Under the pieces are notes generated by a model. That model was given only the letters and a program-made list of their open reading frames with translations. It made no database searches and was not told the DNA's origin. 64,000 bases of DNA from a virus: the IMG/VR virus record IMGVR_UViG_3300045988_137301. The stretch is one strand, 5' to 3'. A program made the translations under genes and the position numbers. Shown one piece after another: positions 1 through 64,000 of the stretch; position 1 is the stretch's first letter, and each line of letters opens with the position of its first letter.

Positions 1-1699
1 AATGGTATTTCCATTGTTGAATCCCATTAAGCTATAGTTACCAGCGGAACCTCCCTTCAAAGAAAAACTAACAAGATTGTTTGATAGCACCTTATCCCCA
101 TTATACTCTAAAGTAATTACCTCTGTTGTGATCTTTAATTCTAAGGTATGTTCAATATTAGGATCATCTACTACCTAAGCTGTTATTTTTTTTTCTTGCT
201 AGGATTTCTAAAATAACTACGATATATCTACCCAGGCAATAGAGTCTATTATTTCCTCTGGGTCTAGTTTTACTCCAATTATCTCTCCGCTAGAAGAGTC
301 CGTAATACATTGATCATATTTTATATTTGCAACCTTAAATGTTCCAGATTGAGATCCATAGCTTATCTTGACGTTAAAGGGACCAACTCTATCAGATATT
401 ACGGAAGTGGTAGCGATAGCGTACATAACAATTCCAACCTTGATATTTTTATCGGAATTATACTACATTAGTAATGTTTTGTCTGCTTTTGTGTATATTT
501 TGTCAGAGTTATTATTTAACATTACCCCATATACCATGATACCATAGGAATAAGTTGGTGTAACTACTGACACTTCAGCCTGTACGGTTTCTCCGTTTCC
601 TTTATGTAATGTTAGAATACTACTCTCTACATCATAGTCCATAGAAGTTATATCCTATCCTTCGGCGCTGTCTATTTTTCTACATAAAAAGTCTTCAACC
701 TACATTCCAGACTTTCCATTCCATGCTTCGTCTGTGTTTTTTATTCGATTGGCATCTCCTAATTCTTCAAACTTTGCCATTTTTTAGTAAATTAAGTATT
801 TTTCCATGTATCATCTTGTAACCAAGGTCTATCTTGTATCCATGTACCACTGCCAAAACAACTTTTAATAGCATACACAGTAAGCCAAACCAGCTAAGAA
901 CCCTTGTATATAGCTCCAATATTTTTCTAAACCTTCTATTGAATTTCGTTTACTAATCCAAGAACGTCCTTTTGGACCTATAGTATTAGCTTACCATTTC
1001 TATATATCATGACTTAGCAAAATCTTCTTTAACCTTAGTTTTTATCTAACTTAGCAAAGTTAAATATTCATTATATTCTTCTACGACGCTTTCGTCTGAA
1101 CTTAACTACTAAGTATAGCTATTGTAGGAATTTATTAAATCAAACTCTTCATCTATTTTAATAAATGCTCTTATTATAGCTTTTACACAATCTTTATAAT
1201 TTGGTTGACCAGTTAGGTAAACCTGAATGAAACTGTACTAGGTTTCGATTTCCGTTCCTAATTCACTTCCCTCTTTAGACACTTCCACTTCTACCTCTTG
1301 TATGTCATAGTTATAGTAGTAGGAACCGTTTCCCAGTTTTTGAATCGTCTAAGGGTAAGTGTTTGCTTGTATTCTTCTTGGCTCTATCATACGGTGTGAC
1401 TTTAAAATTTATAGGAAATTCATATTTAAGTAACTAGTAGAACAGCCTTCTGCTGTTACTCTAAAAATAATAAGATTTATGATTGTAAATAAAATGCACT
1501 CTAAAACTCTTATTATAACTAACAATTTCGACAACGTGTATGTATTTGTTGTAGAATTTGGAAATGTTAACCCTCTACCCGTTCCAGTTAGAGAATTTTA
1601 ACCCTGTTAATTTTTCTATCTTTTGCCAAGTGGCAAGGACACTATTTATTTGAATAAATTAGTATGTGAAATGTTTATATAATAAAGCTGACATTGGAA

Positions 1700-1796
1700 T
1701 TGGCATTGCTGACTCCATTGTTAGAATTGAAATAGCTAAGCCTGGAATTGGACCCATTATTAGCGTTGCCGCCTACTAGCAGTGTTTTTTAGCCAA
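1700..1796 (-). repeat. Decayed AT-shifted copy of the Gly-rich 3' module of the tail-fiber gene, without a start codon
   Basis: Minus strand translates as KTLLVGGNANNGSNSRLSYFNSNNGVSNANSN, parallel to LRVGGSAFGSASGLGYFSSFTGVG of the adjacent tail fiber. Nucleotide alignment to 1905..1968 is recognisable. A TAA immediately precedes it. Confidence 0.45.
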
Positions 1797-1856
1797 CCAA
1801 CAGTATTATAAATAGCATCCTGTTATTAATTTAATATTTAAAATATTTATGTAAAA

Positions 1857-3929
1857 TCAATTCATTCTCGTAAGGCTTCGGAAGCCGACAGCGAAACCGG
1901 CAAGGCCGACCCCAGTGAAAGAAGAGAAATAGCCAAGCCCGGAAGCGGACCCAAAAGCGCTGCCGCCCACCCGCAGCGTCCTAAGAGCCGTAGAGGAAGC
2001 ATTACACCAATGATAGTCACACATATAAGTGGAAGCTGAGCCTCCAGTGGAAGAAGGAATAATTTCTCCAGTCTCTCTTAGGTCAAAAGATTTTATGTAT
2101 CCATCAGAAGCTATCTCAGAACCTGCAACTGTCATATCTTCTACTGTGTCTTTGAATAGGGAAGAATTTGAGGTGGTATATACTTCACTTGGCTGATTAG
2201 CAGCACTTCTCTATAATATTATTCCGTCTAGATTAGTCCAAATATCTCCAAAGGGATTATCAAAACCTCTCCATCTTGGAACCCAGAAATCATGAGTAGG
2301 TACTGTTACTGTTTCGCTTACAGTAGTTTCAGGAATAGTTAATTTCTTAACCCCAGAAAAATTACCAAACTCATTACAGTATCCACATGGAGTTATTGGA
2401 TTAGTAGAGTTATAACCACTCCAGGAGGTTTCTGTGTTCTACCAATCAGTAACTCCTGGTCCCATTCCTCCCTAATGATATCCATCAGATGTTAGCTCTG
2501 AGTTATAGGTATCCTGACAATTAAATGACGCATATTCTATTACATAATTCCAATAGAATATCCATTTATAGAATTCATAACACATTAACTCAGACCCAGC
2601 TGCCTAGGCATATCCTCTCATTACTGATCTTGAAAGATTTGTTCTTGGTTTTCCTAAATCAGTTCTGAATTTATCAGATTCAAGATAACTATCATAACTA
2701 TCCCTATTAGAACCTCCCCTAAACTAAGTTGTTGTGTTTACAACAGAAACAGCCTTCGGAGTTAAGGTAGTGTCTACAGTACATCTATATGCGTCTACCA
2801 ACATTTCTGGTATTTCTATCCAGGTGCTATCAATTCTTACTGTAGATATTCGTACCCATCTTATATCCCCATTCTATCCTGATTTTCCGTAGAATTTAGG
2901 AATGTGAACTCTAACTGTACCATCTGTTCCATCCAGTATCGAGTCTTCTCCATTTACTTTTTTGGACCAATCATTAGGATCTAAGTAGTAGTTTATAACA
3001 GAGCCATTAGCTACACATCCTTTGTATGCAGACTAGATCGGGAGAGATTTATGTAATAGTGGGTTACCTATCCTAGTAAGTTTCGGATCAGATACATTTA
3101 TATCCCACTGCACTCCGTAGGAATAAAGATCTTCATTACTACTTATCTCATTTATAGACTCCTGCATTGATTGCTATTTCTACTATATCAAGTTAAACTA
3201 TGCCTCTAATTTTGTACTGGTATCTGACCACTGAGCGGTCCCATCAGACTAAAAAACTAACATCTAACCTTCCTGACCTCCAGAGGGGATATGTTTGTTT
3301 CCAGAGGTAGAAGGATGAACGTAATTATTAGCATTGTTTTCTATCCCCTACAACTTCCGTTTTTCCTCGGAAGTATAATCATTTGTGGATAAACCTTTTC
3401 CCTCCTCTGATGTTACTTTAGACTAAAGCTCTGTATTTAATTCTTCTTCAGTAACCAAACTGTCAAGAATTCCTTGCAAGCCAGCAACGTCAGCAACGAC
3501 ATGGTTGTGAGCCTTGTCTGCCTTGGTTGCCAGTCCGTCAGTTACTTCAGTCTTAGTAGCTTTCTCATCCAGAGCGGTCTGCAATCCGGTGATGTCAGTA
3601 ATAGCGTGATCATGAACTTTGTCTGCTTTACTATCTAACTGTGTCTACAGATTTGTTATATCGGAAATTGAATGACTATGACCTATGTCTGATTTTTCCT
3701 CAAGAGAATCTAAGACTTCTCCTATATTTGTATCGTGAAGTTGTAATTCCTGAGCGAGTTCTTCTAGAGTATCTAAAGATTCCGGTGCAGCTCCAACAAG
3801 CTACTTAATTTTGTTATCAACTTCCTATTTACTAGCATAGGTCTCTGTAATTCTGTTTCCATTACTGTCATAGGTAGCTTTTATATCAAAGATCTGCCCT
3901 TTTACCTTAATATTTTTTATAGCTGACAT
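1857..3929 (-). CDS. Tail fiber protein (~690 aa) with multiple in-frame TAG codons (read as Gln)
   Basis: ATG at 3929, TGA at 1857-1859, start and stop in the same frame. N-term verified nucleotide-by-nucleotide: MSAIKNIKVKGQIFDIKATYDSNGNRITETYASK(Q)EVDNKIK(Q)LVGAAPESLDTLEELAQEL. Rougher translation further in shows HxH / DITGLQ repeats and 'EEKRKL(Q)GIENNANNYVHPS...GG(Q)EG(Q)MLVF(Q)SDG', a classic tail-fiber motif that is only canonical with TAG=Gln. C-terminal 92 aa matches the listed ORF. Confidence 0.65.
1905..1968 (-). repeat. 64-nt GC-rich segment identical (reverse complement) to 29242..29305
   Basis: Direct comparison: 64/64 identity. Encodes GGSAFGSASGLGYFSSFTGVG at the tail-fiber C-terminus. 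Local GC is far above the window background. Confidence 0.8.
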
Positions 3930-3930
3930 A

Positions 3931-4119
3931 TTATTCAATAATTAGTACCTCGTCACTCACAGTATGTTCATCTATTTTCTCTTCTAATTCTAATTGAAGA
4001 TCTTCTTTAGTGACATAATCTTCTAAAATTGAAGGGTCTACTCCCCCATAAAAGTTTCCAGTCATTTTTACTGGCTAAGTAGCTTTTTTAAACTATCCTT
4101 CTAGATAAATTATTCCCAT
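3931..4119 (-). CDS. Small hypothetical protein (62 aa) with 2 in-frame TAG
   Basis: ATG at 4119, TAA at 3931-3933, traced codon by codon: MGIIYLEG(Q)FKKAT(Q)PVKMTGNFYGGVDPSILEDYVTKEDLQLELEEKIDEHTVSDEVLIIE. Lies directly upstream of the tail fiber. Confidence 0.35.
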
Positions 4120-7100
4120 ATTAACTGCCTATATCAGTATTTACTTTTTCTTCTAAAGCTTCTAATCTCTGCAAGATAGGAGACAGTAAAGAATCTACTT
4201 CGCTTTTAGAGTAATAGTTGTTACTCACCCAAATCTAGCTCTAGGTTTTTGTATTATAATTCTGGTCTAAATATTGCTTGGTAACATAGACAAGATCCTC
4301 ATCTTCCATATCATATATGTAGTAATAAGTATCTTCCTGCAACTCTTCATTCTCCTTTAAATCTTCATACTCCTAATTTGAAAGAGTGACTAATTTTGGA
4401 ACATATGATTCTGTAGCAAGTCTATCATCTTCAATATATAGTCCGTCAGCTTTTAGTTCTACAACCAACTGACTCTCTCCAGCTTTTGGGGATTTTACGT
4501 ACTATACTGTTATACTCTCTAATTGCCCGTCTCCATCCGTTTTTAAGGTTTTATCTAAGTCCTCTTTTATTTGTTCCTAATCCCTATCATACTAGTTTTT
4601 AGTAACAAACACAAAATCATCCCCTTCCATTCCTTCACCTCTCAGACTTTCTTTTGTTACAAAGATTTCGTCTGTCTCTTTTTTAGTGTAATACTACCCT
4701 AAGGTAGTTGATAGAAAGGATTCGGGATCTTCTAGATCAAGATCTGTTATAGGAACATACTTTTCCTAAAGTTCCGATATTGTAGCATAATCGGATAGAC
4801 TCTCAGAAACCTTATCTAACTCCTCAGATAAACTATTTACGGAATCTTGTGAAGCTTTTTTGTTTAATTGATCTTCAATATTTTTCCCCCAACTGGCTGA
4901 TAAATAAAACTAATCTTGATTCTCTATACTATCTTCATAAATATAGTAGTATGAATCAGCGTGCAAGTAGGGTTTCTCCTAATCTATAGGCTTAAAGTCG
5001 TCTGTGGTATTAGCTCTTAGCTCCAAATATTCTTGTTCTGTGCAAGTTATTATTTGAATAGATTCATAAGAAGCCTTCCACCCTTCTTTAGTGTTTATCT
5101 AAGACTTATCAACAAGCATATAAATATTTCCGTCCCCCACATTAGAAACGGTCATACCCTGATAAGCTACATTCTTAGGAATAGAATATAATTCAGATAC
5201 TGAGTCAACTACAGTTCTATTATCCAAGGGTTTAGGAGCTTCTACAGTAAGAGAAACTCCCAAAACTGAGTCTCCTGTATATTTAAATGCCATTATTCTA
5301 CCAAGGTAAATTTAATTTGATGAGGTAGTACAGCAGAATAAGAGTCCTTCTTAGTCCAAACCTTATAGGTAAACTACTACATCTACTCAGTAGAAGTTTC
5401 CCAGCCGTTTAAATCTACGTCTAAATACCCCAATCCTCCGTTCACTTTAAATAATTCCAACTTTGAATTAGTTCCAGGAAGTTTTATAACAGCCCTTCCA
5501 TTTAAGGATAACTCTATAACTTCTGAAGATTTTCCAAATGGAATAAGTATCTGTTTAGAAGTACCTTCAGTATTTCCAGCGAACCACGGATATGTTGCCG
5601 TAATAATAGCTGACGTCTATATAGATCCTGCCTCTACTCTCTTATCTGTTACCTCTCCCTTATTATTTGTCAAGTATTCTCCTGAATCATAAGTGACAGT
5701 AGCAGAATAAACATACTCTCCTACAGAAGTATACTGTTCCAGATTCTAAATTTCCTGTTGTTTGTAAGTGACTTTCTCCTCTCTAGAAGTTTCCTCTCCT
5801 GCATCGTTTTTTATGAAATTGAGGATTGGTTTTAAATCATTACTTCCTACTTCAACTAACTGAGAGGATGGAGTATAATACAACTCTGGGTATATAAGAT
5901 CTCTAACATATGTTGGGAAAATTAGAGTATCTATTATTTCACTGAAAGGTTTTCCTTTTAATTTTTCTACTGTAGTTCCCTCTATAATAGTGGAAGTAGT
6001 TTCATCAGGGAGATTAGTTTCATAGGTTATGGATTGTTTTAGATTCTCTATATCCTAGGAGTTATTAGATATATTTTTCTAAATATTTTCTATGCTGGTA
6101 TCTATCTCTGTAATTTTGCTTTCATAATCCTTGACATAAAGTCCAGGCAAGGTTATCTCTGTAGGTTCTCCCTCCTCTCCTGGGTCCAGGATTTGTTTGA
6201 CTAAGTGAATAGCATTATCTTCTTTATCAGAGATAATTACTTCCAGAGAATCTTCTATTTTTATAGTTTTAGAATTTTCTAAATTTCTTGTTATCCAATT
6301 CTAAATGTTCTTATCAACATCAATATTTTCTATTGCTTCGTTGATATCAACTATCTACTCATTAATACTCTAAATACTAGTATTAATAAGTCCGATGCTT
6401 TCAGAATTTTCGTTGATTCTCTACTATAATTCAGATTCAGTTTCTTCTATAGACTACTTTACTTCTGCTATCTGCTAACTTAGCTATTCTATCTCTTCTG
6501 TATTATCCTCATATTTACTAATATAGTACAAAGCATAGTCCAGAGCATCTTTTACTGTATTTATATCTTCAGAAACGTCACTGCTATACTACCACTTTTG
6601 TTCTATATATCTGACTAAGTCTTTTTGTTCCTCTATAGTTCCGTCTATATTTCCCCATAGAAGACTTTGTTCATCAGCTATTCCTAGGTTTTTTCGTACC
6701 TTAGCCCTTTCTAACTCTGTTCTATACTCTCCTAGGTAATTATTTCTTAATAGAGGAATAGGATCACTTTTTATTGGTTTTCTCTTCCCGCAGGGGACGA
6801 TGTCTGCATTACTTACAGAAGTGTAAATAGGTTGTATCATCCTTATTAAGTAATTGCTATTTAACAAACTCGTAGTTATCTATCTTAGCAGGAAGACTTA
6901 TAAAACAGATTAAATTAAGTATATTTTGGTAATCTGGTTTATATCCTTTTTTTACTTTTCGTAAAAATTCCTAATATTCTTTAATGGCTTTTCTTTTAAG
7001 AGCATCCACAGCTTATATTTTTATGTTTATTATCAAGATTACTGCAAAATCCTCCACATGTTCTAAACATTGATAATAATCTTTCGGCCTCCATGAATTG

Positions 7101-10100
7101 TTTAAAGCCTATTAAATAATCTATAATATTGAGGGTCATCCAAATAAAATCCCTAGCAAATACGTCTTCATCATGCTGACTCGTTAGACATTTATTTAAG
7201 AGTCCATCAAATAATCTCTTACAATAATTGATATAACACTATTGTAGATTTCCCGTAAAAAATATATCAACCTTACACTTTTTAATGGTAGTTCCCTCTA
7301 TATTTCTCTCTAGTATTTCTCTAACTGTACATTCTTCCAATTTTCCTTCTACTTCTTTGTAGAGTTTTTCTCCGTCTGTTATATATATAGTATCATAATA
7401 CTCCTTGTATTCGTCTGAAGAATTCTCATACCATTTCATATTAGGAAGAATTATGTGATCTACTACATAATAGCCGTCTTCTTTAACTCTAAAAGTACAA
7501 GAATCTAAATCCTCTGTATGATCATTAAGTAATACGTCGATTAATGTAGCATCTCCTATACTTACTTTTATTATGGTGTTTAATGTAGCGCTCTCACTAT
7601 ACTTATAAGAATCGTAAGAAGTTACAACTTCTATATCTTCATCAATGTACTATCCATATTCTTTAGAAAAATCTTCTATAGTTATCTCACCATTAATTTG
7701 TGTATGAACATCAATACTAAATTCCATAATATTAAGATTCAGATTCAGTTCCAGGCCATTGTCCGTACTAAGCTGGAGTTGAAAAAGCTCCTAGTTTACC
7801 CTCTTGTCTAACCCTACTAGACATGAAAACTCTAGGGTAAGAGGGGCTAATGTCCCTAGGGTAAATACTCCATTCATAGTCTCCAGTTCCAGGAGGAAGA
7901 TTACTTAGTTTACTAGCAGGCGAACCATCACTATAAAAGTTGTAGTCATAGGCTTTAGTGGAAGTCACCTCAGTCGTCTCCTGACCATGTTCATCTATAT
8001 AAAGAGGATTTCCCTCTTCATCTTGTTTTTGTTTATATTCTATTATTGGTTTGACACCTTTTGTTCTAGCATATATAGTCTAAATTACCATAGCAGAATC
8101 ACTCGCTGCTATCTCATAGAATTCCTTTTTAACACTCCCACCTGCTGAGCTAAATGTGGTTTTTTTCCATGTGTACGGATATTCTTCACTGGGGACTTCA
8201 AAGGTGTCTCCCCAACCGTCTTGCTACTATTTTACTTTCTCCACGTCACTGGTATCTAGTCTTATATAACTTATAGAAATATCTACGCCTCCAACAGCTT
8301 CTGAAGAGTTAGTAAGATCATCTATTTGTTCTAGTATAAATTTTATATCCTCCTCTACAGTAGAATTAGTAACATTTTGTCTGGCTTCGCTCTTTACGAA
8401 TTGAGCATAAGTAGTAGGATATATTTTGTTTTTGTCCTTATCGTATAACTGTGTATCTGTCATAATTCCCTAATTTTATCATTATACGGATTACCGTCTC
8501 TTAACTAGGCTATTTCAATCTCAGTTCTTTTTTCTTCGATGTCTAACTATCTATCTTTGTAAGTTCGTTCAGTCATGGCTTTATACCAATTTACCTAATA
8601 TTCTAGTTGTATCTTCTACTATTCTAACTAAAGTCGAGATTCATCCAATTGCTATATCTTTTGCTGAGCTTTCTACAGTTCAGAAGATAGTTCTTGAGCC
8701 TATTGAGAGGTTTCTTCTAATTTTTCCTAGAGCTGCCTTAGCTAATTATTTTCATCTTTTTGAACTTGTATAGCTTTTTTAACCTTATATTTTAAGTCTG
8801 TTAAGCTCTTAGATGTTAATGCCTCAAAAATAATATCAGGATCTATACGCTAACTTTTTACAAACTCTGGAATCATCTATTTTATGGTCTATAAATCCTC
8901 CATAATCTCTGTACTAGAGATAACATGAACATCATAATCTGTAAGAGTAAAATGCTCAGGAAGAGCTGTAAATACTTGCTAGTATTTATCTCCCAGAATT
9001 ATAGTTCCCTATAATCCGTTCTTGTAAACTATTTTTGCCTAATTTAGGCTGTCTAGAAGTATTTCACAAGTTATAAGATCCATTTGCTAAAAATAAGGTT
9101 TTGTGATGGTGAACGAATTAGCAACTCCTTGTTTGATATTTGTTACCGCATCTCTCTATTCTATACCATTCAATCTTTCCCTAAAGACTCCAGTTATGGA
9201 TGAAGTAGTCTGTTCTACTGATTGTATAGCTAATTCTATTGCTTGGACAGCCTACGCTTTTAGAGTATCATCAAATCCGTTATATATTTGATTTGGGGGC
9301 TAAGCTCCATCATTATTTCCTTCCTAGGAAGAATCTATCCACATTATTCCTCCTTTTTTATAAGCAAGCCACTTCTATACTCTTTCTGGCCATTTAACTC
9401 CTAGATTTGTAGGAAGTAGATTCATGTCCATAATAACTCCAGAAGTTCCACTATTAGCTATAAGATTGTCTCTATAATAATTCAATAAATCATATCGATC
9501 CTGCAAATGTGCACACTTTAAAATTAAAGAATATGGTTGTTGAGACCTGTTTAAGAAATAGACTCCGTTTATAGAAAGTCCACAAAAGTTTGGATTACTT
9601 TTAGATCTTATTACACTTTTATCCAAACCTCTCAGAACATATATATTTTCTCCAATTCTAATAGTTGTATATCTTTGCATTACAAAATCATTGTCAGTCT
9701 CAATCCATTCTACTTCGTATACTGGTATTAACTGAAACCTATGAGTGTTGTATTCGTTATCTGGATAACCTGGGACAGAACTTTCATTCAAATCATCATT
9801 TACTGCGATACAATTATCTGCAAAAACCCTCTTATAAGTAGCTGCACCATCCCCATCATACCATCTGTCCTTTAGCTCTATTAAATCCTTTTTTGTTAAT
9901 TCCTTTCCATATTTGGCTAGTATCTAACTTTTTGTTAACCACCTTCTAACCACAGCTCTATAGGAATCTCTAACGTATGGAGATTCTGGATTTCTGTCTA
10001 TAAAGGTATTTAGCGGATTTAAGACTTCTATTTGAATATTCTTCTTGCTAGCAGATTGCTTTACTTTAAAGAAAGTGTAACCTGATATAAGGAGGTCAGT

Positions 10101-10819
10101 TAGTAACTATCGAAGTTTAGTCAGTAAATCAGTTTCTCTTGACTGCATTATATAATGAACAACATTCTAAGCAGCTATCTCATACTAAGAAATGAAGGAC
10201 TAATCAATATCCTAAATTATTTTGTCTAGCTAAGTCTTTACAGCTTTATCAGTAATATCTTTTCCATCTATGAACTACAAAATCGAGTTTGTAAGATGGT
10301 CCTTTAGAAACTTTACAATTCCTTCTGTAATTTTTAACTATTTCTCTCTTGTTATATTTGTGATAGTATCAGAGTCCTTGCAAGATATTTTAGGGAGTAT
10401 AGGAGTTCCTAGATATTCTCCCACCAGAGCATCAACATGTTTTTTCAATAGTGGAGTAAATTCTACAGATGTAGGAGAACCTATCCCAAAATTCTCTTCT
10501 AAATATCTAAACTATTCTGGGTCTCTTTTTCCATTGTAGTAATTATAAGCTTTCTACAATTCATACTTGTTATAAACAAGCTCCGCAATAGCCTCGTTTG
10601 TCTTGTCTATTAACTCTTTCTCTTTCATAACATAAATTATGTTGTTCTGGAGGAAGTTTAGTAGCGTTATAATATTTAACTCTCTATAGCTTCCTATTTC
10701 TTAATTCTTCCTTTATAAAGGGAAGAAATTCCTCATCTGGTAAGTCTGCTATTATTACTAGAGGCATTTCTGATCTGTCAAAATTAAAAGACACCTTATA
10801 TCCAACTGGATATAAATCC

Positions 10820-13186
10820 TCAATTTCTAATCCCCCTATATACTCCATCTTGTATAAGTCTTTCATATACCCGAGTATCACTTGTTTCAATTCTGTATGG
10901 GTCATTGTATTCTTCTCTCTATATATCAAATTCGGGAGGTTTTCTATCTGGAATAATTCCAAATCTTTTTATTCCTTTCTCATCATAATAGTAACCAAAA
11001 TCTCTAAACTATTCAACCTCTTTTCTTACAAATGATGGCTATCTTCCGGAAAGTTCCTAATCAGCTAGTTCAGTCATACCCATAGCTGCAATTATATCGA
11101 ATTTTCCTTTGTTCTCATCATTATATCCAGTTAGCTATTCTAACATCTCTTCAAACCATATAGTATGGCAATAATCTTCTACAAAAGCAGCCGTTAAGTT
11201 AGTATGCTATTCTATAACAGTTTTGGTAGCAGGAGTTCCATATTGTTTAGTGCTTCCATATTTTATATCCGTTAGGGTAGCCTTTGGTCTTTTCATGAAA
11301 TATCCTAAATATCCCTTTTCTTTTGCCCAGGTAACCATACTCATTCTAGTAGCTTCTATATTTATCTTACAATTATAATATCTAGCTAGGCACATAGCTA
11401 TCTTATATGCCTCTCTAATATCTCCTGGCCTATCCTTATATAGAGCTACATACTAAGGCTCATTAGTTCCAAATAACCTTTTCTTTATAGTTATACAAAA
11501 GTCAGAAGGGTTTCTAGTTTCCTTAGAAGTCTAGTTAGCACCAATATCTATTCCATCTATCCCTGCTACGTACAAATCATTCATTTCCTTGTAGACGGGC
11601 ATCTCGAACTCCTCTCCTCTTTCTTCTGCTTCCTGCCTTAGTTTCTCTACTTGCTCCTTGTATAAGTCCGACCATACAGGGTGCTCTAGAATTTTTACTT
11701 TCCCCTTATTATTTGGAATCCACTTAAATCCATCAATATTATCCTAAGTATGTTTATTGTTTTTATAGAAATAGTCTATATATCCAACCTCTATTCGTGG
11801 ACCTATTTTCTTCAACCTGATGTTAGCTAACTAATCTGCAATAAGTATTTTATTAAACTTATTTATTCCCTCTAAGTTGAAAGCCTCTTCAGCATTCCAG
11901 CAACGTTCTGCACATTTTTTTAGGTAGTCCTCTGGTACAGCTAATAGATTATCCCGCTCCTCCTATAAGAATTTTTTATACTCCACAGTATTACATACTC
12001 CTCTGTGGTCCATGAATTCTGGATTCAAAGATTGTATAAAGTATGGAATAAAGAATCCACTCTCTATAGTAGTTCCGTCCTGAGTCCAATTATGTCTAAA
12101 TGGGAGAACCTTATAAGCTCTAGGATTATAATAGATTTTTTTTAAACCTTCCAAGGGAGCGCCCATATCTCCACCAGTTCCTCCAAATAACATGGTCCCA
12201 CGAGGCATACCCTACACCTCACAAAGTTCTTGACCTTGTACTACAGCAGTGTCAAGTCCTGGCCAAGATCCTGCCTCATCATATATTAACAAATCAACAC
12301 GATCTCCTCTAATATTAGATGGCTTGGAACCATTTTTTCCAACTACCTCTGATTTGAATCCTATGTCTTCAAACTAACCATTTACTTTTATCTATTTTCC
12401 AGATTTTTTTCTCAAATCCTAGTCAATTAGGCGTAGTTTGAAAAATCCTCCGCCTGTACAGGTATTTAAAAACGTCAAAGCATTGTCAAATTTACTGAAC
12501 GTTCCCTTAAGGAACATATCATTAAAGCAGGTAATCATGACTCTACTTCTTCTAATAACAGAATACATACGAGCGGAAAGAGAGGCGTTTATTTCAGAGA
12601 AACCTATTGAACGAGCTTTCATTAAGGCCGCATGCTTATGTAGCACCCTAGCCATCTATAGATAATGAAAGAACATATAATGTGATGCAAAGAATATTGG
12701 GAAGTCATTATCAGTACCCTCACCAGAGGCTTTCTACTAGTCAATAGTAGGTAATTGATAGAAGTTTAAGAAGAAGTAATTATCTCCAGTAATGGTATAT
12801 CCATTAACTGTCATTCCATACTTACATCTTCTATATTGTTCCTTCCAGAACTCATTATATCTCTTACTATCTCTAAGGTAGGGACAATACTAACCAGTTC
12901 GCCTATATATTTCTCTGGTTTCTGTAAACCAATCTGGATCAAAATCAAGACCATGTGTTTCGTCAATAGGTCTATATCCTGTTATTTCGTAAGATAAGGT
13001 AGGATCAAATACTTCTATTTTTTCTCCCTTTTTAACATCCCAGTAATCTGCATTCTTGTCTCTCTCTTCTCTTATTTTCTAGACAAGCTGCCTCGCTTCC
13101 TAGGCGTCCTCTTTGTATTCTTTTTCCTTTACCTAATCTATTATACTCTATATTTCTTCAGGCAATATTTTCTTCTTCCTTGGCAT
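10820..13186 (-). CDS. terL: Large terminase subunit-like protein (~788 aa) with many in-frame TAG
   Basis: Frame traced from ATG ~13186 to TGA at 10820-10822. Contains a Walker-B-like RVDLLIYDEAGSW and a nuclease-domain-like DLYVAGIDGIDIGANQTS. Embeds listed ORFs 12419..12655, 11963..12208 and 11207..11395 in one frame, joined through TAG codons. Confidence 0.5.
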
Positions 13187-13188
13187 AA

Positions 13189-13749
13189 TCAAAAGTCTCC
13201 TGGGTCATAACCATCAACTGCTCCTGCTCTTACAGTTGACTGTTCTGTAAGTTCTTTCTTAACCTAATCTTCTAGAGTTACCAATTCCTCATGAACCTTA
13301 TGTAAGGTGGCCATTTCTTTCATTACCTTTTCTGCCTAGAATATTGGTTTTCCGTTATTATCCCGTTCATTCAGATCCACAATAGTATCAAAATAGTCAA
13401 TAAACTAGTCCGCAGCTCTCTTTGCGGCTTCAAGCAACTTGATTGATTTGTTGGAATCTTGCAATGCTCTATATTTTCTGCAAGCTTCTCTAAATATAGG
13501 ATCATTAAATTCTGACTCAGTTAGTCCAGAGTCACTAATTGCTTCGTCATGTCTCTCATGTTCTGAATATTGACTATACGGACTTTTCCAATCAATAGCT
13601 AGATAGATATATGTTAGTTCTCTAGTAGCCCTATCTTTTTCGATAGATTTATCTCTCTATATTAAGGCTTTAAATTCCTTTACTAACAAAAGCTCAGGTT
13701 CATTTATTTCTAGCTACTTATTTAAGGTATTGTAATTAAACACATTCAT
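13189..13749 (-). CDS. Hypothetical protein (~186 aa), candidate small terminase, with in-frame TAG
   Basis: ATG at 13749, TGA at 13189-13191, 2 nt upstream of the terL ATG. MNVFNYNTLNK(Q)LEINEPELLLVKEF... Confidence 0.35.
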
Positions 13750-14630
13750 ATAACATTGGCATAAATCGTTGATTTGTATTATTTTCTTCTAACCTTAGAG
13801 CCACATTTCATTTTAGCTCCACATTTTCCTTTTCTTTTCATAACTATTAAGGTTTTCTGGGATCGTGTCCACTTTTCTTACTATTAAAATAATCTTTCTC
13901 GCTCGCTCTATTTTTCTCCTCTTGAGTAGCTTCCTTTGGATTAAATCTAGGATATTTGGTTCTTCCATTTAGGTCCTTAATACCTTTCTTGGTATGAATA
14001 GTATCATTAGGATTAATGGATTTTCTTTCCTATTTGAACTTCTGCACTGCATTTAATTTCTTCTATGTTTTTCCTCCCTTTTCCATCTATTTCTTTTGGC
14101 AGGATTTACATAGCTTTCCCCCTACTTTAAAGTAAGTCATTTCATAGCCATCGGGACATACTCCTTTTAATTTTTTATAATATTGTAGCTTTGCTCCTAA
14201 TCGAGCCATTACTCCTCCCTACATTTTCTGTATAAATTCTTGATATTTGGCTTTTAGTCCTTCTTCTCCTAGTTGTTCGGCGTAGGACTGTAAATCCTAT
14301 TCTGATTGTAGCTAAATTCCCTAGGCGGCCGCATCTTGAATTAAATAGGCCATAAATGCTTTTTGTAATTCTTCCTGATTTTCCATTGTTCCTTTAATTT
14401 CTATTTATTATTTTATCTAACTATCCTTTATTAGGATAAGGTCTTTGGTATTGAATATCGCTTCCTGAAGTAATCCGCTATCGGTAAACCATCTACACCT
14501 TAACCCTTTTAATCCCTGGTTATCTTTAAATAATGCTGCCTCTTTTCTTAGTACAAGCATTACTGGAGAGTGCATTAACTCGTGCTATCTTAGAGTAACG
14601 CAATCCCCAGGCTTAAAATAAATTTTCTCA

Positions 14631-15233
14631 TCAATAGTTTCCATGTTTCAATTCATCTCTTCTCTCAGTTAATTTCTCATTAACTACAGCCATTATTCTG
14701 TTTTCATTAACTACTACAAATCCTAATTTGTAGAATGGGACCATACATTCACTAGCTATGGTATAGAATACTATATCTCCAGGTTTTAAAAATTCGCATT
14801 TATGTCCAACCTCGATAACAGTTCCTACCTTGATAAATTGCTGTTCCTCCTCTATTTCTCCAGTTTCATTAGACTTATAGGTTGGAGTAAATCCACCTAA
14901 ATCTGTAATTAATCCACTTTTCGTAGTTTTGATTTTTTGAAATGGATTTTGTTCAAAGGGTTTAATTAGTGCATACCCATACATGGGCATTATTTCTACT
15001 CCATTCATATCCTCCGATAAGGACTTAGCATAGGATTCTAATGCTTCATTGTGTTTTGCGAATTTATCTTCAAGTTCATCTACTGCAGTATTAAACTTTT
15101 CTTGTTTCTCTCTCAATAATGTTTGATCTGCAGCTTCTCCATTCATAATAAAGTGCTCTCCTGTACCTTCCATCCCGGTTATAGCTAATGCCATCTTTTC
15201 TTTACTGTTTAACTCTGTTCTTAATGTTTCCAT
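14631..15233 (-). CDS. GroES/Hsp10-like co-chaperonin domain protein (standard code)
   Basis: Listed ORF. C-terminal KVGTVIEVG...LKPGDIVFY pattern is typical of the GroES fold, cf. T4 gp31-type co-chaperonins. Confidence 0.4.
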   Translation of the reverse strand: METLRTELNSKEKMALAITGMEGTGEHFIMNGEAADQTLLREKQEKFNTAVDELEDKFAKHNEALESYAKSLSEDMNGVEIMPMYGYALIKPFEQNPFQKIKTTKSGLITDLGGFTPTYKSNETGEIEEEQQFIKVGTVIEVGHKCEFLKPGDIVFYTIASECMVPFYKLGFVVVNENRIMAVVNEKLTERRDELKHGNY

Positions 15234-15239
15234 AATTCA

Positions 15240-15491
15240 TTACCATTTACCTAGATCACAATGTTCATTATCTACTCTAGTTTTATTCTCTAGTATACAT
15301 CCACACTCCCTACATACTTCTCCTAGAGAAGTATTTAGTTTAGCGGAGCATTTTCTGCAGATGTTTAATCTCTTTATTGACAAATCTTGATTTATGCCAA
15401 GTATATTAAACCACATACTTTTTAGTATTGTTAAAGGCTTGGTAAATATTGCCTTAATCCATTTCTTAGATATTTCTTTAGTGAGTATCAT
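15240..15491 (-). CDS. Small Cys-rich (zinc-ribbon-like) protein
   Basis: Listed ORF with CRKC...CRECGC. Confidence 0.35.
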   Translation of the reverse strand: MILTKEISKKWIKAIFTKPLTILKSMWFNILGINQDLSIKRLNICRKCSAKLNTSLGEVCRECGCILENKTRVDNEHCDLGKW

Positions 15492-15534
15492 ATAAACTTT
15501 ATTTGGGTTGCTGGAATTCCGTATAATAATTCAT

Positions 15535-15750
15535 TTACCATTTTTTAGCTGGACAATGTTTTTTCTCATTAGGTATCTTCAATTCTAAAAGGCACCCACA
15601 CCCCTTTATGTATCCTTTTTTTGGACTAATGCTTATGTCGTTACTTTCTGGATTCAAATATAGTTGTCCATTACATACTCCATCTTCCTGGTTACATATT
15701 GGACATCGTCTACATATCTGCCATCGTTCTTCTATTTCTTCTAGTGTCAT
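15535..15750 (-). CDS. Small Cys-rich (zinc-ribbon-like) protein
   Basis: Listed ORF with CRRCPIC...CGC...HC. Confidence 0.35.
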   Translation of the reverse strand: MTLEEIEERWQICRRCPICNQEDGVCNGQLYLNPESNDISISPKKGYIKGCGCLLELKIPNEKKHCPAKKW

Positions 15751-15752
15751 AG

Positions 15753-16667
15753 TTAATATTCAATACGTTGACGTCTTTTTCTATTTTCTGCTAATATAGA
15801 TTCTTTCTTATAAAAAGATAACATCTTAATTACTTCATCTTTTAAGTAAGGTAGGTGATATACTGCCATATTATCAGTATGATCGAAGTGTACCAAAACT
15901 AAGTCTTCAATCTCAAATTCTGGGTTTAACTTTTGAATCATCCAAGCATAGGTGCTTAATTGAAGACAATAATGATTAAAATTACAATCATCCAAATTAT
16001 TTAAAGGATATTTCATTTTCACTGATGACTTATTTTTTGAATCAAAAAAGCTCTTTGTTTCTATTTTTTTGTTAGTCTTCCAGTCTCCGATAATTATTTT
16101 ATTACCTTTTTTAACTAATAAGTCGATTTGTCCTGCTATTCTAAGTTTCCCATCTTCAGATACTCTAGATATTAAATACTCAGGGTATATACCATTTTCT
16201 AAGTCTAGATTATTATGGTCCTTTATACATTCAAACTTACCACCTATTTGATATTTACTAAGATCTATATCTTTTTTCTTTTTGTAAAATGAGTTTTCTA
16301 AATCTGCATGAATTCTAGTTCCTCTTTCGCAAGAATTTCGATTTTCTTCATCCCACATATCTAAGATAGTTTGCTGTTCTTTGTTGAACTCGTCTTCGGT
16401 AATATTATGAAGTTCAAGCAGAACTTTATCAAATTTCTTAGTATTCAACAGAGACTTTTTTTCAATAGCCCAATCTTCTTTAGATAGGAGTTTCTCCAAT
16501 GCTTTGTAAGCGGACCAAAACTCTTTATCAAATGGTTGGGTGAAAGAATGAATTAGAGTTGTTACTGATATAAACTTCTGTTCTGGTTTTGTAACATCGT
16601 AATAAATATGAGCTTCCTCTTCAAAAGCTATATTCCCATTTTGTTTTGTAATTTTACTTTTGTCCAT
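15753..16667 (-). CDS. PD-(D/E)XK family nuclease/exonuclease
   Basis: Listed ORF. 'GQIDLLVKKGNKIIIGDWKTNKK' matches the D...(D/E)xK core of RecB/Cas4/lambda-exo-like nucleases. Confidence 0.5.
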   Translation of the reverse strand: MDKSKITKQNGNIAFEEEAHIYYDVTKPEQKFISVTTLIHSFTQPFDKEFWSAYKALEKLLSKEDWAIEKKSLLNTKKFDKVLLELHNITEDEFNKEQQTILDMWDEENRNSCERGTRIHADLENSFYKKKKDIDLSKYQIGGKFECIKDHNNLDLENGIYPEYLISRVSEDGKLRIAGQIDLLVKKGNKIIIGDWKTNKKIETKSFFDSKNKSSVKMKYPLNNLDDCNFNHYCLQLSTYAWMIQKLNPEFEIEDLVLVHFDHTDNMAVYHLPYLKDEVIKMLSFYKKESILAENRKRRQRIEY

Positions 16668-16872
16668 TAATCATAATTCATTTAATCATTTGTCATATTT
16701 ATCTATATTTATTTGATACTTTTCAAGTATATTAATATTCTTTGTAAGACACAAATTAATATTGAATAGAATAACTTAAAAATACAAAACATGAATAAAA
16801 ACGAAGAAACCTCAGAAAGTTGGCATTCTAACTTACTCAATAAGTTTAGAAATATCACTATTGGAGCAGCTA

Positions 16873-17822
16873 TGGCAGAAAGTCCTGCAGTAATGATTGC
16901 TTCCGGATGGAGGCAAAATAATAAAGGAGATTATGTTCAGGATTAGCAAGATAGTGAAGGAGTTAAACAGTTGAGGGACAATTTATCTAGTATTTCTGAA
17001 ATGTCTCCAACTAATCCAGCAGGAGTTACTCTATTTGGAATAGGCAGGGGAATATAGTTTGGGTTATAGAAACTTCCCCAGATATAGAAAATGTTAACAC
17101 ACCCTACTTGGCAAAAGATATACCATGGTAGCCCATTTAATTTCACATGGAAATAGGCTAGAAACTCGTCAAGGAGTAGCATAGGATTGCATGTTACCCC
17201 TAATAAGAAGATTGCAGATTCTTTCAATTCTGGAAGTCCTGTTCTTGAGGGATACGCTCCTAAGCCCAAAGTAGAAACTATAGATATCGGATTCAACAAT
17301 TATGATTTAGTAAATCCTAAATATACCATGTAGGCGAAGCCGGCAAATAGCGGAAACTATTACGATATTGTTCTTCCAGACACTAAAAGAATACAAATGT
17401 TAGAAAGAGCAGGAGCTAATCCAACCATTTCTGTGAAGACAAAAGGCAAAAAGAGTGGAAATATTTATAAGCTAAACACTGAAAACACTGTTAATCTTAA
17501 TTTACAAAAAGAATTGAAATTGTCTAAATCTGCAACGCAAAAGGCAAATAATATTATACAAAGATCCAGAGCTGATTTTTAGAACAAGGATGAGATACTA
17601 AATAAGGAAACTTCTGATCTACTATCGAAAGACGGAGTTAAAACAATTAGGTATCAAAATGTTAATCCTACAGAAGGAGGTGGTGGGGAATCTTGGATAC
17701 TAACCGATCCTTCTATAGTTTGGAATCCTACCTGGAAACCAGTAGGAATTAATTTAGATTTTAGAAGAATCTCTCCTTTAATACCTTTGATACATGAAAA
17801 AATTGATAAAATTACTGAATAA
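16873..17822 (+). CDS. Hypothetical protein (~316 aa) with ~8 in-frame TAG
   Basis: Frame verified triplet by triplet from 16873 to about 17520, then joined to the ORF listed as 17397..17582 and on to TAA at 17820-17822. There is a 1-nt frame ambiguity between my count and the ORF track near 17397/17520. Confidence 0.4.
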
Positions 17823-17925
17823 TTATATCAAAAATTACAGAATAGAAAAGAGATATAAGAAAGAACATAAAGAATTTATAGAGTCTTTTCCCTTTATTAG
17901 AACAGAGAAGGAATATAAAAATATA

Positions 17926-18201
17926 ATGAATAAAGACTATAAGAATATGTCAGACTTAGAAAAAGAATAGGTGACACAGTATATAGGTATTCAATGTAGT
18001 TCCTTTACTACTAATAGTTATTGGGTCAGAGTATCTAGTTAGGATACAGAAAGACATTTAAGAAAGGAAATAGATATATTTGAATTATAGAAACATCTTA
18101 GCGATCCTACATTAGATAGTCCTTCAGATATATATTTAGGAGGTATACACTTTATATTAGATAAATTAAATTTAACATATTCTATATACAGAAACATTTA
18201 A
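17926..18201 (+). CDS. Small hypothetical protein (91 aa) with 3 in-frame TAG
   Basis: ATG at 17926, TAA at 18199-18201: MNKDYKNMSDLEKE(Q)VTQYIGIQCSSFTTNSYWVRVSS(Q)DTERHLRKEIDIFEL(Q)KHL... Confidence 0.3.
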
Positions 18202-18494
18202 TGAACAAAGTAGAAATATTAGGATGTCCTATTTTTAAGAGCGGAATTCGTATTAAAAAGGAAAATAGAGGTAAATTTACAGCTTCTGCCAAGGCTGCGG
18301 GATAGTCTGTGTAGGAACATGCAAGGTCAGTGTTAAACGATCCAAATGCAACCCCCTTGTAGAAGAAAAGAGCGAACTTTGCTAGAAATGCTAAAAAGTG
18401 GAAACATTAGATTGGGGGAGTTCTGAAAATGTATGAAAGTTTCAATGGGCATTTCGATAGTTATGCTGGGAATTTAAAAAAAAAGAACTTCCTA
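18201..18494 (+). CDS. Small basic hypothetical protein with in-frame TAG
   Basis: ATG overlaps the previous stop (TAATG). Frame traced to TAA at ~18492. Confidence 0.25.
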
Positions 18495-19012
18495 AACACT
18501 AGGAAGGAGGCAAAGCATGGATCACTAATTGGTTGAAATCTAGATAGGAGTAGTTTCAAAACAATTATAATGAAGCTAGATTACGTGTAAGAAACGATGC
18601 AGAAAATATAAGTAAGCAACCATACTGGGATAATCCAGAAGAAGTCTACTCTAGACTAATGCAGATTAGACATGATGCAAACCTCAAACCTGACTAGACT
18701 ATAGATAGTTAGATGTTAAATAAAATAAGAAAGAGAGTCAGTCCTCTATTGAATCAAACATTTATGAATAGATATACTGATGATTCCTTACTTAAACTAT
18801 TTAACGAAGTTGCTTATTCTAATAATAGAAATTATGAAATATCATGATGTTGTAAATTTATCTAAGCTGGGATACATTTTTATGTTACCTAAATTTGTAG
18901 GATATTTTAAATGGGATTTTGGTAAGGATTGTTTAATTTTTAACAATAAGGATTATAGATGCAAAGCAGACAAATTAGATATTTAGAATAGAGACGATTT
19001 TTATTATATTAT

Positions 19013-19246
19013 ATGAAGTTTATTTCTTTCTTAAAAGATGTAGTAACCTCATAGTCTGGAATTAGTAGCAAAAGAGTATGTGGACTACTTGGGTGGTTAT
19101 TGTGTTTAGGAGTTCTAGTGTATTGTACTGTTACTTCTAAATAGGCTCCAGTTATGATTGATACTATTGTGTGGTGTTGTATGGGATTGCTTGGAATTGA
19201 TTCAGTAACTGGAATATGGAAAAAGTTTGATAAGAAGAATGTATAA
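19013..19246 (+). CDS. Small membrane protein (77 aa, two hydrophobic segments, holin-like) with 2 in-frame TAG
   Basis: MKFISFLKDVVTS(Q)SGISSKRVCGLLGWLLCLGVLVYCTVTSK(Q)APVMIDTIVWCCMGLLGIDSVTGIWKKFDKKNV. Start and stop are in frame (231 nt). Confidence 0.35.
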
Positions 19247-19253
19247 TAAAATA

Positions 19254-19293
19254 GGTGAGCCTAGATTTAATTGTCTAAGCTCACCTATTTTTG
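19254..19293. terminator. Rho-independent-type terminator hairpin between convergent gene sets
   Basis: ggtgagc...gctcacc stem followed by tattttt. Confidence 0.4.
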
Positions 19294-19500
19294 GTTGTTA
19301 CATTCACAAGTGATTCCATTTGGTCCTGCCCACCAATATTTGTCCAAAGATGGGGTTCTGATACCGCTGGGCCAGTTATAAGCTGGAGTAATTTCCTCTA
19401 CTATAGCTTCCATTATCTTAAATAGTGTATCTAAATCTAGCTCCGGAAGTAGCTCATGAATATTAGTTATTGTTTTCTTATAGTCTATCATATCCTTCAA
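19285..19500 (-). CDS. Hypothetical protein
   Basis: Listed ORF. Confidence 0.35.
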   Translation of the reverse strand: MKDMIDYKKTITNIHELLPELDLDTLFKIMEAIVEEITPAYNWPSGIRTPSLDKYWWAGPNGITCECNNQK

Positions 19501-19738
19501 AAGTGTCGTTAATAATTGCTTTCTTTATTGTAGTATCTTTATATAAACCATATTGTAGTATATTTCTTACTTGATGGTCTACTTGATTCCATAATATATC
19601 TAATAATATAGAAGAATCATCTGAAAGACTATGTTGCGGATAGCTAGCCTTTAAACTGCTAAGTACTTTTCCATTAATGTAAATGTCAAATATGAAATTT
19701 TTTATATCATCTGTAGTTTCCATATTAGTACGATACAC
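19478..19738 (-). CDS. Hypothetical protein
   Basis: Listed ORF. Confidence 0.35.
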   Translation of the reverse strand: MYRTNMETTDDIKNFIFDIYINGKVLSSLKASYPQHSLSDDSSILLDILWNQVDHQVRNILQYGLYKDTTIKKAIINDTFEGYDRL

Positions 19739-19887
19739 TTAACTTATTTAAGTCATCTAGATAATTCAAGAACCATTGTTCGTTTTGTTTTCCTTCTTCT
19801 ACAATAGTATTAATTAAAGATTCTGTAGCTAATAGTGTTATTTCTGCTAGTTCCTCTAATTCCGATTTAGTAAGTTTGTTATATCTT

Positions 19888-20202
19888 TCAATCAAGTTTA
19901 ACATAATCCATCCAATCTTTTATATATGATTTACATTGTTCTAAATCTGGATAGATGCTTGTTACAGAATGCCCAGTTTTTGGATTTTTGAAGTGATGTA
20001 ATTTCAATTCTCTTTCCTTCTCTTCTGTGTTTCTATTTAAAGTTCTATTCCAGTATTCATATTTTTCGTCTAACTTTTCAATGCTGCACTCTTCTAATAT
20101 TTTCATATTAGGATTATTTATTATCTTATTATATTTTCTTTTTAAGTTAGACACTTTTATTATATCACTTCCGTTTAATACGATTGCTGCACACTGCTTC
20201 AT
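19888..20202 (-). CDS. Hypothetical protein
   Basis: Listed ORF. Confidence 0.35.
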   Translation of the reverse strand: MKQCAAIVLNGSDIIKVSNLKRKYNKIINNPNMKILEECSIEKLDEKYEYWNRTLNRNTEEKERELKLHHFKNPKTGHSVTSIYPDLEQCKSYIKDWMDYVKLD

Positions 20203-20267
20203 TATTATATATTTTTACCTAACCGAGGTGTTGCCCTACTAGGATTCGAACCCAGACTAAATGATTT

Positions 20268-21267
20268 CATTTTACACCGTTTTGCGGATTAGACTATCAC
20301 ATCCAGTCCTAAGACCAGTCCCTCTGTTTAGTCGTTCACGCTGCACGTAAATACTGCTTGCGCCTTGTCACTTGTTTGCTTCCAAGTCAATTAAGAGGGA
20401 TTCTACTTAAAGGTTATTTATTATTCTTTAAGCATCCAATAATTTGAAATAATAATTATTCCACAATTTATCAATGTTTCTTAATAGAGTATTTCTACAG
20501 GTTTTTAGTAATTTAGTTTTAACTAAATTATTATTCATTAAATATTCACAGCATTCAGAAATAGAACCAAACCTATTTAATTCTTCCATATTAGAATCAT
20601 ACTGTATAATATATTTCTGATTAGACTTTCCAAGTCCTGCATCTGAAATAATTTGTTTTATAACTGAATGTTTTACATTTAATACTTCTGCGACCTTTTT
20701 CTGATTTTTTAATTCTAGATATTTTCCTATAACTAAATCTTTTAACTCTTCTGTAATATCATATTTAGATTCAGTTATTTTTTGATTTCTAGAACCATAA
20801 GTATCAGTCTGACTGTGGCAATTAGGACATAGAAACCTTAAATTCTCTAACCTATTATCATTGTTTTCACCATTAATGTGATCAAGTTCTAATGATAATG
20901 TTCTTCCATTCCACTCTGTTATTCCACATATAGCACACTTGTAAGGAATTAAATTATCCTGTATAATTGTTCTCCTTAATATATTTCTATTATGTTTAGA
21001 ACCTTTACAAAACAATTTATCTTTATCTATTTTTTTAAGTTCATTACTAGTTGCTATTGCAGACTTTCCTCTAAAATTCTTTCCTGATAAATTAAGATCT
21101 GTCATTCTTTGTTTAACTTGCGAATATCCCCATGAATTTCCTTTCGTAGTATAACCAAGTTTAAATAAAACTTCTGAGGTGTTAAGACTTGACTTAACTA
21201 AGTCTATAAATTCCTCGTCTGTAAGTTTATAAATTTTATTTTCCATAATTATTAATTCAAATTCTTA
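20268..21267 (-). mobile_element. Group-I-like self-splicing intron (~1.0 kb) carrying an HNH homing endonuclease ORF
   Basis: Interrupts the tRNA anticodon loop. The 3' region contains a P7/R-S-like stretch gaacgactaaac...gatagtctaatccgc. The ORF fills most of the intron. Confidence 0.45.
20428..21246 (-). CDS. HNH homing endonuclease (intron-encoded)
   Basis: Listed ORF. CAICGITEWNG...ELDHINGENNDNRLENLRFLCPNCH is an HNH motif. Confidence 0.65.
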   Translation of the reverse strand: MENKIYKLTDEEFIDLVKSSLNTSEVLFKLGYTTKGNSWGYSQVKQRMTDLNLSGKNFRGKSAIATSNELKKIDKDKLFCKGSKHNRNILRRTIIQDNLIPYKCAICGITEWNGRTLSLELDHINGENNDNRLENLRFLCPNCHSQTDTYGSRNQKITESKYDITEELKDLVIGKYLELKNQKKVAEVLNVKHSVIKQIISDAGLGKSNQKYIIQYDSNMEELNRFGSISECCEYLMNNNLVKTKLLKTCRNTLLRNIDKLWNNYYFKLLDA

Positions 21268-21957
21268 AGAGTCATCTGTGCTCACCATTACACCATAGGG
21301 CAATATTTATTTCTCCTCTTTTAGTTTCTGTAACTCATTTTGGAGTCTCTCATTATCCTGTAATAAAGCCTTTATGTTAGCATCAAGATTTGCCAAAATC
21401 ATTCTTATTTGAACTATTTGCTCAAGCATATTTAGATAGGGCTTTTATTTTATTCTTTGCTACTGTTGATAAGGCTTTCTTGAATTTAATTATTCCGGCT
21501 CTTACTGAATCTATATTATCGCTATATATACATTCCTGGATTCTTTTTAGTTCGTCGTTTCCCAGAAATTCACAAACTGATACAAATAAATCATCATCTA
21601 GCTCTTCTATTTCTCTTTGAAAAGCTCTAGCTTCATTATCTTTATAAGAAATTTCTATTCTTAAAGAATTTTCATCTGAATTTGATTTTAAAGTAAAACC
21701 ATCGTTACTATATTCATAGTATCTATTTTCATTAATAGCTTTTACTAGTTCATTAAACTAGTTCTCGTCAAAAAATGTTTCTAAATTTGTTTTCATAAGC
21801 TTCTTTTGTTTTAGTTATATACAACTATATGGCCATGATTGTTAAATACAAAGTTAAAAAATTCTAATTGAAAATTCTTAAATTTTAATTATTTAGTCGG
21901 AAACAGGTACAGGTACTTTATATAAATATCCCCCTGGGGTTTTAATAAATCCGGAAT

Positions 21958-22815
21958 TTAGAAATTAGAAATATTATTATATAAGTCCAAAATTAATTTT
22001 TTAAATTCTTCTGTTGTCATATCATTCTTAGCAGTGTTTACTCTATTAGTTGTAATAACAATATTTCCTTCTATGTACCCTAGATTACTATCTATCCTAT
22101 CTATTGAGTAATCTTTGTAATTCTCCGGAATTAATCCTGTATAATAATCTTTAAATTCTTGCTTTAACAAAAGCCCTCTGATATAATCTTCCGATATGGT
22201 ATACTCCATTATTTTGCTTCTAAGTCTCCATCCTTGTTTTGACTTTTGATATAAAAAACTAGCAATTAGTTCTTCTTGACTAGTATTCTCTGTTATTACT
22301 ATTGGTTTTTTAGGTGAATCAGTTTTATAACCATGTTCCGTTTTTATTGCATTAGACGGAAGTAACCCTGATACTAGTTTAGAATTATTTTTTAAATATT
22401 GTAAATAATTATCTCCTACTATACTTTCTATATTAGAAATCATTTTATTCAAATTTGTAATATTTTCATTTCTGTTTACTCTCCTAGCTATTTCCTTTTT
22501 AGACAAATCTTCTGTAATATTCTGTTCCAGGCACCTTAGTAAGAAGCTTTTCTGAAAATTATTTAATTCTTTATTTAATATAAATCTTGGACATCCTACA
22601 TGATCTAATATTTTATATCTATGATAAAATCCATTTTTTGTGTAGTTTTCTATCTTTTTTAATTCAACTAAATTCCTTAGAGATTCTGCTAGTGTATCAG
22701 TAGCATATCCGAAGGTTCTGTTTAACTCAGTGCCACTAAAATTTGAAAATCCGTCACTCTCTTCATAGGCATTAATTATTGCCAATAATACATTTAAATT
22801 TTTCTTCATATCCAT
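21958..22815 (-). CDS. HNH_3-type homing endonuclease-like protein
   Basis: Listed ORF. The C-terminal IDRIDSNLGYIEGNIVITTNRVNTAKNDMT motif is characteristic of HNH_3 (I-HmuI-like) nucleases. Confidence 0.45.
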   Translation of the reverse strand: MDMKKNLNVLLAIINAYEESDGFSNFSGTELNRTFGYATDTLAESLRNLVELKKIENYTKNGFYHRYKILDHVGCPRFILNKELNNFQKSFLLRCLEQNITEDLSKKEIARRVNRNENITNLNKMISNIESIVGDNYLQYLKNNSKLVSGLLPSNAIKTEHGYKTDSPKKPIVITENTSQEELIASFLYQKSKQGWRLRSKIMEYTISEDYIRGLLLKQEFKDYYTGLIPENYKDYSIDRIDSNLGYIEGNIVITTNRVNTAKNDMTTEEFKKLILDLYNNISNF

Positions 22816-23070
22816 TATTTTTTTTAGTTATATCCAATGATACTATCAATTTCTGACATTCCCAAATAGTCCGGACTAAAAAGTCATATATCAATATTAT
22901 GTATATCTTTTGTTAGTTTTATATTAATCAGTTTATCTGTATATATAAAATATTACAGAGAGATAAGAATTATGGTGCACAACCCCTTTAGTCCCCCCCT
23001 GTATATTGATATAAAACTAAAATAAAAACAGAAATTCAAATTAAGTAATAATAATTTAAAATTTAAAGTT

Positions 23071-23511
23071 ATGACATTAGAAGAATTAAAAGACCAGAAT
23101 GTAAGTGTGGAAGACCGTGCGAAAGCAATAGTAACCTCATTGGGTTTGGAAGGTGACGAGCGTTCAGTAGTTGTTGGCTTATCAAAGGGGGACAAGTTTA
23201 AACTTGTTGCCATGAATAAGGTGGAACTACCAACGCTTAACAACCAAAACGGTACATTTACACCTATCACATTCACGACTGACAAAGGTGCTACTATCGG
23301 CGCAAAACACTTTGCGGGAATGGAAATCGACGACGAAGCTCCGGCTATTGGTTCAACTCCGTTAGAAAATGCGGCCTTTCTTGTTTGGTGCATTGACCAC
23401 AACGTAGTATTTAGGGTTACGATGAAAACATCGGAAGAAGTCGAAGCGTCCGGTGACCGTCCTGCCTATATGAAAAATACTTACAAGTTGGCAGTTGAGG
23501 ACTACGAGTAA
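23071..23511 (+). CDS. Hypothetical protein encoded in an unusually GC-rich patch
   Basis: Listed ORF. Codon usage is markedly more GC-rich than its surroundings. The overlapping minus-strand ORF 22953..23402 is judged spurious. Confidence 0.5.
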   Translation: MTLEELKDQNVSVEDRAKAIVTSLGLEGDERSVVVGLSKGDKFKLVAMNKVELPTLNNQNGTFTPITFTTDKGATIGAKHFAGMEIDDEAPAIGSTPLENAAFLVWCIDHNVVFRVTMKTSEEVEASGDRPAYMKNTYKLAVEDYE

Positions 23512-24804
23512 GAAAGGGGAGAAATCCCTTTTCTTTTAAATACAAATAATCTTTGTAGAAATGAACATAAGAAAAAAGTTTAAAACTATAAAGTGTTTGT
23601 ACAACTGGGGAACAATCTACAACCCAGAGACTGATGAAAAGTTAAACTTTAAGACTAAGCGAGTTTATTGTATAGCTTCTTGGGCTTGGGTCATGACCTA
23701 TCAAAAGTCAGAAAAGGATATTCCGGAAATAATCAGGATTGTCTTTGTAGATTAACTCTAAGGTACTATGAGTTATAAATAAAGTGCCCATATGAACCCC
23801 ATCATTGGAACATTGGTTAACGGGGGAAAACAACATCACAACAAATCAAAGTTTTCTGTTTAGTTTTAGGATTATATCTGGCAGCTTGGAAAGACAAGCA
23901 AATTGTGTTACTAATAGATTTAATGCTCATCTAGGGATTTTGGAGGAGAAAGGAAAGAAATTGTCCACTAAAAAGACCCTCAATTTCCGGACTTTTTCAA
24001 ATTCTCAAAAAACCTGCCAGAGTAGGAGTTATATAGCTCATACTCTCTATGAAAATTATCTAGTGTTTAGTCTGTAAAAAGACACCAAAAAGAAGGGTTA
24101 CGCAGAAAAGCCCAACACCAAAAATAACTGCTACAAATCTCATGTGCATATTCGCAAACTTAAGCACTATAGGATTTAGGTTGAGCTGTAAGGATTGGTC
24201 ACTTATAGCAATATTATGAGTACTGCTGATATGTCAGTGACCGCACATATTACATATAAAATATGTTATACGATTATGTTAGAAGTTGCCAGGTCTAAGA
24301 AGCCTGATTAAAATCTCTAGATAGTAAGAGAGAACCTCATAAGGGTTCATTTTCCATCTCGAACCTATTCGCAAGTTTATAGACTAGCTATCTATAAATT
24401 TAGTGAACGTTGATAACGTCCTCAGCATGGAAAACTGAGAAATAATCTCCTATCTTATTCTAGATATAGATAGGATTTCCCTACTGGTATAATGGATTAC
24501 ATCTCCCTTTAAAGGAGAAGATTCTGGCTCAAGTCCAGAGTAGGGAACTATTTAGTTGGATGTAGTCATATTATTATAATTATTATTGGATCATAATGGG
24601 TATGCCCTGAGACTATGTAGTTGTTGTGAAACAACTCAAAGTATTGTGGCACAGGAAGGCCTAACTTCTTTTCACTATTTATAGACTAAAAGGCACAGCG
24701 GTGCCTTTACTCTCAAGATAAGAACAACCTTTACGTGGTTTGAGAGATAAGTAAGCTATTTTAGCTGAAACTAATAGTTCTAGTAACAATTAAAAATATT
24801 CATC

Positions 24805-25131
24805 ATGGAAATTATCAAGATTAAAGAACAATCTATCAATGCAGAAGAATCTAAATTTTATAAGAAAATACTAGATTCTCTAGGAATAGTCTACGAAATA
24901 GAGGAAATCAAGAAGGAGCAAGTAGATGTTCCTATCTATGTCCTATTTGAAGAATTGGACGTTAGAGCAAATAATACCCTAAGGTCTGTTACTAATGATG
25001 TAACAATAACTTTAAGCACCTTCATCAAACAGTATTCAAAAAGAGATATACTAAGAGTTAGAAATGCAGGAAAGCATACATTAAGTTTAATAGAAGAAGC
25101 GTTCAAGAAGTTTGGGTACGAATTAAATTAA
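24805..25131 (+). CDS. Helix-hairpin-helix protein resembling the RNA polymerase alpha C-terminal domain
   Basis: Listed ORF. VRANNTLRSV...RVRNAGKHTLSLIEEAFKKFGYEL resembles the alpha-CTD LSVRSANCLK...GKKSLEEI pattern. Confidence 0.35.
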   Translation: MEIIKIKEQSINAEESKFYKKILDSLGIVYEIEEIKKEQVDVPIYVLFEELDVRANNTLRSVTNDVTITLSTFIKQYSKRDILRVRNAGKHTLSLIEEAFKKFGYELN

Positions 25132-25823
25132 GATCCTCTGATGAGTCTTTGAAAATTAAGACGAAACTGCTCGAAATGAGCAGTCAGGATTAGAAAAAAA
25201 AATTAGCACACCATGAGAAAAAGATTTAAAGAAGGGAGGATTGCATCCTCAGATAATTACGAATTATCAAGAAAAGTTTACATCTCTTATTTAAAAAGAT
25301 GTCACATTAAGAATATGGAAATAATTACTAGAATTTCTTCCGAAGCTTCAATAAAGCAGGAGAAGTATGTGAAGGTTTTTGGAGAATTAATTCCAATTTC
25401 CGAGAGTGAGTTAAAAGTTCATAGTACATTAATAATTGTGGAAGAATGAACAAGGTATTAACTATTGTAAGATGGGGATTTACGATTCCCATCTTCATTC
25501 TAGAGTGCATATTTAAAGCTTTAGCAAGGTTGCTCGTAACTATCATGACAGTGTTGATGGCAATAGCCTACCCGCTTATCAGAAGAAGTTGGAATAGATT
25601 TAATCGTTCCACCATATACAAATACGCAAATGTTTGGAAAACGTTTCCCATTACCAGAGCAGTATATAAATCATGGAAGTGATATTGGTAGATAGCTATG
25701 GACATCTTGTTAGATCATTCCAAACATGGAGTGAAGCGAATAAATTTCGTATAACTAGAAATAGACCAGATTGGAGGATTATAGAATGACTTACATAATA
25801 GTATTTATAATGTTAATTTTCAT

Positions 25824-26804
25824 ATGGAAGGCAATAGAAGAAATGTGAGAACAATATTGACCCATACAGGGAAAATATATGTAGACATAGACAACCAGCT
25901 TGAGTTTTTAACTGTAGGAGACTACGGAAAGGAAAATAATATCAAAGCTGACTTTCTAGGTTTAACTAAGGAAATACATGGAGTAGAGAATACAGCAGTA
26001 GACTTAAGTAAGAAATGGGTAGCAACTATTTCAACTCAGAAAGGTTGTCCTATGCATTGTAAATTCTGTGATGTTCCTAAGTTTGGATTCTATGGAAATG
26101 CTTCTATAGAAGACATGGAAAGACAAATCCGAACTATTATAGAAGGAGAGAGTATTAAAGAAACAGATAGGTTCAATGTACACTTTGCCAGAATGGGGGA
26201 ACCAACATGGAATGAGAATGTATTGGCATTCGGACTTGCTCTAAAGGGTATAGCCAAGTCTGCTGGATTAGTAGCTAAAACTATCCATCCGGTAGTCTCT
26301 ACCATGCTTCCAAAAGCAAATAGCAAACTTGGAAACTTCCTACAGATTTGGTGTAGTATCAAGAACGAATTCTACAATGGAGAAGCGGGTTTACAGCTTT
26401 CAATTAATTCTACAGACGATGGACAGAGAAGTGAACTGTTTAGCTCTAGAAGTTTGTCACTAACAGAAATTTCCAGACTAGCTGATAAGTTACCAATGCC
26501 AGTAGGCAGAAAGTATACTTTGAACTTCCCAGTAACAGCACAAACTATTCTTGATGCAAGAAAGTTGTCAGAATTATTTGATAAGGACAAATTTATTGTC
26601 AAAATCACTCCTATACATGAAACAACTTCCGCTATAGAAAGCGGACTCCAAATAACTGGATATACTGACTATGATGTTTACCGACATTTTGAACAACCCT
26701 TGTTAGAAGAAGGTTGGGATGTTATAGTGTTTGTTCCATCTAAGGAGGAAGATTCTGATAGAATAACTTGTGGAAATGCACTTATCGCGTTTAACAATTA
26801 TTAA
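25824..26804 (+). CDS. Radical SAM enzyme
   Basis: Listed ORF. The CPMHCKFC segment is a CxxxCxxC radical SAM cluster motif. Confidence 0.55.
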   Translation: MEGNRRNVRTILTHTGKIYVDIDNQLEFLTVGDYGKENNIKADFLGLTKEIHGVENTAVDLSKKWVATISTQKGCPMHCKFCDVPKFGFYGNASIEDMERQIRTIIEGESIKETDRFNVHFARMGEPTWNENVLAFGLALKGIAKSAGLVAKTIHPVVSTMLPKANSKLGNFLQIWCSIKNEFYNGEAGLQLSINSTDDGQRSELFSSRSLSLTEISRLADKLPMPVGRKYTLNFPVTAQTILDARKLSELFDKDKFIVKITPIHETTSAIESGLQITGYTDYDVYRHFEQPLLEEGWDVIVFVPSKEEDSDRITCGNALIAFNNY

Positions 26805-26846
26805 CTTCTGTAAGTATGGAATGTTGCTTAGTATAGCAACAGGTAA

Positions 26847-26918
26847 CTTCTCTTAGTTCAATGGATAGAACAACAGCCTTCTAAGCTGTATATCTCAGTT
26901 CGATTCTGAGAGAGAAGA
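26847..26918 (+). tRNA. tRNA-Arg(TCT)
   Basis: Acceptor cttctct/agagaag; D stem gttc/gaac; anticodon stem acagc/gctgt with loop cttctaa; T arm ctcag-ttcgatt-ctgag. Confidence 0.8.
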
Positions 26919-27146
26919 CAACTAAATTAATAGATCATGGAAAAAAGAAAGCTATTAGCACAAATGAGTTTTTGTCGCGGTCTGTTATATTATTTTGATA
27001 TGATAACAGATAGAGAGAATGAAAGAATACACAAGAGAATACTCAAATGGCAGGAAAAGAATAATGTAAAAATCAGCTCCAGCCAAATGGATTCAGTTGA
27101 TATAACATACAATGATACACCAGAGTCTTAATTTAAATCAGCCATT

Positions 27147-27506
27147 ATGAAATTAGATGTAATAGAATTAACGAAAGAATTGAACTCATTGAGATTATCA
27201 GGCGTGTGCCTTTCCATCTCTGAGTTTAGAGAGAAGGTAAGAAAATACGTAAGCTACAGTACATTCCCGTCTTTCCTGTTACAGGAAGGATTTGCTACTG
27301 CATCAGAGGGACAGGTATATTTTTCCAAATATCCTATACATATAACTAAAGTCGAAAAAATCTTGAAGTTGGCCAGAAATAAACAATATGGCTATAACAA
27401 GGAAACCGAAAGAAAGAAATATGAAAAAGAACTTCGGGTAGATGAGGTTATAAAATATCTAAAGGATAGAGGCTATATAATTATTAAACCTGTAGAAATG
27501 CTATAA
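27147..27506 (+). CDS. Hypothetical protein
   Basis: Listed ORF. Confidence 0.4.
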   Translation: MKLDVIELTKELNSLRLSGVCLSISEFREKVRKYVSYSTFPSFLLQEGFATASEGQVYFSKYPIHITKVEKILKLARNKQYGYNKETERKKYEKELRVDEVIKYLKDRGYIIIKPVEML

Positions 27507-27555
27507 TGGAATACGAAGGATTATCTGACGAAGAGCTTAACAAAATGAGTCCGTA

Positions 27556-27642
27556 ATTGGGATTGTAACCGGTAATTGGTAGCCGCGTAGACTGTAAATC
27601 TACTCTCCTTTGAGACTGGAGGTTCGAGTCCTGCTATCCAGA
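27556..27642 (+). tRNA. tRNA-Tyr(GTA)-like, type II, with aberrant acceptor stem (possible pseudogene)
   Basis: Anticodon hairpin gtaga-ctgtaaa-tctac; long variable hairpin tctc-cttt-gaga; T arm ggagg-ttcgagt-cctgc. No convincing 5' partner for 3' strand tatccag. Confidence 0.3.
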
Positions 27643-27847
27643 CAAGAAGTAATCAACATTCACTATTAGTACAGCAATTAGGACTGTAGGGTGCCTTTTA
27701 GATGAATCCCTGATTACTCCGATTAACAGAGGCAATGTCCTTAATATCGTTACCACGCACTGCGGCTATTAGCTGTTAGATGATTTGGGGTGCCAAATGG
27801 AAGAACGGTAACAGCTATGTTAATTAGAACGAATCTGTTAATTGTAT

Positions 27848-27930
27848 GGGAGTGCGCCAACGTTGGAGAGTTGGGCTTGACTGTAAATCAAGTGCCTATG
27901 GCTTAGAAGGTTCGAATCCTTCCACTCCCA
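27848..27930 (+). tRNA. tRNA-Tyr(GTA), type II
   Basis: Acceptor gggagtg/cactccc; D stem ccaa/ttgg; anticodon cttga-ctgtaaa-tcaag; long variable arm; T arm gaagg-ttcgaat-ccttc. Confidence 0.75.
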
Positions 27931-28023
27931 CAAATTTAATGAATATGTTAATAGGATTTTTAGTATTTATTACTCTAGAAATAGCTATAATAGCTACTAT
28001 AGGGTTTACTTATTTTCACGAAG

Positions 28024-28395
28024 ATGATAAGAATTTCAAGAATTATCGCAAAGGAAAGAATAGCTGATTTGTTAGACTTAAATTTCGTGTCTAAGATAGA
28101 ATTAAGACAGGGAAAACAAGGATTTAATAATCCTGCTATTTGTAGAGTAGAAATCTATTTACTACTTGAAAACGACAAAGAGTACTTTAATTCCAAAATG
28201 GCTGATATTATGTCATGGGCACAAAAGAACAAATGTAACATTGCTTTTACTACTGCTAGTATGGCTCTCAAAGACGGATTTATTAAAGAATCTGCTTTTG
28301 ATGATTTTAACTACCCAGTTCCTAAAAAGTATAAAGCATTATGTGATATTTATTCAGCAAGTTACTTTAATCTATTTAATAGAAGAAAGCTATAA
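28024..28395 (+). CDS. Hypothetical protein
   Basis: Listed ORF. Confidence 0.4.
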   Translation: MIRISRIIAKERIADLLDLNFVSKIELRQGKQGFNNPAICRVEIYLLLENDKEYFNSKMADIMSWAQKNKCNIAFTTASMALKDGFIKESAFDDFNYPVPKKYKALCDIYSASYFNLFNRRKL

Positions 28396-28531
28396 TGGAA
28401 GACAAGTACGAAGGATTATCTGACGAAGAACTTAAAGAGATTTTCGAAGATATGGAAGCAGACTATTGGATAGATCAATCTGGTTCTTGGTAAAGAGAGC
28501 ATTAATTAATAAAAGAAAAATAAAATGAATT

Positions 28532-29446
28532 ATGAGTATGGAAATGGATACTTGCCGGAAATCTGGTATTGAGGAAATCTCTAATTATGCAGTGAGATTA
28601 CAGGACAAAGGCGATAAAGAGGCTAGAGAGAATATTGATAAACTAATGATCTTTTATGTGTCATTGGGATGTAAATTCGCAACAAATGAAAAGGTAATAA
28701 GCAAGGCAAAATATTGTGTAACCTGTTATAGAAGACAGTGTATAAGGGTAGTCATAGAAAAAGATGAGTTTCATATAACAAAGGATGAATTTTATATAGC
28801 GAATGAGGAATATTTCTCCAAACAGGGAATAAAAGTACTCAATATAGATGAATACATGAAGCTTATTACCAAATTATCAAATAAACAAATAATGATGAAA
28901 AAGACTATCGAAATTGAATGTCCAGATGGCTACAAGCCTATCTACAATGCCGAAACAGGTAATGTTGAAATTGTTCCAGAGAATATTATGGGACTAATAA
29001 AGACCTATGAGGATGCTAGAGACTATCTTAGTATTAGAAATGAAGTTTCTTATAATAGATCTGCAGATTCTTTGGCTAAGCTGCAAATAATTCTAGATGC
29101 ATTGAATGAAGGATATAAATTCGATCTGCTGACTGGAATTGTGTGGTATCCTTGGGTTCGTTTCTTTAGAATGAACTCAGTGCCGAAAGATGCAGAAGTC
29201 ATTGGACACTTCCGTTATCAGGGCGAGAAATTCGCACTGGTGGGCGGCAGCGCTTTTGGGTCCGCTTCCGGGCTTGGCTATTTCTCTTCTTTCACTGGGG
29301 TCGGCGATGCCTATTCCTTTGTCGGGATGCTTGCATGCAAATCCAAGGAGATTGCCGAATATGTATCAACTCAGTTTGGAAAGCTAGTGGTTGATGCTTG
29401 TTTTGCAAGACACTTTAAAGGAGAAGAATTTGAATGGCTTGACTAA
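28532..29446 (+). CDS. Protein with C-terminal Gly-zipper-like module shared with the tail fiber and with 33722..34363
   Basis: Listed ORF. ...LVGGSAFGSASGLGYFSSFTGVGDAYSFVGMLACKSKEIAEYVSTQFGK... Confidence 0.55.
   Translation: MSMEMDTCRKSGIEEISNYAVRLQDKGDKEARENIDKLMIFYVSLGCKFATNEKVISKAKYCVTCYRRQCIRVVIEKDEFHITKDEFYIANEEYFSKQGIKVLNIDEYMKLITKLSNKQIMMKKTIEIECPDGYKPIYNAETGNVEIVPENIMGLIKTYEDARDYLSIRNEVSYNRSADSLAKLQIILDALNEGYKFDLLTGIVWYPWVRFFRMNSVPKDAEVIGHFRYQGEKFALVGGSAFGSASGLGYFSSFTGVGDAYSFVGMLACKSKEIAEYVSTQFGKLVVDACFARHFKGEEFEWLD
29242..29305 (+). repeat. 64-nt GC-rich segment identical to the reverse complement of 1905..1968; a 22-nt core also recurs at 34185..34206
   Basis: Direct sequence comparison. 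Confidence 0.8.
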
Positions 29447-29916
29447 TGAAAAAGTTCCTTGTATTTATGCTTGCTATGCTCTGGATGAGCATAGCAGCTT
29501 TTTCTCAGATAACCATATCTCAAGAAGATTATGATAGGTTGCCCAAAGAGGCAAGAACTCAAATTGAGAAAATAACTACTGAGAAAACTATAAAGGGGGA
29601 AATGTCTGAATATGCAAATCTTGGAAGAGAAATTGGAATTGCTGTCAATGAAACATTAAAAGCGGTTGAAGATTCAGCTGTAAGAATATCCAAATCTGAT
29701 CTAGGACAGACAGCAATAGCTATTGTAGTATGGAAATTGTTGTATAAAGAAATAGCTGGAGTTGCAGTAGGTACTGTGCTATTAGGAATGTCCCTATATT
29801 TATTAATAGTTGGAAGAGGAAAATTATCCAAGAATAGTGAAGATGCTGGTGGTTGGATAAGCATAGTCAGCAGTGTGGTAACTTTCATATCTTCTATGTT
29901 CTGTATGTTCGGTTAA
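29446..29916 (+). CDS. Membrane protein (N-terminal signal/TM and C-terminal TM segments)
   Basis: Listed ORF with hydrophobic ends. Confidence 0.45.
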   Translation: MKKFLVFMLAMLWMSIAAFSQITISQEDYDRLPKEARTQIEKITTEKTIKGEMSEYANLGREIGIAVNETLKAVEDSAVRISKSDLGQTAIAIVVWKLLYKEIAGVAVGTVLLGMSLYLLIVGRGKLSKNSEDAGGWISIVSSVVTFISSMFCMFG

Positions 29917-29926
29917 AGAATTGTAA

Positions 29927-30016
29927 GGAGGTGTAACCCTAATTGGTAAGGGAGTGGTCTTGAAAACCACCAGTAGTCGGTAACACGGCGTGCGGGTTCG
30001 AGTCCTGCCACCTCCG
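29927..30016 (+). tRNA. tRNA-Ser(TGA), type II
   Basis: Acceptor ggaggtg/cacctcc; anticodon gtggt-cttgaaa-accac; long variable arm; T arm gcggg-ttcgagt-cctgc. Confidence 0.75.
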
Positions 30017-30196
30017 CATAGGAAGTACTGCTGGTGCACAAGTGAGTACAACGTAACACCAAGGTTTTGACGAGTTCATGTAAGTTTAGCCCTTGTATTA
30101 GGCGTATCCTAGTTGTCCTTACTACACAGGATGTGGGTTGGTGTAGAAACCTTCTTTTTCAGCTAAGGTTAGAAGTGAAACAAACCTCAGCTTTAC

Positions 30197-30270
30197 GCGA
30201 GCTTAGTTCAGTTGGTTAGAACGTCGGTCTCCAAAACCGAATGTCGGGGGTTCAAGTCCTTCAGCTCGTG
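30197..30270 (+). tRNA. tRNA-Trp(CCA)
   Basis: Anticodon tcggt-ctccaaa-accga; D stem gttc/gaac; T loop ttcaagt; acceptor gcgagct/agctcgt with G1.U72. Confidence 0.75.
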
Positions 30271-30485
30271 CAAATATTAATATCAAAATTTTATGAAAAG
30301 AATTGAACTATTTTGTATAGCAGTTGCTGTGGTGATAGCAGTCTGTTGTTCGTTTACTTCTAGGGGAAGCCAACATTATTCGGTTGAGAAGGTATATACC
30401 AACCCTAATAGTCACATGAATATCTATAGAGTCTCCATTCCTGGGGAATATATTACGTACTCCATAATACGACTCAGGGAGGGTT

Positions 30486-31016
30486 ATGTACACTAAAATG
30501 AGCGAAGTTTATTATCTTTTAGCTGCCACTTCGTATGGTATTTTCATTGTTCAATTTGTATTATCTTGGTTTGGTGGGGATACTGATTTGGATGTAGACC
30601 TAGACGGAGAGATAGACATGAACGTAGGGGATATAGTGTCATTTAAAGGATTCATTCATTTCCTAATGGGAGGTTGTGGTTGGTTATCCATCAGATGTTT
30701 CAAGCATGGAAATGTAGAATGGTATGATTATCTAATAGCCTTGGCGCTTGGAGTAATATTTGTGGTTATACTTTACTATCTATATAAACTTTGTTTAAAA
30801 CTCCAACATTCCTGTATACCTGAAAAGGGAGAAAGATTAGTAGGAAAGGCTGCTACTATTTATTTACCTGGAGATAGTTATTATTTACTAACTCTAGAAA
30901 TCAATGGTATTTCAGAAGAAATTTCTGCCTATCCGGAATCTAGTAACATGGCATATAAACAGGGAACTGATGTCATTATTACACGGTATGAAGGAGGAAA
31001 ATATTATTTCAACTAA
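30486..31016 (+). CDS. Membrane protein
   Basis: Listed ORF with several hydrophobic helices. Confidence 0.45.
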   Translation: MYTKMSEVYYLLAATSYGIFIVQFVLSWFGGDTDLDVDLDGEIDMNVGDIVSFKGFIHFLMGGCGWLSIRCFKHGNVEWYDYLIALALGVIFVVILYYLYKLCLKLQHSCIPEKGERLVGKAATIYLPGDSYYLLTLEINGISEEISAYPESSNMAYKQGTDVIITRYEGGKYYFN

Positions 31017-31028
31017 TAAAAAATCATT

Positions 31029-32984
31029 ATGTTAGAAATGCTGATTATAGCAGGAGTTGTAATACTCTTAGCGGTATTGACCATCATTGGGTTGTTGTCT
31101 CGATATAGAAAATGTGCCAGTGATGAGATCTTGGTAGTGTTTGGTAAGGCAGGAAAGAAGAAGGTAGTTAACGAGAAAACCGGTAAAACAGAAGAAGTTA
31201 TACTACCATCTAAAATCATTCACGGTGGAGGTACATTCGTAATGCCAGTTATTCAGGACTGGGCTAAAATGTCTTTGAAGCCTATTCAGATTCAGGTGAT
31301 GGTAGAGGGAGTATCGAGCCAAATGATCAAGGTTAGGATTCCCGTAACATTAACTACTGGTATAGGAACCGATCAAGTACTAATGCAAAACGCTGCGAGT
31401 AGATTCTTAACAGCTAAAACTTCTGAAATCTCAGATCAAATCAAGGATATTCTCATTGGTGAGGTGAGAAGCTTGATGGCGACAATGACGATTGAGGAAA
31501 TAAATGCTGATAGAATCAAATTTATCGGCAAGGCAAAAGAGAATATTGAAACTGAGCTGAACAAGGTAGGTTTCAGTATTATCAACATTAACAACGCTGA
31601 CATCTCAGATGATGCAAACTATATCAAGAATCTTGGTCAGAAAGCTGCAACCAAAGCTCTTGCTCAGGCACAGGCTGACATTGCGGAAGAGAAGAAGAAA
31701 GGAGATATTCAGATTGCAGAAACTAACAAGCAGCGTGAGATTGCTGTAGCTGATGCTGAGAAGGAAAGAGAAACTACAGTTGCTCAGACTAAGCAGGAAC
31801 AGGAAGTAAAGGTTGCTGAAATTAATCAGGAGAAAGCTATTCGCTTGGCAGAAGCAGAGAAGAACAAACAAGCTGGTATCGCTGAACAGAAGGCGGAACA
31901 AGAAGCTAGTATTGCTCGTGCAAACACTCAAGCAGAATCAGCTAAAGCTGAAGCTGAATCTCAGAGAATAGCTAATGTAGCGAAATCTGCTTCAGAGGCT
32001 GCTTCTAAGAAAGCCGCTGCTGACGCAGAAGCAGAAGCTAATGTAGCTAAAGCTAAGGCGGAAGCAGATTCTAAGAAGGCTGAAGCTGAGGCTTTGAAGC
32101 AAACTCGTATTGCTCAAGCTAAGCAAAAGCAAGAAGCAGACACTCAGAAAGCAATTAATGAGCAAGAAGCTGCTACTGCAGAATATGAGTCTCAGAAAAG
32201 AATTAAGGCTGCAGAAGCTGACAAGCAAGCTGGAGTAGCTGAGCAGAAAGCAACTATTGAAGTATCAAAGGCTAAAGGAGAGGCTGCACAGGCACAAGCC
32301 GAAGCAGAAAAGGTAGCTGGTACTTCCAAGGTAGAGGCTAAAATGGCTGTAGCTAAAACAGAACAAGAGCGTCAAATTGAAGTTAACGAAGCCGCTGCTA
32401 AGGCAGAGGAAGCAAAACTCCAAGCTGAAATGATTGTTCCTGCTCAGAAACAAAAAGAGAAGGTAACTATTGAAGCAGAAGCAATTAAAGCTAAGGCGGT
32501 ATTAGAAGCAGAAGCAGAAGCTGCAAAGATTTTGAAAGAAGCAGAAGCAAAAGCTGACGCTACTAAACTGCAGTTGGAAGCAGAAGCAGAAGGTACTCGC
32601 AAGAAGTTGCTTGCTGAAGCTGAAGGTAAGAGAGCATCATTGATGGCAGAAGCTGACAAAGTTCAAGCTATCGAAATGGCTCCAGCCTTAGCAGTTGAGA
32701 AGATGATTGAATCTGGCTTAACTCCACAGATGGTGGTTCAGTACAAGACTGTCGATCAATTAGCTGGTATTGCTCAGGCATCTGCTCAGATGTTTGAACA
32801 CATTCACCTTGGACAGGTTACTGTTTATGGTAATGAAAATACTGCAGGTAACTTCATGGCCAAAACCGCAGAGAATTTAAGTCCTGCTCTTGACTTGCTG
32901 CGTTCTATTCCTTTTGCCGATACAGTAAAGGATATGTTTGGCAAGAAACAAGTAGAAGCAACTGAATTTGAGGAAATGAAGTAA
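31029..32984 (+). CDS. SPFH/flotillin-like membrane protein with ~400-aa Ala/Glu/Lys-rich coiled coil
   Basis: Listed ORF. N-terminal TM segment, band-7/flotillin-like region (IIHGGGTFVMPVIQ...), then a long EAEAKA-type low-complexity coiled coil. Confidence 0.6.
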   Translation: MLEMLIIAGVVILLAVLTIIGLLSRYRKCASDEILVVFGKAGKKKVVNEKTGKTEEVILPSKIIHGGGTFVMPVIQDWAKMSLKPIQIQVMVEGVSSQMIKVRIPVTLTTGIGTDQVLMQNAASRFLTAKTSEISDQIKDILIGEVRSLMATMTIEEINADRIKFIGKAKENIETELNKVGFSIININNADISDDANYIKNLGQKAATKALAQAQADIAEEKKKGDIQIAETNKQREIAVADAEKERETTVAQTKQEQEVKVAEINQEKAIRLAEAEKNKQAGIAEQKAEQEASIARANTQAESAKAEAESQRIANVAKSASEAASKKAAADAEAEANVAKAKAEADSKKAEAEALKQTRIAQAKQKQEADTQKAINEQEAATAEYESQKRIKAAEADKQAGVAEQKATIEVSKAKGEAAQAQAEAEKVAGTSKVEAKMAVAKTEQERQIEVNEAAAKAEEAKLQAEMIVPAQKQKEKVTIEAEAIKAKAVLEAEAEAAKILKEAEAKADATKLQLEAEAEGTRKKLLAEAEGKRASLMAEADKVQAIEMAPALAVEKMIESGLTPQMVVQYKTVDQLAGIAQASAQMFEHIHLGQVTVYGNENTAGNFMAKTAENLSPALDLLRSIPFADTVKDMFGKKQVEATEFEEMK

Positions 32985-33045
32985 TTGCAGCGAAAGGGCT
33001 TTACAAAAAAGATAGTAAAGTATAACAAAAGCCCTTTCGCAACTT

Positions 33046-33133
33046 GGAGGTATGGGTGAGTGGTCTAAACCAGAGTCCTGCTAAGACTCCGGGCCTCAAA
33101 AGGGTCCCGCTGGTTCGAATCCAGCTGCCTCCG
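33046..33133 (+). tRNA. tRNA-Ser(GCT), type II
   Basis: Acceptor ggaggta/tgcctcc; anticodon gagtc-ctgctaa-gactc; long variable hairpin cgggcc...ggtcccg; T arm ctgg-ttcgaat-ccag. Confidence 0.75.
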
Positions 33134-33157
33134 CATTAACTTAAATAATTATTAGGT

Positions 33158-33577
33158 ATGAGCGAATGGAAATACATAGATTCAATCGTAGAGCTATCCG
33201 ATTTTGAATGTGCGCACTGTGATACAAGAGATTTTTGCATGGTCGTCTATGACACTATAGACGAACCCTGGGAAACATTAACTAATTTCCTGAAAAAGAA
33301 TCAAACTGTAGTGGAACAATGTTCGTTTAATAAGGATGAAATTATTCCTCTATTAAAGAGTTTAGAGACTGCATCTGGTGGTGAGGGAGACTGGAGGCAT
33401 TTGGTATTGGATTCTATTGACCATTGGTGGATAAAGTATATCCGTTTCCAGAGACTTAGTAATGGACAATACTTTTGTTTTACTGATTCTGCTGATACTA
33501 TTATTCCACTTTATAAGGATAAACTTAAGGCAGAGTTTGTGAATCAGAATGAAAATCACAGAGTTCATAGAACATAA
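33158..33577 (+). CDS. Hypothetical protein
   Basis: Listed ORF. Confidence 0.45.
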   Translation: MSEWKYIDSIVELSDFECAHCDTRDFCMVVYDTIDEPWETLTNFLKKNQTVVEQCSFNKDEIIPLLKSLETASGGEGDWRHLVLDSIDHWWIKYIRFQRLSNGQYFCFTDSADTIIPLYKDKLKAEFVNQNENHRVHRT

Positions 33578-33721
33578 GGCTGAAAATCTGGGACGGCAGT
33601 TTGCCTTGTCCCACCCATTGTGTGTTTTTTCATGGTAGGCAAAACTTAACGGTTCGTGAGAATAGTTAAGTTGAACTGTCTGAATTTATTAGAAATAACC
33701 AATAATCCTATAAATTAAATT

Positions 33722-34363
33722 TTGATAATTATGATGACAAGAAATGTAACACTTACCCTTGAAAAGGCTAGGGAGTGGTTTAACAGCGGCAACGCAGAAC
33801 TTAAGGAAATTGCGCTTCAAGCATTTACAGAAAAGGAATTAGCTACTCCTAATTTTAAAATCATTAAGACCTTTGAAGATGCTATGAATGCTCTTCAGTT
33901 TGAGAACACCTCGAAATCATTTGTATGGAATCATATTAAACAAGTCGCTAGAATTTCTATTGCATCTGCGGCTATTATAAAGTTAAATATCATTCGAAGA
34001 GCTCTTAACCTTGGAGAAAATATGGAATTTACAAAGGGAAATATCTATTATCCTTATAATCCATTTATAACTAAGTCCAGCACTTATTATGATAATGAGA
34101 TCAAGGAAGGATTAATGTCTGTGGTGGCTGAATTCGAATACAAAGACCAACGGTATCGCCTGATGGGCGGCGTCGCTGGTGGTGGGTCCGCTTCCGGGCT
34201 TGGCTGTTTCGGTTCTTACGGTGGGGTCAGCTTTGCCGATTCCGCTGTCGGCTTCCTTGGTTGTGCCACTAGAGAGATTGCACAGCATTTTGGTAAATAC
34301 TTTGCCAAAGAGATCTTTGATGCTAAATATGGTGACACTGTGAAGTATCAGTGGATAAGATAA
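33722..34363 (+). CDS. Paralog of 28532..29446 carrying the Gly-zipper-like C-terminal module
   Basis: Listed ORF. ...LMGGVAGGGSASGLGCFGSYGGVSFADSAVGFLGCATREIAQHFGKYF... Confidence 0.55.
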   Translation: MIIMMTRNVTLTLEKAREWFNSGNAELKEIALQAFTEKELATPNFKIIKTFEDAMNALQFENTSKSFVWNHIKQVARISIASAAIIKLNIIRRALNLGENMEFTKGNIYYPYNPFITKSSTYYDNEIKEGLMSVVAEFEYKDQRYRLMGGVAGGGSASGLGCFGSYGGVSFADSAVGFLGCATREIAQHFGKYFAKEIFDAKYGDTVKYQWIR

Positions 34364-34483
34364 TTCCTACTTAGAATGTACTATAGTACACTGCAAATCT
34401 TCTATCTTATAAAAAGGTCTTGGATTTGCATTTTTGTAGGGCCTATAGCTCAGTTGGTTAGAGCAACTAATTATGAGTCAGAT

Positions 34484-34560
34484 AGGGACGTATCCCCTCA
34501 AGCTTATACCTTGTAGAAAGGGTAGTCGGTCGCACGTGGGTTCAAACCCCACCGTCCCTA
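34484..34560 (+). ncRNA. tRNA-like element (7-bp closing stem plus canonical T arm) nested inside the insertion
   Basis: agggacg...gtggg-ttcaaac-cccac-cgtccct. No standard D or anticodon arms. Confidence 0.3.
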
Positions 34561-34585
34561 CAACTTCTGGATTGAATTTTTAATT

Positions 34586-35182
34586 TTGCACCAAAACATT
34601 TGGTATTATGATTATTTTCATATATATTTGTATATGAATTACAATGATTATAATACACAGAAGTTAAGAGGTTTAAAGCGCAAATTAGAGCTGGTAAAAT
34701 CTCGTGGTGGTAAATGTGAACTATGTGGCTATGATAGAAACATAGCTGTTCTAGAATTTCACCATATCAATCCAGATGAGAAAGAGTTTCAGTTAGATAT
34801 GAGACATTTATCTAATACAAGTCTAGAAAGGCTTAAAGAGGAAGCAGATAAATGTCAACTTCTATGCGCTAATTGTCATAGAGAAGTACATAATCCTCAC
34901 TTGGGAATGGACGAAGTTGAAGATTTAGTTAATACTGAAGCCAAAGATAAGACGTCTTTTGAAAACATGACTGGGTCTGTATGTCCAGTATGCGGCAAAA
35001 GATTTCCTAAATCGAAGGGTAAGATATACTGTTCTAAGGAATGTAGAGATGCTGATAAACATTATCCCTCCCTAGAAGAAGTAAATGAGCAGTATGAAAT
35101 ACTTAAGAATTGGGAGAGAGTTGCACAGCATTTTGGATTAACTCGCAGAGTTATTCAAGGAATAAGAAAGAAAGACTCATAA
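34586..35182 (+). CDS. HNH homing endonuclease (inside the split tRNA)
   Basis: Listed ORF. CELCGYDRNIAVLEFHHINPDEKEF...LLCANCH is a His-Me finger motif. The real start may be an internal Met. Confidence 0.6.
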   Translation: MHQNIWYYDYFHIYLYMNYNDYNTQKLRGLKRKLELVKSRGGKCELCGYDRNIAVLEFHHINPDEKEFQLDMRHLSNTSLERLKEEADKCQLLCANCHREVHNPHLGMDEVEDLVNTEAKDKTSFENMTGSVCPVCGKRFPKSKGKIYCSKECRDADKHYPSLEEVNEQYEILKNWERVAQHFGLTRRVIQGIRKKDS

Positions 35183-35313
35183 TGTCAAGGTCGTCGGTTC
35201 AAGCCCGGCTAGGCCCACATCAGAGAATACAGATTGATATGTCTTGAGTAACATATGATCTGTGGGAGCGGTACTCCAGTAACTAGAGAGTTTTTCATTA
35301 AAAATAAAGATTT

Positions 35314-35724
35314 ATGAATTATCAGTATTTTGGATTGTTCCTAGATGAACCAACTAGAAACAAACTTATGCAAGTTATCATTGGAAATCCCATCATTTCT
35401 AATCTGGTGTTCCAAAGAGGAAGTACTATTTATTTAGACCATTGCACTCTCCTCCATAAGAATCAACATGAAGAAAAGATGGCTAATAGCCTACAATATC
35501 GTATAGATGATAGTTTTCGATTAATTGTAAGTAAGATAGGGATTTCTGAGAAAGCAATAGCTTTTGGAGTAGAATTGGGAAACCAACATCTACCCTGTGC
35601 AAATGCCAAACCTCATATTACTATCTGTACAATCAATGGAGGTAAACCAGTGAATAGTAATGAGATTTGTAATTGGATTCCTATTCCAGAATTTAGCATT
35701 TATGGCACTCTTAAAAAAATATAA
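35314..35724 (+). CDS. 2H phosphoesterase superfamily protein (LigT/cyclic phosphodiesterase-like)
   Basis: Listed ORF with two H-x-T-x motifs, DHCTLLH and KPHITICT. Confidence 0.5.
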   Translation: MNYQYFGLFLDEPTRNKLMQVIIGNPIISNLVFQRGSTIYLDHCTLLHKNQHEEKMANSLQYRIDDSFRLIVSKIGISEKAIAFGVELGNQHLPCANAKPHITICTINGGKPVNSNEICNWIPIPEFSIYGTLKKI

Positions 35725-35758
35725 ATTTTTATGATTTGAATGCTATTTAACTAAACGT

Positions 35759-35849
35759 GGGACAGTGGCGAAACTGGTTGAAACGCACTAGATTTAGGAT
35801 CTAGCACAGATTAACGATCACATTGTGGGTTCGAATCCCACCTGTCCTA
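35759..35849 (+). tRNA. tRNA-Leu(TAG), type II
   Basis: Anticodon ctaga-tttagga-tctag; long variable arm; T arm gtggg-ttcgaat-cccac; acceptor gggacag/ctgtcct. Confidence 0.7.
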
Positions 35850-36043
35850 CAAAACTTAATTTAACTATATGAAAATTGGAGATATTGTTTATTTAACTGA
35901 ACCAGTCAGATGGAGAAAAACTCCTGACGGAGATTGGAATGAATATGAATACCCTGTTGGAACACCTCTTAGGGTTATTGGAGATTCTGGGTATAGGGGA
36001 TTAGACTTAGAATTTATTGAAACAGGCGTAAAAATGCTAGAGT

Positions 36044-37204
36044 GTGCATTTGTACAATATAGTAGAACAAAACCTTAAAACATATTTAAAGATGAGTAAA
36101 ATTTGGACATGTTCTGGAAATACCTATACTAGAATAACTTCTGGCTATGGTGTTGAGAATCATTTACCCGTAGGAGTTTATAATATTCACCTGACCATGA
36201 CAGGATTTCATTTAGAGAGGTATGCCGATAAATTTACATTTCCTCATAAAATATATGGATTGCAAAGAGAGTTTATTGATCATGTGACTAAGACCTTCCG
36301 CTCAACCGAAGGAAATCTCGGGATTCTGTTAACTGGTACAAAGGGTACAGGCAAGACTGTTACTGCAAAAGAACTGGCCAACCAATTAAATCTTCCGGTT
36401 ATCATTGTAAAAGATATGGATGATAATAATCAATCTATGATCGAATTCCTTTCCGATATTGATGGAGACTGTATTCTATTTCTGGATGAATTTGAAAAGA
36501 ACTTTGATGAGGAAGACTCAACTATTTTACAAATCATGGATGGAGTCTATAACTCGAACTCACGCAAGGTTTTTCTGTTAACCACTAATACCCTACAAGT
36601 GAATGAAAATATGATAGGCCGCCCTTCAAGAATACGTTATGTTAAAGAATTTGGAAATCTTGATTTAGGAACTGTAAACGAGTACTTAGATGATGAGTTA
36701 AAGATTCCAGAAGCTAGACAAAATTTACTTTCCTTTATTGATTCTTTAGCTATATCTACAATAGATATTCTCAAAGCTATTACTAGTGAGGTGAATATTC
36801 ACGGTATAGAAGGACTAGAAAGGGCTAAAAGCTTCTTTAATGTAACAGTTAAAAATTATGAGTATTTTTGTTTGAGAGCTACTGTTGATGCTTGTGATGT
36901 ATATGCTGATAAAAATAGATACACTCCGAGAGAATTTGTCAGGGCTATAGAAAAGACTAACAATTCAAGAAATGAGGAATGTCATTTTGGTATGATATAT
37001 CATCGCACAGTATCTTCTAGTGTCAAGTTTGAGTCTCTAAAAATTGGAGATTTCTTTGACGGAGACAAGATAGTCGATATTGACCACAAGTTAGGGGTAG
37101 TTGTCGTCCTATATAGTTCAGACTTATACTATTTTTGGATTAGCAATCCAGATGATAGGTTATCTTTATATCATAAAAACAGCTATAATCCTTTTGCATT
37201 ATAA
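36044..37204 (+). CDS. AAA+ ATPase
   Basis: Listed ORF. Walker A GTKGTGKT and Walker B ILFLDEFE. Confidence 0.6.
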   Translation: MHLYNIVEQNLKTYLKMSKIWTCSGNTYTRITSGYGVENHLPVGVYNIHLTMTGFHLERYADKFTFPHKIYGLQREFIDHVTKTFRSTEGNLGILLTGTKGTGKTVTAKELANQLNLPVIIVKDMDDNNQSMIEFLSDIDGDCILFLDEFEKNFDEEDSTILQIMDGVYNSNSRKVFLLTTNTLQVNENMIGRPSRIRYVKEFGNLDLGTVNEYLDDELKIPEARQNLLSFIDSLAISTIDILKAITSEVNIHGIEGLERAKSFFNVTVKNYEYFCLRATVDACDVYADKNRYTPREFVRAIEKTNNSRNEECHFGMIYHRTVSSSVKFESLKIGDFFDGDKIVDIDHKLGVVVVLYSSDLYYFWISNPDDRLSLYHKNSYNPFAL

Positions 37205-37209
37205 CAGTT

Positions 37210-37560
37210 ATGGAGAAACACATAAATGCAGAACTAGTAAGAATAATCACTCTTACTAAACTAAAAAAACACCCTGATTGGGTACACCGTGTATATGATG
37301 TCAGATTTCTTTTTTGGAAATGGCGTTATGATTATTGGACTAACTATTGGGAAAAATACACTGAGGAAGAAATGCTCAGAAAAGTTGAAGAGGGAACATT
37401 TATTTTTAAGGACGGCATATTGTATTTGAAACCTCATATTGTTCTAAAGTTTTCTGAGAATCAATCCGTTATCGCATATTTTAATAGTAATGAAGAAATG
37501 GAAAGTTGGGCTAGAGCCTTTATAGATTTTTCTAAAAAACCATTTGTTTATTTAAAATAA
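37210..37560 (+). CDS. Hypothetical protein
   Basis: Listed ORF. Confidence 0.4.
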   Translation: MEKHINAELVRIITLTKLKKHPDWVHRVYDVRFLFWKWRYDYWTNYWEKYTEEEMLRKVEEGTFIFKDGILYLKPHIVLKFSENQSVIAYFNSNEEMESWARAFIDFSKKPFVYLK

Positions 37561-37697
37561 TACCTTTATCCCAGTTTAGAGCTTAGCTCAGATAGCGAAT
37601 AATAGTAGTTATCGGTAAAAACGAGGTGGAGTGCCAGACGAAAGACTGGAATTAACATAGTTTAACTTTAAACCTCCGACTATGCGGAGTAAATTAG

Positions 37698-38027
37698 ATG
37701 GCAGAGTTAGTTATATTATCTAATGGAAAGTGTGATCTGAAATTTCATCAGAAAGCGAAAGATTTCAAAAGAGTAGAGAAGTTTAACTACAAGAAAAACT
37801 TCTTTAAAATCCTGATTGACAAGAACGACAGTGTTTATGACATTCTAAGATGCACGGTTGCTACTTGGAAGACCATAGAAAAGGGAAGAAAGAAATTAAC
37901 TGTCCCGGACCAAATCGAGCAGTCTAGAGATGTCAAATTGTTCAATCGGATTAAAGGGAATCCTTTCAAAATTGCAATTACCAAAATTGCAGGAGAGATT
38001 GACGCACAGGAACTGTTATCGGAATGA
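37698..38027 (+). CDS. Hypothetical protein
   Basis: Listed ORF. Confidence 0.4.
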   Translation: MAELVILSNGKCDLKFHQKAKDFKRVEKFNYKKNFFKILIDKNDSVYDILRCTVATWKTIEKGRKKLTVPDQIEQSRDVKLFNRIKGNPFKIAITKIAGEIDAQELLSE

Positions 38028-38061
38028 TTCGTTTAGGAGAGTATCGTAGAACTCTCCATAT

Positions 38062-38132
38062 GCAGTGTTAGTTTAACGGTAGAACAGGGCACTTCCAATG
38101 CTCAGATGAGGTTTCGATTACCTTACACTGCT
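38062..38132 (+). tRNA. tRNA-Gly(TCC)
   Basis: Acceptor gcagtgt/acactgc; anticodon gggca-cttccaa-tgctc; T arm gaggt-ttcgatt-acctt. Confidence 0.7.
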
Positions 38133-38138
38133 CATCAT

Positions 38139-38212
38139 CTCTAGGTGCCAGAGTGCTTAATGGCCAGGACTGCAAATCCTTGGATTCGTGAGTTGGAATC
38201 TCACCCTAGAGT
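38139..38212 (+). tRNA. tRNA-Cys(GCA) with an unusual T loop (TTGGAAT)
   Basis: Acceptor ctctagg/cctagag 7/7; anticodon loop ctgcaaa; T stem gtgag/ctcac. Confidence 0.55.
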
Positions 38213-38335
38213 CTACTTCATAAGTACTTTTTAGCTATATTTTATAGTTAACGTGTCTGGTTACGTTATCACCCAGTCGTCACCTACGGTTAGAAGGACA
38301 TCCCCAAGTAGCGGATGTAAATTAGCTACTAATAT

Positions 38336-38423
38336 CGTGGAGTAGAGAAGTTGGTCATCTCGCTAGGCTCATAACCTAGAAATCGTCATAAACGGTTCGA
38401 ATCCTACCTCCGCAAGATTCACA
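38336..38423 (+). tRNA. tRNA-Met/Ile2(CAT)-like with an aberrant T region (possibly degenerate)
   Basis: Acceptor cgtggag; D arm gaga-agttggtca-tctc; perfect anticodon arm ctagg-ctcataa-cctag. The ggttcgaatcc T loop is present but its stem pairs poorly. 3' ctccgca pairs 6/7 with the 5' acceptor strand. Confidence 0.35.
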
Positions 38424-38696
38424 TAGTAAGAACCTCCACGCGGTGTGAATCGGGTAATGCTAATCTTACTAAACTCCTCTTGTAGCTTTGTTATTAGATT
38501 AATTATTAATAATTTTAAACTTTAACGTTATGAAAAGAATAATTAATGTTGTAAAGAATGCTGCTAAATGGTATTGTTACAGATCAGCTAAAACTGGAGC
38601 ACTTACCCCAACTGGGATAGTTCCCCAATTGTAGTAATACTATTAAAAAGTAAGTACCAAATGGGTACTTACAGATGTCTGAGAGGAAATAATTAT

Positions 38697-38768
38697 TGGA
38701 GTATAGTTCAAAGGTTAGAACTTTTGACTGTTAATCAAAGAATCACGGTTCGAGTCCGTGTGCTCCAG
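38697..38768 (+). tRNA. tRNA-Asn(GTT)
   Basis: Acceptor tggagta/tgctcca; D stem gttc/gaac; anticodon tttga-ctgttaa-tcaaa; T arm cacgg-ttcgagt-ccgtg. Confidence 0.8.
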
Positions 38769-38871
38769 CTTAATAATATAAGGCTAAATCAGAGTAATTA
38801 ACTGACTATGGGAGTTGTACTATTCTTCTGCCTTATATTTATGTTTTAATAGTACATAAAAATAGTAAAAT

Positions 38872-39057
38872 ATGAAGGAACAAGAAATTAGAACGTGCTA
38901 GCATCACGGAGAAACAATATTTGCTGCTAGAAGTGATGGCAGAGGAGGAATAAGATGGAGATGTCTAAAATGTGAAACAGAAGCTGTTTAGAAAAGAAGA
39001 GACAAATTGAAAATCCAGTCAAAGTCAAAGTCGAAGCCAGCCTCTGCGTAGTTATAA
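38872..39057 (+). CDS. Small zinc-ribbon-like protein (61 aa) with 3 in-frame TAG, inside the tRNA region
   Basis: MKEQEIRTC(Q)HHGETIFAARSDGRGGIRWRCLKCETEAV(Q)KRRDKLKIQSKSKSKPASA(Q)L. TAA follows. Confidence 0.3.
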
Positions 39058-39236
39058 TAGGCAAACTGAACTTGAGAATTGTTAAATGGATGGTTGCCGT
39101 TAAAAGATATATAGTTACAAACTTATGTATCCAGAATATAACTAATTAAAGACTTATCTGGTGATGTTAGGTTATGGAATCCTAACAGTGGAAATTTATG
39201 AGTTATGTCACCAATTAAAAAGAAAATCTCAAACAT

Positions 39237-39309
39237 GGGCCGTTAGCTCAAATGGCTAGAGCGCTGGTTTTGCACACCGGAAGATAGGGTTCGAGTCCCT
39301 ACGCGTCCA
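39237..39309 (+). tRNA. tRNA-Ala(TGC)-like (acceptor pairing imperfect)
   Basis: D arm gctc-aaatggcta-gagc; anticodon ctggt-tttgcac-accgg; T arm taggg-ttcgagt-cccta; G3:U70 present. Acceptor stem pairs at only 4 of 7 positions as I read it. Confidence 0.45.
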
Positions 39310-39517
39310 CAACAAAATTAAATAATTATGAAAGTATATGTAGTTGTAGTAAATTATCACCCAGCTAATGCTCCTCAAAATTATGAAACTGATTGCCAAA
39401 TCTTTTTAGACAAGAAACAGGCAGAGAAGTATAAAGAGGCTAAGGAAAAAGAGTTTCCTATTAGATGGGGAGGAGAGTATAATCATTGTAAACTAATTAA
39501 AAAGCATTTGTAATATC

Positions 39518-39588
39518 GCGGGATGATAGCAGAGGTAGCTAGTCAGGCTCATAACCTGAAGGTCGTCGGTTCGAATCCGACTCCCGCT
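39518..39588 (+). tRNA. tRNA-Met(CAT)
   Basis: Acceptor gcgggat; D stem tagc/gcta; anticodon tcagg-ctcataa-cctga; variable aggtc; T arm gtcgg-ttcgaat-ccgac. Confidence 0.6.
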
Positions 39589-39620
39589 ACTAAGTTATTT
39601 TTAACAATTAAAATTAGATT

Positions 39621-40046
39621 ATGGATTTCAAGAATCTTACGAAGGAATCTCTTCCGAAAGAATTTCAGGAGAGAATTGAACGTTTCAATCGTTTATTCAT
39701 TGAAGCTGGTAATGGTACATTTGAAGAAAATGACCTATTCGATTATGAAATGGCTTGTATAAAGCAAGCTCTATCATTTTCTGAGTTTTTCAAAGAAATG
39801 AGTCTGGAGGAATGTAAAGCCTTCTATGAGAAATATCCTAGCTTATTTGAGCTGATTGAGGCTATCAAAGACAAACTTCCGTACTACGACAAAGGACATA
39901 GTGGAAATTCCATGAGTATGAGTTGGATGCTATACAGGTGTTATAAGGAGAAACCTGAGCTTGTTCCTTATATGCATGGTTGTCTGGCTCAACTTGTTGG
40001 GGACGAAGGTTATCATGATAATCGTTCTGATGTTCCAAAACTATGA
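39621..40046 (+). CDS. Hypothetical protein
   Basis: Listed ORF. Confidence 0.45.
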   Translation: MDFKNLTKESLPKEFQERIERFNRLFIEAGNGTFEENDLFDYEMACIKQALSFSEFFKEMSLEECKAFYEKYPSLFELIEAIKDKLPYYDKGHSGNSMSMSWMLYRCYKEKPELVPYMHGCLAQLVGDEGYHDNRSDVPKL

Positions 40047-40403
40047 GTGTAATACAACAAGTTTATTTAGCTGAAGCTGGTTATTCTATTTACATAAAGG
40101 GAATTAAACCAGATAAGGATAATGAATGTTCTGGTGAGATTACTATAAATGGTAGTCATCTTATAATACTTGGAAATAGTTATTACTTTGACGATCTTTC
40201 TGAAAACGATAAACTACTAATAAGTATAAAGATAAGAATACTTCCAGAAGGTACAACTATAATGTTGTAACTCACCTTGTTGTTCCTTAATTAAGAATAA
40301 TCTGATTGAGAAAAATCTCTCTGTAGCAACTCCTGGCACGGGAAATATCCTGATATAAAGATATTTACAAATGTGCACTTGCACGGTGATACAGAGAGAA
40401 CCT

Positions 40404-40475
40404 TGGGATGTAGTTCAACGGTTAGAATAAGAAACTGATAATTTCTAGATGGCAGTTCAACTCTGCCCTTCCCAA
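40404..40475 (+). tRNA. tRNA-Ile(GAT)
   Basis: Anticodon agaaa-ctgataa-tttct; D stem gttc/gaat; T arm ggcag-ttcaact-ctgcc; acceptor tgggatg/cttccca 6/7. Confidence 0.7.
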
Positions 40476-40504
40476 CAAACTAGAACATATAAACCATTAA
40501 AATT

Positions 40505-40588
40505 GCCTTCTTGGGACAGTGGTCGACTCCGCTTGACTTGTAATCAAGATACTTCGGTGCAACGTAGGTTCGAATCCTACAGAAGGCT
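40505..40588 (+). tRNA. tRNA with TGT anticodon (Thr-like) and an unusually long extra arm
   Basis: Acceptor gccttct/agaaggc 7/7; anticodon cttga-cttgtaa-tcaag; 15-nt variable region atacttcggtgcaac; T arm gtagg-ttcgaat-cctac. Confidence 0.5.
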
Positions 40589-40612
40589 CATTAACTAGAT
40601 TAATTTTTTTTT

Positions 40613-41287
40613 ATGACCAGATTAGAAAAGTATTTATTAGCGACTGCTACTGAAATCATTGAGTCAGAAACAACCATCTCTCGCTATTTTGTTGTTGGAA
40701 ATATCAAGGTAAGAGTATCAGATCATCTAAGTAGCACCAGTGATGCGGACCTACAAATCCTTATCCCAACCAACGGAGGGACTAGGTATATAGTTACTAT
40801 CAAAGAAAGCTCTACAAAATTTCTTGTGTGGAACGCAACTCAAATAAAAGACTTTATTCCCTCATTGCAAATTATCAAGAGCTTGAAGGAAGAAATACAC
40901 CTAAAGCCAAAACCTAAAGAATCTACGGTTCAAAAGATTCAGCTAGCACTAAATAACAATGATACCAGTGAAGGTTCTCTAACATTTGATGGTACTATTA
41001 TCGAATCTAAATTGAAGATAAATAAACTATCTTCTAAGCAGAGAAAAGTTCTTGGAAAGAGTAAGTCCACCTGGGATATATCTGAAATTGGAACACTACC
41101 AATCATGTTAAGAGCAGATCTAAAATTACAAAATGGTTCAGTTAACGAAGACATGCAGATATTTCTGACCTGTACATCAGTAACTTACAAGGAAATCTTG
41201 AATATTTATAAGATAATAGTTGTTGACAACAATATGGTTCCAACTATTAAACTGTTACAAGAAGCTTATGCGTTAGTCATGCGTTAG
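40613..41287 (+). CDS. Hypothetical protein
   Basis: Listed ORF. Confidence 0.45.
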   Translation: MTRLEKYLLATATEIIESETTISRYFVVGNIKVRVSDHLSSTSDADLQILIPTNGGTRYIVTIKESSTKFLVWNATQIKDFIPSLQIIKSLKEEIHLKPKPKESTVQKIQLALNNNDTSEGSLTFDGTIIESKLKINKLSSKQRKVLGKSKSTWDISEIGTLPIMLRADLKLQNGSVNEDMQIFLTCTSVTYKEILNIYKIIVVDNNMVPTIKLLQEAYALVMR

Positions 41288-41290
41288 GAT

Positions 41291-41394
41291 AGTGCCATCA
41301 TCTAATGGTTAGGACATACGCCTTTCTAGCGTAGAATCACAGTTCGAATCTGTGCTTGAGTACTTAGCTACGGGTTCGAATCCCGTTGGCACTA
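41291..41394 (+). tRNA. Composite tRNA-Glu(TTC)-like locus with a duplicated T-arm/acceptor segment (~104 nt)
   Basis: 5' acceptor agtgcca; D arm atc-taatggttag-gac; anticodon tacgc-ctttcta-gcgta; first T arm cacag-ttcgaat-ctgtg followed by a non-pairing cttgagt; second T arm acggg-ttcgaat-cccgt followed by tggcact, which pairs 7/7 with the 5' acceptor. Confidence 0.4.
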
Positions 41395-41692
41395 CTATGT
41401 ACCCCAGCAGCGAAAGTTGTTGGGGTTTTGTTTAATACAATTAATAATTATGAGAACATTTGAATTTGTAAAAGTTGGGAAAGTATGGTTCTATCGGTGG
41501 TCGGATTATGATAAGGGAGGGCCAGAGGATCTAGCAATGATAGATGGAGCAGACAAGCTTTTGGATTCCCTAGGTGGTAAATTCGTCAAAGTACAACTAG
41601 CTGACTCTACCTCAGCTGAAATAGTATTATCTAAGATTGAAGAGCTATATACTAGCTGTACAATAATTTAGAATTTGTAAAATCAATAAAAT

Positions 41693-42187
41693 ATGAAAAA
41701 AAAGGTTATAAGTATTCTACTAGTTAGCATTATACTAGGGTTCGTCACTGGTTATTCCCTTCATCATTGGATTCACGACAGCAGGAATGTGGACAATGAA
41801 GTAATATTATTGCCAGAGCATCCATTTTATTTATTAGAAGAAGTAAATGAAGAGGTACTATACAATACTCTAAAGCATTATGGATTTCCTAATCCAGCAG
41901 CGATAACAGCTCAAGCAGTATTAGAATCTGGGAATTTCAAGTCGAGGTTATGTATTCGTCACAATAATTTGTTCGGATTATACAATTCTAGAAAAAAGTC
42001 TTACTTTAAGTTTGATAGTTGGATAAGCTGTGTATTTGCATACAAGGACTTCATATTAAATAAATACAAAGAAGGAGAAGACTATTATGGTTTTCTTAGC
42101 CGAATAGGATATGCAGAAGATCCTAACTATGTAGAAAAGGTAAAAAAGCTAGAGATAACTATATTAAAAAAGTATGAATCTGAATAA
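41693..42187 (+). CDS. Peptidoglycan hydrolase with a glucosaminidase (GH73/FlgJ-like) domain and an N-terminal TM segment
   Basis: Listed ORF. AITAQAVLESGNFKSRLCIRHNNLFGL matches the glucosaminidase motif. Confidence 0.55.
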   Translation: MKKKVISILLVSIILGFVTGYSLHHWIHDSRNVDNEVILLPEHPFYLLEEVNEEVLYNTLKHYGFPNPAAITAQAVLESGNFKSRLCIRHNNLFGLYNSRKKSYFKFDSWISCVFAYKDFILNKYKEGEDYYGFLSRIGYAEDPNYVEKVKKLEITILKKYESE

Positions 42188-42508
42188 TCGCTGAGGAAAT
42201 GGATAGCTTTGATATTAAAATTTACGAGGATCTGACAGATGATGAAAAGAAAGTAATTTCTCAAGATAATTTTCAAAATATAATTGCTAACAATAAGATT
42301 AAATTCAGGAGAAAAGCTAATCTTGAAATCTTAAACAATCTCAGAAAGATTATTGGCAATTATCCAGAATTAAGGTTCCACCAAATTCTTTACTGTTTTG
42401 GAATTGAGGAAATCGAATCTGATAAGTTTAATGAGGAAAGTACAGAAACTCTAGAAAAGCTAGAGTATGAAATGAGTAAAGGAAATCCTAAATATTTAAT
42501 AAAAGATT

Positions 42509-44524
42509 ATGAATTTTAAAGATTTTAAGAAAGATGTAGAGTCTGCTTTCAATAATATGATTGCAGAAAACCTGTTTGTTGCTAATGTTGATAAAGACCT
42601 CCTTTGGATGGGCTACCTTCTGTCGTTTGAGGACGAAACTGTTAGACAAGACCATAACTGCAATGCCTGTAAATCTTTTATCCGGCATTATGGTAAAGTT
42701 GTAGCGATTGACCCTCAAACTTATAAGATTAAAACATTCTGGGACGATGTGCATACTCCTGGATACGAGAAAACAGCACAGGCTCTAGCTAAATTAGTTA
42801 AGGAAGCTGGAATAGGAGATGTCTTCATTCAAGATGTGAACGAATTTCATGGTTGTGACCATAATGTTCAACTACTCCCTGATGGAACAACTAGAACTTG
42901 GACACATCTGTACGTAACTATTCCGAATAACTTCAAGTTCAACAGGCGAGTTCATGGTTTTGACTCTGCTGCCGGTTACAGGGGAGATGTCAGAGCAAGA
43001 GCTGGGGTATTTGAACGCTCTATCAGTGAGCTTAAGCTAGAGGCAGTTGAAACTGTTATTGAGCTTATAGAAGGAAACAATCTCTATAGAGGTGCGGAGT
43101 TCTTGAAGAGTTTGGAGGAATTTAGAAGAACACTGGTTGCTGCTCAAACTCTGAGTCCAGAAGTAAGAACTAACTATTGCTGGTTAAACTTTAAGTCTCC
43201 TATAGCTAAGATTAGAAATACGGCTATGGGAACTTTACTTATTGACCTAAGTAATGGTGTAGATTTGGAGAGAGCCGTAAGAGCATATGAAAACATCATG
43301 GCTCCTGCTAACTATAAGAGACCTACTGCTCTTATTACTAAGAAGCAAATTGAAGCTGCTCAGAAGAAGGTAGAAGAGCTGGGTCTTACTGATGCACTTC
43401 CTCGTCGTCACGCTCACGTAGAAGATATTTCTGTGAATGATGTTCTATTCGTAAATAGAGATACTAGAGCAAAGATGAAGGGAGGAATGTTTGATATGCT
43501 CTCCGAAACTTCTACAGTAAACCCAAAAGAGTTTACCAAAGCCCAAGAGGTTTCTGCTGATGCCTTTGTCAAGAATATACTTCCGGGAGCTAAGGAGGTT
43601 TCTATCTTGGTAGAGAACAGACACATTCCCAACTTTGTTACTCTGACTGCTCCTGAAAATCCGGATGCTGGACAGTTGTTTAAGTGGAATAACAACTTTG
43701 CTTGGGTTTATAATGGTTCTGTAGCCGATTCCTTCAAGGAGAAGGTAAAGGCTGCTGGTGGAAATGTAGACGGTTTCATGAGATGCTCTCTTCACTGGTT
43801 TAACTATGATGACCTTGACCTTCATGTAACCGAACCTGGTGGAAGAGAAATCTATTATGGAAGCGAAACTGGTTATACTGGAGGAACTCTTGATGTTGAC
43901 ATGAATGCAGGTTCCGGAAAAACTAGAGATGCTGTTGAGAACATCATATGGACAGACCCTAGCAGACTAAGACCGGGAGATTATGTGGTAAGAGTGCATA
44001 ACTTCTATAAGAGGGAAAGTATTGATTTTGGTTTCGAAATGGAAATCGAGATTAATGGAGAACTTCACAAATTCCAGTATGGAAAAGTAGTTCTGAGCAA
44101 GGAATACATTGAAGTTGCTCGTATCCATGTTGATGGACAAAGAAACATTTCCATGACTCCTACTATTAAAGAGGGTTCTACATCGTTCAAATCTACTAAC
44201 GAGTGGGGAATTGATACAATGAAATTCCAGAAGGTTTCTTGTATTATGTTCTCTCCTAATCATTGGGAAGGCAACGCTATAGGAAACAAGCATCTGTTCT
44301 TTATGATAGATGGATGCAAGAATCCAGACCCTGTTAGAGGTTTCTTTAATGAATATCTGAGAGCTGACCTTGAAAAGGAGCATAGAAGAGTGTTTGAAGC
44401 TCTTGGTTCTAGAGCAAAAGCTGAGTACAGTGATGACCAGTTGAGTGGATTGGGATTTTCTAGCACATCACACAATGATGTTGTTGTAAAAGTTGATAAT
44501 AAATCATTTAAAATCATTTTCTAA
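42509..44524 (+). CDS. Large hypothetical protein (671 aa)
   Basis: Listed ORF. Internal minus-strand ORFs are judged spurious. Confidence 0.5.
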   Translation: MNFKDFKKDVESAFNNMIAENLFVANVDKDLLWMGYLLSFEDETVRQDHNCNACKSFIRHYGKVVAIDPQTYKIKTFWDDVHTPGYEKTAQALAKLVKEAGIGDVFIQDVNEFHGCDHNVQLLPDGTTRTWTHLYVTIPNNFKFNRRVHGFDSAAGYRGDVRARAGVFERSISELKLEAVETVIELIEGNNLYRGAEFLKSLEEFRRTLVAAQTLSPEVRTNYCWLNFKSPIAKIRNTAMGTLLIDLSNGVDLERAVRAYENIMAPANYKRPTALITKKQIEAAQKKVEELGLTDALPRRHAHVEDISVNDVLFVNRDTRAKMKGGMFDMLSETSTVNPKEFTKAQEVSADAFVKNILPGAKEVSILVENRHIPNFVTLTAPENPDAGQLFKWNNNFAWVYNGSVADSFKEKVKAAGGNVDGFMRCSLHWFNYDDLDLHVTEPGGREIYYGSETGYTGGTLDVDMNAGSGKTRDAVENIIWTDPSRLRPGDYVVRVHNFYKRESIDFGFEMEIEINGELHKFQYGKVVLSKEYIEVARIHVDGQRNISMTPTIKEGSTSFKSTNEWGIDTMKFQKVSCIMFSPNHWEGNAIGNKHLFFMIDGCKNPDPVRGFFNEYLRADLEKEHRRVFEALGSRAKAEYSDDQLSGLGFSSTSHNDVVVKVDNKSFKIIF

Positions 44525-44526
44525 TT

Positions 44527-44901
44527 ATGTTTAAACAAGCGTCAAAAATGAAGTTGCGTTTCGCAACTAGTAAAGGTAATCTGAGTGTAGAAGATTTGTG
44601 GGACTTGAGCCTGCCAGTATTGGATAAATTAGCCGTTTCTTACGATGAGGAACTAGCTAAAAGTCCAAGAAAGTCTTTCATAACTAATGATACTCCCAGC
44701 AATACCGAACTTGAATTGAAGTTCAATATTGTGAAGGAGATTATAACGGATAAGCTAAAAGAGAAGGCTGATAGAGAGACAGCTAAGAATAAGGCTGCTG
44801 AAAAGGCTCGCCTGACGGAACTGTTAGCTAAGAAACAATCTGAGAAGTTAGAAAGCTTGTCCGAAGATGAAATCAAACGGAGACTCGCCGAACTCGGGTG
44901 A
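44527..44901 (+). CDS. Hypothetical protein
   Basis: Listed ORF. Confidence 0.4.
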   Translation: MFKQASKMKLRFATSKGNLSVEDLWDLSLPVLDKLAVSYDEELAKSPRKSFITNDTPSNTELELKFNIVKEIITDKLKEKADRETAKNKAAEKARLTELLAKKQSEKLESLSEDEIKRRLAELG

Positions 44902-45264
44902 GTGTGTAGTATTAAAGACTGTTAGTCCGCAAATCTTAGACAAACTGAGGGAAAGTGGATTAACAGTTTGTATTTGTTGTGAGTTTAAAGGGACAGCCTG
45001 GTTAGTATTTAGACCTGGCTTGCCCTTTGATGTTCATGGTATAGGATATGATTTTGAGGAGATGGGACTTTTTGGAACAGAAGCTGTTCTCAAACACTTC
45101 GAAGCTGAGACTCCAAACTATGTGGATTGCGGAACTGATGTTGATAAATTTATTAACACTTGTTTGCAATTTAAATAAGTTAACTGTTTTTGACTTTGAA
45201 TTTAACATTTGAACCGTTATTATAGTGAGTTAATTAGTGGTACGTGAGTATAGCTAATTACTAT

Positions 45265-45350
45265 GCCCGAATGGTGGAATTGGTAGACACGTCAGATTTA
45301 AGCTCTAATGCCCAGTAATGGGCGTGTGGGTTCGAGTCCCACTTCGGGTA
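45265..45350 (+). tRNA. tRNA-Leu(TAA), type II
   Basis: Anticodon tcaga-tttaagc-tctaa; long variable hairpin gccca-gtaa-tgggc; T arm gtggg-ttcgagt-cccac; acceptor gcccgaa/ttcgggt. Confidence 0.7.
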
Positions 45351-45721
45351 GAAACACAAGATTGAAACCTCCACGTGGTGTGTTTTGGGTAAAGCTAATT
45401 CAATCAATTATTAATAATGTTATAAATAGTCTATGATATGGGATATATCTATTGCATTACAAATATTATCAACAATAAAAGATACGTTGGTAAAACCCTC
45501 TGGTTATGCTTTTATCGATTTTTATCTTCCAGATTAGAATTGTTTTATAGAATATAATGGAAAATAGCATTATGTGCCAGTGGGGCATTTTGGGGGAGAA
45601 TTACAATTTTAGAAGCAACTACAAAGAGATAATTATGTTAGAAATTATTGTTAGAACAACAATATTAAACTAATAGAAATTAAATACACCGATAATGTCA
45701 ATATTAAATTAAAAGAAATAT

Positions 45722-46645
45722 ATGAAAAATAAAGTGTTTTTTGCCAGAGAGGGGGAACAAGGTTTAACCTCTACTTCTGGTTCATATTACTGTAATGTTG
45801 CGCAGGAAATGATTCAGGCTGCTACTGAGCGTCTGAATAGTGTGAAGTTCTATCAAGTGTCCGTAGCCTCCATAGGAGGTGGCGAGAAGCAATTAATGAC
45901 AGTAGGTCAAACTTCCCTGGACTTTATTAAGGACGACTTAGAAAAGTCAGCGGAAATGAATAGCTTCTGTGCTTGGGTGCGGGAGGCTATTAAGAAAAAG
46001 GAGGAATTGATTTCCTATACTACTGCTTGCTCTATCGAAAAATGGGCTAGAGAAAACAATGTTGAGATTCCAGAACAACCTCAATATCCAGATTCACCTA
46101 TTAAGGCGGACGAAAAAGAGGTAATGGATTCATGGGATGCCAATAAGAGAAACAAGTACCTAAGACTTGAAGCATTTGCTTCTACTTATGGGAAATATAT
46201 TCACCCAAAAGGAGCTTTTAGTAAAGCTAGAAAAGATGTTCATGCTGCTGAAAACTGCCCAATCTACAAGGAAGGAACTGGTAGAGACTTGATTCTCTAT
46301 TACCAAGACCCGACTATTAAGGTAGAGGACGTCGATGCGATGTTTATGTCTCTTCAAGATACGTATCGTTCTTATGAAAAAGAACTAAACGCTATGAAGG
46401 CAGAACTTAAAGAGACTGTAAATAAACTTGATATGACTAGAGAAAGGGAATATCAAGATAGAGTAGCAGAATTTAAGGCTGACTATGAGAGATATAATTC
46501 TAAAATGCAAGAATTTAGAAGTCAGTTTAATAACTGGAGAACGTCTGAACAGGAGAGAATCTCTCAACTAAAGATTACCTTGCCAACGAATCTCCTAGGA
46601 ATTTTCGAAGAAATTAGGAAACAAGGCGATCCCTCCTCTAAGTAA
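45722..46645 (+). CDS. Hypothetical protein
   Basis: Listed ORF. Confidence 0.5.
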   Translation: MKNKVFFAREGEQGLTSTSGSYYCNVAQEMIQAATERLNSVKFYQVSVASIGGGEKQLMTVGQTSLDFIKDDLEKSAEMNSFCAWVREAIKKKEELISYTTACSIEKWARENNVEIPEQPQYPDSPIKADEKEVMDSWDANKRNKYLRLEAFASTYGKYIHPKGAFSKARKDVHAAENCPIYKEGTGRDLILYYQDPTIKVEDVDAMFMSLQDTYRSYEKELNAMKAELKETVNKLDMTREREYQDRVAEFKADYERYNSKMQEFRSQFNNWRTSEQERISQLKITLPTNLLGIFEEIRKQGDPSSK

Positions 46646-47036
46646 TTAGAGGAATTTTCTGTAGGAAGCTAACAATTTATATATACGTTAGGAATAATAT
46701 ATGAATCTTTATTTGGAAATCTAAGGATTTCTGACTTGCACATTCGCTGGTCTCACAAAAATCTTGAAATTACTCTCTTATTGAGAGTCTTTGTCTTAGT
46801 CTTCGCTAGTGTGACCAGGTCTTCGACTTTGATTTCATCTTTGCCTGCGTGTTAGCTTCCTACTATAGCTCACCAACCATGTGTTGAGGGAGTTAAGGAA
46901 TCCCTTTGGGGTTCTAGTTTTTTTTGCTTCAGTTACAAGTAATCTTTAAACTTGGTGACTATTATCCCAAATTCTCAACAAGACGAAAAGGGAGGTTGGC
47001 CAACCTAATAATGGTACAAGCTCTTCGGAGTAATAG

Positions 47037-47088
47037 GAGTGGTGAAAGTATCTTAAGAAGCAGAGATACCTTAGCCACTCTTTTTTTT
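47037..47088 (+). terminator. Strong rho-independent terminator
   Basis: gagtggtgaaagtatc...gataccttagccactc hairpin followed by an 8-T run. Confidence 0.55.
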
Positions 47089-47132
47089 GTATAATTAATT
47101 TAGGTAAATTATGACTAACTTATACTGATCAA

Positions 47133-47525
47133 ATGATAGAATTTGACCAAATATTCTGCGAGGATTTGAGAGATGACTTTGAGGAAGCTGGTATAATAAA
47201 TAGACTTTTTACCTTAGAAGAGTTTATTCGAAACGATCTCAGTAGGGCCTTTGCATTTGGATATTGTATTATCCAATGGAAGGAAGAAGGTTTGTGGATA
47301 CCTCCTTCCATAAGAAAGAAGGTAAGACATATTCAAGACAGTCTTAGCATTTATAACAGTCAATTGTCTTGGATAAATAATAGAGGGGAGCAGAAAACTA
47401 TTATAGAATATGTAGATTATGTTCTAGCAAACATCTTCTTCTCTTCCGAAGAGGATAAGATTAAGGTGGCGATAGCTCTTGGTTTAAATATTAGAGCAAG
47501 CACAAATGGGGCTAAAAAGAATTGA
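47133..47525 (+). CDS. Hypothetical protein
   Basis: Listed ORF. Confidence 0.4.
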   Translation: MIEFDQIFCEDLRDDFEEAGIINRLFTLEEFIRNDLSRAFAFGYCIIQWKEEGLWIPPSIRKKVRHIQDSLSIYNSQLSWINNRGEQKTIIEYVDYVLANIFFSSEEDKIKVAIALGLNIRASTNGAKKN

Positions 47526-47943
47526 ATTTTATACTGATGGTGCTTATAGCTCTTCTAGGAACTCTGGAGGTCTAGGAGTTGTAGTAGTTATAGATGGGAA
47601 GAAGGTCTATGAGTACAGTAAGAGAATTCCTAATAGTACAAACAACAAGTGTGAGCTTCTAGCTGTTATTTATGCTTTAAAGTCAATCTCTAAACCTGTA
47701 GAATCAATTACAATATATTCAGATTCTCAGTATGTTATAGGATGCGCAACTAAGGGTTGGAAGAGGAAAAGGAATGTAGACCTTTGGAAATTATATGAAC
47801 TTTCTCTTGATAAAGCAAAATCCTTTTGTAAGAAGATAGATTTCAAGTGGGTCAAGGGACATAGTTCTAATGATGATTTCTCTTCCTCTATGAATGATAT
47901 AGCAGATAAATTAGCAGTTGAGGCAAGTAAAGAGTATGGATGA
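47506..47943 (+). CDS. rnhA: Ribonuclease H (RNase HI family)
   Basis: Listed ORF. IEFYTDGA...CELLAVIYAL...IYSDSQYV...KWVKGHS...NDIADKLA is the RNase H1 catalytic signature. Confidence 0.7.
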   Translation: MGLKRIEFYTDGAYSSSRNSGGLGVVVVIDGKKVYEYSKRIPNSTNNKCELLAVIYALKSISKPVESITIYSDSQYVIGCATKGWKRKRNVDLWKLYELSLDKAKSFCKKIDFKWVKGHSSNDDFSSSMNDIADKLAVEASKEYG

Positions 47944-48155
47944 TTTATATATTTCTAAAAATGCACAGGGCTTTGAATTCTGGATAGATGGTGATTTTAC
48001 TAACTATTATAACAACCCTGAATTTAAGATCGTTAAGGTTAAGAAAGATTCCGAACTAGTAGGAAGGCTCTTATATCGTAATGGAGAGGTATTCTGTGAG
48101 CTTCCATTGAGTTTGGAAGCAGCAGCATGTAAGATAGATATGATATTATTTAAGT

Positions 48156-48560
48156 ATGAAGCTGAGAAAAAACAAAAACAAAAAGATTCTTCGAGAAGCT
48201 CAGAGGTTTATGCCTCATGATTATGGGTTTTTGCTAAGTATAGAGAAACAAGCATTGATAAGGATGCGAGATTACTTTGAAGTGTCTAAGATTGCTGTTG
48301 GGAATGAATTCGTGGCGAGAGATATTGCAATATGTCTAAAATTACTGGACATTATAGATGGAACTGATTCCGCTTTTTGTCCTAATCAATCTGAAGGATT
48401 TGTAAATAAATACATAAATGTTAGAAATTGGAAAAGATTCCTCGCTGGAGGTGGTATTGATTTCGATAAGCCTATACTGAAGGACTCTTTAAGAGAAGAA
48501 AAAGCCTGGCGCCTGTACAATAAAATTAAACTCTACAAGATGAGAGGGTGGTGGGATTAA
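48156..48560 (+). CDS. Hypothetical protein
   Basis: Listed ORF. Confidence 0.4.
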   Translation: MKLRKNKNKKILREAQRFMPHDYGFLLSIEKQALIRMRDYFEVSKIAVGNEFVARDIAICLKLLDIIDGTDSAFCPNQSEGFVNKYINVRNWKRFLAGGGIDFDKPILKDSLREEKAWRLYNKIKLYKMRGWWD

Positions 48561-49438
48561 TATTTATTAAATAGTAAGTTATGAAATACAAAAACAAAGT
48601 AAAGGCTTTAAAAGCCAAACAAGCTTGGTGGGATAAGTTACCCCAAAGGGAGAAGGATGCTACAACTAGACCCGGATCTGTAAAAACTAAATAAATTATG
48701 GAATTATTTCTTATACTATTAGCAATTATCATAGTAATATGTTATTATAAATACGATCCATGCCTAGATGTCACAGTGTATGGAGACATATTATTGTGGT
48801 ATAACACTAAGGGTGGCAGAGATTATGTTACCCTTAAGAGATCACGGAGATATTAGTCATGACCTATATTGTAATATGCACTATTCTTCTAGTAGTTGTT
48901 ATAAACATATTAGAAGATACTCATGTAAAAGTATATAGCAAACATTTTGGAGAAGTCCTGCTTCAGGATGAATATGATATACATATTCCAACGGTACTGT
49001 ACCATCTCATAGTCCTTCTTGGCTTCATTCCAGTGGTTAATGTTATACTATATGTATTCTTCGGATTTCTGTACATAAAGGGTGTTATAAGGAACGAGTC
49101 GAATCTCAACATAGGATATAATCATGTTCTCTCTATAAAGGGAGAAAGATTTATACCTAGAATGATTAAAAGGATAGTATGCAAAATATCTACTATGTAT
49201 CATTGATATTTTATATAATATTCTATTATATTGCCGAAAATATCTATGAGGTTGATGAATTTGGAAATAGATGTAAAGTAGAGACTCTCTTATATTGGCT
49301 GTTTCTCCCTATTATGGCTATTCCAATATTAAATATCGTAGTTCCGATATGTGGAATTTTATCTATAATCTACTATGTCTCGACTAATAATCTTATAATA
49401 GATAATAAAATATTAAAGCTTTTAAAGAGGTTGTTCAA

Positions 49439-49939
49439 ATGAAGCATGTAATTCGAATTCTGGTACATAAGTTTTGGGTAGCATATTACTGTTTTAAATT
49501 AGGATTATATTGGCAAGGAATAATTCACGACCTATCTAAGTTTAGTTATATTGAATTTAGTAGATCCCTGAGGTATTGGAATGACTCTATGAGTCCTCTA
49601 GCTTATGAGAAGGAACTTAATGGATACTCTGAAACTTTTCTACATCACAGAGGCAGAAATCCACATCACTACGAGTATTGGGTACATAGTTTAGACGAGG
49701 GAGGTATTCCGGCCAAAATGCCAAAAAAGTATGCTCTAGAGTTAGTCTGCGACTATTTAGCTGCCGGAAAAACCTACAATAAGAATTTCACTTATAAGAG
49801 CGAATATAATTGGTGGATTAAATTTCTAAGCTCCCCCAGGGCTATACATCCCGAGACTAAAGATTTCATTACTAGATGTCTCAAACATTTAGCTACAGGA
49901 GGAGATATTAAGTATTTAACAAAAATTGATTATGAGTAA
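49439..49939 (+). CDS. Hypothetical protein (His-rich HHRGRNPHHYEYW motif)
   Basis: Listed ORF. Confidence 0.4.
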   Translation: MKHVIRILVHKFWVAYYCFKLGLYWQGIIHDLSKFSYIEFSRSLRYWNDSMSPLAYEKELNGYSETFLHHRGRNPHHYEYWVHSLDEGGIPAKMPKKYALELVCDYLAAGKTYNKNFTYKSEYNWWIKFLSSPRAIHPETKDFITRCLKHLATGGDIKYLTKIDYE

Positions 49940-50750
49940 AATAATAGGACAAGATAAGCTGATTAAAGAGGTTAACAGAATATTTCAGGTATTTATAAAT
50001 AGTAATTGCGAGATAAGACCACATTTTATTCTTACAGGTGAAAGTGGATCTGGTAAGAGCTTTACTATTAAACAGTTATGTGGTATGAATGAACTTAACT
50101 TTCTAGAAGTTAATGCAGCTCAAATAACTAAAGAGGGTATTTCTGGAAATAGTTTAAGCAAAATTCTATCTCCGCTTGCTAACTATAGTCACACACCTAT
50201 TGTAGTCTTCGTAGACGAGTTTGATAAACTTTTTATCAATGGAAACACTAATAGCCAACTGGCTAATGAATCTACTGCCAGTGTACAGAACGAGTTTCTC
50301 AAACTTTTAGAGTCTGATACTACTAGTGTTTTTGGCGATTATGGGAAGTACATATCAGTCCCTATTGATAATGTATTATTTGTGTTTGCCGGAGCATTCA
50401 ACAATGAGCCTCACATCACATTAGACAGACTAAGGGACTTTGGGGTTAAAACAGAGTTTCTTGGAAGAGTAGGATTAATCTACAATACCAAACCTCTTAC
50501 CTTAGAGGATTTGTATTCTATCTTGGAATGTTCAGACTTGTTGCAGAATTACCTTGACTTATTCTTTAATGTAAACAAAGAGCAAGTTATTAGTGATTTG
50601 AAAGGGTATCTAGAAAGCTCCTTTCGCAATAATACTCTTGGAGCAAGAACAATTAACACTCTTATCCACCAATACTTTATTAAAGGTGGAAAACTCGAAG
50701 TTGAAGAAGTAAAAGAAATAACTTTTAACAAAAAATTAGAATGGAAATAA
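49926..50750 (+). CDS. AAA+/P-loop ATPase
   Basis: Listed ORF. Walker A GESGSGKS and Walker B VFVDEFDK. Confidence 0.55.
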   Translation: MIMSKIIGQDKLIKEVNRIFQVFINSNCEIRPHFILTGESGSGKSFTIKQLCGMNELNFLEVNAAQITKEGISGNSLSKILSPLANYSHTPIVVFVDEFDKLFINGNTNSQLANESTASVQNEFLKLLESDTTSVFGDYGKYISVPIDNVLFVFAGAFNNEPHITLDRLRDFGVKTEFLGRVGLIYNTKPLTLEDLYSILECSDLLQNYLDLFFNVNKEQVISDLKGYLESSFRNNTLGARTINTLIHQYFIKGGKLEVEEVKEITFNKKLEWK

Positions 50751-52291
50751 TTAATGCTACAGATGGTTACAAATTGGGTCATCACAGAATGTACCCCGAA
50801 GGTACCGAACAAGTTTATAGTAATTGGACTCCTAGAAGTAATAAATACTTCCCAGAAGCAACTGAAGGTTCAGTAGTATTCGGCATTCAATACCTAATCA
50901 AGGAATATCTCATTAAACAGTTTGAGAAAAACTTCTTTAATCTGCCAAAGAAGGAAGCTGTGGAAATGTTCTATCGTAGAGTAAACAACTTTGTTGGTAT
51001 TGAATCCGTTGGGTACAGACATATTGAAGCTTTATATGACCTTGGGTATCTACCAATTCGCATAAAGGCTCTTCCTGAAGGTTCTGTGTGCCCTATTCGG
51101 GTTCCCATGATGACCATTACAAATACCCTACCTGAGTTCTTTTGGTTAACTAATTACCTAGAGACTATTATCAGCTGTACCTTGTGGATGCCATGTACAT
51201 CTGCTACCAGAGCTAGACTTTATAAGAAAGAGTTACATCGCCATGCTTGTAAAACCGGCTTTCCAACAGATGTAAATCTTGGTTTTTGTTGTCACGATTT
51301 CTCAATGCGAGGTATGGCAGGAATGGAAGCCGCAATCATATCTGGTATGGCGCATATGACTTCTTTTGTAGGAAGTGAGACTATTCCAGCTATTGCTGCT
51401 TTAGAAGAATATTATGGAGCTAATTCAGACAAGGAATTGATTGCTGCTACAGTTCCCGCGACAGAACACTCTGTAATGTGCGCTGGAGGGGAGAAAGACG
51501 AGCTAGGCACTTTCAAACGTCTAATTAATGATTTGTACCCTTCTGGGTTTGTTTCTATCGTATCTGATACTTGGGATTTCTGGAATGTAATTGAAAATTT
51601 CTTGCCCAAGTTAAAGAAAGACATTATGGCTCGTGATGGTAGAGTAGTAATCCGTCCTGATAGTGGGGATCCAGTGGATATAATTTGTGGGTTGAGAACT
51701 AATCCTCACTTCAATACTAGAATGAAAGAAGGTAAGTATTATTGCTGCTATGCTCCGTTTAATGACGATGCAGAGTATGTTGAAGTGTCTGAGGGTCAAT
51801 ATTATGGAGCATATTATATGCTTGGAAAAATCTTCGGATGGAACACCACGGTAAACGACTATCGCTATCCTAGTACCAAAGTTGGTTTACTCTATGGAGA
51901 TTCTATTACTCTGGAACGTCAAAAGCAAATTTATTTGAGATTAGAAAATGCTCATATGGCAGCTTGTAATCTTGTTCTCGGGATAGGATCATACTCATAT
52001 CAGTATGCAAGTAGAGATAGCCTTGGGTTTGCTATTAAGGCTACTGCTTGCGTAGTAAATGGTGAGTTGAAAGAAATCTTTAAACATCCTAAAACTGATG
52101 ATGGTACTAAGAACTCTTTAAAAGGTTTGATTGCTGTTTATGAAGGTCTGGATGGGAAATATACTGCCATTGATCAGGTCTCAATCGAAGAGGAAAAAGA
52201 TGGATACTTAGAGACTGTCTTTGAAGATGGTATCTTAAAGAAAGAATATTCTCTTGAAGAAATTAGACAAAGAATTGACAATGGACTTTAA
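50741..52291 (+). CDS. Nicotinamide phosphoribosyltransferase family protein (NAMPT-like; candidate Namat)
   Basis: Listed ORF. The N-terminus TDGYKLGHHRMYPEGTEQVYSNWTPRS and overall length match NAMPT family proteins. Confidence 0.7.
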   Translation: MEIINATDGYKLGHHRMYPEGTEQVYSNWTPRSNKYFPEATEGSVVFGIQYLIKEYLIKQFEKNFFNLPKKEAVEMFYRRVNNFVGIESVGYRHIEALYDLGYLPIRIKALPEGSVCPIRVPMMTITNTLPEFFWLTNYLETIISCTLWMPCTSATRARLYKKELHRHACKTGFPTDVNLGFCCHDFSMRGMAGMEAAIISGMAHMTSFVGSETIPAIAALEEYYGANSDKELIAATVPATEHSVMCAGGEKDELGTFKRLINDLYPSGFVSIVSDTWDFWNVIENFLPKLKKDIMARDGRVVIRPDSGDPVDIICGLRTNPHFNTRMKEGKYYCCYAPFNDDAEYVEVSEGQYYGAYYMLGKIFGWNTTVNDYRYPSTKVGLLYGDSITLERQKQIYLRLENAHMAACNLVLGIGSYSYQYASRDSLGFAIKATACVVNGELKEIFKHPKTDDGTKNSLKGLIAVYEGLDGKYTAIDQVSIEEEKDGYLETVFEDGILKKEYSLEEIRQRIDNGL

Positions 52292-52694
52292 TCATCCTTT
52301 TGGGAAAGAAGCTTGTAAGAAACGACTATTAGAAGAGTATTATAAATACGGAAAGCTGATAGTTGCATTCGATTATGACAATACCATTTACGATTATCAT
52401 CAAAATGGTGGGGATTATTCTGAGGTAATAGAGTTACTGAAAGAATGTGCAAGACTCGGATTCAAGTTAATTCTCTTTACATGTGAAGATGATCCGATTA
52501 CTTTGCAATGCAAAGTAGACCTATGCGAAAATTTACTAAAAACGGGTATTGATTTAAAAAGTTCTGTATTTCCAGAATCTGACAAGCCCTATTATAATAT
52601 TCTTTTGGATGATAGAGCTGGCTTGGAAGAAAGTTATGAAATTTTAAAATATGTAATAGATGAAATTAAATCTAATCAACCGAGAAAAGAGTGA
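52254..52694 (+). CDS. HAD-superfamily phosphatase-like protein
   Basis: Listed ORF. VAFDYDNT is the DxDxT motif I; ILLDD is a motif IV candidate. Confidence 0.4.
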   Translation: MKKLDKELTMDFNHPFGKEACKKRLLEEYYKYGKLIVAFDYDNTIYDYHQNGGDYSEVIELLKECARLGFKLILFTCEDDPITLQCKVDLCENLLKTGIDLKSSVFPESDKPYYNILLDDRAGLEESYEILKYVIDEIKSNQPRKE

Positions 52695-53487
52695 CATTGG
52701 TTATTCTATCTTTAGATTTCCAGACGGTGAAGTTCAAATGATTCTGGGAGAATTTAGTCGTAAGGAAGTGGTAGATATTGAATGTAGAATTACTAATGCT
52801 GAGGAATTGTTTGTTTTAATGCAAACGTGTGATATTCTTAATCGTCATGGAGTAATGTTCTCTATTTCTATTTACTATCTTATGAGTATGAGAATGGATA
52901 GAGTAATGGACTTTTCTCGACCATACACCCTAAAAATAGTGGTGGGGATTTTGGATAACCTAGGAGCGTTCTCGATAAGTGTTTTTTGTCCTCATTCCGA
53001 AATGTCCCTTGACTTGTTTAAAATGACTCCAGTTACCTTAATAAGACCAAACACGCTAGTATACTACGGAGCAAATCATTTTCGTAGTTATCAAATGATT
53101 CTACCAGACACAGGAGCCGTTAAAAGGTACAGATCCAATGGCGACGTTCCCAATAATATAATTATTGGAGAGAAGGTGCGTGATGTTGATACAGGAAAGA
53201 TAGTGTCTATTAAGATCAAAAATCCGGAAGCACTTACTGGGGAACCTCTTCTTATTCAGGATGATCTATGTGATGGAGGTGGAACATTCATTGGGCTAGC
53301 AGAGGCCGCAAAAGAAATTAACCCAGAGGCTGACATTAATATCTTTGTGTGTCATATGGTCAATCCAAAAGGTATCAAGAATCTTTCTGAGACCTTCAAT
53401 CATGTGTGGTTCACGAATTCTTATAAGGACTGGAAGTCTCATTGTGATCAGTTTCCTGATAATGTAACTCAAATTGATATTGTATGA
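52660..53487 (+). CDS. Ribose-phosphate pyrophosphokinase (Prs)-like protein (candidate Adps)
   Basis: Listed ORF. FPDGE N-terminal motif and the PRPP-binding loop LLIQDDLCDGGGT. Confidence 0.6.
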   Translation: MKLNLINREKSDIGYSIFRFPDGEVQMILGEFSRKEVVDIECRITNAEELFVLMQTCDILNRHGVMFSISIYYLMSMRMDRVMDFSRPYTLKIVVGILDNLGAFSISVFCPHSEMSLDLFKMTPVTLIRPNTLVYYGANHFRSYQMILPDTGAVKRYRSNGDVPNNIIIGEKVRDVDTGKIVSIKIKNPEALTGEPLLIQDDLCDGGGTFIGLAEAAKEINPEADINIFVCHMVNPKGIKNLSETFNHVWFTNSYKDWKSHCDQFPDNVTQIDIV

Positions 53488-54079
53488 GAGAAATACGAAA
53501 TTTGGAAGCTGCTGAGAGACTAGTTAAAAAATATAGGAGTATTACCAGGGAGGAACTCGCAAAGGTCTATGCTTCCATATGCGAAGAAGAATCTAATGAA
53601 ATGCGAGATGTTCTTCAAGAAATCACAGGGTTCGGGAGTCTTTCAAAATGTTCCTTGTGTACAGCTATTGTAGAGAACAATATACAGTATAGTGCTTGTC
53701 TATACTGTATCTATCGGAATTTTAGAGATTTTGCAGCCCCTTGTGTTTATCATGAAACATATGAGGCTATAGAAAAGTCTAAAAACCTTGATGAACTGAT
53801 GGAGGCTATCAGAAATAGAGCAGATTACCTAGAGGAACTAATTGAGAAAGTTAAGAATGATAATTGAGGGACCATTTTATAGACTAACTCCGATCAATGA
53901 TTCCTCTCCTAGATTTGATTTGGAACTCTTATATGATATAGGAGGGAAAAATCCTAGGAGAGAATTTAAGATAGAGGGATATGGTTATACTTTAGAGACA
54001 GCATTAAAGAAGTGTTGTAACTATGCTGTCAACAAGAAATTTGGGAAGGATGAAGTCATAACATTGAAAAGATACTTAA

Positions 54080-54553
54080 ATGAGTTCAAAGCAACAGCGA
54101 AAGAGATTGAATCTCAACTCAACCTCTCGGAAATTGATTGTAAAAAGGTTGAACAATCTCTGCAAATATCTAAATAGAGAATTTTCCATAAATTATGGAG
54201 GATGCTGTTATGTGGCATATGTAATTGCAAAGTTGCTAGAATCTGATGGTATAGATTTTAAGCTGATAGTATACGATGAATATACAATCAGGGAGAAATC
54301 ATTAAGAGAATTTTCTGAAAATCATTATCACTATAGTATTTCCATAGAAGGAAGATTTGATATAAATGATGATGGGTGCAAGAGGGACAACTCTTTGATT
54401 AGAAATGAGTTTAAAGCTAGTTCTAAAGAAATGCTGAAGCATTACAAGAGATATGAGTGGAATTCTTGCTATAGAACACGTCAGAATTCATTTATCTTTA
54501 AAATCTTAAAAATGTCATATGACAACATTACAAAAGATTTACGAAAAGAATAA
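54080..54553 (+). CDS. Hypothetical protein
   Basis: Listed ORF. Confidence 0.4.
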   Translation: MSSKQQRKRLNLNSTSRKLIVKRLNNLCKYLNREFSINYGGCCYVAYVIAKLLESDGIDFKLIVYDEYTIREKSLREFSENHYHYSISIEGRFDINDDGCKRDNSLIRNEFKASSKEMLKHYKRYEWNSCYRTRQNSFIFKILKMSYDNITKDLRKE

Positions 54554-54762
54554 CATAGCTGTTAGAACTCATGACAAATTTATTTACAGCAGTGTTATCT
54601 ACAAATTATGGAGTGGAGGGGCTTCACTTGTAGAAGAAAAATACTATTCTTCTGACAAACCAATAATTATTAAGAAAAAAGATTTAAAAGTGAAAAAGAA
54701 GGGATACATACTATATAGATTCTTCAATCTAGAGTATGCCCCAGAAGAATATTTAATTAGAA

Positions 54763-55344
54763 ATGGCTATGAAATCATTGAAACAGGATGCTGAGTACAT
54801 CGTTGACTCATTTGTAGATTTTAAGGGTGATGAACATAAAATCATTGGATGTGTTTTGAATGTTAAACCGTACAGCAACATAGGAGAAAGGTTTTCTGTT
54901 GGTTGGAGAAGTGATGGACGTATATGGATTGATGATCCAGATTTCAGAGATATTCAGGAGATTATATCAGTAGGAATAATGGTATGCCATCCCTGTGATG
55001 AGTTCGATTTAGAAAAGGGAAAGAATATGGCATATGAAAAGGCTTTGCATAATCCTAAATGTCCGAAAGTGTATGTTAGCTTTAAAGGGGGAAAGTCCCT
55101 AGCTAAGGCTTTTCTAAAGCAGGAGATTTCCTTTGTTAAGGATAATCCAGGAAAAATAATCAAGGGATACAGTCAAATGAAAGCTGGTTTTGAGAAGAAA
55201 CAAAATCTTATAGAAAAAATAAATAATCTTTCTGACAAGGAGAAGCAAGCTATAGCTCTTGCAAGTGAAGTTGATATTGCCAAATGTAACGAATTGGCCA
55301 GTAGAGCTAAAGCTATGAATATTAAATTGAATGGAGAAAATTGA
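54763..55344 (+). CDS. Hypothetical protein
   Basis: Listed ORF. Confidence 0.4.
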   Translation: MAMKSLKQDAEYIVDSFVDFKGDEHKIIGCVLNVKPYSNIGERFSVGWRSDGRIWIDDPDFRDIQEIISVGIMVCHPCDEFDLEKGKNMAYEKALHNPKCPKVYVSFKGGKSLAKAFLKQEISFVKDNPGKIIKGYSQMKAGFEKKQNLIEKINNLSDKEKQAIALASEVDIAKCNELASRAKAMNIKLNGEN

Positions 55345-56423
55345 CATTTGCTATATCTTAATCGGCCTACTGGGGGTCGCGGTTATATATCTAATTTTCC
55401 CTAAGGAAAAGATCTCTGTGGTTTCTCCTAATATAGAAGAGACCATCAGAGATTCCTTAATAAGGGATAGTATTTATATAGTTAATGACTCTATTGTAGA
55501 AAAGATTAGGTATGTAAACAAGGAATATGATAAAGAGGTATCTAATATCCTTTCTAATTCTGACAGTATCAATTTGCTCTTTTTCTCAGAATACATCGAA
55601 TGTTATAATAACCAGCGAGCAATTGAGGGTAACTAACCTAATATTTGCTGAACATAAAAAATTCTCAGAGACTATTCCCCTTCTAAACGAGGAGATAGTA
55701 AATCTGAAACTAATTAATAGAAGTCTGGAAAGAACTGATTCCATAAGAAAGCTTCAGCTTACTTATTATGGAGATGTTATAAAAGATAAAAATAAATCCA
55801 TAGAGGATTTAACTAGATCTATTAAAAGAAAGCAAAAGGTGGTACAGTACGGTGCCGCTGGTTCTTGTGTATTAATAGTATTATGCCTATTACTGAAGTA
55901 ATGTTTAAGGATGAGAACGGTTTTCATTATAAACATCCAGAACGCAGTTGTAGTAGATGTAAAAACTATCCATGCCTGAAGGGAATGGATAAGTTGCTTG
56001 GGAATTTTGCAGCCTATGGCTGTAGAAATTTCGAAGACGTTAATACATTTGATGTATGGAAACCAAAGAAGTAACATATCATGCTAAGCTAGTTGCTTTT
56101 AGTGAGGATGGAATGGGATACATAAATTATGTGTTTGAACGTCTAGAATATGATAGTATAGATTACAAAAATATAATGTGTGTCAGATTCCCAAACTGGA
56201 ATCAAGGTTCTATAAAACTTGGCGATGTTGGATATGTATCTATAAGATATGTAGAAGAGGGCATTGATAAATGGTATGATGGTAGAGATCTTGTTCCGTA
56301 TAAGGATAGCAATTTAATTTTCTTGAAATTCATTCATGAGAAGCCTATCATAGAAAACGGGCAGATATTATTAGATTAACTATAAAACTAGATTAACTAT
56401 GGAACATTACTAAAGAATGATTT

Positions 56424-57287
56424 ATGACTGTATTGGGAGATAAGCTTAAGCAGGCTTTAAACGACAAAGTAGAAGATATTAATACTTATGTATGGAAAGG
56501 TCCGAAGGTAAATGGGGTTCAGGAAGAGATACGATTGGTGGATGCTGATTATGATCAACTAAAGAAATATTACAACCATTGTAATCAGATGCTGTATAAT
56601 ACAGACGGCAAAAATCCCGGACGTCTCACCTTAATAAATATTGTATCGGATCAAATACAAAGATGTCGGGCAGAGCTCCTCATAAGGTGGCTTAGAGCAG
56701 AAAAACAGTATACTAACACTACATGTTTAGAAGATTTAAAGGAAGTTATTAGAAAGAACAAATCCGTCTTGACCCAAGAGACTATCAAAACCTACCCGAT
56801 AGGAAATATTATGAGCGGATTGCCCATAGATCTAGAACAGGTTCCAATAAGCTTAGTAATGGATGCTTGTTTAGATTCCCTAGGACAATTTGATAACTCT
56901 CACTTGACACTGAATTTTATTGTTAAAATGGGACTCTGGTTTACTCAGCAGGAAATGCAAAAGGATTTGTATCGCAAAGACCCAAATACTGGAAAGGCGG
57001 TAAATAGACTTGAGGTTGTAAGTAAAGAACTGAGACTCAGTCCTCTCGTTTCTCTTAAAATCTGTGACACCGGATTAAGCTATGCAGAATTCAGGTCTAT
57101 GTGCAGATTAAAGAGAGATAAGTACGCTAACCTAACTAGTGATCAGCTTAAACTACTATCTAGCAAAGTTTTGTATCGTTTCCAAAATCAATGCGAAAAT
57201 CAGGCTAAGCAGTGGGAAGACAAAATGGAGGAAATAAAAAAGGTAGCCGAATCAAAAGGTTGGGATGTAACTAGGGAAATTGATTGA
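56424..57287 (+). CDS. Hypothetical protein
   Basis: Listed ORF. Confidence 0.45.
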   Translation: MTVLGDKLKQALNDKVEDINTYVWKGPKVNGVQEEIRLVDADYDQLKKYYNHCNQMLYNTDGKNPGRLTLINIVSDQIQRCRAELLIRWLRAEKQYTNTTCLEDLKEVIRKNKSVLTQETIKTYPIGNIMSGLPIDLEQVPISLVMDACLDSLGQFDNSHLTLNFIVKMGLWFTQQEMQKDLYRKDPNTGKAVNRLEVVSKELRLSPLVSLKICDTGLSYAEFRSMCRLKRDKYANLTSDQLKLLSSKVLYRFQNQCENQAKQWEDKMEEIKKVAESKGWDVTREID

Positions 57288-58561
57288 TGAAGGATCTCTT
57301 CACTCCTGTTACTCGTGATGAAAGGCAGGAACAATGCAAGAGGGCCTGGCTATTAAATAAAGGAAAAGGAACAATAGAAGCATGCACGGGTTTTGGAAAA
57401 ACCCGTTGTGCTCTCAATTGTTTAAAAGCAGTCCTATCCAAATATCCAGCAATTAGGGTATTAGTAGTAGTTCCCACTGAATTGTTGAAAAATCAGTGGG
57501 TAAGTATTATAGATAAGGAGGCTTTGGGGCTAAACGTTGAGGTACAAATAGTGAACACTATAGCTAAGAATGGATATGAATGTGATTTTCTAATCATTGA
57601 TGAGATTCATAGAACTGCTGCAAATACTTTGCAATTTATATTCAGTAGGGTGAGATACAAACTAATATTGGGTTTGACTGCTACTCTAGAGAGGTTAGAT
57701 GGTAGACATACTATCATTGAAAAATACTGTCCAGTAGTAGATAGTGTACCAATAGAGGTCGCTAAGGCTAATGGTTGGGTGTCAGACTTTGTTGAATATC
57801 AGGTAGTCATTACTGTTGATGATATTGAAGAATATAGAAGCCAAAATAGAGAATTTACGGAACATTTTGAATTCTTTAACTTTGATTTCGAACTTGCTAT
57901 GAGTATGGTTGGTAAAGATGGACTAAAAAATAGACTGAATTATAGAAACCAAATTTGTAGCAGTTCTGATAAGGCTTCTTTATCTGATTGCCTAAAACAA
58001 ATAACTTACCATTCTGTAGGTTTTATGAGGACTATGCAGGCTAGAAAGAAATTTATATATAATCATCCTGCTAAATTACAGATAGCTAGAGAAATTATTG
58101 CTCATAGACTAGACAAAAAAATCATCACCTTTTCAGCAAATACCAAGATGGCTGAAAAAATAGGAATTGGATATGTTTATACTGGAAAGGAAGGTAAAAA
58201 GAAAAATAGAATTACATTGGAAGAATTTGCAACCCTCAGCAGTGGGGTAATTAATAGTTGCAAGTTAGCCATTGAAGGATTTGATTGTCCAGGATTGTCA
58301 GTGGGAATAATGCTAGGGATTGACTCTAGTAGTACAAAGAGTACTCAAGCTGCTGGTAGAGTAATCAGAAAAGAGGGATCAAAATATTCTGAAATATTCA
58401 CGCTAGTGTTAGAGGATACCGTTGAGCAGGAATGGTTTAGAAAATCTCATCAAAATAGCACATATATCACTATTGATGTGGAAAACCTGAGAAAGCTGCT
58501 TAATGGAGAGACTTGGGAACCCTATAAGAAAAAACTTCAGAATTTCACTTATCGTTTTTAA
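57284..58561 (+). CDS. Superfamily 2 DEAD/DEAH-box-type helicase
   Basis: Listed ORF. Motif I TGFGKT; motif II LIIDEIHR; C-terminal helicase motifs. Confidence 0.65.
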   Translation: MMKDLFTPVTRDERQEQCKRAWLLNKGKGTIEACTGFGKTRCALNCLKAVLSKYPAIRVLVVVPTELLKNQWVSIIDKEALGLNVEVQIVNTIAKNGYECDFLIIDEIHRTAANTLQFIFSRVRYKLILGLTATLERLDGRHTIIEKYCPVVDSVPIEVAKANGWVSDFVEYQVVITVDDIEEYRSQNREFTEHFEFFNFDFELAMSMVGKDGLKNRLNYRNQICSSSDKASLSDCLKQITYHSVGFMRTMQARKKFIYNHPAKLQIAREIIAHRLDKKIITFSANTKMAEKIGIGYVYTGKEGKKKNRITLEEFATLSSGVINSCKLAIEGFDCPGLSVGIMLGIDSSSTKSTQAAGRVIRKEGSKYSEIFTLVLEDTVEQEWFRKSHQNSTYITIDVENLRKLLNGETWEPYKKKLQNFTYRF

Positions 58562-58850
58562 AAGGTGTTATATAATACCATAATAAAATGGAAACTTATT
58601 ATACTAAAAGAGAATTTAATGAGATGAAATCAGCTCTAACTAAAAAGTGTAGAGCATTGGAAACCAAGGTTAATAATCTTTCTAGCAAGCTGAAAGAGTT
58701 AAAGAAGCAGTACAAAATGCTTAGTGATTCTAAAGCTGAGGAAAGTTAATTAGAAACTATGGTTTATATCACGTAACTAAGTTATAACACTCTAACGAGT
58801 AACCTTGAACTTAGTGTATAGATTGGTAGTAAATCTATTAATTTGTACGC

Positions 58851-59456
58851 GTGAGAAATCTTGAACTAGAACAACAACTTACTTTCTGTGAGAAGTACAG
58901 AATTTCTCCTAACGAGTTGTTGTTGTTGGAAATTCTTCTTGTTGCCCAAGAAGGAGATGGATTGGAAATTGTTAACAGGTACTTCTCTTCAAGAGTTGAT
59001 GCCCGTGGAAAAGTTACAGAACTATTATTTGGACTTCAAAATGCTGGGATAATAAATAAAACTTATAAAATCCCTGAAAAGGGATGTATATTTAATCCCC
59101 TAGATGTCCCCTTAAATAAAAATATCGTAAAAGATTTCTATAAATGTTCTTTTGAGATCGGAAAAGAATTATGGGAAACTTATCCCCTATTTGGGATAGT
59201 TAACAATGCCCAAGTTGGAATCAGAAGTATATCCAAGAAATTTGATAGTTTAGAGGATTTTTATAGATTTTACGGTAAAACAATACGGTGGAAACCAGAT
59301 ATTCATAATCATATTATTGACTTGGTAAAGTGGGCAAAGGAACATAATCTATTATGTACTACCTTAGCTAACTTTGTGGTAGATCATAGATGGGAAGAAT
59401 TAGAGGCCCTGAGAGGAGAAGGAGGAATAAACTATGATACTATGAAACTATTATGA
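58851..59456 (+). CDS. Hypothetical protein (replication module)
   Basis: Listed ORF. Confidence 0.4.
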   Translation: MRNLELEQQLTFCEKYRISPNELLLLEILLVAQEGDGLEIVNRYFSSRVDARGKVTELLFGLQNAGIINKTYKIPEKGCIFNPLDVPLNKNIVKDFYKCSFEIGKELWETYPLFGIVNNAQVGIRSISKKFDSLEDFYRFYGKTIRWKPDIHNHIIDLVKWAKEHNLLCTTLANFVVDHRWEELEALRGEGGINYDTMKLL

Positions 59457-60541
59457 TTTCGAACAAACTATTGAACGAAATTGATAGGGGTAGATTAGGA
59501 CTAAATCATGGTATTCCGATGAAACTGCCAAAACTAGAATCTATAATAGATGGAGTAACAAGGGAAACCTATACACTTATTCTTTCAAATTCTGGGGCAG
59601 GTAAAACTTCCTTCGCATTATATGCGTATGTATATAGACCTCTAATGGAGCATCTAAATGATGATGACTTCAAAGTATTGTACTTTAGCCTTGAAATGGG
59701 AGAGGTAGCCTTATATATTAAGTTGTTGTCTATATATATATTTGAAACGTATGGAATCCAATTATCCTTCAAAAAGATATTATCTAGAGAGAAGGAATAT
59801 ATCTTGTCTGATGAACACTATGATCTTGTCAAACAATGTATGCCTTGGGTAGACAAGATTAGCGAGAAATTGGAAATATATGATAAGAAAGTAACACCTA
59901 ATAAGGTGTATGCTATTCTGAAAACTAGGTTAGAGGAAATGGGAACCTTTTCTGAAAATGAAACCCGCCTCGTCTATACTCCAAATAATCCTAATCTTGT
60001 TTATAACGTGGTTGTAGATCACATTGGTCTTGTTGGCACAAAGCCTGACATTGATTTATTATCCAGCTATCTTCTCTTTTTTAGAGATAAGTGCTTTATT
60101 AGCCCTGTAGTAATACAGCAAGCTAATAGAGAACAAGGAAACATTGAAAGGTTTAAGCAAGGAAAAAGTGCATTCACTATTCATGATGCTAAGGATTCTG
60201 GGAATACGGTGCAAGATTGTAATATAATGATTGCACTTTATAATCCTCATAGAGATGGGCTAAAGACTTATAAGCATTATAACATCGAATATCTAGGTTC
60301 CTATTTCAGGAGTATTATGGTCTTGAAGAACAGGTATGGTGATTGTGATGTGGAGATCGGAGTGAACTTCTTTGGATGGGTAAATATGTTTTATGAACTG
60401 CCAAAACCGGAAGAAATTTATGATTATGAAAGATATACAAGTCCAAATTATATATTAAAAGATAGTAGTTCTGTAGTAGAACAGGAGCTAGATAAATGCG
60501 AAGAAATAGATAACGAAGAAAATCTTAATTTTGTATTATAA
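59453..60541 (+). CDS. DnaB-like / RecA-fold replicative helicase
   Basis: Listed ORF. Walker A SNSGAGKTSFAL; Walker-B-like VVVDHIGL. Confidence 0.55.
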   Translation: MISNKLLNEIDRGRLGLNHGIPMKLPKLESIIDGVTRETYTLILSNSGAGKTSFALYAYVYRPLMEHLNDDDFKVLYFSLEMGEVALYIKLLSIYIFETYGIQLSFKKILSREKEYILSDEHYDLVKQCMPWVDKISEKLEIYDKKVTPNKVYAILKTRLEEMGTFSENETRLVYTPNNPNLVYNVVVDHIGLVGTKPDIDLLSSYLLFFRDKCFISPVVIQQANREQGNIERFKQGKSAFTIHDAKDSGNTVQDCNIMIALYNPHRDGLKTYKHYNIEYLGSYFRSIMVLKNRYGDCDVEIGVNFFGWVNMFYELPKPEEIYDYERYTSPNYILKDSSSVVEQELDKCEEIDNEENLNFVL

Positions 60542-60975
60542 TGGCTGCTGAAACAATTGCAATCGTCGGTGAATCAGGAACTGGAAAAAGTACCAGTCTT
60601 AGAAATCTTAACCCAGAGGAAACCTTTATTATAAGTACCACGGGAAAACCATTACCTTTTAAGGGATATAAGAAGAAGTATGTTCCTATGAAAATAGAAG
60701 GTAAGATAGTAACTGGTAATTACTATGTAAGTTCAAAATGGGATCAAATCTTGAAAATTTTGCAAATCATTGATAAAATGATGCCTAACATAAAGCAGGT
60801 AATCGTTGACGATTAACTTTTTAACTAATTTAAAGAAAATTTTAAACATATTATGTTCAATATCTCATAAGATATTTATATACTTGGTAATTAATAATTA
60901 AATCTTATGGGAAAAATTAAATATAATAATGAACAAATTTTTGAATTACATGCTTAGGGCTTAACAGATTCAGAA

Positions 60976-61818
60976 ATGGCCAAAATTATTGGGACTACTC
61001 CCAATAGAATGGCTAGTAAAAGAGGAAAATTAGGATTAAAACCTAACAAAGGAAAAAGAGATACGTATAAACTTACAGAAGAGGAAATAAGCGTTTTATG
61101 TGGAACACTACTTGGTGATTCTACTATAAGATATGTACATAATCAGTGTAAATATCCAAACCTTACATTTTCTCATACAGTCAAGCAAAAGCAATATTTT
61201 ATGTGGAAGACAAATAAGCTAACTAATCTTATGTCTTCCAGCAATATGTATAAGACTAATTATGTTAATACTAATGGAGAAGTAGTTTATAAATTAGTAT
61301 ATACTGGAAGCAATATGGCTTGTCTAGTAGATATTAGAACTATTTTTTACGACGGAAACGGAGTAAAGCATATTCCAATTGATTACTTAATTCAGCACTT
61401 TAATGATGTAAGTTTATATTGTTTATTTATGGATGATGGTAGTTATGATATATCTTCTAATAGTTATATAATTAATACTCAATGTTTTAGTGAAGAAGAA
61501 TTAAAACAATTTGTGGTATTACTATATAATAAATTTAATTTAGAGTTTAGTATTAAAACTGACCATTGCTTATATTTAAAACATGTAAGTAATTCTCTAT
61601 TTCAAAAACTCTTGGAAAGAATAAATGAATGTCCTGATATGATATATAAATTAGGAAAGTCGTCAGAAAACTCCGTTAAACAGGGAAACTCCCAAGAGGA
61701 CAATCCTGTGCTAAACCCTCAAGAAATTGAGGAAGATGCCAAACGACTAGAAGTGATGCCTAACGAGAGAGACGGGGCTATAAAATCTTCCACGAAAGCG
61801 GGGCACTACTCAAAGTAA
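60976..61818 (+). CDS. LAGLIDADG-family homing endonuclease (two motifs)
   Basis: Listed ORF. LCGTLLGDSTI and YCLFMDDGSYD resemble the paired LAGLIDADG motifs. Confidence 0.45.
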   Translation: MAKIIGTTPNRMASKRGKLGLKPNKGKRDTYKLTEEEISVLCGTLLGDSTIRYVHNQCKYPNLTFSHTVKQKQYFMWKTNKLTNLMSSSNMYKTNYVNTNGEVVYKLVYTGSNMACLVDIRTIFYDGNGVKHIPIDYLIQHFNDVSLYCLFMDDGSYDISSNSYIINTQCFSEEELKQFVVLLYNKFNLEFSIKTDHCLYLKHVSNSLFQKLLERINECPDMIYKLGKSSENSVKQGNSQEDNPVLNPQEIEEDAKRLEVMPNERDGAIKSSTKAGHYSK

Positions 61819-62896
61819 TATTCGTGAGAATATAAAACGAGCGAAAGATATAGTCTGAACCATATAGTAATATATGGAAGCATAAGATAAAGAGCTTATG
61901 CGATAACATAATTGTTTCAATATGTACTTTCATATGAATTTGTTGACAGAGCCACTGAAATAGGTTACACCAAATTCAGTGAGCTTGCACAACATGCTAT
62001 GGAGATTCTTAGATATTCGGAGAAGATGAGAGAAGACTGTAAAATGATATTCTTAACACATTCAGAAAATGTGGGAGATATGGTAAATCCAAAGTATGTT
62101 ATAAAAACTGTTGGAAAACTTCTGTCAGAAAAAGTCACTCTAGAAGGATTATTTACATATATCTTCTTCACTAAAGTGAGTGAAGGAGAGAATGGAAGGA
62201 TGCAATATAAGCTTATTACCAACAATGATGGAAGCTGTGTGGCTAAGACCTCTCTGGGAATGTTTGAGGAACTAGAAATAGACAATGATTTAGCAGAGAT
62301 TATTAAAGTTATTGATCTTTATAATGAGGGAGAATGAAATTAGACATACTATTCCACTACGATGTAAATGAAGAAACCGGAGAAATCACCTTTATTGGAA
62401 AAGAGGAAATTTCAGTTGACACTGCTACTAAAAGGGCGGTGAAATCTACTAAGGTGGATGATAACCCTGAACCCATTGTTACACTTGATTCTAATAAACT
62501 AGTACTAACAAAGGGAGCTGTTGACTTATTGCAAATCTGTGAAGATTGCCGAGTTGACATCAAATATAAAAAGAAAGGGAAAACAGCCGTCCCTATAATA
62601 GGGACGGATTCTGCTTTTGGGACAAAAGGTGGAAATAAGCTAACTAAGAGTAATACTATAAGTTATAGAGGGGCTGCTAATAGTAAGCTCTCTGCTTTTG
62701 GTACTAGCTTCAAGTTAGAGCCTACCGAAGACGTAGGAATATATTATCTGATAGGAAATGGAGCAGTTGAGCCAGAACCTATTCCAGAGGAGATTATTGA
62801 TATCGAGAGTGAACTCGATATAGAAAAATTAGATGATTTAAGTATAGACAAAGATGATACAAACTTAGGAAATTTTGATTTTAAACTTTAAGAATT

Positions 62897-63628
62897 ATGA
62901 GCTTTAATTTTGGATTGTCAGCAGGATCAGTAGTAAGAAACACTAGAACTCAACTGAAGCCTTGGAATATTTATGATGTTAAATTTGTTGGAGTAGAGGC
63001 TCGTTCATTTGCTGGAAAGAAGGATCCTAATGCCACCTACAAGGTGTTTGATATAAAGTTTGAAAGTGAAGATGGGTATTTTAATAAAACTATTTTCTAT
63101 CCCAAGGATGGAGATACTGTGAGAAGATCTTACAATCGCAGCAATGGCTCCAAAGGATATATGCCTTCTAATTTTGAAAGTTTGATTGCTATCATTCATC
63201 AAACAGTGCAAGTACTTTGTGGAGAAGAGGGATATACTAAATTCAACGAAATAGCTGGTAAATGTAAAGATTTCGATACCTTTTTGAAAGCCTTTATTCA
63301 AATTACTGATAGAAAGAAAGGAGTAGAAACTAAATTAAAGCTCATCGGCAGAAATCGGGACGGAAAAGTAGTTGCTGATATTCCGAATATTGTAGCTATA
63401 AATCCGAATGCTGAAAATATCGCAGAGGATAGTAGTAATGATAGTGGGGAAAGATTCATTTCTGATAATTACATTGGCAATAAGTTATTCTTTTCTGATT
63501 ATGAGGAAAGAGAAAGAGAAAAATATCTCAAAGCTAAGCCTACCGAGATGAAAGCAGAAGATCCTATCTCAGATATTTCTGGAATTGATGAATCTGATGA
63601 TAACTTTAACTTGGATAGCTTACTTTAA
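62897..63628 (+). CDS. Single-stranded DNA-binding-like protein with an acidic C-terminal tail
   Basis: Listed ORF. C-terminus ...DESDDNFNLDSLL is typical of phage SSB tails. The OB-fold assignment is tentative. Confidence 0.35.
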   Translation: MSFNFGLSAGSVVRNTRTQLKPWNIYDVKFVGVEARSFAGKKDPNATYKVFDIKFESEDGYFNKTIFYPKDGDTVRRSYNRSNGSKGYMPSNFESLIAIIHQTVQVLCGEEGYTKFNEIAGKCKDFDTFLKAFIQITDRKKGVETKLKLIGRNRDGKVVADIPNIVAINPNAENIAEDSSNDSGERFISDNYIGNKLFFSDYEEREREKYLKAKPTEMKAEDPISDISGIDESDDNFNLDSLL

Positions 63629-63665
63629 TGGTTTAGTAGAGTAACTTATAAATTCCTTGGTGATT

Positions 63666-64000
63666 ATGTTTGATTTCACATTTGAACCCAAAATTACTAA
63701 GGAATTTCTTTTATCCAAAAATAATGAGGAGACTTATATGTCCTATTATCTTGGCATCCCAGTCAAGAAGGGGCTATTTAAGTCTCCTTTACGAAATGAT
63801 AGTCATGTCACCTGTAGTTTCTTTAGAGGAAAGTCTGGAAATTTGTATTTTAAGGATTTCGCTTCCGGAGAATGTCTAACGTTTGAGGGAGTGGTCATGA
63901 AAAAGTTCAATTGCAATTACAGAGAGGCTTTAAAGATAATAGCTAAAGACTTCGGCCTGAGTAAAGGTAAGGTATCTAAAAGTCCAGTAAAGGTTCAGCC
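63666..64000 (+). CDS. Primase-like protein, N-terminal part (runs off the window)
   Basis: ATG at 63666, no stop before the window end. MFDFTFEPKITKEFLLSKNNEETYMSYYLGIPVKKGLFKSPLRNDSHVTCSFFRGKSGNLYFKDF... resembles a primase zinc-binding N-terminus. Confidence 0.35.
   Translation, partial: MFDFTFEPKITKEFLLSKNNEETYMSYYLGIPVKKGLFKSPLRNDSHVTCSFFRGKSGNLYFKDFASGECLTFEGVVMKKFNCNYREALKIIAKDFGLSKGKVSKSPVKVQ

Follow-up and report, generated by a model that had tools for sequence, protein, structure and literature searches.

A capless HAD phosphatase gene in the NARP1-type operon with which a crAss-like phage would reconstitute NAD+: a probable counterpart of the Macro-domain phosphatase of NARP1-AP

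The window, i.e. the whole 64,000-nt stretch analysed here, is part of the genome of a crAss-like phage from the gut. At 50741-53487 its + strand carries exactly three ORFs, co-oriented and overlapping, which bears out the three adjacent co-oriented genes reported in an earlier note on this DNA. These genes and the motifs discussed below are the following:

50741..52291, + strand: Namat, NAMPT-family protein of 516 aa, ATG start (ORF listing, Pfam, PDB match)
50843..50848, + strand: putative stacking pair K35-Y36 of the Namat selectivity-clamp loop, SCL (alignment with SpbetaL1 Namat)
51986..52018, + strand: Namat selectivity-clamp helix motif, SCH, GSYSYQYASRD, residues 416-426 (consensus match)
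52254..52694, + strand: capless (C0) HAD-superfamily phosphatase of 146 aa, TTG start, proposed NARP1-associated phosphatase (motifs, PDB profile, phrog_1238, gene context)
52371..52385, + strand: HAD motif I DYDNT, with nucleophile Asp40 and general acid/base Asp42 (alignments, translation check)
52660..53487, + strand: Adps, PRPS-like ADP-ribose pyrophosphokinase of 275 aa, ATG start (phrog_619, conserved residues)
53260..53289, + strand: Adps PP-loop region DDLCDGGGTF (equivalent of ICP1 Adps D212-F221)

Namat and Adps are separated just by the 146-aa HAD gene, which overlaps the former by 38 nt and the latter by 35 nt. The neighbouring ORFs overlap the ends of the trio as well—the upstream one ends 10 nt into the Namat gene, and the next one downstream begins 4 nt ahead of the Adps stop—so that the packing is operon-like; no terminator-like site was found on the + strand between Namat and Adps. 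As the same trio recurs in most of the related loci examined, this arrangement is not due to chance. The TTG start of the HAD gene is supported by the N-terminus that it specifies (MKKLDKELT...), which is kept in the homologues.

The 516-aa protein had been placed by the earlier note in the nicotinamide phosphoribosyltransferase family, in agreement with its matches to Pfam NAPRTase (E 6e-32) and NAMPT_N (E 1e-9) and to phrog_448 (7e-181). Its best PDB match is the Namat of SpbetaL1 (9W5X/9W5W, 488 bits), while human, rat and mouse NAMPT reach about 220 bits and align across the N-terminal half only. Its identity amounts to 42-52% with the Namats encoded in NARP1 operons that are verified or typical, namely those of Gary, ICP1 and BPS13, and to 33% with the KVP40-type NARP2 NAMPT of phage nt-1. 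Besides, a consensus found only in Namats was established for the SCH, GS-X-phi1-X-phi2-X-phi3-TRD with aromatic residues at X (PMC12774641), and GSYSYQYASRD fits it with two deviations only, an Ala at phi3 and a Ser that replaces Thr. This pattern is common to the Namats of Gary, VPT02, ICP1 and BPS13, whereas the nt-1 NAMPT has GGGLLQQLDRD at the same place; the SCL is also longer in the window Namat than in this NAMPT. In Namats the SCL contributes one more residue that stacks on adenine (Arg, or Lys/Tyr and then the stacking residue); by alignment only, K35-Y36 takes the position of SpbetaL1 R40-V41, K35 being aligned with Arg40. The NAMPT-like catalytic core is kept: D8, Y10, F187, R190, H243 and R305 correspond to SpbetaL1 D13, Y15, F189, R192, the catalytic His and R306, the exception being the position of the nicotinamide-binding Asp215, occupied by Glu213, a conservative change. 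Judged by these sequence features, the 516-aa protein is a Namat and not a plain NAMPT.

The 275-aa protein, announced as a ribose-phosphate pyrophosphokinase homolog with FPDGE and DDLCDGGGT motifs (found at residues 20-24 and 201-209), indeed matches phrog_619 'ribose-phosphate pyrophosphokinase' (2e-55, 189 bits); this group also takes in the biochemically verified Adps of ICP1 (285 bits) and of Gary (278 bits). It stays under the cutoff of the NCBIfam PRPS model TIGR01251 (62.6 bits for 113), where the match stops at position 282 of the 309 in the profile, and far under those of all equivalog models. It gave no match to Pfam Pribosyltran_N or Pribosyl_synth, and among solved PRPS the best match reaches no more than 37 bits. 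Its length is like that of ICP1 Adps (280 aa; PRPS about 315 aa), which indicates that the C-terminal helices of PRPS (alpha11-alpha12, regulatory elements) are missing.

The residues F18, R87, H121, D161 and K185 of ICP1 Adps are conserved as F20, R78, H112, D150 and K172, and its D212, D213, C215, D216 and F221 as D201, D202, C204, D205 and F210. In an alignment including ICP1 Adps, K172, R78, H112, D150, D201 and D202 are invariant; the catalytic Lys of the beta-hairpin (ICP1 K185) and the acceptor residues of this two-domain fold are also those of PRPS, hence necessary for an Adps and not discriminating. The PP loop, i.e. the donor-ATP loop remodelled in Adps (C215-S220 in ICP1) and conserved among its homologues, reads DDLCDGGGTF in the window, DDICDGAASF in ICP1 and DDMIDTGGT in E. 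coli PRPS: the window loop agrees with Adps in its Cys, Asp, Gly and Phe, but its GGT resembles the DTGGT of PRPS. The aromatic residues F18, F92 and F223 that contact adenine in ICP1 correspond to F20, Met83 and Gly212, positions that vary among other NARP1 Adps as well. By family grouping, the 275-aa protein belongs with the ICP1 and Gary enzymes to the phage Adps, at an identity of only 24-28% to the characterised ones.

Altogether, these sequence comparisons make it highly probable that Adps and Namat constitute a NARP1 core, i.e. a system already known. Like the NARP1 operons of Bas63, SpbetaL1 and ICP1 (Osterman et al., bioRxiv 10.1101/2024.02.11.579819), it has both enzymes adjacent and co-oriented, a Namat in which the clamp motif goes along with the catalytic His, Arg and Phe, and an Adps with the catalytic Lys, the acceptor Asp residues and a Cys-containing PP loop. 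The predicted chemistry is also the same: Adps would use ATP to pyrophosphorylate ADP-ribose (ADPR), the product of SIR2/TIR/SEFIR-type NADases, and Namat would combine the resulting ADPR-PP with nicotinamide to give NAD+. The window operon differs by its order—Namat first, then Adps, with a third gene in between—, by its lineage, a crAss-like phage of Bacteroidota, and by its Namat, which has the Glu at the Asp215 position and an insertion of 30-40 aa after residue 317. An NMNAT, Macro or Nudix Pfam match was found in none of the 48 window ORFs scanned, nor was a match to a cytidylyltransferase-type or NadR-type NMNAT. The NARP1-type pair proposed in the earlier note thus stands on the clamp motif, the closeness to SpbetaL1, the grouping of Adps and the lack of an NMNAT among these ORFs; the comparison with characterised enzymes that it recommended indeed groups the window proteins with SpbetaL1 Namat and ICP1/Gary Adps. 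Homology suggests that the trio would have an anti-defence activity.

The intervening gene is of another kind. Motifs I (DxDxT/V), II (S/T), III (K) and IV (DD) of the HAD superfamily and the Rossmannoid fold are all present in its product, and alignments show D40-x-D42-x-T44, T76, K111 and D119-D120 invariant across divergent homologues. Since the four motifs are invariant, the D+2 acid/base Asp included, the 146-aa protein is by its motifs an active-type phosphatase, a capless HAD with a BT_0820-like fold: the family profile matches PDB 2obb (BT_0820) with E 2.6e-5. It is nevertheless only 24% identical to the BT_0820 family of capless HADs (PDB 2obb; NCBIfam NF046079), and its NF046079 score of 15 bits is far under the cutoff of 165. 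As no substrate is known for BT_0820, the nearest solved relative, it is uninformative about the function of the window HAD. In PHROG the protein falls into phrog_1238 (4e-19), misnamed 'phosphoheptose isomerase'.

We agree with the earlier note that this HAD lies outside the described two-gene pathway, Adps and Namat being the full NARP1 pair; its association with them is nonetheless wide. In IMG/VR, 23 of the 34 viral clusters (60% identity) have it co-oriented with both Adps and Namat within 6 kb, and in the GTDB species-representative genomes it sits in a NARP1 operon at 63 of 80 loci. GenBank phages of four lineages (BPS13, VPT02, PhAER-3, cr126_1) carry it inside or beside Adps/Namat. 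The family is found in crAss-like phages and Lak megaphages, in phages of Bacillus and in bacteria of dozens of species; among the phages of Bacillus (54 records) and of Bacteroidota, the combination of HAD and NARP1 is the dominant one. As the linkage to Adps and Namat persists across phyla despite five gene orders, the HAD is very probably a functional part of the NARP1 module, as far as gene context tells, and not a hitch-hiker. Our search of the literature on HAD phosphatases in NARP1 operons returned no paper describing one: the pathway of Adps and Namat is already known, its HAD phosphatase gene is so far undescribed.

A phosphatase of another fold has recently been assigned to such operons. 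NARP1-AP, verified in Vibrio phage Gary, consists of Adps, Namat and Adpp, a Macro-domain (Poa1p-like) phosphatase that converts ADPR-1''P to ADPR and overcomes aRES (bioRxiv 10.64898/2026.01.28.702374). The Vibrio phage VPT02 offers a direct comparison with Gary: the DNAs are collinear, with 78-85% identity on both flanks, Adps and Namat are 82% and 87% identical in amino acids, and the difference is confined to the central cassette, which encodes the Macro Adpp in the former phage, Gary, and the HAD in the latter, VPT02. In KIT04, another carrier of the Macro gene, Adps shares 90.7% identity with the VPT02 protein. In VPT02-type phages the HAD thus fills the exact slot of Adpp, between orthologous flanks. 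Moreover, the HAD and the Macro phosphatase never occurred together in the loci examined. The Macro phosphatase was searched for by sequence profile only; the profile, made from 10 Adpp sequences in the literature, had no match in the window, in the 159 viral loci or at the 80 bacterial loci with the HAD. The hosts are complementary: all phages listed with Macro-NARP1 are those of Pseudomonadota, as opposed to Bacillus, Bacteroidota and many bacterial genomes for the HAD. The host phyla of the Bacillus and Bacteroidota phages with HAD-NARP1 have the highest aRES frequencies (10.4% and 4.7%).

As NARP1-AP is defined, the window operon is no member of it, for want of a Macro Pfam match among the window ORFs scanned and of an Adpp profile match in the window. 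Both are three-gene operons with a small phosphatase between or beside the core genes, but the folds are unrelated, a Rossmannoid HAD with an Asp nucleophile on one side, a Macro domain on the other. By analogy the window operon may still work like NARP1-AP, though its phosphatase is a HAD, the role proposed for it being alike, the conversion of ADPR-1''P to ADPR that defeats aRES.

Our main reading, to which we give a probability of about 0.6, is that the trio forms an extended NARP1 NAD+ reconstitution operon in which the HAD is an upstream feeder phosphatase, non-homologous equivalent of that of NARP1-AP. From its gene context, it would act before Adps and strip the phosphate off a phosphorylated ADPR that Adps cannot use, most likely the ADPR-1''-phosphate made by the RES-domain NAD+ phosphorylases (aRES). 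This step would let the phage counter a broader range of NAD+-depleting defences. We infer the ADPR-1''P role from the replacement of Adpp in the same slot and from the mutual exclusion with the Macro phosphatase; that this very compound is the substrate rests on the analogy and is proposed tentatively, at somewhat below even odds. The slot between Adps and Namat also houses RyDEP, in the RyDEP-NARP1 of mycobacteriophage DyoEdafos (PMC13232231), a glycosidase acting on the 2'/3'cADPR signals of Thoeris, neither a phosphatase nor homologous to the HAD. RyDEP, inserted as an accessory in a NARP1 operon, turns another NAD+-derived molecule into linear ADPR for Adps. Because RyDEP uses it too, sharing the slot means 'NARP1 accessory' and not identical chemistry. 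A role on the input side like that of Adpp, whose NARP1-AP pathway was published in 2026, was absent from the earlier note.

It is conceivable, though we find it rather unlikely, that the HAD is no simple substitute for Adpp and recognises a different phosphorylated product of NAD(P)+ breakdown, such as the 2'-phospho-ADPR left by NADP+ cleavage, or the product of an as yet undescribed NAD+-degrading defence that is common in Bacteroidota and Bacillota. Its wide distribution would then point to a side of the NAD+ arms race that has so far stayed hidden, and the HAD would be a third class of NARP1 'feeder' enzyme.

With the core being NARP1, the HAD might act on another NAD(P)-derived phosphate, turning the 2'-phospho-ADP-ribose left by NADases from NADP+ into ADPR, or NADP+ into NAD+; the NADP pool would in this manner be recruited for NAD+ recovery. 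The catalytic motifs point just to a phosphomonoesterase. The gene is found without NARP1 nearby in 8 of the 34 viral clusters and at 13 of the 80 bacterial loci, so that the substrate of the family may be an NAD-related phosphate ester of a more general kind. Among these are a cluster of 32 loci in which the gene lies between radical-SAM genes, and two loci where the HAD stands beside other NAD-synthesis genes, away from Adps and Namat (L108, with NAD synthase and NUDIX; L139, with NAD synthase and an isochorismatase-like/nicotinamidase-like gene), which fits a substrate not tied to Adps. On the other hand such a role has no precedent among phage NARP operons, and the replacement of Adpp in collinear Vibrio phages, with the mutual exclusion of HAD and Macro phosphatase, is more simply accounted for if both do the same job; we therefore hold this possibility for unlikely.

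A function unrelated to NAD+, in which the HAD, lodged in a permissive insertion site, would serve RNA repair as a polynucleotide 3'-phosphatase or else be a (d)NMP nucleotidase, appears very unlikely. The phosphatase of T4 Pnkp and deoxyribonucleotidase-like proteins do figure among its structural neighbours, and a neighbouring AAA ATPase gene indicates that the region takes insertions; the linkage to Adps and Namat nevertheless holds across phages of Bacteroidota, Bacillota and Pseudomonadota, and in the NARP1 operons of 63 of the 80 bacterial species genomes. Some annotators label homologues of the HAD 'polynucleotide kinase', which would go in the direction of RNA repair.

Hardly more can be said for the HAD as processing an intermediate or by-product (ADPR-PP, PRPP, NMN, AMP), limiting a toxic build-up or pulling the reaction forward. 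The gene does lie between both pathway genes, and Namat shows some PRPP-to-NMN activity in vitro (PMC12774641). However, hydrolysis of ADPR-PP would be futile, reversing the ATP-consuming step of Adps, and NMN is off the NARP1 route, so that we do not favour these two compounds, which the earlier note had put forward. Besides, the two-gene operon is experimentally sufficient, and most NARP1 operons do without a HAD: of the phage records that have an Adps homologue, about 1,500 in number, only 82 contain it.

Lastly, NARP2 (NAMPT and NMNAT; Vibrio phage KVP40) shares with the window operon a NAMPT-family enzyme and the purpose of restoring NAD+, but its NAMPT has no adenine clamp (the GGGLLQQLDRD of the nt-1/KVP40 type), uses PRPP and requires an NMNAT, in contrast to the clamp, the adjacent Adps and the 48 NMNAT-free ORFs found here when this alternative, raised by the earlier note, was looked for. 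Flanking genes that encode a plain PRPP synthetase and a NAMPT that forms NMN, for a metabolic or NARP2-like salvage with an NMNAT elsewhere and the HAD as a nucleotidase, are thereby most improbable: the database names ('ribose-phosphate pyrophosphokinase', 'nicotinamide phosphoribosyl transferase'), the lumping of Namat with NAMPT in PHROG 448 and the window covering part of the genome only would allow it, yet the SCH motif is that of Namats only and is missing from KVP40-type NAMPT, no NMNAT was seen among the window ORFs scanned, the Prs-like protein, under the PRPS cutoff and devoid of the PRPS C-terminus, groups with verified Adps, and the bit score of the 516-aa protein with Namat is twice that with NAMPT.

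The three co-oriented genes that the earlier note had taken for a probable NARP1-type pathway are recovered by the ORF listing at exactly 50741-53487, with the motifs quoted for them, in a standard-code block of the window. The window is a section of a crAss-like phage genome, and the closest GenBank relatives of the region are the uncultured crAss-like phages cr126_1, cr85_1 and cr111_1, the Bacteroides phages DAC15/DAC17 and a human-faecal phage contig. The genes concerned are the following:

49926-50750 (+), AAA ATPase gene (phrog_5534), between a DUF5662 gene and Namat
50741-52291 (+), predicted Namat, 516-aa ORF
52254-52694 (+), predicted HAD phosphatase, 146-aa ORF, TTG start
52660-53487 (+), predicted Adps, 275-aa ORF

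The trio genes overlap by 38 and 35 nt, and their flanking ORFs by 10 and 4 nt, so that they appear packed as a single transcription/translation unit. On the + strand, a consensus scan shows nothing terminator-like between them; its sigma-70 promoter and terminator counts stay at the shuffle level and are uninformative, the consensus used not including Bacteroidota promoters.

The 516-aa protein carries NAPRTase and NAMPT_N domains. Among all solved structures its top matches are 9W5X/9W5W (E 3e-145, 488 bits), which are structures of SpbetaL1 Namat (PMC12774641), versus about 220 bits for mammalian NAMPTs, with an alignment limited to residues 3-316. Namat is set apart from NAMPT by an adenine "selectivity clamp" in two parts: a helix motif GS-X-phi1-X-phi2-X-phi3-TRD (X being aromatic) not found in NAMPT, and a variable loop with a further stacking residue, which is either an Arg or the residue next to a Lys/Tyr (PMC12774641). 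The window protein has GSYSYQYASRD at residues 416-426 and K35-Y36 at the clamp-loop position. By alignment this pattern is common to the Namats of Gary (verified operon), ICP1, BPS13, VPT02 and PhAER-3, e.g. GSFTYQYVTRD; in the same alignment the NAMPT of Vibrio phage nt-1, which matches the KVP40 NARP2 enzyme at its N-terminus, displays GGGLLQQLDRD and a shorter loop. PHROG 448 is also matched by this NARP2-type nt-1 enzyme and was rejected as a discriminator; because it cannot separate Namat from NAMPT, the call was made on the clamp motif and the PDB scores, which identify the protein as a predicted Namat and not a plain NAMPT. The catalytic-core residues D8, Y10, F187, R190, H243 and R305 are kept. 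Glu213 (51377-51379), shared with cr126_1, stands in place of the nicotinamide-contacting Asp215 of SpbetaL1, which hydrogen-bonds nicotinamide and whose change to Ala lowers activity about 8-fold (PMC12774641); it may affect substrate handling in crAss-like Namats.

The 275-aa protein matches phrog_619 (E 2e-55). So do Adps from Gary's verified operon (278 bits) and Adps from ICP1 (285 bits), the latter with published structures and a published ADPR-PP-forming activity (PMC13586617). With the NCBIfam model for PRPS the 275-aa protein reaches 62.6 bits versus a cutoff of 113, it scores at most 37 bits against solved PRPS enzymes, and it has no match to the Pfam PRPS domain. Its length is close to that of ICP1 Adps (280 aa), so that it is devoid of the C-terminal alpha11-alpha12 region, which Adps have lost according to the ICP1 study (PMC13586617). 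In alignment A3, the ICP1 catalytic Lys185 corresponds to K172, the acceptor residues R87, H121, D161, D212 and D213 to R78, H112, D150, D201 and D202, and F18 to F20; the adenine-contact aromatics F92 and F223 are not kept. The PP loop starts with DDLCDG (DDICDG in Adps, DDMIDT in E. coli PRPS) and ends with GGT, which resembles PRPS, and so points both ways. The family scores and the length argue for an Adps-type PRPS homologue.

The clamp motif, the structure scores, the family grouping of Adps and its failure at the PRPS cutoff thus bear out the NARP1-type core (Adps forming ADPR-PP from ADPR and ATP, Namat forming NAD+ from ADPR-PP and nicotinamide). The NARP2-type alternative, a NAMPT with an NMNAT elsewhere, was also checked: of 48 window ORFs scanned with Pfam, none matches an NMNAT, a Macro or a Nudix family. 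It is thus very probable, at the sequence level and with a chemistry taken from homology, that the genes flanking HAD are a NARP1 pair. As the NARP1 core is already established in the literature, the locus adds one further case. In the phage family phrog_12872 (547 positions) the N-terminal 220 positions align with Adps and the remainder with Namat; some phages thus appear to encode an Adps-Namat fusion, an independent sign that both proteins act together.

For the 146-aa protein, sequence libraries gave no match above threshold. Alignments of 28-30 homologues, plus ten far more divergent ones, leave invariant D40-x-D42-x-T44 (motif I, in which D42 is the D+2 general acid/base usual in phosphatases), T76 (II), K111 (III) and D119-D120 (IV), as expected from an active-type, capless HAD phosphatase. 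Since these motifs are invariant, the PHROG name "phosphoheptose isomerase" (phrog_1238) is wrong; the protein has a HAD fold and no SIS fold. The hits of a BFVD fold search are all unnamed viral proteins of HAD-like type, and literature searches found nothing relevant on the substrate of BT_0820, the nearest solved relative. Two database homologues of the HAD protein, P0098 and P0101, bear an AAA Pfam match.

Of the 82 GenBank phage records with a HAD homologue, 54 are Bacillus phages and 15 are Lak megaphages; the others are crAss-like phages and one phage each of Vibrio and Aeromonas. The order of the three genes varies:

BPS13: Adps-Namat-HAD
VPT02: Adps-HAD-Namat
PhAER-3: Adps-HAD-Namat
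cr126_1: Namat-HAD-Adps

The ORFs of 159 IMG/VR loci with a HAD homologue were searched with Namat, Adps and HAD profiles, and redundancy was removed by clustering the HAD proteins at 60% identity, which gave 34 clusters, the VPT02 and PhAER-3 references included. Both partners lie co-oriented within 6 kb of HAD in 23 of these clusters; three, from Lak-type megaphages or from truncated contigs, have just an adjoining Adps, and eight have neither gene within 6 kb. A survey of GTDB with a single genome per bacterial species gave 80 HAD loci, spanning Bacteroidota, Bacillota and further phyla, with both partners in 63, a partial set in 4 and neither in 13. Five gene orders were seen in all, so that linkage has been retained across repeated rearrangement, which speaks for a functional tie and not for hitch-hiking. 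NARP1 operons, both of phages and of many bacterial genomes, repeatedly include a small HAD phosphatase as third component, and we consider it, with a probability of roughly 80%, an integral accessory of the operon.

The linkage is not exclusive, as the 8/34 viral clusters and 13/80 bacterial loci without NARP1 within 6 kb indicate. In a cluster of 32 loci (e.g. the IMG/VR locus L097, 5238-7333) HAD lies between two radical-SAM genes, and one locus adjoins a metallophosphoesterase; HAD adjoins NAD synthase, NUDIX and a second HAD in L108 (3140-7177), and is near NAD synthase and an isochorismatase-like gene in L139 (5890-9752). A weak radical-SAM ORF is present in the window itself (25824-26804). 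Lak megaphages of Prevotella have Adps immediately after the HAD gene (MK250017 56383-57635; MK250026; the IMG/VR locus L072); in Lak-B a NAMPT-family match lies about 220 kb away (MK250026, near 419 kb versus 195 kb), so that the module appears split.

What HAD might do is suggested by the accessories already known. The RES-domain defence proteins aRES cleave NAD+ into nicotinamide and ADPR-1''-phosphate, which NARP1 cannot use; about 15% of NARP1 phages add the Macro-domain Adpp, which turns ADPR-1''P into ADPR; for this system, NARP1-AP, the verified example is Vibrio phage Gary, with its Adps-Adpp-Namat operon (bioRxiv 10.64898/2026.01.28.702374). Another accessory, the glycosidase RyDEP, sits within a NARP1 operon and converts Thoeris cADPR signals to ADPR (PMC13232231). 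Recruitment of "feeder" enzymes by the NARP1 operon is therefore already known. VPT02 and Gary are collinear, with Adps 82% and Namat 87% identical and both flanks 78-85% identical in DNA; their sole difference is the middle cassette between Adps and Namat, Macro (PF01661) in Gary and HAD in VPT02, two proteins without similarity. KIT04, listed with a Macro gene in Table S1 (bioRxiv 10.64898/2026.01.28.702374), has an Adps 90.7% identical to that of VPT02. A profile of ten published Adpp sequences matched nothing in the window or in any of the HAD-bearing loci, viral (159) or bacterial (80); judged by such profile matches, HAD and Macro Adpp are mutually exclusive in the loci examined.

The phage hosts are complementary too: Macro-NARP1 is listed in Table S1 only for Pseudomonas, Vibrio, Acinetobacter, Aeromonas and Pseudoalteromonas phages (bioRxiv 10.64898/2026.01.28.702374), and HAD-NARP1 predominates in Bacillus and Bacteroidota phages. 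The phyla hosting most HAD-NARP1 phages are those with the top aRES frequency (Table S3: Bacillota 10.4%, Bacteroidota 4.7%, Pseudomonadota 3.3%), and aRES-listed strains include Bacteroides, Prevotella and Bacillus cereus (bioRxiv 10.64898/2026.01.28.702374). Same slot, mutual exclusion, complementary hosts and aRES frequency together lead us to prefer a mechanism in which HAD would convert ADPR-1''P to ADPR, Adps would convert ADPR to ADPR-PP, and Namat would form NAD+ from ADPR-PP. By analogy with Adpp, ADPR-1''P is a tentative substrate, somewhat less probable than all others taken together; the Adps-Namat slot also takes a non-phosphatase, RyDEP. HAD may instead act on another phosphate ester, 2'-phospho-ADPR from NADP+ or NADP+ itself, in line with the presence of the family beside other NAD genes. 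The proposal of the earlier note that HAD processes ADPR-PP or NMN is unlikely: the former would waste the ATP-dependent step, the latter would be off-pathway.

A 136-aa ORF of the window (35314-35724, +) matches tRNA_lig_CPD, the 2H-phosphoesterase domain of fungal tRNA ligase (E 6e-9), and has no PHROG match; it may serve as a CPDase in RNA repair or degrade cyclic nucleotide signals in the manner of Acb1. Enzymes of the 2H type also open ADP-ribose 1'',2''-cyclic phosphate to ADPR-1''P, so that a link of this ORF with the proposed HAD substrate can be imagined, speculatively.

NARP1-AP is defined by its Macro phosphatase; the window trio, which has none, is therefore outside the system as defined, but plausibly functions like it. 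Full-text literature searches and four NARP papers gave no description of a HAD component of NARP1, unpublished or unindexed reports being possible, and full-text searches on crAss-like phages with Adps/Namat enzymes gave none either. The survey in the aRES preprint targeted Macro Pfams specifically (bioRxiv 10.64898/2026.01.28.702374); the HAD family has no Pfam model, and this third component, misnamed in PHROGs, would escape Pfam-based surveys. The pathway itself is known; the third gene, widespread and misnamed, would together with the clean displacement between VPT02 and Gary extend the NAD+ arms race in abundant gut phages, in a way open to direct test. By one estimate, NAD+ depletion serves defence in >20% of bacteria (bioRxiv 10.64898/2026.01.28.702374), and this locus places predicted NAD+ reconstitution in crAss-like phages, as related loci do in Lak megaphages. 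Should HAD prove to dephosphorylate ADPR-1''P, phages would have found two answers to aRES, built on unrelated folds. The collinear VPT02/Gary pair offers a clean swap system. Tools for anti-defence annotation could take up the family, which also gives a clue to function in the uncharacterised clade of BT_0820-like HAD proteins.

Set against L007, L012 and further IMG/VR relatives whose flanks are just 66-76% identical in DNA, the operon (50736-53487) is mosaic: protein identity is 98% for Namat, 67-72% for HAD and only 45% for Adps, and 52940-53850 shows no DNA similarity to them. This suggests a recent Namat exchange and/or an allelic replacement of Adps. The AAA ATPase gene is a variable insertion beside the operon, missing in L007 and cr126_1, among others; since it is restricted to 17 close relatives and absent from cr126_1, both it and DUF5662 were rejected as members of the module.

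Elsewhere in the window, the minus-strand block 1-13204 has almost no ORF of at least 250 aa in the standard code; with TAG read as sense it gives ORFs of 694, 396, 534, 302, 746 and 794 aa, which looks like the late-gene stop-codon recoding known in some crAss-like phages. The suppressor-type tRNA listed first below belongs to an array of 16 tRNA genes (24478-45351); the other features are genes of homing-endonuclease type:

24478-24548 (+), suppressor-type tRNA, anticodon UUA
20428-21246, HNH-domain ORF
34586-35182, HNH-domain ORF
60976-61818, homing-endonuclease-type gene (LAGLIDADG), directly after a DnaB-like helicase gene (59453-60541)
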